From Okamejei kenojei (Eukaryota): a DNA stretch of 64,000 nt. Shown here in pieces: positions 1 to 64,000 of this stretch. The notes under the pieces are model-generated. The model did not search any database. It worked only from the letters and a program-made list of their open reading frames with translations, and had not been told where the DNA came from. The translations under genes were made by a program, and so were the position numbers. How positions within the stretch are numbered: position 1 is the first letter of the stretch; each line of letters begins with the position of its first letter. The stretch is taken from the NCBI GenBank assembly GCA_035221665.1, contig CM069163.1, positions 15,748,001 through 15,812,000 of the forward strand, in the 5' to 3' direction.

Positions 1-6
1 GTATAA

Positions 7-232
7 ATGGCCTGTCCAACTTTCACGACCTAATTCACGACCTTTTTTACTCGTGGACATTTTTCATCATGCTAGAAAATCGCCCCGACCTACTTGATGC
101 CACGAGTACCTACGACTAGCATCATGGCCTGCTATGACCTACCTACGACCTCGTGATGACCATGCTGCGAGTATGAGTCAAGGGCAACTCGGCAGAAGTC
201 GTGAATTAGGTCATGAATGTGGGATAGGCCCT
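7..232. mobile_element. PIF/Harbinger-type MITE
   Basis: ~35-bp imperfect TIRs (ATGGCCTGTCCAACTTTCACGACCTAATTCACGAC / GTCGTGAATTAGGTCATGAATGTGGGATAGGCCCT); TAA on both sides (4-6, 233-235), the typical Harbinger TSD. Confidence 0.75.
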
Positions 233-939
233 TAAGTCTTTACTTAAGTAATGAGTAGAAAGATTTTTTGTCTTTAACCGTGAGAAGTCAATTTTTTGGC
301 CATGTTCCAAATCCTAGATTCTGTTTTATCTATTGTATCTGTTTAAAATTTCAATCATATTACCCATAACTTTCTAAAATCCAGGTAATGTCTGCAGATT
401 ATGTGTTTGCTCTTCATAATTTGTGGCCCTTTCAGGCAGCATCTTTGGTGTCTGAGCATCACTGGCAAGGCCGGAGGTTTTTTTTATTCGTCCCCACTTG
501 TTCTTGAGGAGATGGATGGGGTTTCACGATTTAGCTCCAGCAGTGATGAAGGACCAACAACATATTTTCAAGACAGGCTGGTATGTGACATGGAAGGGAA
601 CCTGCAGCTAGTTCATTCTCCTTCTTGGCAATGGAAGTCATGGTTCTGGAAAGTGCTGTGGGAGTAGTGTTATGGAGTAACTACATTCTATTTTATTGAT
701 GCTACACTGAACTCTCTGTGGAGAGAAAATAGGTACTAACAAATTAAATTGATGTTCTTTCCATTACTTTGGATACTTGCGGTGGCTGTCATCTTCCCAG
801 TTATTTTTATTATCCCCATGCATTGCCCATTGAGACTTATCAATGTTCTTTGCTCTTAATGGTTATGGAAATGTTCCCAAATTTCTGTTCTATTATCCTG
901 GGTAGTTTTGTGATGCAGTTCATGTTTCTGTCCTTTCAG

Positions 940-1105
940 TTTGGCCTCTTTGAAGGCAGGTACAGAAGACCAGCTGAATCATGAAAAAGATAATTTAAAA
1001 GTGGTGTTATGGCGACTTTACAATGCTGAAATGCTCCTCCTGGCCTTCGAGAATGGAATTGACAGCCTATACTACTCTCTATATGGCATTGAAAGTGCCA
1101 CTGAG
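940..1105 (+). CDS. CCDC183: CCDC183-like gene, internal coding exon (4th from last)
   Basis: tttcag acceptor, GAG|gtctgt donor. Encodes LASLKAGTEDQLNHEKDNLKVVLWRLYNAEMLLLAFENGIDSLYYSLYGIESATE, which aligns essentially ungapped with the remembered human segment ...[20 protein letters not shown]... Confidence 0.78.
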
Positions 1106-1269
1106 GTCTGTGCCAAATGTACCAATTTGTTTAGAAAATGTTGCCTTGCATTTCAGATTCATGATGGATATAAGAACATAAGGAGCAGAAGCAGACCAAT
1201 AAGCCTCTCAAACTTGCTCTGCTGTTCGACAAAATGGTGGCTGGTCTTCTGCCTCTACTTTCACTCATG

Positions 1270-1800
1270 GCTCACAAAGAACATCGAACAGTACAGCAAA
1301 GGAACAGACCCTTCAGCTACCATGTCTGTGCCAACCATGATGCCAGTTTGAACTAATCCCATCTGCCTGCACATGGTCCATATCCCTCTATTCCTTGTCT
1401 GCTACTGTGCCTGTCTAAATGGCGCTATCCACAATGGCTTCTCGCAGCGCATTTCAGGCACCCAACACTCTATGTGTACAAAGTTCTTGCCTTGCACATC
1501 TCCTTTAAACTTCCCCCCTCTCATATTAAAGTTATGCCTTCTAATATTTGACATTTCTACCTTGAGAGGAAAAGTCTCTGACTATCTACCCTATCCATGC
1601 CTCTCATTATTTTATATTTAGCAGGTTGCCCCTCAGCCTTCAATACTTCAGTGAAACCCCCCCAGGTTTGTCAAATCTGTGCTTATTGCTAACACATTCA
1701 AATCACGCAACATCCTGGTGAACCTCTTCGACACCTTCTCCAAAACTTCAGCACATGGCATTCCGCTGACACTAAACCTCATTGCCCAATGTTTCCATCT
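1270..1800 (-). mobile_element. CR1-type LINE 3' fragment
   Basis: Minus-strand peptide LEKVSKRFTRMLRDL typical of the CR1 ORF2 C-terminus; resembles other CR1 copies in the window; ends approximate. Confidence 0.7.
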
Positions 1801-1945
1801 GCTGTTCATTAACCTACTTTCATTTAACTGCACATATGTTTGTGGTGATCTTCCCCAGAGAAGGTTTAATACATTTCCAGTTGATTGAATATTTTAATGG
1901 GAGTTTTTCCACAGTAGGGCATCTAACTGTGTGTTTTTGCCCCAG

Positions 1946-2071
1946 CCTATATCTAGTGAACCACAAGATACCTATGAGAAGTTGCAAATTTGCGAAGAGA
2001 AATTATATTTCTTGGAGACGAAACTTGCAGATTTTGTTTATGAGGACTGGATGAGAGGCGAACAGGAGAAG
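1946..2071 (+). CDS. CCDC183: CCDC183-like gene, internal coding exon (3rd from last)
   Basis: CTAAC branch motif at 1923, cccag acceptor, AAG|gtaaag donor, 126 nt, phase 0/0. PISSEPQDTYEKLQICEEKLYFLETKL matches remembered human SKLAYCEGKLTYL. Confidence 0.8.
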
Positions 2072-4484
2072 GTAAAGTTGTACATCTTGAACTTGTGTCA
2101 GCAAGATCTTCTAAGAGTTGGCGGCAGATGAGATAAATTGCATAAGTCTGATGCTCATAAGAAAGCCAAATGGTGAGTGAAAAGAATTGTTATCACTTCA
2201 CGAAGATCTCGGACCGCTGATGCCAATGTTGGTGCATTCTGATGCACCTCACACCCTGGAGAAGCCTGCCCTGTGGCATGGTCTGTTGCTCTCTCATTGA
2301 CCACCCTTGCAGAACAGGCAAAGATCCACTAGTCACAATGTCTTCATAGCACTTAACAGTTGAATGTGAAAATCTCACAGAATTGGCGAGGCCGTGTGTG
2401 TACCGGCGAGGCATCTTACTGTGGTAATGCTAACGAGGACACAATACAGCAAGTGCTCCTTGTTTTAGGTTGTGAATGGAAAAAGGTACCTTCTGTTATC
2501 TTTGCACTTTGCAAAAAGAATTATGTTGGCATTTCTTTCTCACTTTGGCTAATTCCTTGCCATCTCTACAGCATTTAGTACAGCTTCATACATCGATTAC
2601 AGACAAACAAAAAAAACTAAGTAAATGGGTCCCCAGGTTTCCCAATCCCCTAACAATTAGAATATTTACATCAGCATATGTTTAAAATTAAGGATTTTGC
2701 AATTCATGTTTATTCAATAGCTGTACAGTCTACAGAGAAGCAGATTTACTTGTTTCTCTGAAGGCTCAGTGAGCGCACTGATATAGGAGAGAATGAATTG
2801 TGGGTTGTGACTGACCTCTTCTGCTCCACTTTGTCATTAAATTAAACTTCACTATCAGCTGAGATCACACAGGCACAAGTCATGCTGACCATGCCTGGCC
2901 AGGGTTCTAATACAGTGACGGTCCCTTTCATGAAGCAACGGCAATTCATATTCACTTTATCTCAGTGAAAGTCAGACATGAGATACTCTGACAGATTATA
3001 TATAATACTATCACCTTGGTAGATAGTCTCCTTCATTCCGCCTACCTCATCTCCACTAATAAGTAGACGTTTTCTTTGTCTATAATTTTCACCACAGCCA
3101 TTCCTTTGGAGATAAATTCCCTGCTCCAGTGCCCAAACGGGAGGCAGCCGTATTTCCCCATCTGAATTTTTTAGTGACTACCTTGTATTTCTGGCTATTA
3201 ATTTTAGATTAACTCACAACACTCCTCCCCCTGTCCACCTTGATACATTTTTAAACCCACTATCAGGGCTTCTCCAGTACTTCCGTTAAAAATAGGACAT
3301 ACTCGTTCATTCCCAGCAGCTATTCTCTCTCTATTCTGGTGCCATGCACCTAAATGCCCCTAAAACTGGCCGTGCTCCCAAGGTGAAGTATCACCATTAA
3401 AACTTACGGTTAATTGTGTCCATCAGCAGACCTTTATTTTTATTTTAGATCCAAGGGTAATAGTAGGAGACACGAGAAAATCTTTTGCATATTGTTTTAT
3501 TTTACTAAATGCAATTTCTATGTCACAACATACATTACAAATAGTTCTGCATAGTTTAAGATGTGTTTTTAGTATTTTATCATCAATGTCATCCCAATTA
3601 GACTAAATGTGCAGTGGAAAGAGAAACAATTAACATTTCAGGTGCAGAATATTTTGCTAACTTTAGCACAGTGCTTTGGCAATTTTCAGTGCTTCGGACA
3701 TTAGTTTAATATCAGATTTTCTAACACTTTCAGTTTTCTAATTTTCATTTATTGACCAAATATATTAAATGTTCTCGTCATCCTATTTCCAATTGTATTA
3801 ATATTTCTGCATCATTGCCCTTTAAAAATAATATTATCACAAAACATTTCAAAATGCTGCCCGGGTTTCACTGCTTCATGCCATATTTCTGAGTTATGTG
3901 TTAACAAATGTGACTGCGAATGAATATTTGAGAAGAAAAGTGCATAAAACATAAATGCTAGTGGCAGGAATGAGACCATTTGACCGCGTGTGTCTGCTCT
4001 GACGATCAAGATCATCGCTAATGGTCCACCTCAGACATTGCCTTATCCTATTCCCACATCACTTGATTCATCTAATCTATCTAATCCTTTTCTCCAGAGA
4101 TGCTGTCTGACCCGCTGAGTTACTCTAGATATTTGTGTCTATCTTCGGTTTAAACCATCATCTGCAGTTCCTTCCTACACATACAGGCGTCATTAGCATA
4201 CAACTTCATTCCTTGTTGGTGGCAGTGGAGCAACAGCACATCCAACTCTTATCTATGTAAATCATTCTATCAAAATGAACATTAGATCTAGTGTTTCACT
4301 GACCCACCACCCAAAATATGAATCTTTGGAATTTTCTGGCCAGGAGGTGGGCTATTTATAGATTTTATACAAATCTGAAATTGATAGATTAGATGAATCG
4401 AGGGAAGTGGGAATAGGATGAGGCAATGTCTGAGGTGGAACATTAGTGATGATCTTGATTGTCAGAGCAGACACAAGGGGTCTT

Positions 4485-4570
4485 CTGAAGAAGGGTCTCG
4501 ACCTGAAACATCATCTATTCCTTTTCTCCAGAGATGCTGTCTGACCCGCTGAGTTATTCCAGCTTTTTGT
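4485..4570 (+). repeat. Short Penelope-derived repeat with hammerhead-like core
   Basis: CTGAAGA-AGGGTCTCGACCT-GAAACATC followed by the family body (ttctccagagatgctgtctgacccgctgagtta). Confidence 0.65.
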
Positions 4571-6226
4571 AACTACTAATGAAACCTTGTCTTCTTTGCT
4601 ATCTAGCGTGTCCCTTAATTAGCATGTTTTTTGGGGTTTTTAATTGAATATTTTTCTCTCTCAATTCCCTTTCTAAAGATCTGCCACTGTTTTATAGTCT
4701 GGTTGTTGTTCAGTATTTTTCTCCCTGTTCAATATCTTTAGTATCAAAACCACTTTCTCATAATTTACACTTTACCCATCTATTATCCTACTCTCATGCC
4801 GTGCTGGCATGCTTAATCCGTACATTGGAGATTAGTCTGTCATGGTCATTCCTAAGCTTTTCTCTTACTTTTTCTCCCCGTTAATTATTGCAAAATCTAG
4901 TAGTGATTTTTTTTTTTTAGTCTGTTGGACATTTTACATGCCATGAGTCTGTGACAATATATTTTTTTCTTTCTCTTTTGAATAGTGGATAGTGGAAACC
5001 CCCAATGATTATTCACTGCATGTACATGACACGTGAACAGGTTTCTTCCTCAAATTCCCTTCCTCTACTTGCCAGGTGCAAAGAATATTTATATTAGAAT
5101 GATGAATCCCTCATCTTTGAACTCAATTTGTTAGCATCCATTCCGTTTTTATAACAATGCTGGTTTTATCCTTTGACCAACTGCAATTATGTTGACATTG
5201 AGAATGAAAATTGACAAATGTTAGAAATCTGAAATAGAAACAAAAACTTTTGGAAACATTCAGCAGGTCAGGGAGCATGTTTGTCTTTCTGTAGATGCTG
5301 CCTGACATGAAATTTTCCACCATTTCTATTTTTATAACGTCCAGTTGCAGCCCCAACCAAGCTTTTCTTAGCTCCGATAGATCCAGCAACATTTTTGTAT
5401 GTCAGTTGTATTCATTACATAGTTATGCTTTTCAGCCATCCTGACCCTAATCACAGATTATTATATTGTTTTTTGTTATAACCAATACACATGTTGTGGT
5501 TACAATAGTCAAATATTATTCACCCATTTTTAATGGGAATTTTACAAATTGTACTGGTTTACTCCATCCTTTGTGTTTTTCTTGTTCTTTCTTTAAGTTT
5601 GTCCTTTTCTGTTTTTTTGTTACGTGTTTTTTATTGGTACCTTGCATGATCCCTCCCTGACAATGTTTAAACTTTCATTAACAACCTTGCTATTCTTTTT
5701 GGATAAAATGATCAGCTGTGGGATCTCAGCAGGCTAAGAAGTATCAATGGAAGCACAGGCTCTCCTTTACGTGCTGGAGCATCTCGAGCTCAGATTCCAA
5801 ATACACATCGGAATGGAACTGTCTTGAAGAAGTGATAATTAATTCACATAGAGTCGGCCCAACTTGCCCACACCAGTCAACATGTCCCATCTACAATAGT
5901 CCCGCCTACCTGTTTTTGGACAATATCCCTCGAAACCTGTCCCATCCATGTACCTATCTACTTGTGGCAATATGAATGAATGTGAACATGGCTCATCTTT
6001 ATTTGATTTACTTCCACTTACCCAAGCTTTAGTAATAGCCCCTATACAGTAAACGCTCCCAGAGAGGTCTACATATGCACTGATCTAGATAATTATCTTA
6101 ATTTTGTGCTATTCCATGTTTAATTGTCTTCTCCATCCACATTCACAATAATATTTTGGTCTCAAATAAAACTAAATTGTAATAGGTCGTCCCCACCTCC
6201 GGCTGGTGAGCTGCACAAATATCATG

Positions 6227-6326
6227 GGTACACAAAAGGCTGGAGAAACTCAGCGGGTGCAGCAGCATCTAAGGAGCGAAGGAGATAGGCAACGTTTCGG
6301 ACCAAAACCCTTCTTCAGACATCTAT
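6227..6326 (-). mobile_element. Short Penelope-derived hammerhead-bearing element with 16-bp flanking direct repeat
   Basis: CTGCACAAATATCATG at 6211-6226 and 6327-6342 flanks a ~100-bp copy nearly identical to the one at 63811-63902. Confidence 0.7.
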
Positions 6327-6421
6327 CTGCACAAATATCATGTTTGGAGATATCTGATCACAGCTTATTCAACCTTCCCATTCATTCCTCGTAACTAACC
6401 TGGATCTTTTGCATGTTTCAG

Positions 6422-6503
6422 TTGACAGAATTAATAGAGAGGGCATTCACTGAGAATCAGAAGAACAGAAATATCATGGATATAGTTGAGTATGAAATGC
6501 AAG
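6422..6503 (+). CDS. CCDC183: CCDC183-like gene, penultimate coding exon
   Basis: tttcag acceptor, AAG|gtaagt consensus donor, 82 nt, phase 0/1 compatible with both neighbours; LTELIERAFTENQKNRNIMDIVEYEMQ. Confidence 0.72.
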
Positions 6504-6801
6504 GTAAGTCTGGGGAAGAACATCCATTAACTGCCACCCAGCCACTGAGGTGTGTAGTGGAGGGGTTTGAATGGAAAAAGACACAAGCTTAGTTCTTCAC
6601 ATTTTCCTTTCATCTGAATGGATGTAATGAAACGTGGGTGGCCAGCTCCGCTGCACACTCTCCTATCCTTCCTTGTACTTTGATGCTGACCCACCAGGCA
6701 AAATGCCACTAAATGGTTCTTGGAGGCAGGAGCAAAATGTTCATTTCCACCTGTAACTGAGCTTGCGCGTTCCCCTGCACCTAGTTTACAGCATAATAAT
6801 A

Positions 6802-7113
6802 GGCGGCACGGTGGCGCAGCGCTAGAGTTGCTGCCTTACAGTGCCAGAGACCCGGGTTTGATCCTGACTACTGGTGCTTGTCTGTACGGAGTTTGTATGT
6901 TCTCTCCCTGACCTGCGTGGGTTTTCTTTGAGTTCTTTGGTTTCCTCCCACACTCCAAAGACCTACAGTTTTGTAGGCTAATGGGCATGGTATTAAAAAA
7001 TGTTAATTATCCCCAGTGTGAAGGGTAGGGTTAATGTGTGAGGATCGGCTGATCGGTGCGGATCTGGTGGGCCGAAGGGCCTGTTTCTGCGCTGCATCTC
7101 TAAACTAAACTAA
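6802..7113 (+). mobile_element. tRNA-derived V-SINE (HE1-like), full length
   Basis: tRNA-like head with A box (GGTGGCGCAGCG) and B-box-like GGTTTGATCC, V-domain-like core (GGAGTTTGTATGTTCTC...GCGTGGGTTT), CR1-like 3' end and (TAAAC)n tail. Confidence 0.8.
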
Positions 7114-7283
7114 TAACGGGCCATGCTGATGGCTTCATTGTGTTCTTACTATAAATGGGATACTTCTGTCCGTGGCCGAGAATGGGATTGAGCCTTTGAA
7201 GGATCGTCCAGAGCACATGCGGCTGGAGCTGGGCTGATGGGAGATCACGGTTGGGAACTGTGCACTATTCTCTTCTTTTCCAG

Positions 7284-7444
7284 ATGACATGGACTATATC
7301 TCAGCAGGCAGCGATGGTATTCCCACAAGAGCGGAAATTAAAAAACAGAGCGAGCTTCTAGTCCTAGATAAAACAAGAATAGTGAGGAGAGTAAAGAAGA
7401 AGGGCAGGAAACGATACGTCAGCAAGAAGAAAGTTGTTTGTTAG
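7284..7444 (+). CDS. CCDC183: CCDC183-like gene, terminal coding exon
   Basis: Strong pyrimidine tract plus cag, phase 1. DDMDYISAGSDGIPTRAEIKKQSELLVLDKTRIVRRVKKKGRKRYVSKKKVVC* matches remembered human [27 protein letters not shown]; TAG at 7442-7444. Confidence 0.82.
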
Positions 7445-7481
7445 ATTGGTGTTTGTGATTGGCTCTGTATTTGTCATTGAA

Positions 7482-7487
7482 AATAAA
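7482..7487 (+). terminator. Candidate polyadenylation signal of the CCDC183-like gene
   Basis: AATAAA about 40 nt after the stop codon. Confidence 0.5.
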
Positions 7488-7529
7488 ATCATTTTGCAGT
7501 TCTGGGAAACGCTTAATAAGTTTGTATCT

Positions 7530-8270
7530 CAACATTTACATGAGCAATTAACACCGACAAGACTAAGGAGTTGGTGGTGTACTTTAGGAGGAGCGGAACA
7601 CCGCTGTACCCTGCCTCCATCAATAGTGTGGATGTGCAGTTCACCAGGGAGTACAAATACATGGGAACGTACCTGGACAGGAAACTGGACCGGTCCAGGA
7701 ACGCTGAGGCCCTGTACTTTTTGAAAAGGCTCAGCTCCTTCAACATTTGCAGTGAGATGCTGTAGATGTTCTACCAACTGCAGATGTTCTACCAATCGGT
7801 GGTAGCCTGTGCCATCTTCGCTGCCGGGGCATCAGGGCGAAGGCTGCAGACACCTCACAAATTCATCAGGAAGGCTGGCTCCATCCTGGGGGTGGATTTG
7901 GATTCCTGGGAGGTGGTCTTGGAGGGGAGGATTCTCCTCAAACTGCAGAGCATCCTGGACAATACAGCTTACCCCCTCCTTGACTGGTCAACCTGAGGAG
8001 TACCTTCAGCACCATACTGGTTCCTCCAAGATGCAGGACAGAACGCCACAGGATATCCTTCTTCCCTGTGGCTATCAAACTTTACAACTCCTCCCCCTTC
8101 TATCGTGGGGTAGACTGAGACTGAAGCACCCCCCACCCAGCCCCCACTTCCTCAATCTTTGCACATCTGCAAAGCCTTACCACTCATCACTTTATTTTGT
8201 GTTTTTTACTACTTTTGGCCAATGAATTTCCCTTCTGGGATAAATAAAGTTCTATCGTATTGTTTCTATC
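7530..8270 (+). mobile_element. Rex1/Babar-type LINE 3' fragment
   Basis: Frameshifted peptide KTKELVVYFRR...EYKYMGTYLDRKLD...LYFLKRLSSFNI typical of the Rex-Babar RT C-terminus; ends with AATAAA and short tandem repeats. Confidence 0.75.
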
Positions 8271-11200
8271 GTAGAAAACAATAAAAGGATGGAAATCATT
8301 TATAATTTCAGCATGTGTTAATAGAACAGAACAGCAGAGGAACATGCCCTTCGACCCACAATGTCTTTTGAGCATGATGCTAAGTTAATTTTGCCAGCAT
8401 TTGATCCCTATCCCTCCATATCCCCGCATATCCATGTGCCTATCTAAAACCTCTAACTGCCACTAGTGTATCTGCTTCCACCACCCCTGGTATCACGTTC
8501 AGGTCTCCCACCTCGATTTGAATCACAACCTGCCTCTAGGTTGCTCTCGCCAAAGTGCTGACCTCACACCTATCCACCTTAAATTCCATTTCCCACAATT
8601 TTACCCATTCACTCAACCTATCTACAGATGACTGGAGACCAAGCAGCAGCCCTGGCTCGACTGCCACTCCCAAGAGGCCGAGCACATGGATCGGTGTGAC
8701 CTGCAGTGGCACAGAGGACATCAACAACTTTGCGTGGCCAGGCCGACCCTGCAATGTCATCAGGACAATGGGCCTTTATGGGCTTTGAAAATGGTGCCAA
8801 AACATGGCGACTCTCAGACTATTTATTTTCACTTTGTACTTAATGTTATATTGTGCTTGTGTATAGCGATAGTTTCTGAACTGTAAAAAATGTCTCTGTA
8901 CCCATGTTAATAAACTATTGGACCTCTGGCTTTCTGGGTTATGTTCACCATCAATAGTCTCTGTTCTTTAGGTGTGGACAAAAAAAAAATTCAGCAGCCA
9001 CATTTCGTTCTAGTTCTGATGAGACGTCAAATTATTGGCATATATTTGTGGTCCATGTACTGACTGACAATGGGACCCTAATCTGAAACATGGACTCAAT
9101 TTATCTTTCCAGAAATGCTGCTTGACCTCCTGCGTTTTTCCAGCAGCTTCCCTTTTTTTATTTTAAATAACCAGCAGTTTTAAAAATATTTTTTATTTCC
9201 AAGTCATTATGTTCTATGCTGTTGTCTGCCCGCGCGGGTGGGAGCAGCCATCAGATTTGCAGGCAGTGGGAAATCGTTGAACCGTATCAATCGATCATTT
9301 TATTAAATATACAGAATATTATATTTGGAATGGAATACTTTATTGTCACGTGATTAGGCACTGAAATTCCTTGCTTGAATACCCAATGTATGCAAATAGC
9401 AGCCACCTACGGCGCTGACAAAGTTACAAAGCAAAATTTGATCTTTCATGAACAATTGCAACATCCACAAATAGTGCAAGAATGCTGAAGATGTTAATCT
9501 ATGTAATACTTTCAGTTTACAATCAGAGTGCAATAATGGACTACAGCTTCAAAACAAAATCTGAAGCTAAAGGCCGACCTCCCAACTATCCCGCTTTTGG
9601 CGGGATATTCCCGCTTTTTAGGTTCCCTTCCCGCCATCCCGATTTGTAACCTAATTATCCCGCTAAATTGACATTTCCGATACCATGTATGTGTTATTAT
9701 GTATATTGCTCAATTTGACTGTGATATTACGCAATACAAAATTGAAAGGTGCGTTGTCAGCAAACGAGCAGACGATTCACATTCTTTATGCACCCATTGC
9801 ATTGATGTACGTGAGCAGTGCGTGAACCATGTGTGTATGCATAGAGTTACATGTAACTCTATGTGTGTATGACACAACACCGCGACCACCGTGGCAGATC
9901 TCTTGTGCACTGTACACGTGTACACTGTAGGGCTAGCTAGAAATCAGGGCAGTGCAGTGCAGTGAACGCGACAATTGAAAACAACGCAAGCTACTTGCAT
10001 AATGCATCAAGCACATGTGCACACCGCAAAATCAACAAAGATTTCTATAGGAGTTTATGCCGAGTTTTTGTTGCCTGCTGAATATTTATTGATTGGATTT
10101 TCATGGATCTAATTTGGGGATTTCAACGGCGCTTTGAATATCAGTTTATAGCCCATACTTTGAACTTGTATTTCGCGAAATCACCGTGGCTTTGTTACAG
10201 ATTTTCTGCTTCATTTTATTTTTAACGCACAGACTGTGGATCAGATTTTTGTGGATATGGATCGTGGATGCTATTTTGTTAGATTTCACGCCTTTTACGG
10301 GATGAATCAACACTTTGTATTGTGATAATATCAGCTGTTATCGCTACTGACACTGTTTTACTTTGTTAGAAATCTACTGACATGTGCTGTGATTGTATTT
10401 ATTTGGATTAAATCAACATGAATCCTCCGTTCATCACATCGTTCAAATCAACTTGACATGCATTACTCATTGACTCTACAACACGATCTTGCCTCAACGA
10501 CCCAAATTTAACGCGTCAGTGGCGGCGTCCGGCGGGGTTACAACACAATCCAGATCCAAACAGTACTGTCGACTGTCACTTGTGAGTACAAGTAGCTTTG
10601 CAAATGGGAAGTTAGATTCAACATTTTATAAAGATGGCTTCATCTAAAAAAGCAAAGCAGTACCAACGTTATCTACGTAGATCTGGGGAGGAGTTTCCAT
10701 GTCTTGGACCCAGCAGAGTAAGTGAATTTAAAGCACATTGCAGTATTTGTGGTGCCGATTTTGTGATTAGTCATGCAGGACGAGGTGACTGTGTGAAACA
10801 TGTGAACTCTGCTAAGCATTGTAAAGCAGTTGCAGATGTCCAAAAAATACCAAAGTTGACATCATTTTCGAGCTTCTCACAAGATTTCAGTGTCATTAAT
10901 GCTTAAGTATTATTTACAAGTTTTGTTGTAGAACATAATTTGCCTTTTGCCGTAGCTGACCACATGGGTCCTTTGCTTCGCAAGATGTTTCCCAACAATC
11001 CAGTAGCCAAAGATTTCCATTGCGGACAGACAAAGACTAAATCAATTGTCCAAACCTTAGCGAGAGACACCGAAAAAGAAATAACAGAAGCTATGATAAG
11101 TGGACCGTACAGTTTAGCTACTGATGGGAGTAGTGATATGGATGATGTTAAACTCTACCCCCTTGTTGTACGTTATTTTGATAACTCAAAGGGTGGTGTA

Positions 11201-11700
11201 TCTACTGTGTTACTTTGTATGCCCGAGTGCAGAGAGTCGACTGCTGCCCAAATTTTTCAGTTGCTGGATGAAGAGCTGACAAAGAGAAACATTTCCTGGA
11301 ATAACTGTCTTTCATTTGGAGCAGACAATGCCAATGTTATGCAGGGTCTCAAGACCGGACTAGCCTCGCATCTCCTGAAAGTAAATCCAAACATGTATAT
11401 CGTTGGATGTGCATGTCATCTATTGCACTTGGCAGCTGAGAAGGCAGAAAGTGAACTGCCCATCCATGTTGAAGAGACATTGATAGATATATATTACTAT
11501 CTCGACAAAAGTAGCAAGAGAAAGGCTGTACTGAGAGACTTTCAGTGCCTGCACAACACAGAGGTAAGAAAAATCCTCAAACATGTGAGCACAAGGTGGT
11601 TGTCACTGAAAACATGCATTGACAGCATTTTGATGTTGTGGCCAGCTTTGACGGATTTCTTCAATAGCGAATTACAGCAGGGTGGTAAGAAGAAGCCAAC

Positions 11701-11880
11701 AGCACAAAAGAGGAAGGGTAGTGGAGATCCCCCTGTCATGAAAAAATGTTTGAAAACGGGTCAGTCACAAACTACCGTGAATGCAACATCAGCACAAAAG
11801 AGGAAGGGTAGTGGAGATCCCCCTGTCATGAAAAAATGTTTGAAAACGGGTCAGTCACAAACTACCGTGAATGCAACATC
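11701..11880 (+). repeat. Perfect 2 x 90-bp in-frame tandem duplication in the transposase
   Basis: 11701-11790 equals 11791-11880 (AQKRKGSGDPPVMKKCLKTGQSQTTVNATS twice). Confidence 0.95.
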
Positions 11881-12179
11881 CAAGCCAAAATCAGCTACAG
11901 GTGGTGCCAAGAAGCCTCTGTTAACTCAGTCTGCCCACCCTAAATCATCTTGTGCAGAGAAAAGAACAGGTACATCTAGTTCTTGGCCATCTGCTCCATC
12001 AAAGACTAAATCAAATATGTTGTGTGGATCATCTTCATCTTCTTCTGCCTTTCTCAAACAGTTCAAGATACCAACTTTGAAGTCTACGACACAAAAGTCT
12101 GATAGTCAGGCATCATCATCTAAACTGAAATCATCAGTAGCTGTGGCAGGACAGATGCACAAACCATGTACCTCAACAG

Positions 12180-12738
12180 CAGAGATGCCAAGTGTCCCGG
12201 ATTCGCCGTATTTTATCCCGGCGAAATAACCTTTTTACGGTGTTCCGGCAGCCAAACATGCTGTTACGGAACACCGCCGCGCCGGGTGTTCCTCCCCGTG
12301 GTCAGTGGGGGAGGGTTGCCGGGCCCCAGTGGCCGCGCGTGCGCAGTGGGGGAGGGTTGCCGGGCCCCAGTGCGCAGTGGGGGAGGGTTTGCCGGGCCTG
12401 GCGCCATTTCGAGCCACGCCCGGCCCAGAGCCCGGGCGGCGCCGGCCCGCGCGATCAGCGGCACTTTCTTGCCGCCAACCGGCCGCTCGCGGCAGCCCCA
12501 TCACCGGGCCTCCCCCCCACCCCCACCCAGTGCGCAGGCGCAGACCCGCCGGCAACCTTGCCAAGTGCGCATGTGCCGCACCCGCCCGCCGGCAGCCCGC
12601 TGATCTGCACCAGTGCGCAGGCGCAGACCCGCCGGCAACAACCCCAGGTGAGTACGGAGAGAAATGCATTTAACCCCATTTGTTACGGACAAATGGGTTA
12701 AATGTTACTGTGAACTAAATTTAGGGTTGGCATCTCTG
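12180..12738. mobile_element. Non-autonomous hAT-like MITE (559 bp) with 6-bp TSD, nested in the transposase
   Basis: Perfect 12-bp TIRs CAGAGATGCCAA / TTGGCATCTCTG; CAACAG at 12174-12179 and 12739-12744; CpG-rich internal tandem repeats. Confidence 0.9.
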
Positions 12739-14509
12739 CAACAGTATCACAGAAGAGTCTAACAAAAAAATCTGAGACAGATCTTACATCCAAAACAGCA
12801 CAAAAGCCATTGAGTGGATCATCCTCTTTTTCTGCATGTAACTCTTCTAAGAAAGCTACTTCAAAACCTACCCAACAGAAGACTGCTTCAGCATGTTCAG
12901 TTGCTGGGAAATCAAGACTTGAAAGAGTATGTCTGGCTCTGAATGACAAAACAACCAAACTGTACTGCTTATTTCTAAGTACTGTTCTCCCAGTATTTGA
13001 TGAAGCAAATCTTCTTCTGCAGAGAGATGAGCCTTGTATACATGTTCTTCACCAGACACTGATGTCCACTCTAAGGAAACTCATGTCTTATCTAGTTAAG
13101 CCTATGTCAATCAAGCAGCACTCTTTGCTTCAAGTACCATATGCAAATAAGGATCACCAAAGAACTGATGATGAACTATTCATTGGTAATTCTGCCAGAG
13201 AATTTCTCAGTGACCATCAAGACATAGACAGGGTCATGTTCTTCAGCAAAGTGAGGGCCTTCTACAAGCGTGCATTAGATTACATGCTAGCCAAGTTTCC
13301 TCTATCTGATGACCTCCTAAGGCATGCTGAGGTTGCTGACATTAAAAAGAGAGAAGCAATGACATTCTCATCTGTGAAGTATTTTGCACAGAGAATGCAG
13401 TGCCTTGGCTTCAGCAAAGCTGAAAAGTTGGATGAACTAGAGAAAGAGTTCATCTCTTTCCAGTTAGAGGAATTCCCAGAGGAAATCTCAACTTGCCAAA
13501 GAGTAGACAAGCAGTGGCATCTCATTGGAAACATGAAGGATCCATCCCAGCATGAGAAATATCCTCATCTCTCAACACTCATGAAGTCAGTGCTTGTTAT
13601 CTTTCACAGCAATGCTGAGTGTGAGCGAATTTTCAGCTTTGTCACAAAAACTAAGACTGAAATGAGATCCAGCATGAAAACAAACACTCTAAGTGACTTG
13701 ATTGTACAGAAGCAGTCAATGATCTCAAAAAAATCTGTGTGCTATGAACAGAAGTTTTCAAATGCACTTTTGCAAAAGTGCAAAAGTGGACTATATCAGA
13801 GTTTACAGCAAACTTAAATGATGAGCTGCATGATGAGCTGCATGTGTATACATACGTACATGAAGGTGAGTCTAGTGCCAAGTTTATCAAAGTTTAACAA
13901 AGAATTATAAATGTTTCAGCATACATGTACCTTTTTCACATTTTGGCATTTAAAATACTTCTTCACAATTTAGAATTTGTGACATGGGACCCCGAATAGG
14001 GCGCAGCGACATATTATGAATTTTCATTAAAAATATGAATTTTGAGGGGAAATATTATGAATTTTGACAATCAAATGTTGGGAGGTCTGTAAAGGATGGA
14101 GCAGCCACAAAATAATCCATGTGCAATTCGGAATCTGTTTAATTCCATAATTGCAATTTGACTGAATTTAAAGCATTGCATTGATTAACCTTTTCAGCAA
14201 TCTTCTGACTATCCATGGACTACAATTTTTCACACAAGATCAAATGTAGGATTCTGTGTATTTAATAACCTGATCGATTGATCTGGTACAGCGGGTTCCT
14301 TCCCAGTACTGGCAGAGCAGACATGGTGCAGGGTGCGGTTTCGTTTCAATCCAATTGCAAAAATAACCAGATCATTGCTCTCCTTTGGAATAGGATTATA
14401 ACTCCTCTTCTGACGACAAAAAAATGACACTAAACGGGACAAGTTGCAGGGCTGTCGCTAGTTCACGATGCCCTGTCATTGGCTCTAATGCACCCAATGC
14501 AACATCAAA

Positions 14510-15299
14510 GGTTCAAAGATATTTTAATGTTACGTGTACCAATTAAGGTACAGTGAAATGCGATTTACCATACAGCCACACTAAACAAAGCAACAAGACA
14601 CGCAACTACATAAAAGTTAACATAAACATAAAGGGGTTTCCACATTCCTCACTGTGATGGAAGGCAATAAAATCTAATCTTCTTCCTTCTTTATTCTCCT
14701 GCGGTCGGGGCAGTCGAACTATCTGCAGTAGGGGCAATCGAAGCCCCCACGTCGGGGCAGTCGAAACTCCCGCGGCTTGGAGCTCCCGAAGTCAGTCCCT
14801 GGTGTTAAAGTCCACAGGCTCCCGCAGTTGGAGCTTCCGAGGTCGATCCACAACAAGGATCACCAGCTCCACAATGTTAAGTTCTGCAGGCTCCCGTAGT
14901 TGGAGCTCCCAAAGTCGGTGCCCAGCAAGAAGCTGCCAACTCCAACTTAGGCCGCAGTGCAGACGGAGATACGATACAGAAAAAGTTGCATCTCCGTCGA
15001 GATGAGAGATTAAAAAGGTTTCCACCACCCCACCTCCAATATAAAACAAGCTAAAGAACATTAAAACATACATTTAACACATACTATGGGGTCAAGGAAA
15101 GAGCGTTCAAGTCACAGCTCTGTTTCCACCAATCTTTCCACCACCACACACAAGAAGCGCAAGACAGACACCATTGTGTGTGGATGCTGAGCTCTGGCTA
15201 AACAACTTCTAATCTTGTGCGTGGACTTGACATGAAGACACATACTATAAAACAACAAAGAAGGAAAAGGATGAGACAGACTGCAGGCGACGCAGCCAC
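14510..15299 (-). mobile_element. Non-coding dispersed repeat (probable non-autonomous non-LTR derivative)
   Basis: Shares blocks (TCTCCGTCGAG..GAGATTAAAAA, CCACATTCCTCACTGTGATGGAAGGCAA) with copies at 22216-23046 and 61485-62340. Confidence 0.6.
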
Positions 15300-15799
15300 T
15301 AGGGTTGCCAACTTTCTCAATCTCAAATTAGGGACAAACGGTCAAAATACGGGACAAATTCCCCACGGCAATTCGTTGACCGACTCGGCCGTGGCTGGGT
15401 GAATGATAAGTTGGCCCGGGTGCTGGACAGCACACAAAGCCCAGCCGGCGCGCCAGCTGAGGAGATTTGTCCCGCGTGATGTCGCGCGCAAACTCCGTCA
15501 CCCCATCCAACCCATGAACCGATGATCGGCGATGAGAAAGAGGGGTGTTGGTGTCCACGGTAAGCTAAGGTCCGAAGGTCGAACAGATGGGGCAACGGGC
15601 GAAGCGTTGCTGCTGCACTCCATGGGCTGCACTACGTCAGGACAGGTGAGGCGGGGCTGGACGCAGCGCTCCGACCCGACAGTCCCTTCGACCCGAGTAG
15701 TAGCAGTCAAATACGGGACAAGGGTGGTCCCGTATGGGACAAACCAATTTAGCCCAATATACCGGATGTCTCGCTAATAAGGGACAGTTGGCAACCCCA
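15300..15799. mobile_element. hAT (Blackjack-like termini) MITE, 500 bp, 8-bp TSD
   Basis: TIRs TAGGGTTGCCAACT / AGTTGGCAACCCCA; GCAGCCAC at 15292-15299 and 15800-15807; subterminal GGGAC repeats. Confidence 0.88.
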
Positions 15800-15995
15800 G
15801 CAGCCACTGTGAAACCAGCTGCAGAACTACTGTAGCTGAGATGCTGATCCAAGATGTGTCGAAGTGCTCATGTTTAGTGCTACTTGTACTGAACTGTATA
15901 CAAAAATAAATGTCACTGTACCTCGGTACATGTGATAAATAAAGTAACGAAGCCAACGGCGTCGAGCGGGCGCAGCACGATTCCAGAGACGACGA

Positions 15996-16246
15996 CGCGC
16001 AGGCGCAGTGTGTGGGCGACGGGTGTGCCGGGTGGTGCTGAGCGCGCAGGCGCAGTGTTTGTGTGGGCGACGGGTTTGCCGGGTGGTGCCAAGTGCGCAG
16101 GCGCAGTGTGTGGGCGACGGGTGTGCCGGGTGATGGTGAGTGCGCAGGCGCAGTGTGAGGGCGACGGTTGTGCCGGGTGGCGCTGGGCGCGCAGGCGCAG
16201 TGTGTGGGCGACGGTTGTGCCGGGTGGTGCTGGGCGCGCAGGCGCG
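15996..16246 (+). repeat. 47-bp minisatellite (5 units plus a partial), each with an NRF1-like motif
   Basis: YGCGCAGGCGCR at 15996, 16043, 16094, 16141, 16188 and 16235. Confidence 0.88.
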
Positions 16247-16386
16247 CTGGGTTCCCCGCCCCCTGACCCCCCCGAGCCGCGACGCCGGGCCTGCCGTGTT
16301 GATGTGCCGCTCTTGGAGTGAAAGCTTGGGTTGCTCCTCCTCGGCTTCGGTCCCGGCCGCTGAGTCGAGGCTGTCTCCCCGCCACC

Positions 16387-16516
16387 ATGTTTTCGGCCCT
16401 GAAAAAGCTGGTGGGCACGGAGCAGGCCCCGGGCAGGGACCGCATCATCCCGGCCGGGCTCCAGAGCATGAACCAGAGCCTACAGCGGAGATTTGCCAAG
16501 GGAGTGCAGTACAACA
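16387..16516 (+). CDS. RABL6: RABL6 (Rab-like protein 6) coding exon 1
   Basis: MFSALKKLVGTEQAPGRDRIIPAGLQSMNQSLQRRFAKGVQYN, near-identical to the vertebrate RABL6 N-terminus; donor A|gtgagc. Confidence 0.96.
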
Positions 16517-19127
16517 GTGAGCGGGGCCGGGCTGGGGCTGGGGCTGGGGCCGAGGCTGGGTCAGGGGTGGTGGGGTTAACACTGGTGCAGGAAGGAACTG
16601 TAGATGCCGATTTAAACCGAAGATAGAGACAAAATGCTGGAATAACTCAGCGGGACAGGCAGCATCTCCGGAGGGAAGGAATGGGTAACGTTTTGAGTAC
16701 GAAACATCACCTATCCCTTCTCTCCAGAGATGCTGCATGTCCCGTCGGTTCACACTGGGACGGCAATCAGCGGTTAAGCGCTGATTAAGGCACATTGGAT
16801 CTGGTGGTGATGATCTGGCACATTGTGAGCCAAATGAGTTGATGTAAACTGGAGGCAAAGGGGAAATGTAACAACGACTGGGACAACGGGCCAAGGGTTA
16901 GTTTAGCTCAGGACAACAGACAAATATACAGACCCGGGGGATTTATGTCAGGCCAATGGGCAACTGGTAAGGGGAGTTGGAGAAATGAATGAGTGTGACT
17001 GGTGCTTGTCCCAGGTCTTGAAACTTTGCCCTACGGGCAAGGATTTAGAGGATGATTGCAGTGACACATGAGATGACAATGTCTGCCGGTGGAGGAGTCT
17101 GGAGGTTTGGGTAATATGTGCAAGTGAGGTCTTCTGCAGTGTGTAGTACTTTTGATGGGAAACTAGTTTTCTAATTGCTACATTGGCTTGGATCAGTCTC
17201 AGTCAGCATAGATTAGGGAACAAAACTTTTCCAATCAAAGTCAATTTTATTCGTCACACAATCGGCTTCACATTGCTTTTTCCAACTCTGAAAACAGCAA
17301 AAAATAATTGCTGCACATTGGCTGAAAAATTGGACGTTAATCAGACACTGGCAAAGATTTTCTGGAGCAATTAGCTAATTTTGATACACTGATATACCAT
17401 AATAGGATCTAGTTGGAGATAAAGGACAACAGGATGTTTGCATGCAGAATGCCACTAATGTTTTTTTTAATTTGGCTATCCACATTGTAATTGCCTGTAA
17501 TTTAATGAAATAATATTAAGGCTCAAATACTTTGTTATGACATGATTCAAAGTGCACAAGTCAGCCATTGTCAATGTAGTGTAGGAAGGAACTGCAGATG
17601 CTGGTTTAAACCAGCATTATCAATGTAACGGTATGTATTTGTAACTGAATTGAGAACAAATGTTTTAGCTCAGAATTATAGGGATAGACCGTGTTCCTCA
17701 ATACCATATCTTTGTAGTATACAGAAGCTGACCTTCACCTCCTGATACTGCACCCCAGACACAATATGCATTGTCTTTGTTATACAGAGACGTTCTTTCC
17801 CCGGTTTTATCTGAAGACTGACCTATATCCGGGGTCAGGTGGCAGTGGACCTGTTTCCACAAGTACTTTACCTGAGTGTTTTAGACATACAAAGAAACAT
17901 ATCTCCATTTGTATTGTTCTCATGGACAGAACAAATAAATGTAAGAGCATTGTCAGTTTCTCTAGTCTAACAATGCAGCTGACATCCCTCATCCATCTGT
18001 CCTGAAATGCAGTTATCACAGTTATCTTGTTATGGTCAAACTAATGCTTAATCCAGTTTCAAAGTAATTTCCTTGCTTTTGTACTCTACCTCCTGTTTTT
18101 GATTCCTAAAATCTATTGGACTTTACATTCTTTATTATCCGCTCTCCTAACATGTCCTGTCCTTTTCATCGACAAGGTCACCACTTCTTTTAGAACGGTG
18201 CTATTTTATCCATTTTGCCCCAACCTATTCTTTCTGCCAATGTCTGTCTTAAACTCCATCTACCTATTCTGCAAGCTTCTCGTGTATTTTATCTTATTTC
18301 TTGCTTTATATGATACTTCCAACTCTTGTCATTCACAAATTTCAAAATATTATTGTCCTCCATGACTAAGACAAACATATATATGACAAAATTAACAGTA
18401 ATCCTGGCATTGACCTTTTGAACACCACTGTCTGCCGTTCTCCAAGGTGATACCAAAGTTTGACAAAGAGTCTTCCTGAAACGTCATCTGTCCATTCCCT
18501 CCACACATGCTGCCTGGTCCGCTGAGTTCCTTGGCGTGACTCAAGATTCCAGCATCTAAAGTCTCTTGTGCCTTGAACCTTGTCCATTACTTTATCACAA
18601 AAAAATGTAATTAATTAAATATGATTTGCTTTCAACACATGTGAGCTGACTCCTTTTGGAACACAAACTTCTTGCTGTTGCCAGAAACGTCCTCACATGA
18701 GTTTACACTGACTGACCTGCAGTTGCCAGACATGTATTTTTATGCTTTTATAATCTAGGGTGTTAGATTTGCCATTTTCCATTCCTCTGGCATGATCCCT
18801 GTATCAAAAGAGAATTGGAAGACCTGTAAAGCCCTTTTCCTGCCTTAATCCTCTTTAAGTGATGTTACATCCTTCCTGCATCGGGTGGCTTATTCACCTA
18901 AATCATCACCAGCATTTCTTGTGTTCCTATTGACATTTGAGCACATCCTTTTCAGTAATAAAATCCATTCAGATGCCAGACAGTCAGCCCCACCTCTTCT
19001 CCAAACTTTTTTTTGCATGTCTACAGAAAGCTTTTTGAATCCCTATTATGTTAACTGCCAATTTCCCCTCATACTTTCCCTTTGCTTGCAATATTTTCAT
19101 TATCACCTGCCCTCTCAGCTCATAGTC

Positions 19128-19217
19128 TGAAGAAGGGTCTTGTCCCGAAACTTCACCCATTCCTTCTCTCCAGAGATGCTGCCTGTCCCGCTGAGTTACT
19201 CCAGCATTTTCTGTCTA
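19128..19217 (+). mobile_element. Short Penelope-derived hammerhead-bearing element with ~18-bp flanking direct repeat
   Basis: CCCTCTCAGCTCATAGTC at 19110-19127 and 19218-19235; core CTGAAGA-AGGGTCTTGTCCC-GAAACTTC. Confidence 0.7.
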
Positions 19218-19239
19218 CCCTCTCAGCTCATAGTCAAAC

Positions 19240-19690
19240 AGTACAGAAACTCGTCCTTTGGTCCAACTTGTCCATGCCCCATACAAGCTAGTCCCATTTG
19301 TTCGCAATTAGCCCAAATCCCTTTCAACCTTTCCTATCATGAACCTGTCCAAATGTCTTTTAGATGTTGTCACAGTACCTGCTTCAACTAAATCTGGCAG
19401 CTCTTTCCATATACCAACCACCCTCTGGGAAAGGTTGCCCCACAGGTTCCTATTTAAATCCTTCCTCTTTCTTTAAACCTATGCCCTCTTGTTCTTTATT
19501 GCTCTACCCAGGGGAAAATGACTGCATTCGTTCAACCCATGTCCCTCATGATTTTGTGCACCTCTATAAGGTCACCCCTTAGCATCCTGCGCTCCAAGGA
19601 ATGGTCCTATGCTGTTCAAATGTCCCTGTGCCTCAGGTTCTCTAGTCCTGGCAAGATCCTCGTAAATCTCTCTGCACCCTTTCCAGCATA
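19240..19690 (-). mobile_element. CR1-type LINE 3' fragment
   Basis: Antisense match to the CR1 3' end seen at 55680-56410; ends approximate. Confidence 0.65.
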
Positions 19691-21034
19691 ATTGATTAGA
19701 TTCAGCCAGGTTCTCACTGAAAACACTAACCTGACCTGCATTATTTAGTTTATTTTCTTTTATCCCTTTTCGCCATTCAGAGAGCTCTTGCTTTGATTTT
19801 ATTACCTTTTCCCCATTGTGGAAATGAAAGGCCTGAAACCTGATAGTCATTTCATCTCCGTCCCACTCTGACATTTCCAGCACCAGATCTAAAAGTGTCT
19901 GGTTAATTCTTGAAGCAAGTTGTCCTCCACTTTGCTCTTGACCCCAATTTTGTTCCAATCATTATTGGTGTCATTAAAACTCAAAGCATATTCCTACAAT
20001 TTTTGCTTCGTTGTAATTTATTTGTATCGCTTTTACTATTCAATGCTCTACAGACCTGCACAGTGGCACATGCTATACTTGCCAGTGTTCTACTGCTGTT
20101 TCTACAGTGGCACATGCTGAATCCACCACTCTTTTTACTCCAGTATTACATTGTGACACAGCTATGCCCTACAGTACACTACTCCACTACTATAGGCTGT
20201 ATGCATCATTACCAGACCCTGGATTATAGACAGTGATGGTTTTTGGGACGGTATGCCCTGGTACAGTATACCCGCATCTCCAAAAAGTTAAATGTTTTTT
20301 TGTTTTCCGGCTGCTTGTCACGTATGTAAATATGTGGCCGGATAACAAAATAGCCGTTTTTTTTGTGTGTCCAAATCTGGCCTTGGTACCTGTACAATTT
20401 GTAATGTTATTTCCCTGTTTCTAAACTTTATTCCAATGCTCTTGCCATAAAGGCTAAGTCGCCTTTAACTTCCTAACTGCCTGTTGTACCTGTCCGTTGA
20501 CTTTTTGCGATTCATGCATAAGAACACCCTGTTGTATAGAAGCAAATCTGTACCCATCTCTGCTCCAGTATTATCAAGGTACACACCAGTATCCATCTAC
20601 TTCAGTGTTGTTGAGGAATAAACTTGTACCCACTTCTAAAGTACTCCAGTGTTACGTACATCAAGTCTGTACCCATCAATATTGGACTCGTGTTGCAAAG
20701 AGACAGCTCTGTGGTTGTTGGTGATGTCACAAAGGAACACATCTGCAGCCCCCAGTCATGTGTCTGAGTGGCTCTACATAAGTGGATAGGCTTGTCCAGA
20801 CAACTACAGTACTGCATTGTTGTAGACACATTCTTTGCTGTTTCTATCCTATTCCCATCTTGCCCCCCTCCTCTCATACTGTTCGCACTTCTCATTACTC
20901 ATTCCCTTTCGCCAACCCTTGCATTGCTCCTGGGTCTTTAACTGTTTGCACTTCTGTTGCTAAAACATCTACCATCGGGCAGAAATACACCATGATGATT
21001 TGTGGAGCAGAAAGCCTGTCATATATTTCCTTCA

Positions 21035-21899
21035 GTAACTTGAGTAACGCTTTTGACAACATCCCACACTGTAGGCAGGTTAAGATGGTTAGATCACATG
21101 GGATCCAAGGTGTGTGAGGCAACTGAATACAAAATTGGATTGATGGGTCGGAGTATGGTAGAGGTTTTTTTCAGCTTGGAGCCCTGTGACGTGTGGCGTG
21201 CATCACACATAGCTGCTGTGTCCCCTGTTATTTGTCATTTATTAATGATTTGGATGAAAATGTAGGTGACATGATTTAGTAAATTAATTGGTGACACCAA
21301 AATTGACAGTAAAGTTTTCTAACATTACATCAGCTTATCTCAGAAATTGGACAAAGAAATAGCTGATGGAATGTAACTCTGACGTGCTGCAGTGGTGAAT
21401 TTTGGAAAGTTACACTGTGAATGTTAGGGCCCTGTGGAATGTTGGAGAACAGAGACCCAGGTTACAAGTACCTAGTTCTTTGTAAGAGACGACACAGTGA
21501 TGAAGGCAAATGGCACACTTGCCTTCATCGTTTGGTACTTCCTGTTATAGCTGCTCAGGATGTTGGTCACACTAATATTAAGCTGAAGAAGATGCAGAAG
21601 AAATTCACAAGGATGTTGTTGGGACTGGAGGGCTCGGGTTATACAGTGACTCTGGATAGGCTGGGACTGTTTTTCATGGAGAGAAAAATCATGAGGGGAA
21701 TACACCAAGACATGTGGCGTCTAAAACAAAGTGCATGGGTTTAAGATGAGAGTGGAAAGATTTAAGAAGGTGTGGTGGGTATATGGAACAAGCTGGTAGA
21801 GGTGAAAAGGTTTGGAGCGATATGGGCCAAACACCGGCAAATGGGACTGACACCATGGCCGAATTGGACGTGATGGGCTGAAGGGGCTGTTTCTGTGCA
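21035..21899 (+). mobile_element. Degraded CR1-type LINE (RT to 3' end)
   Basis: Remnant motifs AFDNIPH...VRSHGIQG and KKFTRMLLGLEG..LDRLGLF; CR1 3' tail ending ~30 nt before the exon 2 acceptor. Confidence 0.72.
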
Positions 21900-21928
21900 T
21901 AAACAAATTAATGTTTCTGATTTTCTAG

Positions 21929-22063
21929 TGAAAATATTGATCCGAGGTGATCGTAATACAGGAAAGACAACATTATGGCACAGACTGCAAGGCAAGAAGT
22001 TCGTGGAACAATACATCCCAACTCAGGAAATCCAAGTCACCAGCATTCACTGGAGCTACAAAA
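21929..22063 (+). CDS. RABL6: RABL6 coding exon 2 (P-loop)
   Basis: ttctag acceptor, A|gtaagt donor, 135 nt; (M)[44 protein letters not shown]. Confidence 0.96.
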
Positions 22064-22215
22064 GTAAGTTTGGAAAGCAGAAGTTTTCAGAAAGTGTAAT
22101 AGAAAAGGTCAATTGTTCAGTTATCATCTACGCAGAGTGTGAATGAGGAATGATTCAGATGCACAACTTTGGAAGTTTTAGTTCTTTAAATCTTCAGTGT
22201 TATAAGGTCAAGTTG

Positions 22216-23046
22216 GGAGCGGCGGCGCTGCCCTGGCAGCAGCGGCTTGCCTGCAGTCCGTCTGTTTTTCTTTTTATTTGTTGTTTTCTTGTCTTGTTTT
22301 AGCGTTAGTTTGAGTTATTATGTAGTGTATTTGTGTGGGAGGGGTGGGAGAAACGTTCTTAGTCTCTTCCTTTTGGGGAGACGCGACTTTTCTTATCGCA
22401 TCCCCCGTCTCTGTCTGCGCTGAGGCCTATCGCGGAGCAGGTGGCCTCCAACTTTAACTGCGACCGACCCGAGGCTCCGGAGGTAGAGCCAGCCAGGACT
22501 TACCAGCGCGGGGCTGGCCGGCTTCGGGGCTGCGGCGGGTTCAGGCGTTCCGGCGGCCGACTCGGAGCTGTGGCGGTGGTGGCGGTGGCGGCGGCAGCGA
22601 CTTCGGTGGTTCGCCCGCGGGCCCAGTGGAGGATATCGTTGGGAGCTCGCAGGTCACAGGTTGGTGACCTGTTTTTCCGGAGCTCCCGCGGCAACAGCTG
22701 CGTCCGCTGGACTGGAGGGCGGCAGCTTCGGCAGCTTCGACGGCCGTGGAGTTGAACCCGCCCGCTCGCGGAGAGCGGTTCACCCGCGGGACTTATTTAC
22801 ATCACCCGGTGCGGTCACAACATCGGAGGCCCGGGTCGCCTCAGCGCAGACGAAGAAGGGAAGAGACAAAGACAAGATTTTTGCCTTCCACCACAGTGAG
22901 GAGGTGTCTGGTGAACTCACTGTGGTGAATGTTAAATATGTGTTTAATGTGTGTTTTTGTTATTTACTATATGTATGACTGCAGGCAACAAAATTTCGTT
23001 CAGACCGCAAGGTCTGAATGACAATAAAGTTTTCCAAGTTCCAAGT
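22216..23046 (+). mobile_element. GC-rich non-coding dispersed repeat (probable non-autonomous non-LTR derivative)
   Basis: Starts GGAGCGGCGGCGCTGCC, CpG-rich interior, ends AATAAA plus repeated TCCAAGT; related to 14510-15299 and 61485-62340. Confidence 0.6.
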
Positions 23047-24214
23047 GAAATTGGAATTGGGAAAGCTGAGAACCTTTATCCAGTGAATGTGCAGCCTTCT
23101 CAATTGCTGTTTGAAATTGGAACAGCATCTAGGTATCAGTATCTCCGTTGTAATGTGCAGGAGAACCATTCCTCATTAATATATGGATCAAATGTTGCTG
23201 AGGGTACCTATCGCTGAGTCACTTTGAAGATACAAAAAAACACCATCACTGCCAGCTGCAAATAATTTCACTACTGGTACTTCATGGAGAGAAACTCCTT
23301 TCTACTTTTTTCTCAAAGGCTCACAGACTGGTCAGAGCACAGTTCAGATGGAAAATAACCTTCCTTTATGACGTCTCGTCAAACATTCCCAGCTGAATTC
23401 AAGTGCACCTTCAACAATGACTATAAACAGTCCCGTTTGACATTCTCATGTCTGGTGCTCCATTAGACGAGGGGTGAAAAATTCCTCCATAATGTCCCAC
23501 CTGTACGCAGAGTGCAGAAGTGGCATGGATTATTTTCTAAGTAAAGCTCTCAATAATTGTTGATCAGAGAGCAATGACTGTCATGTGTACTAGCTGCCAC
23601 TGGCTTAAGGAGCATTCTAAATATCTCACCAATGCATAACATTTGTTGTGACGCATGTCATTACAGCAAATGATTAGTCATGAAGAATAATAAATGTAAA
23701 TTTTGTGCCTAAACTTTGTTCTTCTCATTACTCCAATGCAAGCAATTGCTTTATTTCAGTGTGTGTGTGCTGCAATGAGTAAGCTGTATCCTGGTGAAAT
23801 ATTGATCTTTTATCAATGATTGCTGTTCTAGCCATTTTTAGGAATAATAATCTGAGTAAGTGGATTTGAGTGCCAGATATCGTTGCTGCTGAACTGATGG
23901 TGGCTCAGCTTTACTGTATTTAATGGAGAAGAATCCAAAGAACTCCATCCTATTTCCTCTGGCTGGATACTGGTGCCAATGTTGATGTGCTAACCATTAT
24001 ACACTGGCCAATGCTGCTCAGTTTTAAAATTCAACATTTGTTTTGAATTTCTTTAGTATATTTCTTCCCCACGTTTGCAAAACTTTAGATTAAATTGATT
24101 GAAATGCGCTTCATGATTGGCATATCCAGAATAATCGCTGGTGGTTAAAATTGCACTTCTGAGTTACTCATTACCTTTGAGTTACAAGCCCAGCAAATTA
24201 ACTACTGCATCACC

Positions 24215-26880
24215 CCAGTTTGGGTTGGTCTCCCTTACTATTGTCTGGAGTCCTGGGATTGGTTATCCTGACAAGTTATTGTCCATCACCTGGAGCTCAG
24301 TTAGCCTGTCTTATTATCGCCTTGTGTCTGAGGCTTGGTTTGCTGGGCACTGGTTAGCCGTCATGTTATTTTTGGGTGTCTTGGGTTTAGTTAGCCAATC
24401 CCATTATTATATGATGGCCGGAGCATGGCTAAGCCTGTCCCAATATTGTCCAGTGCTTGCTTACACTATAATCATCCCCAGACTCGGTTAGCATATCCCA
24501 CCATGTTGGTGTGTGGAGTATGGTATGCCCCTCCCACTATTGTTCTGTATATTGGGCTGTCATCCTGCCTAGTGTTTTGTTGATACTCGTGGTTTGGTTT
24601 GCCCACTTGGTTATCATGGAATATTGTGAGCTTGGTTAGCTTCTCACCATTTTTTAAACATTTTCTCTGAGCTCAGGGGAACGACCCAGCTTATTATCCA
24701 GGGTCCTGGGATGTTAGTCTATGCATTATTGATCAGTAGCTCACTTAGCCCAGACCCTGGATAACAGTACACTGCTCAGTGAGACAGCCCTATTGTCTGA
24801 GATCTTGGCTCTGACGCCCTGTCTTATTCCCTGCTTATTTGGTTATGTTTGCTTTCCTTATTATTGGCTGTTGCTTGACTTAGTTATTCCGTTCTGTAGA
24901 TGTGTGGAGATCTGTACTTGTCTATTCTTCCCTATTATTTGGTGATCTGCCCCAAGAGCCTGTGAGTGGGCTGTGAGCTCACCTCTGTACTTTCAGCAGC
25001 GCTCAAGAAGTTTTGAGGTTGGGTATGGGACATGGAAGTGGAGCGGTGGCTACAAGGGATGAAAAGATGGATGCTCACAGTGGTGGTAGATCGAGGTGTC
25101 AGTGGAGTAGGCCATTGGCGGCCCTACAGAAGCCAGAGGATCACAGATCAAGAGCCACTGGAGGTCCCACAGAAGACGGACAAGTACGCAGATTGACCTC
25201 AGTCTGCAGCAACATGGAGCTGTGGCAGAAAGTACTGACAGCATCGCCAGGCCAACCCAGTACCTACATGGCTGTGGAAATGTAGCGACTGTGTGCCTCA
25301 GAAGAAATTATTATTTTTTTTTTACAGTACAATCGTTGTGATGTGCAACGATTTGCTTATGTATGGTACGATTTTACTGAATTGTATGGAAAACAAAGCA
25401 TTTCACTGTATCCAGGTACATGTGACAAAGTTACTATTAAACGTGAATTATAACTGCTCGGCATTTGAAGCTCCCTTTGTCTCTTCTGCTACTGCCTGGG
25501 GCCCTGGGCCAGGTTAGTCTGGACCTTGGTTAGTTTGTCCACCAAGCACTCATTTGCCCTAATTATTTTCCCACATGCCATCAACCCTTCTCATTCTACC
25601 ACTCCCCTATAAAATATGCAAAATTTACAATGGTCAATTAACCTAACGACCTGTGTGTCTCTGGGATGTGGGAGGACATCCACGTTGTCACGTTGAGTAT
25701 TCAGTGTTCCACACAGGTCTGAAACAAGCCCATGTGACTGGCATTATGAGACAACAGATCGGCTAGTTTACCGTTCTGCCACCCTGCTTTGGGCTCTGAT
25801 GCGCTACGTTGTTATTGCATATTTTCCGGGGTTTGGTCAGCCTCTTGTGATATTGGGTTGTGTCTTGGCTGACTGTCAGATTGTCCCGACCTCTATGTGG
25901 AACGTGGTTAAGCTATCACTAATTGGTTATTGCCCTGGGTTTGGTTAATCTGGAGCTAGGGTTGCCTGTTTATTTCAAAGAATTTGTTGGAAATATTCAG
26001 CAGGCCTAGCTACATCTATTGGAAGAGAAACAGAGTCAACATTTCAGATTGGACACCTTTCCTCCAAAGCATCTGCATTTCTGTTGATTTTGTCCTACCT
26101 GTTTATTTATTGTCTGCAGCTCTGCATTTGGTTGGCCTGCCCCATTGTGGTCTGATTTGCTGGGTTCAGTTAGTTGCTGCTATTGTGTAATCTCTAGCTT
26201 GGTTAATGCCCTGTGAGTGTATGGTGGATGGCTTTAGGTGCAGGTAACCTAGCCCATCATTGTCTGCTGCTTGCAGCTCTGTCCGGCTGACCCATTTGTG
26301 CCTAGTACTGGGATTTGGTTCTGTCCCATAGTACCTTGACTCTTTGGCTTGGTTCAATAACCCTATGTTTGTCGGGTGGTCTGGTTTTGATTAACTTGAC
26401 CTGTTATCTGATGTTAGTTTGGCACTTCAGTTATTGTTCAGGAATTGGTTAGACTGTGTTATAGGTGTCCTGGTTCGAAGACTGTTCTATGATTTTGTAG
26501 CCCTGCGCTTGGTTAGTCAGTCACATTATTGCATGGTGTCTAGAGTTTGGATGGCCTGTTCTTGTTTGACTAGTCCCCTGGTATTATTTAGCATGTCTCT
26601 ATTATCTAGATGTAGTCTGTCCTATATTGTCTTGCACCCAGTTATTCTGTCCCATTATGGTCCAGGATCCAGTGGTATGTTATCTGCTGCCATAATACAC
26701 TGCGATCAGTTTCTCTCTCCTATTTCTGGTACTTTCTATTGCCCTGGGATGTTTTTTAGAAGGCTCAATATCGTTAGCCTGTCGAGGTTGGAGCTCTGTT
26801 ATTGACATGCCATAGACATATATTGGCGGTCGATTTATTGGCTGATACTATCAGCCTGGCCTATTCCTGCGGAGCTCAGC
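24215..26880. repeat. Decayed minisatellite field (core approx. TTGGTTAGCCTGTCCCATTATTGTC), interrupted by other repeats
   Basis: Recurrent GGTTAGCC...TATTGTC variants at roughly 35-40 bp spacing in 24215-24950 and 25790-26880. Confidence 0.5.
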
Positions 26881-26987
26881 CAGCTCGTCGATCAATGTCA
26901 ATTATGTAAATTCAGACAATAGTGGGTCTATTCAGCAGGTCACAGAACACCTGTGGCAGGAGAAACAAGCTTAATGTTTCAGATGCA

Positions 26988-27051
26988 GAACACAATTTTT
27001 GATGAAGTGATTCTGACCTGAACACAATTTTTGATGAAGTGATTCTGACCT
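26988..27051 (+). repeat. Perfect 2 x 32-bp tandem duplication
   Basis: GAACACAATTTTTGATGAAGTGATTCTGACCT twice. Confidence 0.9.
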
Positions 27052-27492
27052 GAACTCGTAGCACTAGTTCTCTTTCCCCAGATGCTGGCTTACCTGCCGA
27101 ATGCATTCTTCACTAGGGTTGGTCCATATCCCAATCGCCCGCTCCCTGCTGCCTGCAGGTTCTGCTGTTAGTAGTGTGTGCTCGTTCACCCCCTCTGTTC
27201 ATATCCAAGTTCCTGGGGTCCATAAGTTTCAGGTTTCTTTATTCCTTAAAAACTGACTAGTTATCTCAGACATTTTGATTGATTATGCTGTTGAATAAAT
27301 GCCTTGTGCGTAATGATGTTGTGTTTCAATATTTCGGTGCTGCGGGGAATGGGGGGTGTTCTGCTGCACTGTGTCTTCCTGCCTGATTTGTTTGACTCCA
27401 TTCTTATCTCGTGTCTCTATCAATGCTGCAAACAGACTGAATTTTCAGTTTTTATATTCAAGTGAAAAAATAAAACATTTGTGTTATTACAG

Positions 27493-27540
27493 CCACTGAC
27501 GACATTGTGAAGGTGGAAGTTTGGGACATAGTGGATAAAG
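27493..27540 (+). CDS. RABL6: RABL6 coding exon 3
   Basis: ttacag acceptor, G|gtcagt donor, 48 nt; TTDDIVKVEVWDIVDK. Confidence 0.95.
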
Positions 27541-30500
27541 GTCAGTGCTCTCTTTAACCTCTTCCTAGTTTGCTATTTTGGCCTCGTCGTCGTCTCACTC
27601 CAAAATTCCAATGTTCCTACACTGCCCATTCGCTGCTTTATTTCTCAACCCTACCCTTCCAGCCTTATACTTTAGACAACCACCAGGCCTCCTCCCCATC
27701 TATCCGCATTGTCTCTTTCTTGTTGATGCCCTGTGTTTTCCATTTTGTCCATTATTCCACGTCAAGAAAGGTTCACTGGCTTATTTAGATACAGTTGAGG
27801 TGAACTTGGGAAGGTGCTATTTCTACATTTGGTTAGATTTTTCATTTTATTTTAAGGTATTCAGTCCTTTGAATTCATTCTGTTCAGGTGGTTCAGTTCC
27901 CTCCGCTGGTACGCTGGGTGAGTGTTGGTGCCTGGCAATGACTTTGGGCTTTTGGCTGCAGGGTTAATTTTGATTGCAAGTATGAGGCATTGTTGAACTT
28001 GATTGGTCTTGCGCTGTCCCAAATGCATGTTGTTGCAGTGACTAGCAAATTCTATGTAACCACATTTTCCATTTTACTTTCACCAGTTTGTCAACTGCTG
28101 CTACAGATGCTTATTCTTGGTGAATAATAGCTCTGAAATTTACTGGGCCAACACAGTCTGATTAGGTAGCAGTTTCACTGACACTGACTCAGATTAGGGA
28201 GCAATTCCATGGACCTACTCAGATTAGTGAGCAGTTCCTCCAACACTGCCTCTGAGTAGGAATCATTCCTACGTGCCTCTTTCAAGATGCAGTCTCAACA
28301 ATGTTCTTCACAGATGCAGGAAGATGTCTTTACTTAAATCCTCTTGTAATGATGGCTTTCTAAATTGCTTGCTGTTCCGGCACATGATCTTTCGGTGATT
28401 TGTATACAAGGAACCCTAGATCCCATGAAATGCCAGTGTCTTTCAATCTTCCACCAGTTGTTTTTTTCTAAAAATTCACCTTGCTCTTCTTTTGTTCTAA
28501 AGTTGGTGACCTCCCAGACTTGAACGTTGTATTCTGTCCCTCTCTTCCACATTCATATGTGAGTCCTGAAGCCTCTCTTTCTACCTCATAATTGACACTG
28601 TCATCCACCTTGCTATCTTTGGCAAACCTGGATTGGATTGCAGGTAGACACAAAATACTGGAATAACTCTGCGGGACAGGCTCGAGACCCTTCTTCGGAT
28701 TGATCTTGGATTGCACTTCATCTTCTTGAAATCAAAATGGATTGTGAACCACTGAGTCCCAGTTCCTGCAGTACTCCACTGGTCATTACCTCCCAACCCA
28801 AAAATGGCCCGGCAATGTTTTCTGTTCATGGATTTGTAATCCACACCGTGTGTTATCCATCATTGCTTGCTCAAAGATTTTTCAATAACCTGTTACAAAC
28901 TTAAAAAAAAAACGATCAGATTTATAAATAGCTGCGTAGACCTGACCCTGGTCAGATGTGCAACTTGGCGATGGCCTCTGACTTTTGTCCGTTTGTATTC
29001 AATTGCTATTAACTTTAATGGGTTGTCCATACCACAGATGAGCAAAAACGAGTTCAGTTCCACAGCAACACTTATCATTGACTGGACATTTAATTTATTC
29101 ACTATTCACTAATACTCACCATTGTGACTAACTATTGGATGATGTGGTTGTTGGCACTCCTGCAAACTGCTTTAATCACAGGTTTAGTAGCATAGTAACT
29201 ATGCAATTGGAGTTCTTGTGATTTGTCGAAGCTTGAGATTTGCCTGTCGTGTCTGGAAACTGTTTGGATGATGTTTGGAGACTTCTTAGAGGATCGCTGG
29301 CAGCTGCTTACCTGAGTGCCCACACCCTGGTTAATCCTCTTGACACACAGTTCCGTTTCCTGTTCCTGTTTGTTGAACCTACTTGTATTCCAACCCAGTC
29401 CTTTTGTATTTCTTTTAATTTGCAAGTTCAATGCTGACAGATTATATTAGGTTTTCTCTGTTTGTGATTGGTTTCATATAATACTGAAGCCCATTGATTG
29501 TTATTCCTTATAAATAAGAATATCGAATAATATTTTTTAAATTGTCATCTTGAGCTTTCCTTGCAAACCTCTCTGAAAATGGCTTTGAGTCAAGCACAAA
29601 CTCTTGATTTCATTTGTTACTTTCCTGTGCAATAACCAAATTGAACACTTTCTTGTTCCTTTCACTGTGCCATAACATATGGACAAGAAACTTGCAGCAT
29701 TAAATGTAATTTGCTGCATGAAATATAGAATGTAATCTAGTTTTTTATGTACTTATGCTTCACTGAACTGGGTAGTGCTGGCTTGCCCTGCCTTTATTGA
29801 CTGTCCAAGGTTACTTATCAAATGAGGTCAATTATGAATAAACATGAGAGAGGCAAATGCGTTTTTACATCAATCCAAACATTTAATCAGCAAGGTTAAT
29901 ACTAGGTTCTTCAATGAAGTAATTACTTACAATTAAACTCTCAAGATGCCCTGGTGGAATTTGCCATTATTTTAGATGGGTCGTATTGACTGGAACAGTC
30001 TTTTAATAAATTGGCTATGAAAGAATGAAAATTCTCTCTGGTGTCCGGGCAATGTTTGTATTTTAAGCACCTACAACTGATCATTTAAACTAACTTATAG
30101 CTGTGGCCAATATGGCCAAATTCTGCTATTGAAATACTAATTTTAATTCCTGAAATTTGCCTGCTTATATGAAAATGCAGATCCTTTGCATTGTCTGCAG
30201 GATCCTAAAGGCCATAGAATTAAATTATTTCAAAAAGTACTCGGTGGAACCAATTTGTAAGCTAGAATGCTGACTTTGGCAAAGTATCTCTTCCACTGCT
30301 CTGTGTTGCAGTTGTACAAAACATTGGTTGGACTACACTTCACTTACAATATTGTGTACAGTTCTCTTTGTCACATTGCAGGAAGGATGTAGTAATAACA
30401 GAGAGTGCAGAAGAGATTCAGCAGGATGTTGAGCAAACCACAGGGTTTTGGAGTAACTCAGCAGATCAGGCAGCATCTGGAAGGAATAGATAGTCCACGT

Positions 30501-31535
30501 CTTGGGTCGGGACCCTTTTCAGACCAAAGAAACGTCGCCTATCCATTCCCTCTACAGATGCTGCCTGTCCCTCTGAATTAATCCAGCACTTTGTATTATT
30601 CTCAAGATTCCATCATCTGCAGTTCCGTGTGCCTTCAGCAGGATGTTGTCTGGAACGGTGGGCTGTAATTCTAACGACAGGTTGGGTTTATTCTCACTGA
30701 ATGTAGGAGGTTGAGAGGAGACCTTAGGAAGGTTTATAAAATTAACAGGACATAGATAGGGTGGATATATAGGGTGGATAGTCAGAATCTTTTTATCAGC
30801 TGACGGGCACAAGTATAAGGTGACAGGGTAGAAATATAAAAGAGATCTGAGGAGTGTGTTTTTCACATTGGATGGTGAATACCTGGAGCTACCAGAAGAG
30901 GTGGTGGAGGCAAATACAGTTACAATGTTTAAAAGACTTTTGGACAGTTACTTGGATAGGAAAGGAGTAAGGGTTGCCGTCCTAAGGGCGACAAGTATGT
31001 TTTACGTAAGCAATCTAGACAATGTGACTGAAGGGGGCCGTTTCTGTGCAGCAGTTTTCTATGATTATGTGAAAAGGAATATGGGACCATATTTAATAAC
31101 ATTTATCTGGGGATTGTTCAGAGTGTTGAGTTGTGGAATTGGATGAGTGAGTCAGTAAGCATGGCTCAAATGATGATTAATTTGAGTCTCTAACTTTGAG
31201 AAAACGAGGGGGCATTTGTTTAAAGTGAGAAGAGAAAGATTTAATAGGAAATCTGAGGGGCAACTTTTTCCACAGAGGCTTGTAGGCCTATAGAAAACAA
31301 GAAACTTGGGAATTAAATGCAACAGAATTTAACGCAAGGATCTAATGGAAAGAAACTGGAATAGATAGAAAAGGAGTCCTGTGATTGTTGCTTTGTTTGC
31401 GGAAGCTACCAGGTGGTTCCTCTTCTTCATCATTCATGTCTCCCCATTGGTACTGAAGTGGTGTGCAGTTTGCTTGGATACTTAGAAGAGAATCGGGAAT
31501 TGCAATTAATGAACCACTTATTGTCCTTTGTTCAG

Positions 31536-31588
31536 GGAAAAGCCGGAGAAAAGGGGATGGCCTGAAACTGGAGAATGACCCACAAGAG
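31536..31588 (+). CDS. RABL6: RABL6 coding exon 4
   Basis: ttcag acceptor, GAG|gtaata donor, 53 nt; GKSRRKGDGLKLENDPQE. Confidence 0.95.
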
Positions 31589-32488
31589 GTAATACTTGAT
31601 TTATTGGGCGTGGTACTGGAGTCTGACCCGACATTGATTGTGGGTAGTATGTCGTAGAGTTGCTTTTTGTAATGTTTTGCAGCCGTTGTTTCCGCGTCTA
31701 CTTCTTGACTACAAAACCTGTCACCCTCGTGCAATACATAATAATCTGGCTACATTTATGTGAATTGGTCTTGTCAACATATCAAGCTGCAATTTTTTTG
31801 CTATTGGCAGCACTAAAGTCCACCTCTTTACCTCCCAGCCCTTAAGCTTCAATTTGTCCTGCCTCCCTGCTCCCTGCAAAAAATGTTGCTGTTACACATT
31901 AGTAATTCCAAGTGCTATATAGAAATGGAAATAGACTCTGTGACTTAAGAATGGGCTTGAATGACGTCTCAAAATCACTGGGGACACAACGCATTACATA
32001 GGCTGGAATCTGGAACAGAAAATAAGCTGCTGGAGGTATTTGGTGCATCGAGCAACATCTGTGGAAGCAAAGGGATGGGTGATGCCTCAAGTCGAGACTC
32101 CCCATCAGGACAGGGATCGCACTTAATCCCAAATCTTCCTGGACATAGTAGGGAAGGTAGTTGGGCACATTACAATCTTTCCTCCGTAGTTCCGTTCCCA
32201 GGAAGTGAGGCTCTGCACAACGGCACTCTTTTACTGAACAGAGTGCAGTTGCTATGGGAGGTGTGACTGGTTCTGTAGTCCACAGCAGGGAATAAGATCA
32301 GCTATCATTTGGAGGTCGCTGTCGGTAATGTCATCTACAGTGCAAAATCTTCACGTAGTAAGTTGTCCTGCTATATTGTAACTCTTTACTAATGTTCTTA
32401 AATGAACATGAGTGCATAGTTTACAGATATTAGTCGCTGAGATTCCAGGTGCACATGCATTTCTGAAATGTCATGTGCATCCTTTGCA

Positions 32489-33239
32489 TTTGCTTGGAAT
32501 GTTGGGATATAGACAGAACTCAACACACTTGAACCAGTATGATTCCTGCGTATCTGAAATACTGAATCTGCATCGTGCTTTCAAATGATCTCCAGCTTCT
32601 CTTCAGGAAGTTTTGACTCCCAGTCTCAACGTAAGTACTGTTCCATCAAGGACAGTGCTTGAGCTGAGACTGTAAGTATAAGCTTCCACAGTACACTTCA
32701 GTTCTGTTCTGGTAACTGTTCAGTGAATTGCATCGGAACTGAAGTTCAAAAACAATATTTTAGTTAATGACTGTAGTGATCCAAGTTTGGAAATTGATAC
32801 GATGATACCCGATATCATCTGTCCATAAAGCTTCAATAATTAATAACTACTGCTGATAATGTTATTCTCCGGCTGTGCAGTTGGTTTATCTTCACAAAAG
32901 ATGGCTGCCTTTTCATTTAATGAGTTTTTAATAGTGATTTGCCTTTATGTTACTAGTGTGGAGATTGGGTCTCCAAGCCTCAAGCACCCTTCCCAATGAT
33001 GGACACACTGAACAAATAAAACTTGATCTGAGTGTTTGCTTGGAATGTTGGGATATAGACAGAACTCACCACACTTGAACCAGTATGATTCCTGCTTATC
33101 TGAAATACTGAATCTGCATCGTGCTTTCAAATGATCTCCAGCTTCTCTTCAGGAAGTTTTGACTCCCAGTCTCAACGTAAGTACTGTTCCATCAAAGGAC
33201 AGTGCTTGAGCTGAGACTGTAAGTAGAAGCTTCCACAGT
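32489..33239 (+). repeat. ~204-bp near-identical direct repeat pair (32489-32692, 33035-33239)
   Basis: Both copies run TTTGCTTGGAATGTTGGG...AAGCTTCCACAGT with about four differences; ~340-bp spacer. Confidence 0.9.
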
Positions 33240-35267
33240 GCATCTGTAGATCATTTGAAAGCAGGGTGCAGGTCTAGTGCTTGTTGAGGGGTGCTTCAGT
33301 GTGATCATCCTGCTTTACTCGTGCTCGGGGGAGGACAGAGGGAACAGCAGTTTATATTTAAAACATCAGGAATACTGTCACTGTCCAAACAGCTACACCA
33401 ACATCAATAAAGCCATTGAGTAAATTCTGCAGACAGAGCAGCATCGGAAGCCTGGGTGAGGTTGATCTGTTTAGCTCCTCCTCCAGCAAACAATCATTCA
33501 TGATTAATTGTACAAACAGGCTTGGCCGGAACTGATACCATAAATAAATTACAATAAACCTTTGTGTGGAGGGAAAAAAAATAGAGGCAAAATAAATTAA
33601 ACGGCAGGAAGTTCTTCATTTCAACTTTTTATTTCAAGCAATAGACATGACCTGACAAACTTTTCTCAACAGAATGGAATTTTTTGATCGGTCTGTATGG
33701 ATGATCCAAGATAGTCAGATAACATTTTTAGCCATCTCCAAATATCAGTTCATGTGGGAAGTGAGTTCTCTGTTTTACATTTGCCGTTATTTACTCAAGC
33801 AAGGTAAATGAGCTCTAACCCATTCTGGAATATCATGATCTTTGACTTTGAATATGTATGCAGTGTAGATAGTCAAGTTTATAATGACAGCAAGTCACTG
33901 TGCTGATCTCTGCTTCTCCAAGATGCTGATGGTCCATTACAGATTTCTTTGTAGGAAGGAACTGAAGATAATGATTTATACCGAAGATAGACACAAAATA
34001 CTGGAGTAACTCAACTTAGGCAGTATCTCTGGAGAAAAGGAATAGGTGTCGTTTTGGGTCGGACTGGAGAAAAGGAATAGGTGCCATTATTCCTTTTCTC
34101 CAGAGATACTGCCTGACCTGCTGAGTTACTCTGGCATTCTGTGTCTATCGTCAGATTTATTTGTTGGTGAGATGTCGTGAACAGAGACGGGGGAGGTATT
34201 GCACCTTCAACTACTGTGCTAATTAATTAACTATTAACCCATTCTACATGTTTAAGTACTTGTGATCAAGATGCAAAGTTTGTTTCTCCCGTTCTCAATC
34301 ATTATGCTCTACACCCCATCCCAGCAGTTCAGGATTAATGCCATTCATCACCCTTTTGTATGGTTCCCACATCATCAGTGTAGCCTAAATTCATTAGGTC
34401 TCCACCCATCACAGACATTCCTTCTCTCCACCCCTCTCCTTCTCAGCACCTTACGACGCACTTGTTTTCTCACATTACAAACTCTGATGAACGGTTGTAG
34501 ACCTAAAACATTAACTCTGCTCCTCAAATGCTGTCTGACCTGCTGAGCACCCTCTGTGTTTTCTGTTTTTCTTTCAGATCTTCAGCAAGTGCAGTTTTTT
34601 GCTTATCCTATCAGTCCTCGCTCTTTTTAGTGAAGTTATAATTGACCAGCAGTTACCTACTTTGGTCTCACATCTACATTCAAGAAATATTGATCATAAA
34701 AAGACAAAATACTGGAGTAACTCAGCGAGTCAGGCAGCATCTCTGGAGGACATTGATAGGTGATGTTTCGGGTCAGGGCCCTACTTCAGACTGATAAATC
34801 GATTCATCTCACCTTTAAACATAATTGATCTGCAGCAACCATGGTCTTTCCTCCCATAACCGAAGGAAATGGCAGAGTAGACTCAATGGGCTGAATGGCC
34901 TAATTCTGCTCCTTGTATGCCGGTTGGAAGGTTAATTGGCCAATGTAAATTACCCTGAATGTTGTATGTGGTTGAATTATGGGGGAGTGAGTGGGCCAGT
35001 TAATGTGAATGTGGGGAGAATAAAAATGGGATTAATAAAGATTAGTCTAAATAGATGCTTGATGGTTTGCAGACACTTGATGGGCTGAAGGGTCTATTTC
35101 TGTGCTGTGTCACTGATTTTGTTTCTGAGGTGCAGTGCCAAACACTGTTCCCAGACCTCTGAAAGGCTACCAGTTTATTTAGTGCTCTGGGTCAAGTTTG
35201 GATCTCCATGCAGCCATAAATATTTGCTTTTAATGAGAAATAATTATCCTCCATGTTCTTTTAGAAG

Positions 35268-35359
35268 TCTGATGCAGAGATGGCTCTGGATGCAGAATTC
35301 CTTGATGTCTACAAGAACTGTAATGGTGTTATAATGATGTTTGACATCACCAAGCAATG
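35268..35359 (+). CDS. RABL6: RABL6 coding exon 5 (alternative start 35265)
   Basis: TAGAAG tandem acceptor, TG|gtaaga donor; (K)SDAEMALDAEFLDVYKNCNGVIMMFDITKQW. Confidence 0.93.
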
Positions 35360-35659
35360 GTAAGACTATTTCAGCACATTACCCCCATTGTATGTGATTC
35401 TGCGAACTTTCTGCACTAACACTGACTCTACTAACTTCCAGAATTTAAACCAAGATTTGTTTAATATGTTTAATGTTAAGGTGAATTAGATAGAATTTTG
35501 CTTTTTGGAAATCCCCACCTCCTGAATTGCCCCAAGGATATAGAGCTCTGCGTGTGTCTGGTGGTAACTCGGAGCCCCTCATGTGGATGCCCCTCGCACT
35601 CAGCATTTTTCCTTTTCCATTGTTGGCTCAGTGGGACAACCGGTGCATACCTTTGCTTG

Positions 35660-36155
35660 TTGTTTAGTTTATTATTGTCATATGTACAGAAGTACAGTGA
35701 AAAGCATTTGTTTGCATACAATGCAGTCAAAGAAAAGACTATATATGATTGTAATCAAGCTGCCCACAGTGCACAATTAAAGGATACAACATTTACTGAA
35801 AGATAAAGTCTGATTGAAGATGGTTCAAATGTTCTAAATGGGGTAGATGGGAGGTCAGGACTGCCCTCTAGCTGATGCAAGGACAGTTCAGTTGCCTGAT
35901 GACAGCTGGGGTAAAAATTATCCCTGAATCTGGAGGTATGCGCTTTCAGACTTTTGTACCTCTTGCCTCTTGGGAGAGGGGAGAAGACAGTGACCAGGAT
36001 GAGAGTGGTCCTTGATTATGCTGATGGCCTTGCTGAGGCAGCGTGAAGTGTAGATGGAGTCAATGAAAAAGAGGTTGGTTTGAGTGATATATCTGCGACA
36101 TTCTGCAATTTCTTGCGGTTTTGGATGGAGTTGTTCCCAGACCAGGCTGTGATTT
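35660..36155 (-). mobile_element. Rex-Babar/RTE-X-like LINE 3' fragment
   Basis: Minus-strand peptide IDSIYTSRCLSKAISIIKDHSHPGH; homologous copy at 59030-59490. Confidence 0.65.
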
Positions 36156-36390
36156 TCTTCTTTTGTTTTCCTTTTGCTTTTTTTCATTATCTTGGGTGTT
36201 TGTAAAGTATTCAGTACTATCTGCAATTGAATCAATGTCTAATGTCATTCATATTGAATATATTTTCTACTTTGGTCTACCACTACCCAAACACTGTATC
36301 CCCTATTCTAAACTCCACCTAAAGTTGAATAGAATTATGTACTCAAAAATGCAGGAGATATATTTATTGTTTGCTTCCTTCTTTCTGCAG

Positions 36391-36531
36391 GACCTTCAGT
36401 TATATCATGAAAGAACTTCCCAAAGTGCCTGACCATATTCCAGTATGTATCCTTGGAAACCACCGTGACATGGGAGAGCATCGGGTCATCCTTCCTGATG
36501 ATGTCAAGGAGTTAATTCAAAGCTTTAACAG
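36391..36531 (+). CDS. RABL6: RABL6 coding exon 6
   Basis: ctgcag acceptor, AG|gtatag donor, 141 nt; TFSYIMKELPKVPDHIPVCILGNHRDMGEHRVILPDDVKELIQSFNR. Confidence 0.96.
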
Positions 36532-38579
36532 GTATAGCAAATTACAGCAGCAGCATTTCCACTGGGAAAGCTCGGGCTTCCTTTGAAGTTGGACAGTGTG
36601 TAACTTGATTGATCATTAGGAAACAGGATGGGTGTTCTCAGATTGTGAAGAAAGTCAGAAGGAATCTTTTGCCAGTTTACATGTCCCTTACCTGCTTTTC
36701 TCACTAGCACAAGCTCTCCTCCTTGTGCTTTTTTATGGAAGGCCGGGAGGTGAGGGTGGCCAATACAATTAGTAGTGCATCGATGAATGGCTGCATGGCC
36801 ACCAGAACAATTAGGATTCGTTAATAATTGTTCTGATCCTGTGAGTGGCAGTGGGGAAGAGGGCAAATTTAGTTTTGATGCAGGGCCAAGGGAGAAGGAA
36901 GTAGTGGGATTATTTTGGATTTGATCTGGTTCCATGGAGAGAGCGGGTCAATGGGATTAGTTTAGGAATACAGCAAGGCTCCAGTGCCACAGCTGGATTA
37001 GTTTGGGATTGATCCAAGTCTGCCAGAAGTGAATGTGCAAGCATTAATTTAGGCCGAACTCAAGCTATTAATTTAGGTTGAACTTAAGCTGTGGGCAGAT
37101 GTGAGCAATAGGATTAGTTTGGAAATAATGCAAGAATAAAGGGAGAGAGCAAAATTATGGAATTAGTTGGAAGTTATTCCAGTTAATCACTTAGAGGTCC
37201 ATACTGAAGCATGGTGCTAATGGAATTTGTTTTAGATTGCTATAGTAGTAAGTTTCCTACTATCTACCTTAGCCATGGCTCCCTCAGCTTCCTCCACTCT
37301 GAAGAAAACGGCTTTTGAAGCCACAGTCCCACGTGGAAATTTTAGCTTCTTGGTGGAAATTCGGGGCAAATACTTGGTCATTATCATATTGTTGTTTATG
37401 GGAGCTTGCTGTCTGGCAGCTTTCCCACAGATTAGCTGTGACTACACATCAATAAGTTGGGCATCAGCTGTAATATCCTGAAGTTGAGTGGATCTGCAGA
37501 CTGAATTAGAGCTTACTCTTAACGTTACACACTGTCCTTCTTTTCTAGATCACTCCATTAAAGACGGTTCTAGAAATGCATGGAAGTTCAGTTGGTATTT
37601 GTCGGATGTGACGCGTGATTTTAGTTCAGGTGTGAATCACTGTCTTTTTTTCCCCCTCGATATTTGTGCATTTGTACCAAGAGCTGATGCATCAAAAGAG
37701 TTAATACCAGGAGGCCAGCTTTGGCCAGAATTTTCACACACATTGCCCCGGTTCTAACTGTGCTGCCAACTCGTTTGAGCCTTGAGCCAGAGCTTTAACC
37801 TCTGGAGGCTGGGCAGTTGTCATTGTTGAGTTTGTGGGAATTCTGAGCTGCCTGCCTGCCTGCTGCTCAGCACATTGTTACACTGCCTCTCTCTGCTCCT
37901 GGCAACCACAAGGAGCCGACTTGTGAGCCCTGCTTGTCTCCAGAAATCCCCCGTCTGTGGGCATTTAGTGAACAAAGGAAATATTTGCACTGCTCTCCCA
38001 GGCTGAGAAACTGCATTACAGAACAAGGATCCCAGTTTGCTATGGAGATGTGATGATCTGTTCTGCTGGCGAGAGTGCAGGGCAGTGTTCCTTCTGTATA
38101 TTGTGCAGTGCTATTGTGAACTGCTTCAATTCCCAGAAGTACTCTTGCCACAGTCTATTTTTGTCTGATGTGACGTGTGATTTTAGTTTGTGATAACAGT
38201 TTAAAGGTTAGATAAATTCACAATAATGTATTTCCATTACACAGCATCTCTGCTGCTGTTGCAGTTTTAACCCTTGGATGTATGTCCTACTGATACAGCA
38301 ATCTCCCATAAATAACAATATGATAATGGCCAAGTGTGGACAGCAAATATCATTGTTGGGAAAAGGCTTTACTTGCACCATGTTCATGGAGTTGGCTGAT
38401 GCAGAAAAGGCCTGGTATCATTGTCTCTACTTTCTTGTCGGTACTTTCATGTTTGCAACTCCTGTTCTCTTCCGTTTCCCCCTGAACATCAAGATCTATC
38501 AAGGTCCATCATTACTTATTGTAAAGTCCTCTCTTCCTCCCAATGTTAAATCTGTGGCAGTCATTGTGAAATCATTGAT

Positions 38580-39990
38580 ACATAGACAATAGGTGCAGGA
38601 GTAGGCCCTTCGAACAATTCAATGTGATCATGGCTGATCATTCACAATCAGTACCCCGTTCCTGCCTTCTCCCCACACCCCTTGATTCTGCTAGCCCGAA
38701 GAGCTCCATCTAACTCTCTTTTGAATGCATCGAATCGGCCTCCACTACCTTCTGAGGCTGAGAATTCTATAAATTCATAAGTATCTGTGTGAAAAAGTAT
38801 TTCCTCATCGCCGTTCTAAATGGTCTACCCTTTATTCTTAAGTTGTGGCCCCTGGTTCTGGACCCCAACATCGGGAACATGTTTCCTGCATCTAGCATGT
38901 CCAATCCCTTAATTATTTTATGTGTTTCTATAAGATCCCCTCTCATCCTTCTAAATTCCAGTGAATACAAGCTCAGTCGCTCCATTCTTTCATCATATGA
39001 CAGTCCCCCCATCCTGGGAATTAATCTCGTGAACCTATGCTGCACTCCCTCAATAGCAAGAATGTCCTTCCCCAAATTAGGAGACCAAAACTGCACACAA
39101 TACTCCAGGTGTGGTTTCACCAGGGCCCTGTACAACTGCAGAAGGGCCTCTTTGCTCCTATACTCATCCTCTCGTTATGAAGGCCATTAGCATTCTTCAC
39201 TGCCTGTTTTATCTGAATGCTTACTTTCAGTGACTGATGTACCAGGACACCCAGGTCTTGTTGTACTTCCCTTTTTCCTAAACTGACACCATTCAGTTAA
39301 TAATCTGCCTTCCTGTCTTGCCTCCAAATGGATAATCTCACATTTATCCACATTATCCTGCATCTGCCCACTCACCCAACCTGTCCAAGTCATTCTGCAT
39401 CCTCTTTATAGTTCACACTGCCACCTAGCTTTGTGTCATCTGCAAATTTGCTTTTAATTCCTTCATCTAAATCATTAATGTATATTGCAAATAGCTGTGG
39501 TCGCAGCACCGAGCCTTGTGGCACCCCACTATTCACTGCCTGCCATTCTGAAAGGGACCTGATGATCCCTACTCTTTGTTTTCTGTCTGCCAACCAATTT
39601 TATCCATGTCAATACCCTACCCCCAATACCATGTGCTCTAATTTTGGCCACTAATCTCCTGTGTGGGACATTATCAAAAGCTTTCTGAAAGTCCAGGTGC
39701 ACTACATCCACTGGCTCTCCCTTGTCCATTTTACTACATCCTCAAAAAATTCCAGATTTGTCAAGCATGATTCCCCCTTCGTAAATTCATGCTGACTTGG
39801 ACTGATCCTGCTACTGCTATTCAAATGCGCGGCTATTACATCTTTGATAATCGACCCCACCACCGATGTCAGGCTAACTGGTCTATAACTCCATGCTTTC
39901 TCTCTCCCTCCTTTCTTGAAAAGTAGGATAACATTAGCTACCCTCCAATCCACAGGAACTGATCCAGAATCTCCAGAACATTGGAAAATC
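38580..39990 (-). mobile_element. CR1-type LINE, 5'-truncated, frameshifted RT
   Basis: Peptides [70 protein letters not shown]. Confidence 0.92.
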
Positions 39991-40627
39991 TGTACCGGAA
40001 TTCTGTGTATGTCCAGTATTTGGAGGCAGTTGTTGACGATTGGCGCCTCTTAAGTCGGCAGTAACTTGAGCCTTCAGGACTTGAACCTGCTGTGTAGGCT
40101 AATGTGCATGAATAATTATTATTGGTGATTGGAGATGCTGTCATTAAAATGCAGCATTCAACTAAGGAGAAACAAACAACCTGTTGGAGGAATTCAGCAG
40201 GTCAACCAACGTCTGTGGGTGGAAACCACTTGCCATTGCAAATGTTGTTTGAACTGTTGAGTTCCTTGATCATTTGTCTGTCCTCTTGCGTCTCCTCCAA
40301 CATGGGTTTTACACCCCAAGGCAAATCCTTAACAGAATACTATTAGATGAAGAGGAGGTGTTCTCCAGTCTTTCTGACCAAAGCTTATTAGTCTTCAAAT
40401 ATCAGAAGAAACTGAGCAGGCTGGTTTAGAGTGAATTAGGAGGTAACTAGGTGCTTGAGATTTATATCTTGTTTGATATGGGAAATGTAAATCTAGTGGA
40501 AAGAGACTTGCCGTTTGCAAGCACCTTTCAAAACCTCAGGATGCCCCAAAGCTCCTTGCTGCCAAAGGAGACAAAAATGCCGGAGAAACTCAGCGCGTGA
40601 GGCAGCATCTATGGAGTGAAGGAAATG

Positions 40628-40661
40628 GGCGACGTTTCGGGTTGGGACCCTTCTTCAGACT
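40628..40661 (-). ncRNA. Putative minimal hammerhead ribozyme (Penelope type)
   Basis: Minus strand AGT-CTGAAGA-A-GGGT(CCCA)ACCC-GAAA-C-GTC-GCC. Confidence 0.55.
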
Positions 40662-41077
40662 GAACTTTTTGATTTTCCAGCATCTGCTGTTCCTTCTTAA
40701 ACATGCAGCCAAGGGAAGTACTTTTTTACCTGTTGTCACTGTTGTGATAAAGAAAATATAAAACAAATGTTTCTCGCCAGAGTGTGGTGGCGCTATAGAA
40801 CTTGCTATAGCATATTGGTAGTTGAGGCAAATAGTAATAAGGGAAGGAGAAACTGGATTTTAATATGAGGGGAAAAAGGAATGGAATATATTTGCTAATA
40901 ATGTGGAAGCAAGCTCATGTAGTGCATCATCTACGGGTGAGTTGGGCTGACGTGATTATCACTCCATGTAATTTGATGTAATTGGTAGTACAACTTGCCA
41001 TGTCAATGAGAATCCCACCACCCAACTAATCAGTCTTTATTTCTCCCAATTAATGTTACCTTTTCTTTGATCATTAG

Positions 41078-41183
41078 GTTACCCAGATCTTCATATATTC
41101 AATATGCAGAGTCTTCGATGAGGAATGGTTTTGGGTTGAAGTACTTGCACAAGTTTTTCAATATTCCCTTTCTTCAGTTGCAG
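41078..41183 (+). CDS. RABL6: RABL6 coding exon 7
   Basis: cattag acceptor, CAG|gtaagt donor, 106 nt; LPRSSYIQYAESSMRNGFGLKYLHKFFNIPFLQLQ. Confidence 0.96.
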
Positions 41184-41596
41184 GTAAGTTGCTCTGATCA
41201 GGCTTTGAATTTTGTATTACAGCTGCAATGTATTTCTCTCTACATTAAGATGCTATGTGTATTGTACACATTCTTCTTAATTATTTTTTTAAAGCATAAT
41301 TAAAGGCATTAAAATGCCAAATCTTTGAAACGTCTTGGTTGTTTAAGTTCCCTCTACCCATTGTTCTAGGTTGATGGGAAATGGACTATGTGGCTAGACA
41401 GGGCTCTTGTCTTGGCATTTCATCATTTAGGCAGGGTGACAGTGGGTGAGGCAATAGGAGGTCCCATGGAAAGAGCGACAAAAGTTGGGAATAGGGAGAA
41501 GATAATATTGTTTTAAATCCAAGTAATTTTAAATCTTGGTAAGTGATGTAAATTCAATGTTAAGATAAATGTGTTATGCAAAGATAATATTGGATT

Positions 41597-41965
41597 TAGA
41601 AACATAGAAACATAGAAATTAGGTGCAGGAGCAGGCCATTCGGCTCTTCGAGCCTGCACCGCCATTCAATATGATCATGGCTGATCATCCAACTCGGTAT
41701 CCTGTACCTGCCTTCTCTCCATACCCCCTGATCCCTTCAGCCACAAGGGCCACATCCAACTCCCTCTTAAATATGGCCAACAAACTGGCCTCAACTACCT
41801 TCTGTGGCAGAGAATTCCACAGATTCACCACTCTCTGTGTGAAAAACGATTTTCTCATCTCGGTCCTAAAAGACTTCCCCCTTATTCTTAAACTGTGACC
41901 CCTTGTCCTGGACTTCCCCAACATCGGGAACAATCTTCCTGCATCTAGCCTGTCCAACCCCTTAA
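41597..41965 (-). mobile_element. CR1-type LINE 3' end
   Basis: Peptide SRTRGHSLRIRGKSFRTEMRKSFFTQRVVNLWNSLPQ; (TAGAAACA)n tail. Confidence 0.88.
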
Positions 41966-42164
41966 GATATTTGATATTTAATCAATTAAACATTCAGAAA
42001 AATCTAGGGCTTGGAAAAGATCTTTGAATTAATGGAATTAAGTGATTAAGGCGTTGCATTTACTGCCCTTATTCTTCTTGGTGGTAGAGTCCACAAGTTT
42101 GGTGGGTTGCTGTTGGTGTAGTCGTGGCCAATAACTTCATTCTAGGAAGGTGAACGGTTTCTAG

Positions 42165-42640
42165 AAAAGCATTAAAGATGGATAAGACCCCGGGGCCTGA
42201 AGGAAACTTTCCACGATACTGAGAGGAGCAAGGGATAAAATTGCCAGGGCCTTGACAGATGTTTGTATCCTCTTCAGCCTTGGGCGAGGTGGCAAAAGAC
42301 TGAAGAATAGGTGATGTTGAGCCTTTGATTCAGAAGTGAAACGGGGACAAATCAGGAAATTGTAGGTAAGAGAGCTTGGGTCAGTGGTAGGGAAATAATT
42401 GGAGAAGAATCTTGGAGGCAGGGCGTACTCGGAAAAGCATAGAACTATTGGAGATAGGCTATGTGAGGAAATGACGAAGATGATTGATGAGGGCAGGACA
42501 GTGGATGTTGTCCACATGGACATTGGTAAACAATTTGACAAAGTCTCTCGTGGTAGGCTGTTCCAGAGTATTAGGTCACATGGAATCCACCATGAGTTTG
42601 TAAATTGGATCCAAAGGTGTCTGGGGAATAAAAGGTAGTG
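42165..42640 (+). mobile_element. Degraded CR1 RT fragment (continues at ~43345-43665)
   Basis: Peptide EMTKMIDEGRTVDVVHMD..KQFDKV..GRL...RSHGI. Confidence 0.7.
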
Positions 42641-42842
42641 GAGTCATTATTGACTGTCGACTACTTCCTGAAATAGCTCAACACCAGTAGCAAGAGGTGA
42701 AGGGTCATAAATGTGAGATTAGCCAGTGACATTCACACCCATGAATAAATAAAGAAGAAAATGCAGAGTTAACTTTGATTGTTAAAAGCTTCTAAATGTA
42801 AATTGCACTATAGGTACACTACACAGGTTATTAGTAAACTAC

Positions 42843-43302
42843 CATACCTGCCAACCATTCCGATTTGGGCGGAATTCTTCCGATTTTTCCATCCCAATTC
42901 CGAATTCCGATTTTTTGTCTCAATATTCCGAGAAAAAAAATCGGAAAAAAAAACCACACAGAAACTTTCTATGTGTTTTTTTTTTCCGATTTTTTTTCTC
43001 GGAATATTGAGACAAAAAAATCGGAATTGGGATGGAAAAATCCGAAAACGTCGCCTATCTCCTTCGCTCCTTAGATGCTGCTGCACCCGCTGAGTTTCTC
43101 CAGCATTTTGTGTAACCCCCCTGAGGTCACTTTCCCGCCCTCACTGACGTCACGTACCCCGCCCCTTACTGACGTCACTTGCCCCGCCCCTTACTGACGT
43201 CACCTGCCCCGCCCCTTACTGACGTCACGTGCCCCGCCCTCACTGACGTCAGACTAATAGGATTCCGATTTTTCAATCTCACAAGTTGGCAGGTAATTAG
43301 TG
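42843..43302. mobile_element. Non-autonomous hAT-like MITE, probable 6-bp TSD
   Basis: TIRs CATACCTGCCAAC / GTTGGCAGGTA[attag]TG; AACTAC at 42837-42842 and 43303-43308; terminal architecture parallels the 9574-14089 element. Confidence 0.75.
43122..43251. repeat. 25-bp tandem array of CRE palindromes and GC boxes
   Basis: TGACGTCA at 43145, 43170, 43195, 43220 and 43244, TGAGGTCA at 43122, separated by CCCGCCC. Confidence 0.88.
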
Positions 43303-43746
43303 AACTACCATAACATTTAATTTCCTCAAGAGGGGTGTTTTACTGACAGGTCTAAGACCAATGGTGTTCTGCAAGGATCTGTGCAGAGAACATGAAAATT
43401 GGAGTACTGAAATGATAGAGCAGGACACAAATCAGTTGAAAGTGTGGGCAGAGAAATGGCAGATGGTGTTTAATCCAGACTAATGTGAGATGTTAAACTT
43501 TGGGAAGCCAACTGTAAGAGGAAAGTACAGTAAATGACAACACCCTTACGAACATTGATGCACAGAGGGATTTTAGGCTGCAAATCCATAGCTTGCTGAA
43601 AGATGCAACACAAGGGGAAACGGTGGTAAAGAAGGTGTATAGCACACTCGCCTTCGTTGGTCAGTATGAAAAATTACATGCCCAATTATTTGTGAACTGG
43701 GCCCACCTAGATACATGGCCGCATGCTAAGGTAGATACTAGTAACG

Positions 43747-44242
43747 TGTAGGAAGGAACTGCTGGTTTAAATCGAAGATAGACACAAAAAGCTGGAGTAG
43801 TAGCGGGTCAGACAGCATCTCTGGAGAAAAGGAATAGGCGACGTTTCGGGTCAAGATCCTTCTTCAGACTGAGAGTCAGGGGAAAGGGAAATTAGCGATA
43901 TAGACAGTGATATAGAGTGATACAGAACAAATGAATGAAAGATATGCAAAAAAGTAACAATGACAAAGGAAATGTGCTGTTGTTAGCTGAGGGCAAGGTG
44001 AAAACGAGTTACAGACAATGAGACTCGACAAGACAACTTTGAAGCTAGTACGACTGGGTGGGGGAGGGATGAAGAGAGAGGGGATGCAAGGGTTACTTGA
44101 ATGTTAGAGAAATCAATGTTCATACCGCTGGATTGTAAACTGCCCAAGCAAAATATGACGTGCTGTTCCTCCAAATTGCTTGGCCTCACTCTGACAATGG
44201 AGGAGGCCCAGGACAGAAAGGTTAGTGTGGGAATGGGAAGGG
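43747..44242 (-). mobile_element. Penelope-like retroelement 3' fragment (GIY-YIG C-terminus plus terminal repeat with hammerhead core)
   Basis: Frameshifted peptide SPSHSHTNLSVLGLLHCQSEAK..LEEQHVIFCLGSLQSSGMNIDFSN, followed ~220 nt downstream by CTGAAGA-AGGATCTTGACCC-GAAACGTC (43837-43870). Confidence 0.8.
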
Positions 44243-45599
44243 GAATGCCAAATACTTGAATTCCCCTTTCCTGAATTTGAAACCTGACACAATCCTATCA
44301 AGTTCACTAAGACTGTTTGTATAATCTGTGCATGGTTGGTTTGAAAATATATAATCAAGCAATTGATGATTTCTAAGTCGTCATGTGGTAGAAACTTAAA
44401 GTTTGAAGTATGATGTCAATGTCGGGGAATGTAGTACAGAAGCAACCTGACAGTAGCTCATTCATGAGGCAGATCAATTGTACTGTATCAGCTGAGCCAG
44501 TGTTCTGTCCCAATGGCCGCTATGACACAGTTTCTAGCGGGGGTTCTACATTGGAAACAGATCCAGGAATCCTTGGCTGGTTTTTTTTTCTACCCATTCA
44601 AATAACTTCTGGGTCAGTGGTGCAAAATATTGAACTTTTGTCAAAGGAGAGTTTTGACTTTTAGTTTAAGGCTATGTCAGTAAAAGCAGCAAGTCCATTT
44701 TAATTTTGGATGCGAGCGGTATCACATGTCGTTAGTATTGTGTATATTGTTCCATAGTTCTGATAAACACTGCTGCGGATAATAGTGCTTTGGGCTATAG
44801 TGATGGCTAATAAAAGCCCATGCTTTTGTTCATTGTTCCCACAAGCCCAATACAGCAGTGCTGTTTGTGAAAGAAAAACAATATTTTCTAAGTTAAGGGC
44901 TGTGGGAACAAGCAGAGTAAATTCTTAAATCCTGGTTTCCTTCCCCTTAGAATTAATATCAGATTTAGCTGCCATTTACACTGAATGATTGGCCAAAATA
45001 TTTTGTATTTGTTTAAAGATACAGCATGGAAACAAACCCTTTGGCACCATCCAATATGACCTGCTGACAACGGCCGCACATCATGCACAATATAACCTTG
45101 CCCTTGTGTAATGAACACAGCAACATATTCACAGAACTGCCATTTGCATTGTAAGACCAATCATTACGTAAAAGCATGATGAACTCAAGATACTGAAGGA
45201 GATCGTGGCCACGTGCAGCAAGGCTGGGAAATAATGTGCACACTGCACTTTAGTGGGCTCTTGCTTGTCAAAAGAAAATCCAGCTACTTCCCATTTCAGA
45301 TTCTATCTGCCTATTCCATACAGTACTATTGTTGCTGAACCTCCCTCCACCCATCTCCCCACCACAGCTATTAATTTCCAGGTGTCATCATTGGTTATGA
45401 AAACGTTATGAGCATATTAAGTCGTAGCCTGTGGAGAATAACTCGCCTCCTGATACCCAAAGGCTTTTCACCATGTTCGAGGCATGTCGGGAGTGCGATG
45501 GAATTCTCTCTACTTGCCTGGATCGGTGCAGCTACAGTAATTTTCAAGAGGCTCATTGTAATCCAGGGTTAAGCAACCCCCTTGGCACCCATTTTAGTC

Positions 45600-45945
45600 T
45601 GCATAGAGAGAGAAGGTGTAGAAACGGGTTTTTTGCCCTCTGTTTCCACACCAACCATCCTAACTAACCATTTACACCAATCCTACATTAATCCTGTTTT
45701 CTTTCATTCTCATTAACTCCCATCACATTCCACTACTCTATACATAGCCAGGGAAATTTTACAGAGGCCGTTAACCAACCGACCAACATGTTTTTAGGAA
45801 GGGGGGGAAAAACGAGCACCCAGAGGAAATTGGTATATGAACCCACATGGTCACAGGGAAAATGTGCAAACTCCACACAGACTGCACTATAGGACTGATG
45901 CAAATCTGGGTCTCTGGAACTGTGAGGAAACGGCTTCAAGAGCTG
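45600..45945 (-). mobile_element. Diverged V-SINE copy
   Basis: Antisense similarity to 6802-7113 (GTGGAGTTTGCACATTT core). Confidence 0.6.
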
Positions 45946-46809
45946 CGTCTTTTGTGTAACCTTTAAAATGTTATTTCCGCTAACTGAAGAGTCTTCAGCG
46001 GGGCAGGGAGAAGAGATAGGAGACTAAACATTTCAGACTGATATGAGAAGATTTCTTTACTCGTAAGATTTTACACCTTTTCAGACCTCTAACCAGAGAA
46101 CTGCAAATGTGCAGCTGATAAATATATTCAAGAATGTTGGATTTGGCCATGGGGGAATCAAGATTTTGGGATGGATGGGGAAAAATGCACAAGGTTTGCT
46201 TTGATCTTATTAAATTACAAGGCAGACTCCAGAGAAAGTATGATTTATTTATTTTTGGTATGCGCCCATTAATATTTGGAATTTATGTCTGTTTTACTGT
46301 AACCTGACCTTGGGTTCAGGTTCTCTATGTCCCACCTAAATTATGTAAAACTTATTTCTTGTTGAGTGTGGATATTAAATGATTGCAAATAAGAGATGGC
46401 CTTTCCCATTATTTATTGTTCTCTCTGTCTGACCCTCGCTGTTCCTTGAATATAGTTGTGCTAAAGTGGAATTTATCCATTTGAAATGATTTAACAGTTC
46501 AATAGTTTAAGTATTTTTTAATTCATATTTTCTGGGTTGAATGGCTGTGAGATGGCAGAGTTTGGGACTGGACTTCCACAGATCCCCACTAGCCTATCCC
46601 TCACAATAGATAACCAACAGAGGTGGGAAAAGTTTGAGTTAGAGCAAAGAATTGAGGCATCATCTGTGGAAAGAGAAACTGCTCATGTTGCAGGACTAAG
46701 AAAGAGCCCATTAGCAATGTTTTAATTTTTATATTGGTCTACAATGATGAAATCTGGAGCATTGAATGATAATTTGTGGTGGTTCCGGTGTGCAGTTGAG
46801 TGGATGTCT

Positions 46810-47041
46810 TGTGTCCTGATTGTTGACTGGGAGCTGGAATCGGCCATTTGACCCATCAAGTCTGCTCTGGAATTCGATCGTGACGGATCTATTTTTCCTC
46901 CTCAACTGCATTCTCCTGCCTTCTTCTCATAACCTTACGTCCTTGCTAAAGAAAAGCCTATCAATCTCCACTTTAAAAATACCCAATTTCTTGATCAACA
47001 CGACCATCTGTGGCAATGAATTCCACAGATTCAACACCCTC
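46810..47041 (-). mobile_element. CR1-type LINE 3' end abutting the exon 8 acceptor
   Basis: Peptide RVLNLWNSLPQMVV...FKVEIDRL. Confidence 0.8.
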
Positions 47042-47061
47042 GTGGTCTTCTTTTCCTTCAG

Positions 47062-47165
47062 AGAGAGACGCTGCTGAGGCAATTGGAGACCAATCAGCTG
47101 GACATTGATGCCACATTGGAAGAACTCTCCGTACAGCATGAGACTGAGGACCAAAACTATGATCT
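47062..47165 (+). CDS. RABL6: RABL6 coding exon 8
   Basis: cttcag acceptor, CT|gtaggt donor, 104 nt; RETLLRQLETNQLDIDATLEELSVQHETEDQNYDL. Confidence 0.96.
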
Positions 47166-48234
47166 GTAGGTATAAGTTCAGCTTTATTTTTGTCATCTGT
47201 TAGTGAATGAATTCCATTTGAATTAGCTCTGGATATGTTCTGAATGTGGTGTTACGCTGTGGCATTTTTTCTCTCCGTAAAAATATGCATAAAATAAAAA
47301 TTTGCATAAAAATGAAAATTTAGCTGAAGCTATGAAGGGAATATGATGTCTCCAAGAAAGAATTTGTATTTATAAAATGTCCTCGTGTGTTCACAGTGAT
47401 GCAAAGCATTTTGCAATTATTTGAAGTATCCTGCTTGGTACTTAAAAAAAATCTTCCTCAGTAAGGTTGCCTAAATATTAAAGAGATAAGTAACTGGTAA
47501 GATGGTGACAGACAAGTTACGAGGGTGTTTGTTCGTGTCAGTGCCCAGTGTCTGGGAATCTTCTATCTCCACCCCAGTGTGACTGGGACCTTCCATTCAG
47601 CACATTTTAGAAAAATGGGTATCTTTGACAGTGTATCTTTCCTCCAGTAGTGCATTGAAGAAGCAACTGGAATTGTGTGCTCAAGAGGCTGAATCGTGTT
47701 ATGTCTGAAGCAAGCTTATTACCACCAGACAAAGCTGACATTTGGACAGGTGGCGTCAGACTGATCTAGCACTGGACCTTTGATCTAACTGAATTAGTAA
47801 ATCCCTATCTGCCCATGGCTTGGTTAGACAACATGAATAGCGGATAAATGTTCACAAAGTCAATCAGCGAAAGACAGCTTACTTCAAAATATTCTTATTT
47901 ATCAAAGGAGAAATTGAACGACGACCACATGTGCTCTAGGTATTTAATTGGAATGTGATGCCAGTATTTATCAGATTGTCTCTGATGTTCCATAGCATTG
48001 GTCAGCAGTCGGTCCCAGAGTTGGGATATATTTCCAGCACCCCACCCGCACTAGAACATGACAGGGTATGTCACCAACAAACAATCCTCACCCGACTGTA
48101 ACTGGTATATCACTCCAACGCCCCACCCTTGGTAGACTATAACTGGGACGTATCTCCAACACACCACTTAGGTGCATCACCAACAGCATGGCCGTGATTG
48201 GTATATAACCTAACACCCATGAATAACCTAACCC

Positions 48235-49533
48235 ACATGACCTATACCCCATCAAACTTGTATAAACTTTGAGAGGTACATAACCCCATGTTTTCCTTGG
48301 ACATGCTATAGGAATGAAATAACTCCAGGATATCTGGTGTGGACGGGACTTAATGGGGAATGGTTCAGTAGCATCAGTGTAGGCTGGTTCTTGGGAAGGA
48401 GATGGAGTTGATGGACTGGCACGCTGTGATGATCAGTGAGATGTGCTCAATGGAGTTTTCTCGGCCTTGATGCCCATTTTTATTGCTCATAATGAACCGT
48501 ACCTGGCGGTTGGTCATGATGAGTGGGATAACACTATCCTTGGATGAGAGCCACAAATGGTGTCGGATCAGTTATGATCTGTAAGAGAAGACTTGTGTCC
48601 CTGATATTGAATCTGCAGTGCCTGGGTTCTAATTTATTTATTTAAAGCTATTGTAATGTGGGATGAGTTGCTGCACAAGAGATCAGTTTTCCTTTCTCTG
48701 GCCACCTTGTAGCAAGAGAAACAGTTCCAGTGTGGCGACGCCTGGACTCACAACGTGCAGTGCACCCTTGCAAAGGTTTTTAACTACGGTGTCTACCACC
48801 CCCTCCTCCAGTCCTCCCCGGCCCCACGACTGCAACCTGTTGATATAATTCTGTAATCAGCTCAGTAAGGAGACCAACCTGGATTTTGATTAGGAGTTGG
48901 GAGCGGCTGGAAAGGCGATCCTCATCACATGCTAAATTGTAACTCTGCCTTGTCGCTGGATGTGTGATTGACCAGGTGGGTGGAAGCGTCAGAAGTCTGT
49001 TTGTTATTTTGCCAAACTGCTTGGATTATTGAACATTTTCTGCAAATGTAGCAGGCTCAAAACTTTAAATTTCTGACCCTTCTTTCGGTGTTGTGTTTGG
49101 AATCCTGGTTTGGCAGTAGAATTTTGATTATAATTATCCTCTTGTCAATTAATTCCCTCCAAAGCTTGCATGTGCATTGAGGGTTCAAGATAAGAAGCGT
49201 GTCTGCCTGTGACCCATTGTGTAATAGAAATTTGTTACTCTGAGGGTGAGACCATTTGCTTACAACAGATATTGATGAAGCAGTCTCCTCAGATTTCTTA
49301 AACCGTGTGTGGGATTTGAGTGCTCAAAGTCATCCTGATAAAGATTCCCAACATGACCTATACCCCATCAAACTTGTATAAACTTTGAGAGGTACATAAC
49401 CCCATGTTTTCCTTGGACATGCTATAGGAATGAAATAACTCCAGGATATCTGGTGGGGACGGGACTTAATGGGGAATGGTTCAGTAGCATCAGTGTAGGC
49501 TGGTTCTTGGGAAGGAGATGGAGTTGATGGACT
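48235..49533 (+). repeat. 183-bp near-identical direct repeat pair (48235-48417, 49351-49533)
   Basis: ACATGACCTATACCCC...GAGTTGATGGACT in both copies; one mismatch seen. Confidence 0.9.
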
Positions 49534-49714
49534 CAAGAATAAATTCCTTCTCATCTCGGTCTTAAATGGGTGATGCCATATTTTGCCCCTCCTGTACCAT
49601 ACCTCATAATAATGGGCACATCTGCTTAGGTGACAGGTGATGCATCCTTGCGTAAGGTACCTCAATTACTGTATCAAGGAAGGATGGCCAGCAAGTTTAT
49701 ATAAATTTGTCAAA

Positions 49715-49861
49715 AACCTCGCAAAGACACCGTTAATAAAATATGACAATGTGCACTTTAACCACATATGATTTTTTTTCTATTACAAATCCCAAATTGT
49801 GTAGTATAGAGGCAAATAAATAAATAATGGGTCTTTGTCCCAAACATTATGGAGGATACTG
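49715..49861. mobile_element. Tc1/mariner-like terminal fragment
   Basis: Ends ...GTCCCAAACATTATGGAGGATACTG followed by TA (reverse complement starts CAGT); no partner TIR seen. Confidence 0.5.
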
Positions 49862-50112
49862 TATAAAACCGGGGTGCTCTTGCCTTGATTTTGTAGGTTG
49901 TCAATATGATGGTGTACATTAGCTGTTCATTCAGTCAGAAATGCTTTGTAATTTTAGCATTATGTTTTTAGGAATCCATAAGATAGATGCTCTAATATAG
50001 ACAAGCAAGTTCCAACATGGAATGCCCAAAGACACTTGCCTTCCAGGTTGATGACCCTTCTCCACAGGTGCTGCCCGACTAACATTTCCTGTGTTTGGTT
50101 TTTGTTTTCCAG

Positions 50113-50453
50113 ATTCCTTGAGCTGATGGATAATAAGAATCGGAACTTCAATTCTCCCTTGGCAGGCAATGAGCAAAGCCCATCATCGGGCTCACAGTCA
50201 CCTGTGGTACCACCAAGCTCGGCTTCCACCACCAACTCCAGCCCAGGGACTCCTCAGCCTTCTGTCCAAGCACCACCTACTCCGTCAATGTCCCCTCTCC
50301 CTCCATCTGTGTCCCCCGCTGCTGAGCCATCTGTGCCGGTCAGTGCCCCGTCTCCTGCCAGCACCCAGGCTGCGCCCATGGTTCAGAAACGCAGCTTCAT
50401 GTCCCGACTCTTTGGATCCTCCTTCGCGTCTGATACTCCAGCCACACCGTCTG
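50113..50453 (+). CDS. RABL6: RABL6 coding exon 9 (Pro/Ser-rich)
   Basis: ttccag acceptor, G|gtaagg donor, 341 nt; FLELMDNKNRNFNSPLAGNEQSPSSGSQSPVVP...KRSFMSRLFG. Confidence 0.94.
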
Positions 50454-51648
50454 GTAAGGACTGAAACAATGCCAGGAATACACAATGTTCAAGGATAGTT
50501 GGAACAAAAATCTCCTTCAGATGGGGTACAGGAGGCATCAAGGGCCAGGTATTCCAGAGGCAAAGCAGGCAGGAGTTCTTCTGTCAGTGGAGAACTTCCT
50601 ATTGTCAGTGGTCACAGGGGACCACTTGGGATTCTGTTGCTATGGAGAATCAAGGGAAGTGCACTCGACAGGTAGAATGAGTTAAGATAAGGGGAATACT
50701 GGAAGAGCGAAGATAGTGGGGATTATAACAGGGAATAGGCTGGATGCTCCCATTTTCCATATTAATGCAGGGAGAAAAGTGGTAGAATGAGGACATCCAT
50801 TGTCAATCTCCTCATTCTTTATTTAGGATGTTCATGTTACCAGTAAAAGCAGTCTGGTGGCCCACTAAATGAGTTTTCCAAGTTCTGTCAGTGAATAGTT
50901 AATTGCCACTCAATTTATCCGTATAATTTTAAAGCAAAGTACTTTAGAATCTGGATGTCTGAAATAAAAATTGAAATATTGGTAGTTGGATGGCAATTGT
51001 GGAGAGAGAATCAGAATTTTTTTTTTCTAACCAATCTTCCTTTGGTTTTAATCCATTGTTGTTTTCCTAACTGTTCAAAATTGCATCAGTACACATCCTC
51101 CAAGGCCTCAGTGCCGCTGCTTCCTTCTTTCTCTTATTTTACACAAGTAAAGCGAGCAACATTGCAGTTTGAATGTTTGCTTCATTGATCCCAGACTGTA
51201 AATTCAATGTTCTAGTAGTCCTTTCTTTTGTCACAACTGATTGAATTGGTACCTCCTTGTCTTTCTTATCAGCAACAAATTTTCTCTGGTTGGGCAGAAG
51301 GTACAAAAACTTGAAAAACACCATATTCTTTCTTGTTGTTGTCGGACTCTTGAACTGACCTCTCTAATGCCTGGGATGAATTTCCCAATCGTCCAATCTA
51401 TTTCAATGCAGTCTTTGCACTTTTTTTCAATTTGCACTTTTTCTGTAGCTGTAGCACTATATTCTGTATTTTGTTAAATTTGTCTTTGCACTCCCTGTGT
51501 ATGGTATGGTTGGCCTCGATAGCATACAAAACAAAGTTTTTCTCTGCACCTCAGAACACATGACATCAATAAATCAATTAATGGTCCTCTGTTCCCCAAT
51601 GCTTGTCTCTCAATTTCCTTGCCCATGTTCTCTCCCCTTCCTATGCAG

Positions 51649-51796
51649 ATGCAGTAACTCCTGTGTCCCCTGAGGAAGATGGCAAGACACAATGTGTTGA
51701 TGATTTTGTCCCTGATGAGGGATTGGACAAGAACTTCTTGGATGATCTGGCACCTCAGAAGGAAAGGCTAAATGTGGCAGGGCAGGGGAGTGACAG
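51649..51796 (+). CDS. RABL6: RABL6 coding exon 10
   Basis: atgcag acceptor, AG|gtgggg donor, 148 nt; ...TQCVDDFVPDEGLDKNFLDD...GSDS. Confidence 0.92.
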
Positions 51797-52966
51797 GTGG
51801 GGCTTTTGGCACATTCACACCTACTGTTCATTTCAAAACCTACCAATTAATGGGCCTTGAAACGAGGACGACAACTCTCAGATTTCATCATGAATGTCGG
51901 CCTTGAATCTCGTTTAATGATTTACTTTTCTCAATTTCATGATAATCTAAAGAAATGAAATGTTAACGATGAATTCTGTAAGCAGCATTCAATGGGATTG
52001 TTATTACACTTGTGGTGAGAGGCAGAGATGGTTATTAATGGAAAGTGGGGGTACAGATGAAGAAGGTTTGTGCAGGAACTGGTGTTTATGGTAAGTGGGA
52101 TTAGCACAGTGTGAGACAGTGTAAATGGTTCTTTTTATCCATGTTTAGTAACTGGGCGTTGCTGCCAAGGGCAACATTTAACCAATGTTGAGCTACCTCC
52201 TTGAACCACCTGGTGTAGATGTTCCCACAATGCCATTGGGGTAAGACTTCAGGGTTGCAATCTTGCAACGTTGGAGGAACAATAATATATTTCCAAGTTA
52301 GGTTACTGTGCGACTTGGAGTGGTTTTAAAATGAACGTGATTTGTACAAGACAGGACATGGCATTATTGCCAAGTAGAATTGGGACTATGGAGGAATTAA
52401 ATGGGATTAGCATTGCACAAAAGGTGGTATTGGGAGTCGGATTAGCACCAGTCAGGGAGTGTTGTTTGTGAAGACTGCGATTCACACTATGTAGGAGGAT
52501 GAAGGGACTGGGAGTGATGAGTGCGAGGTACACTGCTGCTTTGGCAGTAAAGTGTTTGTCTTGTCCATGGGAGATGATAGATTCTTTGTAAATCTAGTCT
52601 CTGTTTCTTCCTTTCTTACAGGGTGGGGACAGGAGGAAGAGGCTATTAGTGGTGAGTAGAATATACCTTGTGCAGGATGGGCACAGGTGCAGTTAGTGGG
52701 TTTGGTGTTACACAGGATGAGCACAAAGTAGGCTGGTGTTGGTGGTGAATGGATCAGTGTCCTGCTTGGGGGGGGGGGGGCAGTATTAGTGAAGAATGGG
52801 GTAATTGCAGTGTAGAGGAGGTGGGTGAAGTAGAGTTGATGAAAGGAGCTGCTTAAATGCAATTCTAATTGAATGTGTGGTGGAGATAGTGATGGCCAGA
52901 GTGACCGTAAGAGGAGCAGAAAGATCAATTTCCCCCTCACCCTCAACTCCCCTTTACACCAAAGAG

Positions 52967-53973
52967 TAGCAATGTTACAACATTTTGAGATTTAAAAAAT
53001 CAAGTCTGCAGTTTATCCCATCAGCTAAAGCATAAAAAGAAGTTTAATTTGACACCTAATGCACTTTCATATCTGCAGTATTAAAAAACCTATGGCCATT
53101 TTCATACTCGGAAATTAGCATCTTGTACCCTATTGCTTTTCCATTGACTTAACACAAAAGCTGTGATCGAGGACAGTCAAAAGCCCAAAACTTTCTTAAA
53201 AATTTAAGAGAACTGAAATAATTTTTCAGTTATTATAGATTGAAGCATTCTGAAATAAATATGAAACAATCTTACTTGGATGACCTGAAATTAAAGCATA
53301 TAATTAGTTAGTTACCTAATTGTAGCTAATTACAAAAGTCAATTACTATATCTAAACATCTATCCATTTCTTAAGAAAAGGTTAACATTTTTAAATAGCC
53401 TAAGTGTCCAAATAACATTGACACAAGAATTCACAATATAACATGATTTTAAAATCTCATTGTCATTAATTTATAGGCCAAATGGAAGGAATTTAGTGTT
53501 TAATTCCCGTAAATTAAAGGCCATTTAAATCATCTTGCGAGTGAGATTTTGTGGAACCCGATCGTTTGGAACGTTGCATTTGCGGTGAATCTAATATTTA
53601 CATAATCACATTTTCGCATCGTGAAATTTTGATAAAGGCATCATAAGAAGCATGTTTATATGTAAATATAACGACTTTCCTGTACCTGTCCCATACGTGA
53701 GATCCGTCCCGTTGCCGGCGTTCAAGGCTTTAGAAGACAAATTTAATTTTACTCCTGCTATTAAATTATCCATCGCTAATTTTAATAAACCTGATACAAC
53801 GGCAGTCGGAGCGATTATTCTTCAGCAACTAAACAGCCTGACAAAAATCGATTTGAACAGGTTGGAGAAAAACTGCATTTTAAACCCGCCCCCCTCTCAA
53901 AGGCGCCAAAGTCGCGCACACGGCCAGTGACAGAACTGCAGCGCCGCTGAAGATAAGTTTTGAAACATACCTA
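52967..53973. mobile_element. ~1-kb non-autonomous DNA transposon, TAG...CTA termini, 7-bp TSD
   Basis: Imperfect TIRs TAGCAATGTTACAA / TTGAAACATACCTA; CAAAGAG at 52960-52966 and 53974-53980; AT-rich interior sharply unlike the flanks. Confidence 0.75.
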
Positions 53974-55422
53974 CAAAGAGGCTTTCTCAACGTACAATGA
54001 TCCATCTTGCACAAGATCTGCAGAGAAAACATTCTTCCTGGTTGCAGTCGTCAAGATTCTAGATTCCCCGAAGGGGAAACTTTGCATCTGCTTTCAATGA
54101 TATCAGACTCTTGCACTTTCAACACGTTCACTTCTCATCGTTCTATATTCCTAGACCCAACTTGCCTATTAGTTCCTCTTGACAGCCTTGTCGCCTTCAT
54201 CTACTCAGTAATATAGATTAAAATTAGCTGAGCTGCAGCATGATCTCTGAAGCCCCTCACAAGTGCAGTGTATCATTATTTGCAAGGGACTGAGGATTGA
54301 ATTGCCATTGGTTGGACAAATGTCCCATAAATTCATTGTTTTAATGAATAAATAACAATAAATCAAGTGATCTAGGGTTTGTTGCACTGAGGTAAAAGAT
54401 CTGCCAGAATCTTATTGAATGGTGGAGCAGGCATGATTGGCTGAAAGGCATTTCCTGCTTATCATTTGACTCATTACCTGGGCAATTGAAACTATGCCAG
54501 TGGAAATGTCCAACACTCTCCTGACCCAGGATTTGCAGCCCAACTTATTAGGGTACTCTGCGCCTGCCCTATGTCATTGCTTCCGGCTGCCCTACTGGCC
54601 AGGTACAGCAGAAGCTCGGTGTGTGCTGACACTTGGTATTTACATGCTGGGTTCTGTCCATCTTCAATGGCAGCTGCTCACAAAGGTCAGGCCAATGTTG
54701 GCGATGTTCCTTTCCCTTTGTCTGTGTGTAGGGCCCTTTGTGAAAAGTGGAAGCCGATTTAGGTGATTGCAACAACTATGCGACAGGGAAAGGATTCACC
54801 ACATTGACCAAGCGTCTATTTTCATGGTCTTATTTCTGGCGAAGAATTGTGTGCACTTATCATTTAAAGGTTATTGCAGCCTGTGTAGCTTCTTAAGAGC
54901 TTGGATGCTCACTGAGCAGGAAGTGAAGGAGCTTAGAGAGATCAAAGGAATGGAAGGACGTGGAAAACCAGGTTATGGCTGTCTGATATAGGAGACTGAT
55001 TGTGGTGCAGTAATTGCAAAAAATATGCAGATCATTCAGGTCTGTGGAATGTGATGGGTCACGGGGAAAGGACCAGATTCCTATGTCAGTCTGTGTGCCG
55101 AGTGAGGTGGCATCCGAGGAGGTATATGGGACAGGAGAACCTTGTGAAGGGTTTACAAATGAGGTGAAGTAAATTGGCAGCCTCACGAAGTGATGGGAGT
55201 CTTTGGAAAGACAAATATGGTGGGGCTTGGACTGGGGATATGGGACATAGGTGGAAGGTCACAGGCACTGATGTGCTTAGTCCAGCACAAGTCCAGCAGA
55301 GACCACTGTGTGGAGGGTGTGGTCATGTGCAGAGTGCCGGGGAACACGGGTGCCTGCTCTGTGATGGAAATGGTTGACCAGCTGTATTATCCACTGACCC
55401 TGCCTGTCTTTCTCTGCTGCAG

Positions 55423-55599
55423 TGAGGGCGAGAGGCAGGGCAATCCCATGGTCGCTGGCTTCCAGGATGATTTGGATTTTGATGACCAGGTGCTACAGAA
55501 GCCCAGTGTGAAATCGCACATTCCCAGTAAAGATATAACCCTGTCCAGTGACGAAGATGAAAATGCAAAAGTCGCCAGGAATATGGATCCATTAAAAAG
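55423..55599 (+). CDS. RABL6: RABL6 coding exon 11
   Basis: ctgcag acceptor, AG|gtcagt donor, 177 nt; EGERQGNPMVAGFQDDLDFDD...PSKDITLSSDEDE. Confidence 0.93.
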
Positions 55600-55679
55600 G
55601 TCAGTGCTTCATTATTGGGGAATGGAAGGAAATATGCAATGCTAAGGTTGGAGCCACAGCTCCTTACATAGAGATACCC

Positions 55680-56410
55680 AGTGGGTTGACACAAAAGTGG
55701 GTTGTTTTGTCGATAGTGAGGATGATTGTCACAATTTGCAGCAGGATCTTGATCGGTTGGGCAGATGGGCTGAGGAATGGTTGATGGAATTTAATACAGG
55801 AAAATGTGGGGTGTTGCATTTTTGGAGCACTAAGATGGGCAGGACTTGCATGATAAACGGTAGGGCTCTGGGGAGTGTTGAGGAGCAGAGGGATATAGGA
55901 GTACAGGTACATAGTTTGTTGAAAGTGGCATCAATGGTTGATAGGGTGGTCAAAAAGGCATCAGCCAGAGCATTGAGTTAAGATATGCAGTTGTATGAGG
56001 TTGTTGAGGCTGCATTAAAGTATTGTGTTCAGTTTTGGGCATCATATTCTAGGAAAGATGTTGTCAAGCTGGAAAGGGTGCAGAGAAGATTTACAAGGAT
56101 GGTGCTGGGACTCGAGGGCCTGAGCTATAGGGAGAGGTTGAGCTGGCTATGACTATTCCTTGGAGAGCAGGAGGATGAAGGGTGATCTTAATGAGGTGTA
56201 CAAAATCATGAGAGGAATAGATTGACGAGGTAGTTGAGGCAGGTACTGGCGCAACGTTTAAGAAACATTTAGAAAGGTATATGGATAGGACAGGTTTTGA
56301 GGGATATGGGCCAAACACAGGCAGGTGGACTAGTGTAGATGGGGCATATTCGCCAGTATGGGCAAGTTGGTCCGAAGGACCTGTTTCCACTCTCTAAGAC
56401 TCTATGACTA
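55680..56410 (+). mobile_element. CR1-type LINE 3' fragment
   Basis: Peptide LQQDLDRLGRWAEEWLMEFNTGKCGVLHF; tandem-repeat tail near 56400. Confidence 0.88.
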
Positions 56411-56826
56411 TAACCAGCCCTAGTGCCTAACGTCTCATAAGCAATCCACTGAGGGATGTTAGTGGTCCAGATTAAGGGTCCCGAGCCAAAACTGTCCGTT
56501 CAGATTTCTAGCGCCTGCAACTTTTATTTTCCACTTAATTAATATTATTCTTTCCCATTTTTCTCACAACAAATTTACTTCTCTTTTCTTTTCCTTAAAT
56601 TCCATCCATGACATCATAAATGTTTTATGCCTGAAATGCAGAAGTATCTGAATCAATGAATGAATATTCTATGTTAACATTGTCTAAATAAGCTGATCAC
56701 GAGCCTCGCTGCCTAAATTTCTTCTCCAGCAGCCTAAGTTCGGAGTTTATTATTGAGAAGTAATGCTAAAATTGAGCAGATAGCAAAATTATCCATTGTG
56801 CACATTACTTTCCCATTCCTTTCCAG

Positions 56827-57166
56827 GCCTTCCAAAAATTTGTTAACATCCCAAGACGGATTCTCAACCAAAGCCACTGAACGTAGCTCCGGCATTATCT
56901 CTTCTGCACTCATCCAACCTATGGGCCAGCCTGGCAATGCCCTCTTGTCCCCCATCTCTTTGACAACTGTACTAGCCCCGGTACTAGCCCCGGTGCCAGG
57001 TCCACTACATATGACGGAAGGCAAAGACCTGAGTAAAGCTCAGGCAGACAAATGCAGAGAGTCGTCTGAGAGCGACCTTGACGGGCCGATCGCCGATCAG
57101 CTGCTCTCCTTTGTACTGGATGACCCTGACTTTGAGAGTGACGATTCTGGGAAAAGACCAAAACTT
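56827..57166 (+). CDS. RABL6: RABL6 coding exon 12
   Basis: ttccag acceptor, CTT|gtaagt donor, 340 nt; ends with conserved SSESDLDGPIADQLLSFVLDDPDFESDDS; contains a 12-bp duplication (VLAP twice, 56969-56992). Confidence 0.9.
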
Positions 57167-57836
57167 GTAAGTTTCTGGACTCTAAGTTTTCATCTCCTGA
57201 ACATGAAAACATCTAAGTTTTCGTGTTCTTTGATTTTGGAGTGGTTGGGGGAGGGAATGGTGCAATTGAATAAAATGACCAATTTCAGACAGAATCAGCA
57301 GTACATTTCCAAAGCGAGCTTGAGTGGGAAAACTACTTGAGCTTTGTATAGGGAATGGTGTTTCCTGATCATTCCTGTGATGCTGCCTGCTCATTGATGA
57401 CCAGTGTACAGACTTGCTGAGTTCCAGTGCACAGCATTGCAGTCCAAGTGTGTAACTGAGGGGGAGGGGCCCAGGGTGTCAAGGGAGACATAATTGGAGA
57501 AGGAGAACTCGCCTATTCTTTCCAAAGTAAAACTGGGATCTTGTCAGATTTTCCATCCTCTCCCCCACTGAGAGGCCATGCCATTCCATTTGAATGATGC
57601 CTGCGATTGTGCCATACCTAGTCTGTACAACACTCGTGTCTTGTCCCGGGTTTCGGCTGAAGTCTGTGGGATGGGAATATGATCCACAGATTCTGACTGA
57701 AGATGAGAGCCCTAGGTGACACTACACTCTGGACCAGGGCCTGGTTGCAACCTCCCTGGATCACCTGATTTTAATTTTTCTGAATGTGCTCTCCTTTTCC
57801 TTTGTGTTGCCCTGACTCTTCACCCATTTTCGGCAG

Positions 57837-58014
57837 GAGGAGTTTCCTGTTCGAGAGGACAGCTCCGAGCTCTCTGACGATGATTTTGACTCGGCTCAGC
57901 CCAGCACGCCAGTGAAACCCCTGGTGCGAGTCGTGAAGAGGGCTGATAACCTGGACATCTTTGGCTTGGGCACCGTCAACAAAAGCCCCGCGGCCCTGGA
58001 GAGCACTGATGAAG
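57837..58014 (+). CDS. RABL6: RABL6 coding exon 13
   Basis: ggcag acceptor, G|gtgata donor, 178 nt; EEFPVREDSSELSDDD...DIFGLG...ESTDE. Confidence 0.9.
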
Positions 58015-58507
58015 GTGATAGCATGAGGTTGTGCACAAAAACCACTTTGGACTTTAATGACAATTTTAATGCTGGGTTTGATCTTGTACCAATGCTTAGA
58101 TTACCGCACCTTTCAAGTTTGCCTGTGTTACCTTATTGCGGGGCACTCGCCTCTGATGGCAAGGTTTATCCTTCACACAGCTATTCATACACCACCTGTA
58201 ATTCCCAATTCTGCAGATGCCGCTTGCTTGTATTCTCGGTGTAGATGTGTATTGGCCTCATATTTAAAGGAGAATTTGATGTGAAAATGCCACAGTTATA
58301 TCATATTGTAAGTCTGGCTTCATGACCCAGACTTACAATCATGACCCAGCCTTGGGAAAATCACTCTGATTCCTGGCTACTCAAAACAGAAAGCCTGCAC
58401 CCACCAGCACTACTCAGCTGTGCCTCAACGTGGACTGGCCAGATATGTTTCCTTTTTTTGCCAGCCGTTTACTATAGAAAAAAAAAGCGGAGAGTTGGGG
58501 AGGGGAA

Positions 58508-58619
58508 GTAGGCACAAGTCTCGCTACTTCTGCTCAGATTAATTGAATTGTTAAATTTTAGTCGTAGGCACAAGTCTCGCTACTTCTGCTCAGATTAATT
58601 GAATTGTTAAATTTTAGTC
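58508..58619 (+). repeat. Perfect 2 x 56-bp tandem duplication
   Basis: GTAGGCACAAGTCTC...TAAATTTTAGTC at 58508-58563 and 58564-58619. Confidence 0.92.
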
Positions 58620-59029
58620 AGATAAGTAGCTGAACGGCATTTGGACAGATAGGTGGATAGAAAAGGTCTGGAGGAAAATTTGTCAAATGCACTCAAACGG
58701 GATTAGCATAGTTGGGCATCCTGGTTGACATGGGCGAGTTGGGTCGAAGAGTTTATTTCTATGCTGTATGATGATGGAAAAACTACTCTTGACCATGTGT
58801 TTTGCCTCCTGTAGCATGTACAGCCAGTCCCGTGACGGTTAAAATAAATGTAGCAAAGAGAAGGCAAATAGATTTGAAGCAAATAGACAAATGCTGCCAA
58901 CCTGATGACTAAATGTGGCGTGTCCTGTATTCATTGACAACGTGTTTGGTGGTTGGCTCGAGAAACAGTTTCTGATTCTTCTCGGCCTTTCATGGAGTGC
59001 ATCATTGGTTCTGCCCCTATCCACACAGA

Positions 59030-59490
59030 TCTCAGTTTAGTTTATGGTCACATGTACCGAGGTACAGTGAAAATCTTTTTTTGCTTGTTATCCAGTCCGC
59101 GGAGAGATAATACCTGATTACAGTCGAGTCATTCACAGTGTACAGATCATGATAAGGGAATAATGTTAGTGCAAGGTAAGGCCAGTAAAGTCCGAATAAA
59201 GATGGTCTGAGGATCCCCAATGAGGTAGATAGTAGTTCAGGAGTGCACTCTGGTTGCAGTAAGGTGATGCAGTAGCCTGATAACAGCTGGGGGAAAAACT
59301 GTCCCTGAATCTGGAGGTGTGCGTTTTCACGCTTCTATTCCTTTTGCTCGATGGGAGAAGGGAGAAGAGGGGGTGGCCGGGATGTGACTCGTCCCTGATT
59401 ATGCTGCTGGCCTTGCCAAGGCAGAGTGAGGTATAAATGGAGTCAATGGAAGAGAGGTTGGTTTGTGTGATGGTCTAAGCCGCATCCATC
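59030..59490 (-). mobile_element. Rex-Babar/RTE-X-like LINE 3' fragment
   Basis: Homologous to 35660-36155 (CCCTGAATCTGGAGGT..., TGATTATGCTG.TGGCCTTGC). Confidence 0.65.
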
Positions 59491-60489
59491 TACTGGTAGA
59501 TAATCCTGAATGGTAAATTCCAGGGCTTGTTTTTCCACATGATGGATCGTAGGCTTGGAACTGCCCATTGCTGCCCGTCTCCTGCCACAGAACTCCAGGT
59601 CTTATTGTGGTCTTCAACATCTGAACAGAAACTAATTGAGATAAACCTGGAATTCAAGAATTAAAGCTAGTTTAAATTACAGTGGCTATGAGATGGCTGG
59701 AATGTTGTAAAAACATAACCTGGCTTATTAATGCTTTACAGGGTTGCCTTTGAAAACTGGTCGGCTGTAAAGTGAGCACTGGGGAATTCAAATAAAATGC
59801 TGGAAATCTGAAATAAAAACAAAATATGGATGAACAGTCTCAGATTTGAAATCTTAACAATTGTTCTTTCCACAGGTGCTGGCTGACCTGTTGAGTATTT
59901 CTGCATTGTCTGTCATTGTGTCAGGGAGCTCCATCCTTGCTCTGTCCAGGAGGAGCAGGTGAGGGCAGAAGTGTGGGAAATAGACGAGAGATAGTCCAGG
60001 GCTTTGTTAGCTGTGCCGGAGTGGAATCCACAGCTCAGGAAGAAAGAGGTCTCTGAGGCATCTGTGTGGAGACAATTGGACATTGGAGCAAATAGGACTG
60101 AGAAATAGAAAGGGGTCCATACAGGAGGCAGGATGGGACAAAGTGTGAGGTCTCAGTGGGTGGTGCTATGCCTTCACTGGCGTTTTGTCACTCGTCTGTG
60201 CCCTGAGTGTTTCCATACAGGTGCCTCTGCGATGTCTTCCTGAACTGTGGCTTCTCCTACACCAAATCGGACAGAGTCCTTGACTGCTTCTTATTTGTCT
60301 CCCACGTTTATCCATCTCTCACCCCCCCCCCCCCCCCCCCCCCTTTTCCTGGACAGAATAAATAAAATTACACCATCTCCCTTTTAGTGTTTCGAAAGGG
60401 GCGTTCCCATTATAACTGCCTAATCTTCTCTTCTGCTCCCACCAGTCTCTCCACTTCGGCATTTTCCCATTGCAGTCATGAGAGATGCA

Positions 60490-61130
60490 ATGCCTGCTGT
60501 TGCACATCTTCCCTTCCCACTTCATATCTAGTGACTACATTCGGTATTCACATTGTGGTCTCCTCTACATTGCAGTGACCTAATGCAGATGTGGTGTCCT
60601 CTTGACAGAGCACCTATGTTACTTCGACAGAAGTGATTCTGACCCTCTAGTGTTCTGCCGCTCTAATGGCCCTGTCCCACGGTATGAGTTCATTCCAAGA
60701 GCTCTCCCAAGTTTGCCCTGATTCGAACTCGGAGATTTACGATAATGGCCGCTCGTCGGTACTCTGTGCTCTTGTGGACATTTTTCAACATATTGAAAAA
60801 TCTTTACGAGTCTTCCTGAGCTTACCTGCCCGTTAGCGAGTCTTCCTGAGTACCTGCCGTTAGCGTTACGAGCCGCTAAGAGACGTCCCCGAGCACCGAC
60901 GTACCCGCTACGTTCATTGTCCGTGCTGACCACGAGTTTGATTTTTTTCAAACTCGGGAGAGCTCTTGGAATGAACTTGTACCATGGGACCGGGCCATAA
61001 TTCTCCATTCCATTCTGTCTGTGGCCTTCTGCACTGTTGCAACAAGGCCCAAAATAAGTTCGAGAAACAGCACCTCTTCTTTCTCGACCTGTTGGATTCT
61101 TGGGCTTGATGTCAAATCCAACTGTTCTGG
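60490..61130 (+). mobile_element. Degraded Penelope GIY-YIG fragment split by a Harbinger MITE
   Basis: Remnant codons for ...CGLLYI..TxCR....EHL before the MITE and GLLHC...K.EKQHL after it, matching the 44100-44240 copy. Confidence 0.55.
60667..60997. mobile_element. PIF/Harbinger-type MITE, 331 bp
   Basis: ~45-bp TIRs TGGCCCTGTCCCACGGTATGAGTTCATTCCAAGAGCTCTCCC / GGGAGAGCTCTTGGAATGAACTTGTACCATGGGACCGGGCCA; TAA at 60664-60666 and 60998-61000. Confidence 0.88.
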
Positions 61131-61484
61131 GTAACTTATTCTCTCTGTCTGGATCAGAATGGGCTGGGTCACCATCGTGATAGTGGCTCCATTAGCATAG
61201 CCTAACCTGGGCATGCCCTGTAGACCTGCCTTCTGCAACATCATGGCATTCCCTTGTCTGCCCATGCTCTCTAACTGAATAATTTCACAGCTTCTGTGAA
61301 CAGAAGACTATTTCCCCCACCCTACCTGCCCTCCATTCACCAGATGAACTCATGTAAACTGTATCCTGGCCTCACATGATCAATGATCCCCTTGGTCCTA
61401 TCCATTCTCCCTGCAACTTTCTTCTAACTTGCTGTCTCTCCTTCCCTGTCCTAAGGAAGGGTCTTCAACCCAAAGCAATGGTTC

Positions 61485-62340
61485 AATGGTCTTTTATTGT
61501 CACGTGTGCGAAGTACAGTGAGATTTGATTTACCATACGGTCATACCAAAAACGCAATATGATACAAAACGAAATAAAGATTAAACATAAACAGTCACCA
61601 CATCGGCGTGTGAGAATCCCTACGGCACACAACATAAGTGGAGACCCATAGCAATCAGTTCAATGTCCAGGGCCACACACTCGCCCCTTCACCGTGATAT
61701 GACCAGAGTTGTACCGACCGCTGCCACTCTCTCTGCAGTCCCTGTCCACCTGAACAGTCAGAAAGCCGTCCACACTCGCAGCAGACTCCTGGATGTTCTC
61801 TTGGCGCGATGTCCCCGCAAATACCGTGATCACTGCACTCACGGCAATCCCTCCGAGTCCCCATCACGCAGGCAGAGCGTCCATCTTGTTTTTCAGCTAC
61901 CTCACATTCCCCACTGTGATGGAAGGCAAATAACTTTTACATTCCTCCTTTTCTCTCACGGTCGAGGTGATCGAAACATCCGCAGTCGGGGCGATCGTAA
62001 CTCCCGCAGTCGGCGATCGAAGCCCCCGCAACGGGGCGATCGAGGCTCCCGCGATCGGGATGGTCGAATATCCTGCGGTTGGAGCTCCCACAGTCGATCC
62101 CTAACAAAGGGACCGACCGCCAGCTCCACGATGTTAGGCTGCAGTGCGGATGGAGACGCGATATGGAAAAAGTAGCATCTCCGTCGAGGGAAGAGATTAA
62201 AAAAAAGTTTCCCCCAAACACCCCACATAATACAAAACTAAAGATACGCTAAAACATACAAATAAAAACAGACTAAAAACAACAAAAGAAGAAAGGGACG
62301 AGACAGGCTGTTGGCGAGGTTGCCACATATGGAGCCACCC
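61485..62340 (-). mobile_element. Non-coding dispersed repeat related to 14510-15299 and 22216-23046
   Basis: Shared blocks CACATTCCCCACTGTGATGGAAGGCAA, GCAGTGCGGATGGAGAC, GCATCTCCGTCGAG. Confidence 0.6.
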
Positions 62341-62803
62341 GGTGGTCCTATCCATTCGCCCTGCAGCTTTCTTCTAACTTGCCTTCTCTCCTTCCCTGCC
62401 GTAAGGAATGAGTCTTCAACTCAAAGCATTATGTTGTTTCTCTTTCCACAGATGCGACCCGACCTGGTGAATGCTTCCAATATTCAATGTTTTTAATTCA
62501 GATTTCCAGCATCTGCACTGTTATTGATTTTCAAAAATGGTTGGTGATCACAGTGCATCAAATGTTGCCTGTTGTGAAGGTCTCTGAATCGCAGGCGAGA
62601 GCCGTGTCTCCCTAACCTCAGGATTCAAATGCCGGAAAACATTTGCGCTAGGTTGAGTGGAGTTGCAGTGATGTGCCCTGCATTCTCACTAACCTGCTCG
62701 CCACTCATTCCTCTCTCCAGGGACCCTCCCTATTGCTGAGCTTAACCTGGATTATTGTTACCAGCTCACCGTTGACTCAAATTGTCTTTGAATTTCTTAA
62801 CAG

Positions 62804-62853
62804 AAAAAACGAGCAAGGCTTCCTTGAAAGACAAGAAGAAAAAGAAGAAAAAT
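62804..62853 (+). CDS. RABL6: RABL6 coding exon 14 (Lys-rich)
   Basis: taacag acceptor, AAT|gtgagc donor, 50 nt, phase 1/0; EKTSKASLKDKKKKKKN. The terminal exon was not found in the window. Confidence 0.85.
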
Positions 62854-63420
62854 GTGAGCGAGTTACATTGTTTTCCATACCAATTAACAATCATTGCGCT
62901 GTTGTATATTCTGAGGACAGGAACCTGGAAAGTACAGAGTAGCTGTTGAGATGGGAAGTAGGGAGGCAGGAACAATTGATCATGATGGAAGGTTTATGAT
63001 TGGTCCCACTTCATGGACATTAACCTGCACTCGGGTCTTGCAAACCAATGCCCTGCTGACCTCGGAGCATGGTATTGAAGCAAGACCCGTCTGCCTGTTC
63101 AACTGAGCTCAATGATCCTGTGATCATTCCCAAGGGAAGCAGAACAGTTCTCTGAATGTTACTGTAGATACTTGTCCTTCACCCAATATTGATTATGTGA
63201 TCGTTTCTAAGACTGTAGAAAATGCAATTTCGTTCAAATCAAAAATAAAAGGCATTCTATTCTATTCTATCCCAGTGCTATGTGTGGCATCTTGCTGACT
63301 GCAAATTGCTGCCTTTGCTATATTACAAAATGGACTACACTTCAAAAGTACTTGATTGACTGTGTGGCCCTCTGGAACATCCAAACACTGATACCTCCAG
63401 TGTCCCCCTCCCTGAGTCTC

Positions 63421-63454
63421 GGTCTGATGAAGGGTCTGGACTCGAAACGTCACC
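63421..63454 (+). ncRNA. Putative minimal type I hammerhead ribozyme (Penelope type), best-preserved copy
   Basis: GGT-CTGATGA-A-GGGTC(TG)GACTC-GAAA-C-GTC-ACC: stem I GGT/ACC, canonical CUGAUGA and GAAA boxes, GUC cleavage triplet, palindromic ACGT in place of stem III. Confidence 0.65.
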
Positions 63455-63810
63455 TATTCCTTTTCTCCAGAGATGCTGCCTGACCTGCTGAGTTACTCCA
63501 GTATTTTGTGTCTATAAACACTGAAGGAACTTTGGGTAGGGCTGTGGAGAAATTAGGCTTTTGTAGCAAAGTTCACCAAAACCAGAGGGCTTGCTCATCC
63601 AGTTAATGGCCCACGACGATTGCTTATTGCTGGTTCCCTCAGTTCTGTCGAGCCAGATCCTGGATGGAGAAGTGTCGAGAGTGCTAAATGGGTTTAACTC
63701 GCATCAGAGTTCTGATGCTGAAAGCTATAGCACTCCACTGGCCTTTTATAATATGATTATAAATGATGCCAGTATTATAGGTGTTCCATCTCAACAATTG
63801 GATTCTTGTG

Positions 63811-63902
63811 GGTACACAAAAGGCTGGAGAAACTCAGCGGGTACAGCAGCATCTAAGGAGCGAAGGAGATAGGCGACGTTTCGGGTCGAGACCCTTCTTC
63901 GC
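63811..63902 (-). mobile_element. Short Penelope-derived element with 17-bp flanking direct repeat
   Basis: ACAATTGGATTCTTGTG at 63794-63810 and 63903-63919; the hammerhead core is truncated at the CUGA box. Confidence 0.72.
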
Positions 63903-64000
63903 ACAATTGGATTCTTGTGTTTAGGTTTAAGTTTCTTATTGTCCCGTGTACTGACCTACAGTGAAAAACTTTATTTACATGCCAAACAATAAAAATAGAT

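Follow-up and report, generated by a model that had tools for sequence, protein, structure and literature searches.

The window, i.e. the whole stretch of 64,000 nucleotides from the skate Okamejei kenojei that was analysed, contains a hAT element that spans positions 9574-14089 and lies upstream of RABL6, which follows 2.3 kb downstream. The element measures 4,516 bp, or 3,951 bp without the MITE nested in it, and its ends comprise the following features:

9568-9573, plus strand: left target-site duplication (TSD), TAAAGG, 6 bp, duplicate of 14090-14095
9574-9586, plus strand: left terminal inverted repeat (TIR), 13 bp; C replaces A at position 2, relatives' termini mostly starting with CA
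9588-9606, plus strand: left subterminal palindrome with 7-bp arms and a 5-bp spacer, more TCCCG repeats behind it
14008-14067, plus strand: right subterminal repeats, three TATGAATTTT units, differing from the left-end motif
14077-14089, minus strand: right TIR, 13 bp, 12 of 13 bases matching the left TIR
14090-14095, plus strand: right TSD, TAAAGG, identical to 9568-9573

A first-pass annotation of this DNA had claimed 13-bp TIRs with a single mismatch at position 2 and a TAAAGG duplication of 6 instead of 8 bp, and both were found again: with the ends fixed, the duplication is exact at length 6 alone among lengths 2 to 12, and chance would account for the TIR match at ~9e-7 and for the TSD at ~3e-4. 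Among the candidate motifs of the window (73 for the left end, 87 for the right), only three pairs passed the TIR criterion, all three with an exact TSD (6, 6 and 8 bp). Independent support for the left end comes from its homology to the related loci L002 and L001, in a register that agrees with their TIRs, and for the right end from contigs of the sequencing runs X8 and X13, in which the match breaks off at 14089. The left subterminal region shares ~81% of its bases with the corresponding ends of L001 and L002, and its palindromic repeats are likely sites for binding by a BED finger. Short TIRs (10-25 bp), subterminal repeats at both ends and a length of 2.5-5 kb, all of them hAT characteristics, are found here.

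As hATs usually produce 8-bp TSDs, the element might be an ordinary 8-bp hAT whose 6-bp appearance stems from misplaced ends or two decayed bases, a reading to which the mismatch in the left TIR and the fact that a single insertion of the family has been seen lend some weight. Yet shifting the ends by 1-3 bases yields no 8-bp duplication, the 6 bp of the nested MITE are set by the reading frame and the empty site (see below), and the same scan recovers an 8-bp TSD for a control MITE that lies 1.2 kb from the element and resembles it in its TIR. Moreover, a TIR pair flanks the ORF in 33 of 80 related loci, and among these two-ended loci, 31 of which stem from a single assembly and show no more than 30-37% identity, 27 have an exact 6-bp TSD, two have six with one mismatch, one (L014) has an exact 7-bp TSD, three have none, and not one has 8 bp. 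Two of the loci, L048 and L049, are repeats of one insertion, and the counts rest on more distant relatives, the skate family's own TSD being known from the single insertion. The relatives share the terminal pattern CA[GT]A.....CAA, and their 6-bp target sites show a weak central A-T bias position 3 being A in 28 of 50 sites when both strands are pooled. The 8-bp reading is largely refuted and we consider it highly improbable.

Once the insertion and one copy of its 6-bp duplication are excised, a single 872-aa frame results, with a lone stop at codon 91:

10634-12179, plus strand: transposase ORF, 5' part, aa 1-515, with a presumed BED-type finger
11123, plus strand: D164, within the 5' part
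11324, plus strand: D231, within the 5' part
11408-11419, plus strand: CxxH, aa 259-262, within the 5' part
11594-11599, plus strand: RW, aa 321-322, within the 5' part
12745-13817, plus strand: transposase ORF, 3' part, aa 516-872, Dimer_Tnp_hAT match (E 8.9e-8)
13623, plus strand: catalytic E809, within the 3' part

The protein belongs to the hAT superfamily, as had been claimed: it is a DDE transposase that has CxxH and RW as well as the helical insertion domain, and its C-terminal hAT dimerisation region matches PF05699 with 32.3 bits (Pfam cut-off 21.4). The further claim that all motifs are present holds for D-D-E, CxxH and RW, whereas the BED finger amounts to the conserved N-terminal columns C36, C39, H56 and H62, which we take to be such a finger and in which Pfam finds no zf-BED match. 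Hermes is the sole PDB sequence match to the transposase profile (E 2e-7) and the top fold match (Z 23.6, rmsd 3.6, 408 aligned residues) of a model built on a relative of the skate protein, and RW, the second Asp and the catalytic Glu align with it. Hermes (PDB 4D1Q, 6DWW, 8EDG) thus appears to share the predicted fold with the skate clade, as well as short imperfect TIRs, palindromic left-end repeats and dissimilar ends, but its TSDs are 8 bp with an nTnnnnAn preference, its TIRs are 17 bp and its protein 612 aa long, and sequence identity is 17-18%.

Within the helical insertion domain the frame carries two features that the first-pass annotation overlooked:

11666-12915, plus strand: S/T/K-rich low-complexity insert of ~228 aa (aa 345-573, MITE excluded)
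11697-11876, plus strand: 90-nt in-frame tandem duplication within this insert

We rejected an intron or debris as an explanation of this stretch, which is open in frame and has counterparts of 42-218 residues at the same site in 59 of 81 full-length homologues; the corresponding region is predicted to be disordered in the model of the relative P0004. The long insert was also dropped as the cause of the 6-bp stagger, because relatives without it, 2.3-2.7 kb long and too short to hold it, give 6 bp as well. Judged from these sequences, the 6-bp stagger belongs to the catalytic core of the clade, and neither to this copy nor to the disordered insert.

The insertion that splits the frame is itself an element with TIRs and its own 6-bp TSD, which had likewise escaped notice:

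12174-12179, plus strand: left TSD of the nested MITE, CAACAG, 6 bp
12180-12738, no strand assigned: nested non-autonomous element, 559 bp, perfect 12-bp TIR, 66% GC
12739-12744, plus strand: right TSD of the nested MITE, 6 bp

It belongs to a very high-copy family, and its TIR is identical to those of L001 and L066, so that its termini can be ascribed by sequence to another family of the same clade. The empty site is seen in runs X2 and X8 as a joint from 12173 to 12739 that skips 565 bases, six letters fitting both sides, and the frame is restored upon removal of 0, 6 or 9 duplicated bases, but not of 2, 4, 5, 7 or 8. A second joint, from 9707 to 12179, has a short side of only 26 letters and was not relied on.

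Besides the MITE, this copy carries the following lesions:

10682-10684, plus strand: copy-specific missense Ser17, changed base 10683; Tyr in 68/81 homologues and both ORF-covering read sets
10904-10906, plus strand: nonsense codon in place of the conserved Glu91 (Glu in 78/81 homologues); the family majority has G at 10904
11624-11626, plus strand: copy-specific missense Ser331, changed base 11626; Arg in 81/81 homologues and both read sets

The copy at the locus is thus an ordinary dead one, its ORF being broken by the stop, the MITE, S331 and S17. One nonsense codon and one insertion had been noted before; both exist, but with Ser17 and Ser331 they are not the sole disruptions, and the copy is not two repairs away from a transposase, as both residues also differ from read sets and homologues. 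The copy-specific lesions may be assembly errors, because they fall below the 5% listing share in the read sets. Overall, this copy departs from the consensus at 11 of 114 conserved columns vs a median of 5 among homologues, 10 of 81 of which depart equally often. Departures in the C-terminal part were discarded as signs of decay, since the unnamed ENA fragment P0282 has the same ones.

The comparison with public reads covered contigs of 4 of the 18 listed runs and left out X11 (0.65 of the words) and 13 others. ORF contigs reach depths of 781 and 831, flank contigs 21.6-30.2, i.e. ~26-38 times the flank, which as a rough estimate from contig depth corresponds to about 30 near-identical copies. 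The majority ORF differs from this copy by 0.23% (8 substitutions in ~3.5 kb), has neither stop nor MITE, and encodes Glu91, Tyr17 and Arg331 in both ORF-covering runs (X2 and X8). Therefore most of the family in nature is probably stop-free, which would make repair unnecessary, and in most sister copies the gene appears to be unbroken, a statement about majority contigs, none of which spans the element or establishes the intactness of any single copy. No RNA run was found among the listed holders of the words, X8 being probably DNA, and X15 contributes two reads only. The element had been called young, which is borne out by divergence; at the slow shark rate, however (7e-10 per generation from a pedigree), 0.23% corresponds to ~3 million generations.

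In our reading, the locus very probably represents a hAT family that is young, autonomous and moves by cut and paste, belonging to the clade with 6-bp TSDs (hAT6-type), and the copy found here is a dead one. By analogy with Hermes, the left-end palindromic repeats would be bound by the BED finger, and the two 13-bp TIRs would be paired by a DDE dimer; this dimer would excise the element and join both 3' ends to the target at staggered positions, which repair converts to the TSD. As the sequence shows, the stagger is 6 bp here. After its insertion upstream of RABL6 the copy would have acquired the sister-family 6-bp MITE, the stop and two or more harmful missense changes. The majority is free of all four lesions and is the probable source of the enzyme used by hundreds of MITEs with its right end.

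The family as a whole may nevertheless be dead already, either because the majority carries inactivating substitutions or because no single copy is intact, and we regard this as nearly an even chance. In the majority, R132 (98% conserved) is replaced by Gln and G204 (99%) by Ala, and there are five further departures from conserved columns within 10497-11744, all of which we regard as family-wide because they are absent from the three letters that differ in the X2 contig, and the X2 and X8 contigs differ mutually at several sites. However, ~30 near-identical full-length copies are impossible without an enzyme that worked at that time, the catalytic motifs are all kept, and the homologues include equally deviant proteins (see above).

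As to the origin of the family, horizontal transfer is unproven, being neither shown nor excluded. We give an even chance to a recent transfer, with another aquatic animal as donor, and a subsequent burst in the skate lineage: ~30 copies lie within 0.2-0.4% of each other's majority, teleost and echinoderm proteins are the nearest tree neighbours, P0282 shows 86% identity along 270 aa, no named cartilaginous-fish protein is among the 120 matches listed although skate and ray proteomes were searched, and of 12 runs with at least half of the words 10 bear one organism label and two bear none. The tree has no outgroup and comprises 76 chosen rows (53 proteins including the skate one, at most 23 of the 80 loci) with the insert removed, the element's node having a support of 0.43. 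Nevertheless, no donor has emerged, named relatives being at most ~51% identical over the core (57-62% for the best in a HMMER search), P0282 carries no host label and could come from another ray, and only a quarter of the proteins bear names, annotations usually masking transposons. Vertical descent, i.e. an old elasmobranch lineage of the clade that burst anew in this species, is a reasonable possibility somewhat short of even. The clade is well settled in the skate genome, since it has other 6-bp-type families there (the nested MITE, a third element at 42843), 0.23% amounts to ~3 million generations at the slow shark rate, and P0282 at 86% would fit a relative in another ray; on the other hand, the matches listed include no named elasmobranch relative, and runs with at least half of the words bear no second organism label.

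Organism B (run X13) yielded seven aligned contigs, none on the ORF, one of them a hybrid MITE (sister-family MITE body plus this family's right end) that is ~99% identical at depth 14. It was set aside as evidence of transfer, because other high-copy repeats of the stretch occur in X13 at depth 2-7 and contamination is possible. None of 67 pattern matches in viral contigs is a relative, and one of 50 matches in prokaryote genomes is (L081); rather than a transfer to an archaeon, we read it as misbinned, given its gene-poor, eukaryote-like DNA, broken ORF and missing TIR pair.

The hAT6 group is defined by 6-bp TSDs (PMC12730594) and was, as cited in that paper, first reported by Kapitonov and Jurka in 2007 (Repbase Reports 7:1192). 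Our element fits hAT6 and departs from the canonical hATs (Ac, Buster, Tip; 8-bp TSD), since 6 bp are found at its own ends, round the nested MITE and at 27 of the 33 related loci with both ends; membership of the clade is deduced from TSD length, and a term search of the PMC12730594 supplement text returned no hAT6 names. Together with hAT5, hAT6 falls in the Blackjack-containing lineage (PMC12730594). The class DNA/hAT-hAT6 appears in the EDTA v2 preprint, and a cichlid genome paper names hAT6, i.e. the group is already annotated in fish. To describe hAT6 as mainly from aquatic invertebrates, as was done earlier, is thus too restrictive: teleost proteins give the best named matches, and ticks, a spider and a stick insect have relatives as well.

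With hAT6 the skate element shares the hAT transposase, the 6-bp TSD and an animal host, whereas the literature searched yielded no description of hAT6 from a skate, with a 228-aa disordered insert or with a 6-bp MITE nested in it. The Eleginops maclovinus LOC134866984 family (XP_063743299.1, P0004), annotated as uncharacterized, is 51% identical over the core and multi-copy (8 of 11 cluster members have 731-835 aa), and likewise contains a long low-complexity insert, which is unrelated in sequence to that of the skate. Tol2 and Tgf2 are also autonomous fish hATs, Tgf2 having 4.7 kb and an N-terminal zinc finger, but they generate 8-bp TSDs and have proven activity (PMC4890040), while the skate element is known from sequence. 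Other groups with non-8-bp TSDs are hAT5 (5 bp) and the fungal hAT7 (7 bp), which clusters with Ac and Tam3.

The 6-bp group itself is already known, catalogued since 2007 and little studied: in the literature searched, beyond which lie subscription papers and Repbase Reports, passing mentions but no functional test were found. As active vertebrate hATs are rare (PMC4890040), the apparently stop-free skate family of ~30 copies is, by its sequence, a fair candidate for a new one. That it is a still-active 6-bp family, horizontally transferred into the skate lineage with P0282 marking the donor side, and mobilising hundreds of MITEs including the hybrid from ~30 stop-free copies, is rather unlikely; if true, it would offer a natural cartilaginous-fish enzyme for probing 6-bp vs 8-bp cut spacing in the Hermes fold. 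Relatives with long ORFs are already present in public databases.

The hAT transposon at 9574-14089 (4,516 bp, the outer element) has 13-bp terminal inverted repeats (TIRs) that are identical except at position 2 and is flanked on both sides by TAAAGG, an exact duplication in which, among lengths 2 to 12, 6 alone fits. As no 8-bp duplication was present when the ends were moved by 1-3 bases, the 6-bp target-site duplication (TSD) proposed in the first-pass annotation, instead of 8 bp, holds. Of the motif candidates found across the window, 73 for left ends and 87 for right ends, a TIR scan retained three TIR pairs, all with an exact TSD: the outer element (6 bp), a nested MITE in its ORF (12180-12738, 6 bp) and a MITE at 15300-15799 (8 bp). 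The latter, a 500-bp hAT-type element whose TIR starts TAGGG, precedes the RABL6 start by ~600 bp and serves as control: it shares the TIR register of the outer element and likewise the ending CCAAC, yet its TSD is 8 bp. The subterminal motifs of the outer element differ between left (9588-9606) and right (14008-14067); an identical motif is found at both ends in the relatives L008, L025 and L038.

Neighboring features:
16388 (start codon) and 56738-57337 (range containing an exon), + strand, RABL6 gene
9269-9540 and 14144-14299, older palindromic repeat with the hAT inserted at its centre, arms 74-80% alike

An 8-bp TSD is described as the hAT norm in PMC3942097, whose tree data set contains hAT6-1_NVp. 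According to PMC12730594, citing Kapitonov and Jurka 2007, groups with 5-bp and 6-bp TSDs are designated hAT5 and hAT6 and belong to the same lineage as Blackjack; the EDTA v2 preprint also lists hAT6 as a class, and PMC8497601 names it for Malawi cichlids. The outer element and its 6-bp TSD are real and well supported; since it shares the defining TSD of hAT6, it would by TSD length be a new member of this group, named in 2007.

A tally of TSD length at related loci points the same way. From 265 confirmed metagenome matches 80 loci were retained; 33 have TIRs paired on either side of the ORF, and the other 47, mostly short contigs, do not. A motif-free scan recovered the same TIR pairs. The 33 two-ended loci, all 30-37% identical and 31 of them from one assembly, comprise 27 with an exact 6-bp TSD (one sits in an AT repeat, and L048 and L049 are a single insertion counted twice), two with 6 bp and a mismatch, one with 7 bp, three with none and not one with 8 bp. 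Little selectivity is seen in the targets, the 25 sites showing a weak bias towards A-T at the centre. L014:221-3453, which adjoins a 6-bp family in the tree, combines a perfect 14-bp TIR with an exact 7-bp TSD and may be a one-off or a further shift of spacing. At L048:5379-9261 a full-length relative sits within a second element of the same TIR, immediately inside that element's left end, and each of the two has its own 6-bp TSD. L081:6001-7984, a broken relative in gene-poor DNA on a 778-kb contig filed as archaeal MAG, is probably misbinned host sequence. A third CA-type non-autonomous element of the window (42843-43295) has a left end 83-87% like the termini of loci L073, L002 and L072; at the right, an irregular end is succeeded by 17 bases that nearly repeat the left junction, and the TSD is therefore not clean.

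The 872-aa transposase reading contains D164, D231, CxxH, RW and E809, and its match to the Pfam hAT dimerisation domain exceeds the cut-off. With a profile built from 30 relatives, Hermes alone was matched in the PDB (4 sequences, E 2e-7), and the predicted model of P0004 from Eleginops maclovinus (XP_063743299.1; mean pLDDT 81.5), which is the closest of the named relatives, aligns to Hermes with Z 23.6 over 408 residues, the next protein reaching 11.7. A 228-aa S/T/K-rich insert beginning ~25 residues past RW is the longest among 82 sequences compared; 59 of the 81 homologues have 42-218 residues at this position and 22 have 4-17, and the insert is disordered in the P0004 model (366-525). 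Relatives with a 6-bp TSD measure 2.3-2.7 kb, leaving no room for the long insert, which is therefore ruled out as the cause of the spacing.

In Hermes, as described in PMC10368747, BED domains bind the left-end palindrome, a dimer pairs the TIRs and strand transfer is staggered across the target, so that the TSD equals the distance between active sites. Two ends, 6-bp duplications, a multi-copy state and the Hermes fold of a relative are what we observe here. By analogy, the BED domains would bind the left-end palindrome 9588-9606, a transposase dimer would pair both TIRs, and staggered strand transfer would set the TSD by active-site distance, the 6-bp TSD requiring closer active sites or a differently bent target than in Hermes.

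An exon downstream of the element matches RABL6 from Rhinoraja longicauda at 87% (Pristis 64%, Mobula 58%), which identifies the host as a skate. For the N-terminal core, the relatives that carry names come from teleosts (52-54%), echinoderms, molluscs, ticks, a spider and insects; none of the 120 listed out of 195 matches is from a cartilaginous fish. Core identity to named relatives is at most 51%, and none of the best 150 of the full HMMER scan exceeds 62%. In the tree the neighbours of the outer element are proteins of Eleginops and Holothuria, local support being weak. Overall, whether the family entered the skate horizontally, as had been considered, is evenly balanced. A C-terminal search yielded a single fragment of far higher identity, P0282, at 86% over 270 aa, on a 30-kb ENA contig. 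This transposase fragment is predicted to be fused to another protein piece, by its motif presumably a retroelement protease.

In the public read run X2, contigs on the unique flanks and junctions have depths of 25.1, 30.2 and 21.6, and those on the ORF reach 781 and 831, which is 26-38 times as deep; contig depth is a rough guide to copy number. The right end of the outer element reaches 18,095, about 720 times flank. The family majority, pieced from contigs none of which spans the whole element, lacks the nested MITE in X2 and differs from the window copy by 8 substitutions and one 5-base gap over about 3.5 kb (0.23%). Six of the 8 substitutions are common to X2 and run X8, including G at 10904 (Glu91), A at 10683 (Tyr17; Tyr in 68/81 homologues) and G at 11626 (Arg331; Arg in 81/81). 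Hence the window ORF carries at least four lesions (stop 91, nested MITE, Ser17, Ser331), more than the two repairs first assumed, and judged from contig sequence the form without these four predominates in the species. The majority is still off consensus at R132, G204 and others; the window copy deviates at 11/114 conserved columns (median 5; 10/81 homologues as high). Active vertebrate hATs are described as rare (PMC4890040). The roughly 30 putatively stop-free sisters, a depth-based figure from majority contigs, and P0282 are a better lead than the broken window copy. The P0004 cluster of Eleginops maclovinus, with several long ORFs of this clade (8/11 members 731-835 aa), is a candidate active family.

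Taking 7e-10 per generation, as given for the epaulette shark (PMC10587355; interval 1.4-14.1e-10), a borrowed rate with the majority taken as ancestor, 0.23% corresponds to about 3 million generations; the element is thus young in divergence, as annotated, but not necessarily recent in years.

The insertion noted earlier in the ORF is present and is itself a TIR transposon: the TIR of the 559-bp nested MITE is perfect over 12 bp, and the MITE is flanked by a 6-bp duplication of its own. Removing 0, 6 or 9 duplicated bases with it restores the transposase frame, removing 2, 4, 5, 7 or 8 does not. Contigs from two public runs jump exactly 565 bases here, 6 letters fitting either side; this joint is the empty site. 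Loci L001 and L066 have the same TIR as the nested MITE, the outer element does not, and the nested MITE therefore represents a sister family. Joints from 12652 to 13860 or 13863 (X2 depth 6,446 and 5,050) define a hybrid MITE, 12413-12652 of the nested-family body joined to the outer element's right end (13860/13863-14089), which is found in X2, X8 and X13 (organism B), in X2 at roughly 460 times flank depth, and suggests that the sister families were cross-mobilised. A 12-base GC-rich motif, which we take to be NRF1-like, occurs at only four places in the window: 12531 and 12614, in the nested MITE, and 16094 and 16141, in repeats of the RABL6 promoter.

Follow-up and report, generated by a model that had tools for sequence, protein, structure and literature searches.

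The stretch of DNA analyzed here (the window), 64,000 nucleotides of the Okamejei kenojei genome, carries a real and complete minimal hammerhead sequence, a self-cutting motif, at positions 63421-63454 of its forward strand. Very probably, this is the minimal hammerhead of a terminal repeat (pLTR) of a Penelope-like retrotransposon (PLE), carried into the last intron of the RABL6 gene by a 124-bp truncated insertion and likely inert there. The motif is a 34-nt string whose parts can be read directly from the sequence:

63421..63454, + strand: minimal type I hammerhead motif, recognized from the sequence, classed as intact, and accompanied by a shuffle control
63421-63423 (5' arm) and 63452-63454 (3' arm), + strand: stem I arms of the 63424 copy, GGU/ACC, 3 bp
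63424-63430, + strand: CUGAUGA box
63431, + strand: extra A after A9
63432-63435/63440-63443, + strand: stem II of the 63424 copy, 4 bp, GGGU/ACUC, one G.U pair
63444-63447, + strand: GAAA box
63447-63450, + strand: ACGU palindrome
63451, + strand: N17 (here C17) of the GUC site, with the cut predicted after 63451

Named for its C3 at 63424 and running to N17 at 63451, the 63424 copy has the CUGANGA and GAAA boxes, U16.1, and an H17 cleavage triplet. Its stem II is closed by G10.1-C11.1, and one extra nucleotide follows A9, a position occupied by A in 74 of 81 seeds. There is no helix III loop, and the palindrome at 15.1-16.1 is suited to dimer pairing. The original prediction for this DNA had described the string as two boxes, stem II, a 3-bp stem I, and a GUC site, all of which was confirmed letter by letter. 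Could it have arisen by chance? With at most one mismatch, the core pattern matches 7 times in the window versus 0.00 in 100 shuffles. A chance match as the origin of the motif is ruled out by these shuffles, by the genome-wide counts given below, and by reversed-pattern controls of 0. An Rfam scan of the window at gathering scores gave 0 matches.

The motif heads a repeat of about 95 to 130 nt, with 23 of 35 rows in the window, self included, at an E value of ≤0.001. Copies were called intact if they had both boxes, G10.1-C11.1, at least three stem II pairs, the palindrome, and UH. The copies that matter here, beside that at 63424, are as follows (TSD, target-site duplication):

4483..4578, + strand: sense pLTR copy in a CCDC183-like intron; core 4485 has C11.1>U, a broken palindrome (ACAU), and no stem I left
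6229..6320, - strand: antisense pLTR copy in a CCDC183-like intron; intact core 6318, GUU site, 16-bp TSD
16623..16755, strand unassigned (.): head-to-head inverted pair of partial pLTRs, neither of which spans the full core
19120..19217, + strand: sense pLTR copy in a RABL6 intron; core 19127 has intact boxes, ACUU for ACGU, and a 3-bp stem II; 17-18-bp TSD
34700..34794, - strand: antisense pLTR copy; core 34789 has A9>U and a broken palindrome (ACAU)
40571..40664, - strand: antisense pLTR copy with an intact core, 40658
43778..44294, - strand: longer 3' fragment of the element, antisense to RABL6, with a decayed ORF end (the 43986-44294 frame), 3' UTR, and an intact hammerhead
63813..63904, - strand: antisense pLTR copy in the last RABL6 intron; core 63902 has lost C3 and U4 at the 5' junction; 16-17-bp TSD

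Eight of the window's sites had been named beforehand as recognizable cores. All eight are indeed copies of one repeat, but only four hold intact cores: 63424(+), 6318(-, with a GUU site), 40658(-), and 43867(-). The sole sense copy among these is 63424(+). Since only four of the eight pass as intact, a single intact sense copy is left for RABL6, and none for the part of CCDC183 that was mapped. Inverted pLTR pairs comparable to that at 16623-16755 lie at 30438-30596 and 33986-34150. Diverged, much older copies with decayed cores are found at 9062-9148, 27031-27103, 34483-34566, 59829-59914, and 62416-62495, their divergence pointing to probable earlier waves of the pLTR family.

The insertion and its host genes are laid out in this way:

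63392..63515, + strand: 5'-truncated pLTR (terminal repeat) insertion, 124 bp, from a TSD search and similarity to loci L038 and L047
62854..64000 in the window, + strand: last intron of RABL6, from a tblastn exon map, with GT at 62854 and the AG end at window-equivalent 65892
16387..64000, continuing to window-equivalent 66123, + strand: RABL6 host gene, from homologues, the exon map, and contigs
1..7441, + strand: 3' part of the CCDC183-like host gene, exons 938-1105, 1940-2074, 6419-6502, and 7277-7441

A 9-bp TSD at 63383-63391 and 63516-63524 brackets the 63392-63515 insertion. Over 112 nt, the 63424 copy shares 86% identity with a copy 3' of the ORF end in L038, and over 91 nt it shares 82% with the pLTRs of L047; judged by its sequence, it belongs to a different subfamily from the L047 repeats. 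Host exons were mapped by tblastn over the window plus neighboring DNA, and the nearest homologues of both the CCDC183-like gene and RABL6 in the homologue searches come from skates, rays, and sharks. Five upstream RABL6 exon pairs are spliced at GT..AG ends in contigs of probable RNA runs (four such runs from one study; the last RABL6 intron extends past the stretch covered). Homologues, exon map, and spliced joints thus bear out the earlier assignment of both genes, RABL6 and CCDC183 (CCDC183-like), to the + strand.

Several other features share the window. Between the CCDC183-like gene and RABL6, at 10616-13817 (+), there are transposase-like frames of 440 and 367 aa; the former has a 90-nt tandem duplication inside, and the latter a hAT dimerization domain (PF05699, E 8.9e-8). 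A 59-nt inverted repeat at 9269-9327/14241-14299 (80%) may mark the ends of a transposase-bearing element. Just 5' of the RABL6 start codon, at 15962-16245, lies a GC-rich tandem repeat with units of 47 to 51 nt. The 25-nt tandem units at 43138-43237 each contain TGACGTCA, which we take to be a CRE-like site, and adjoin a partial pLTR and a 54-bp hairpin at 42911-43019. Fragments at 38728-39190 and 41685-41981 presumably resemble the 3' end of a CR1/L2-type LINE frame. Two local duplications at 99% identity, 32489-32649/33035-33195 (161 nt) and 48232-48417/49348-49533 (186 nt), are either recent duplications or assembly artifacts.

How abundant is the motif? Two exact patterns found 51,840 and 63,343 matches genome-wide, evenly divided between the strands, with reversed-pattern controls of 0. 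The 63,343-match strict pattern, with a density of about 20 per Mb of genome, asks for a 2-bp stem I, and the 63424 copy itself misses it by its G.U pair. A 3-bp stem I pattern, by comparison, has 5,921 exact genome-wide matches, the 63424 copy included. The 3-bp GGU/ACC stem I is thus a minority form rather than the family norm: of 295 ungapped copies, from a set of 337 full-cover copies, 213 have an A.C mismatch at the third stem I position. In 1,472,728 bp of gene bodies we counted 672 repeat fragments, 64 of them intact; extrapolated from eight genes, the genome would hold some 1.2 million fragments, about 120,000 of them with intact motifs. The expectation of a very high-copy, ribozyme-bearing repeat was therefore borne out by the 63,343 strict matches. 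Published hammerhead counts, obtained by a different search method, are about 4,000 for coelacanth and about 9,000 for Xenopus (PMC4209133), so that the intact-motif load here lies several times above published vertebrate counts, search methods differing. The class of minimal hammerheads is already published, and only the copy number stands out here. Our literature search of openly readable main texts found no hammerhead paper on skates or sharks. The survey in a 2026 preprint includes one chondrichthyan genome, which its main text does not name (bioRxiv 2026.07.22.740005), and the supplements of PMC4209133 or of that preprint may already list a cartilaginous-fish motif.

What kind of element lies behind the repeat? 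In the fragment at 43778-44294 (-), the hammerhead runs from C3 at 43867 to N17 at 43840, and 16 of 26 residues of the frame before it are identical to the C terminus of the L047 ORF. This ORF-end fragment has 76,690 first-look candidates genome-wide. A longer ORF fragment, P0001, matched six longer proteins; PF26215 is present in five, one of which has an RT domain (PF00078) as well. Pfam found no family in seven short ORF-end fragments, that of the window included; the identity of these fragments is taken from homologues and the full-length locus, not from Pfam. A search of the genome with an RT segment gave 33,684 candidates, some of them in open frames of more than 1,000 codons without stops.

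The full-length locus, L047 (G000:C6:42871500-42881400), is a partial tandem consisting of a hammerhead, a 1,185-aa frame, a second hammerhead, and a TSD. Its hammerheads are 3,954 nt apart, and its two repeats are 99.8% identical over 494 nt. The frame, at L047:3661-7215 (-), begins with a long Pro/Ser-rich N-terminal stretch before the RT and is about 300 aa longer than a relative, P0006 (889 aa). RVT_1 was matched at 669-839 (E 4.5e-6) and GIY-YIG at 1089-1122 (E 0.004), both under the curated cutoff. Between RT and endonuclease is a Cys-rich, Zn-finger-like linker, C-x2-x2-C-x2-C in L047, that is conserved in alignment A1, and identity to six relatives is 46 to 67%. Fifteen other loci, chosen for long RT frames, match the 3' end of L047 at 96 to 100%, showing that the element family is young and was active recently. 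With hammerheads located in both pLTRs of an RT plus GIY-YIG element, sequence comparison identifies the repeat as the terminal repeat of a Penelope-like retrotransposon. The earlier description of the motif as a Penelope-type hammerhead is strengthened by this frame lying between two hammerheads.

The anatomy of the element includes partial tandem pLTRs, inverted 5' copies, a 3' tail, and a TSD. Inverted partial repeats lie directly 5' of 141 of 389 full-cover copies. A histogram of 3' ends shows that insertions end about 65 to 100 nt downstream of the predicted cut site and hints at two preferred 3' ends a 30-40-nt tail apart. The first ATG of the element is about 135 nt downstream of the cut site. 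At L042:4415-4519, about 105 nt hold three perfect hammerhead cores; two of them follow each other in tandem at a distance of 44 nt and the third is inverted, an arrangement that is a candidate natural cis dimer. In the main subfamilies, a pyrimidine tract and then an AG, resembling a 3' splice site, follow about 20 nt past the cut site (window 63455-63470 and equivalents). Splice-type ends in the direction of the element were seen at 0 of the 15 joints listed of 51 in the RNA-run contigs, and the two L047 repeats do not differ by an intron; an intron within the pLTR is unsupported.

These features suggest how the ribozyme may have spread. (i) When transcription of a master element reads through both of its repeats, the two on that RNA would pair by way of ACGU and stem I. 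(ii) The paired repeats would cut after GUC, probably helped by the protein of the element, trimming unit-length RNA. (iii) Reverse transcription would start some 65 to 100 nt past the cut site, in most cases aborting early. (iv) Most insertions would then be a short 3' end that happens to contain the ribozyme. We infer that the ribozyme is carried into introns because insertions end so close downstream of the cut site and truncate early. (v) Inserted copies decay without visible selection, fastest at CpGs, including G12 and the palindrome. What is known of related ribozymes bears on step (ii): according to PMC4209133, single minimal hammerheads are inactive and dimers weak; one of nine Xenopus dimers cut (bioRxiv 2026.07.22.740005); and the Anolis PLE hammerhead, as described in PMC11167929, cuts only with the protein of the element, is dispensable for insertion in vitro, and had no RNA-seq ends found at its site.

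Might the short copies be an independent, non-autonomous family, retrozyme- or SINE-like, multiplying through its own circular RNA, rather than truncations? Retrozymes derived from pLTRs have been described (bioRxiv 2026.07.22.740005), and the 63424 subfamily is just 82% identical to the L047 repeats. A tandem repeat lies upstream in 34 of 389 copies, but copies are mostly dispersed monomers. A TSD was found for 25 of 132 unique-flank copies, a small sample, and in 15 of these 25 it ends no more than 11 nt from C3. Finally, 5' ends are continuous into the 3' UTR (82 of 389 copies have common upstream sequence) and the ORF end, in the 63424 subfamily too. An independent family is thus unlikely, and truncation of the Penelope-like element is the reading followed below.

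Is the motif under selection? Between lineages, sequence comparison suggests a selected ribozyme; within the genome of Okamejei kenojei, it suggests none. Eighty metagenome loci encoding related proteins were searched, and 25 of them contained 29 matches to the motif, 24 on the ORF strand, versus 0 to 2 in 20 shuffles. The extra A is present in 28 of the 29, under a pattern that permitted 0 or 1. We aligned 18 motifs, namely 13 of the 29 distant ones, chosen for variety, and 5 copies from the genome itself. The boxes are invariant, having been required by the search. Because the search demanded boxes and stem II, independent evidence comes only from stem I and the palindrome. Two-sided changes occur at the three stem I pairs in 7, 11, and 7 cells, and the covariation score is 0.717 versus 0.184 for shuffled and ≤0.132 for slid alignments, kinship among sequences inflating such scores. 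In the palindrome, 91.7% of cells are paired, without two-sided changes. The covariation that the original prediction proposed to look for is thus present in stem I across distant relatives.

Among copies of the genome itself, no covariation was found, the two-sided stem II changes numbering 8, 3, 0, and 2 in the 337 full-cover copies. In this same set, non-CpG core positions were changed in 222 of 3317 cases (6.7%) and downstream positions in 612 of 8527 (7.2%; P = 0.38), a change being any departure from the commonest letter and the downstream positions being 26 columns hand-picked as nearly invariant. When every downstream non-CpG column is taken for comparison, with changes at 15.1% of positions, the core is better kept, which reflects subfamily differences. 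Excess conservation of the core, the absence of which within the family had been offered as grounds for doubting the ribozyme, is therefore not seen against the best-kept downstream columns. CpG sites decay the most visibly, with G12 changed in 22 to 27% of copies and the palindrome CG in 25 to 26%. Among truncated copies there is no peak of 5' ends at the cut site (15 in the 5-nt cut bin, 16 and 19 in those beside it), and so no genomic trace of cleaved templates.

Do intact sense copies cut the host pre-mRNAs that contain them, with a partner on the same transcript, a partner on another transcript, or the protein of the element? Cutting on any meaningful scale is improbable, even though several observations would permit it. 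The repeat is heavily covered in contigs of the probable RNA runs (depth is not expression), partner copies are plentiful given at least 63,343 strict motifs, the protein may be made, since long RT frames without stops exist, and stem I of the 63424 copy is better than that of the master copy. It had been suggested that two sense copies within RABL6 or CCDC183 pre-mRNA could pair and cut the transcript, but with a single intact sense copy in the former and none in the mapped part of the latter, this finds no footing. The best RABL6 partner of the 63424 copy is 19127(+), 44 kb away, and the active fold of the two is predicted at +1.0 kcal/mol versus -18.7 for the best fold. For a 63424 homodimer, the active fold is -4.7 kcal/mol versus -11.4 for two monomers and -26.8 for the best fold. 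The young master copy, with its 2-bp stem I, has an active dimer of -6.7 kcal/mol versus -9.6 for two monomers; this short stem and the lesser stability of the dimer make the activity of the master itself uncertain. All of these energies ignore Mg2+, tertiary contacts, proteins, and cotranscriptional timing.

A further predicted obstacle to cutting is an antisense copy about 300 nt downstream of the 63424 copy, transcribed only 350 to 480 nt later. Folding predicts a duplex of about 90 bp between 63422-63513 and this antisense copy at 63811-63904, with most pairs near probability 1 and stem II at 0, so that the 63424 copy would be sequestered within its own intron. Inverted copy pairs that form such long duplexes should, to judge from these predictions, be common in the genome. 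If the duplex forms, the inverted pair 63392-63515 plus 63813-63904 is a likely substrate for A-to-I editing.

Depletion of intact sense copies from introns would speak for host cutting, and the original prediction proposed to look for it. Our sample consisted of eight gene bodies, namely both genes of the window together with four spectrin-repeat and two sushi-domain clusters; the gene strand was taken from exon hits, on the assumption of one transcription unit between same-strand hits. Depletion was not seen in these eight: over 1.47 Mb there were 35 intact sense and 29 intact antisense copies (P = 0.53; confidence interval, 0.42 to 0.67), a result compatible with mild depletion at its lower limit of 42% sense. 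All copies together numbered 355 sense and 317 antisense (P = 0.15). For the strict pattern, the first 1.27 Mb held 22 sense and 17 antisense matches versus 14.6 expected per strand from the genome mean. Nor do sense copies have an excess of core mutations: core plus G12 changes stand at 7.6% in sense versus 9.0% in antisense copies (P = 0.13). Copies with intact boxes and a broken palindrome number 27 sense versus 11 antisense (P = 0.014, uncorrected and post hoc), 13:1 in one gene, an excess that runs against depletion. Lastly, only 2 of the 35 intact sense copies, and 2 of the 64 intact copies overall, have an intact same-strand neighbor within 500 nt. Cutting of the host transcript by the 63424 copy is not supported, and folding and strand counts together suggest that this copy is likely inert.

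Could RABL6 have domesticated the 63424 copy for tuning the splicing or 3' end formation of its last intron, like the intronic hammerheads of amniotes (PMC6155905)? The idea may be prompted by its position in the last intron, by its 3-bp stem I, and by its being the sole intact sense copy of the gene, but is very hard to credit. A sample average of one intact sense copy per 42 kb (35 in 1.47 Mb) predicts one in a 50-kb gene, which is what RABL6 has; the 3-bp stem I is common to 5,921 copies; and the copy keeps an ordinary TSD and is without the stable stem III needed for working alone. An inert, truncated pLTR insertion remains the preferred account.

One bolder speculation is that element protein or partner RNAs activate intronic copies when the element is expressed (in the germ line or under stress), nicking host pre-mRNAs transcriptome-wide. 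We think this a long shot. If true, this genome, with its tens of thousands of intact minimal hammerheads and a master element that is still active, would be without known parallel, and the nicking would have to be too rare or too dependent on conditions to show up as a strand bias in the eight genes sampled. At about 20 strict motifs per Mb, an annotated test for strand bias in introns would be very powerful, and the present sample suggests no bias. L047, young and apparently complete, is a ready substrate for asking what PLE hammerheads do.

How does the element compare with known systems? The motif agrees with the minimal hammerheads of metazoan PLEs, as presented in PMC4209133, in its type I topology, which lacks helix III and loop 3, in the palindrome at 15.2-16.2, in the additional nucleotide that separates 9 from 10.1, and in G10.1-C11.1, as well as in its presence in both pLTRs and mostly as dispersed single motifs. 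It differs in number and variety, with 63,343 strict matches and low sequence variety here versus about 4,000 and 9,000 there, by other search methods. Stem I is 2 bp in the young master, like that of D. virilis, versus 4 to 5 bp in Schistosoma (PMC4209133). No cartilaginous fish was found among the hammerhead hosts in the text consulted of that paper. As for the protein, the Neptune/Nematis-type EN+ PLEs described in PMC8557442 share with L047 a single ORF with RT and then a C-terminal GIY-YIG, a Cys-rich linker (there a mark of the Neptune and Nematis clades), partial tandem pLTRs, inverted 5'-truncated copies, and a 3' tail. By ORF layout and linker, Neptune/Nematis appears to be the closest known type for L047.

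The Poseidon element PAc of Anolis carolinensis, according to PMC11167929, likewise has a pLTR hammerhead upstream of the reverse-transcription start sites and two preferred 3' ends separated by a 30-40-nt tail. PAc is a member of the Penelope/Poseidon clade. Its ORF begins within the ribozyme itself, whereas here the first ATG is about 135 nt downstream; protein-assisted cleavage was shown for PAc, whereas for the present element we only infer it. Animal non-LTR retrozymes, as characterized in bioRxiv 10.64898/2026.07.22.740005, also carry a type I hammerhead derived from PLE pLTRs. Those are tandem arrays of hammerhead units, whereas the copies in the window are dispersed monomers or inverted pairs. 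The 63424 copy is a monomer with its own TSD, not part of a retrozyme-type tandem array with complete hammerheads in consecutive units. The same preprint reports intron avoidance in Xenopus, in contrast to the gene bodies sampled here, with their 22 sense and 17 antisense strict matches versus 14.6 expected. Finally, the domesticated intronic hammerheads of amniotes, such as that of RECK, resemble the 63424 copy in being type I and lying on the sense strand of a host intron; as PMC6155905 describes them, they are conserved at orthologous sites, while the 63424 copy belongs to a mobile family with tens of thousands of members and still has its TSD.
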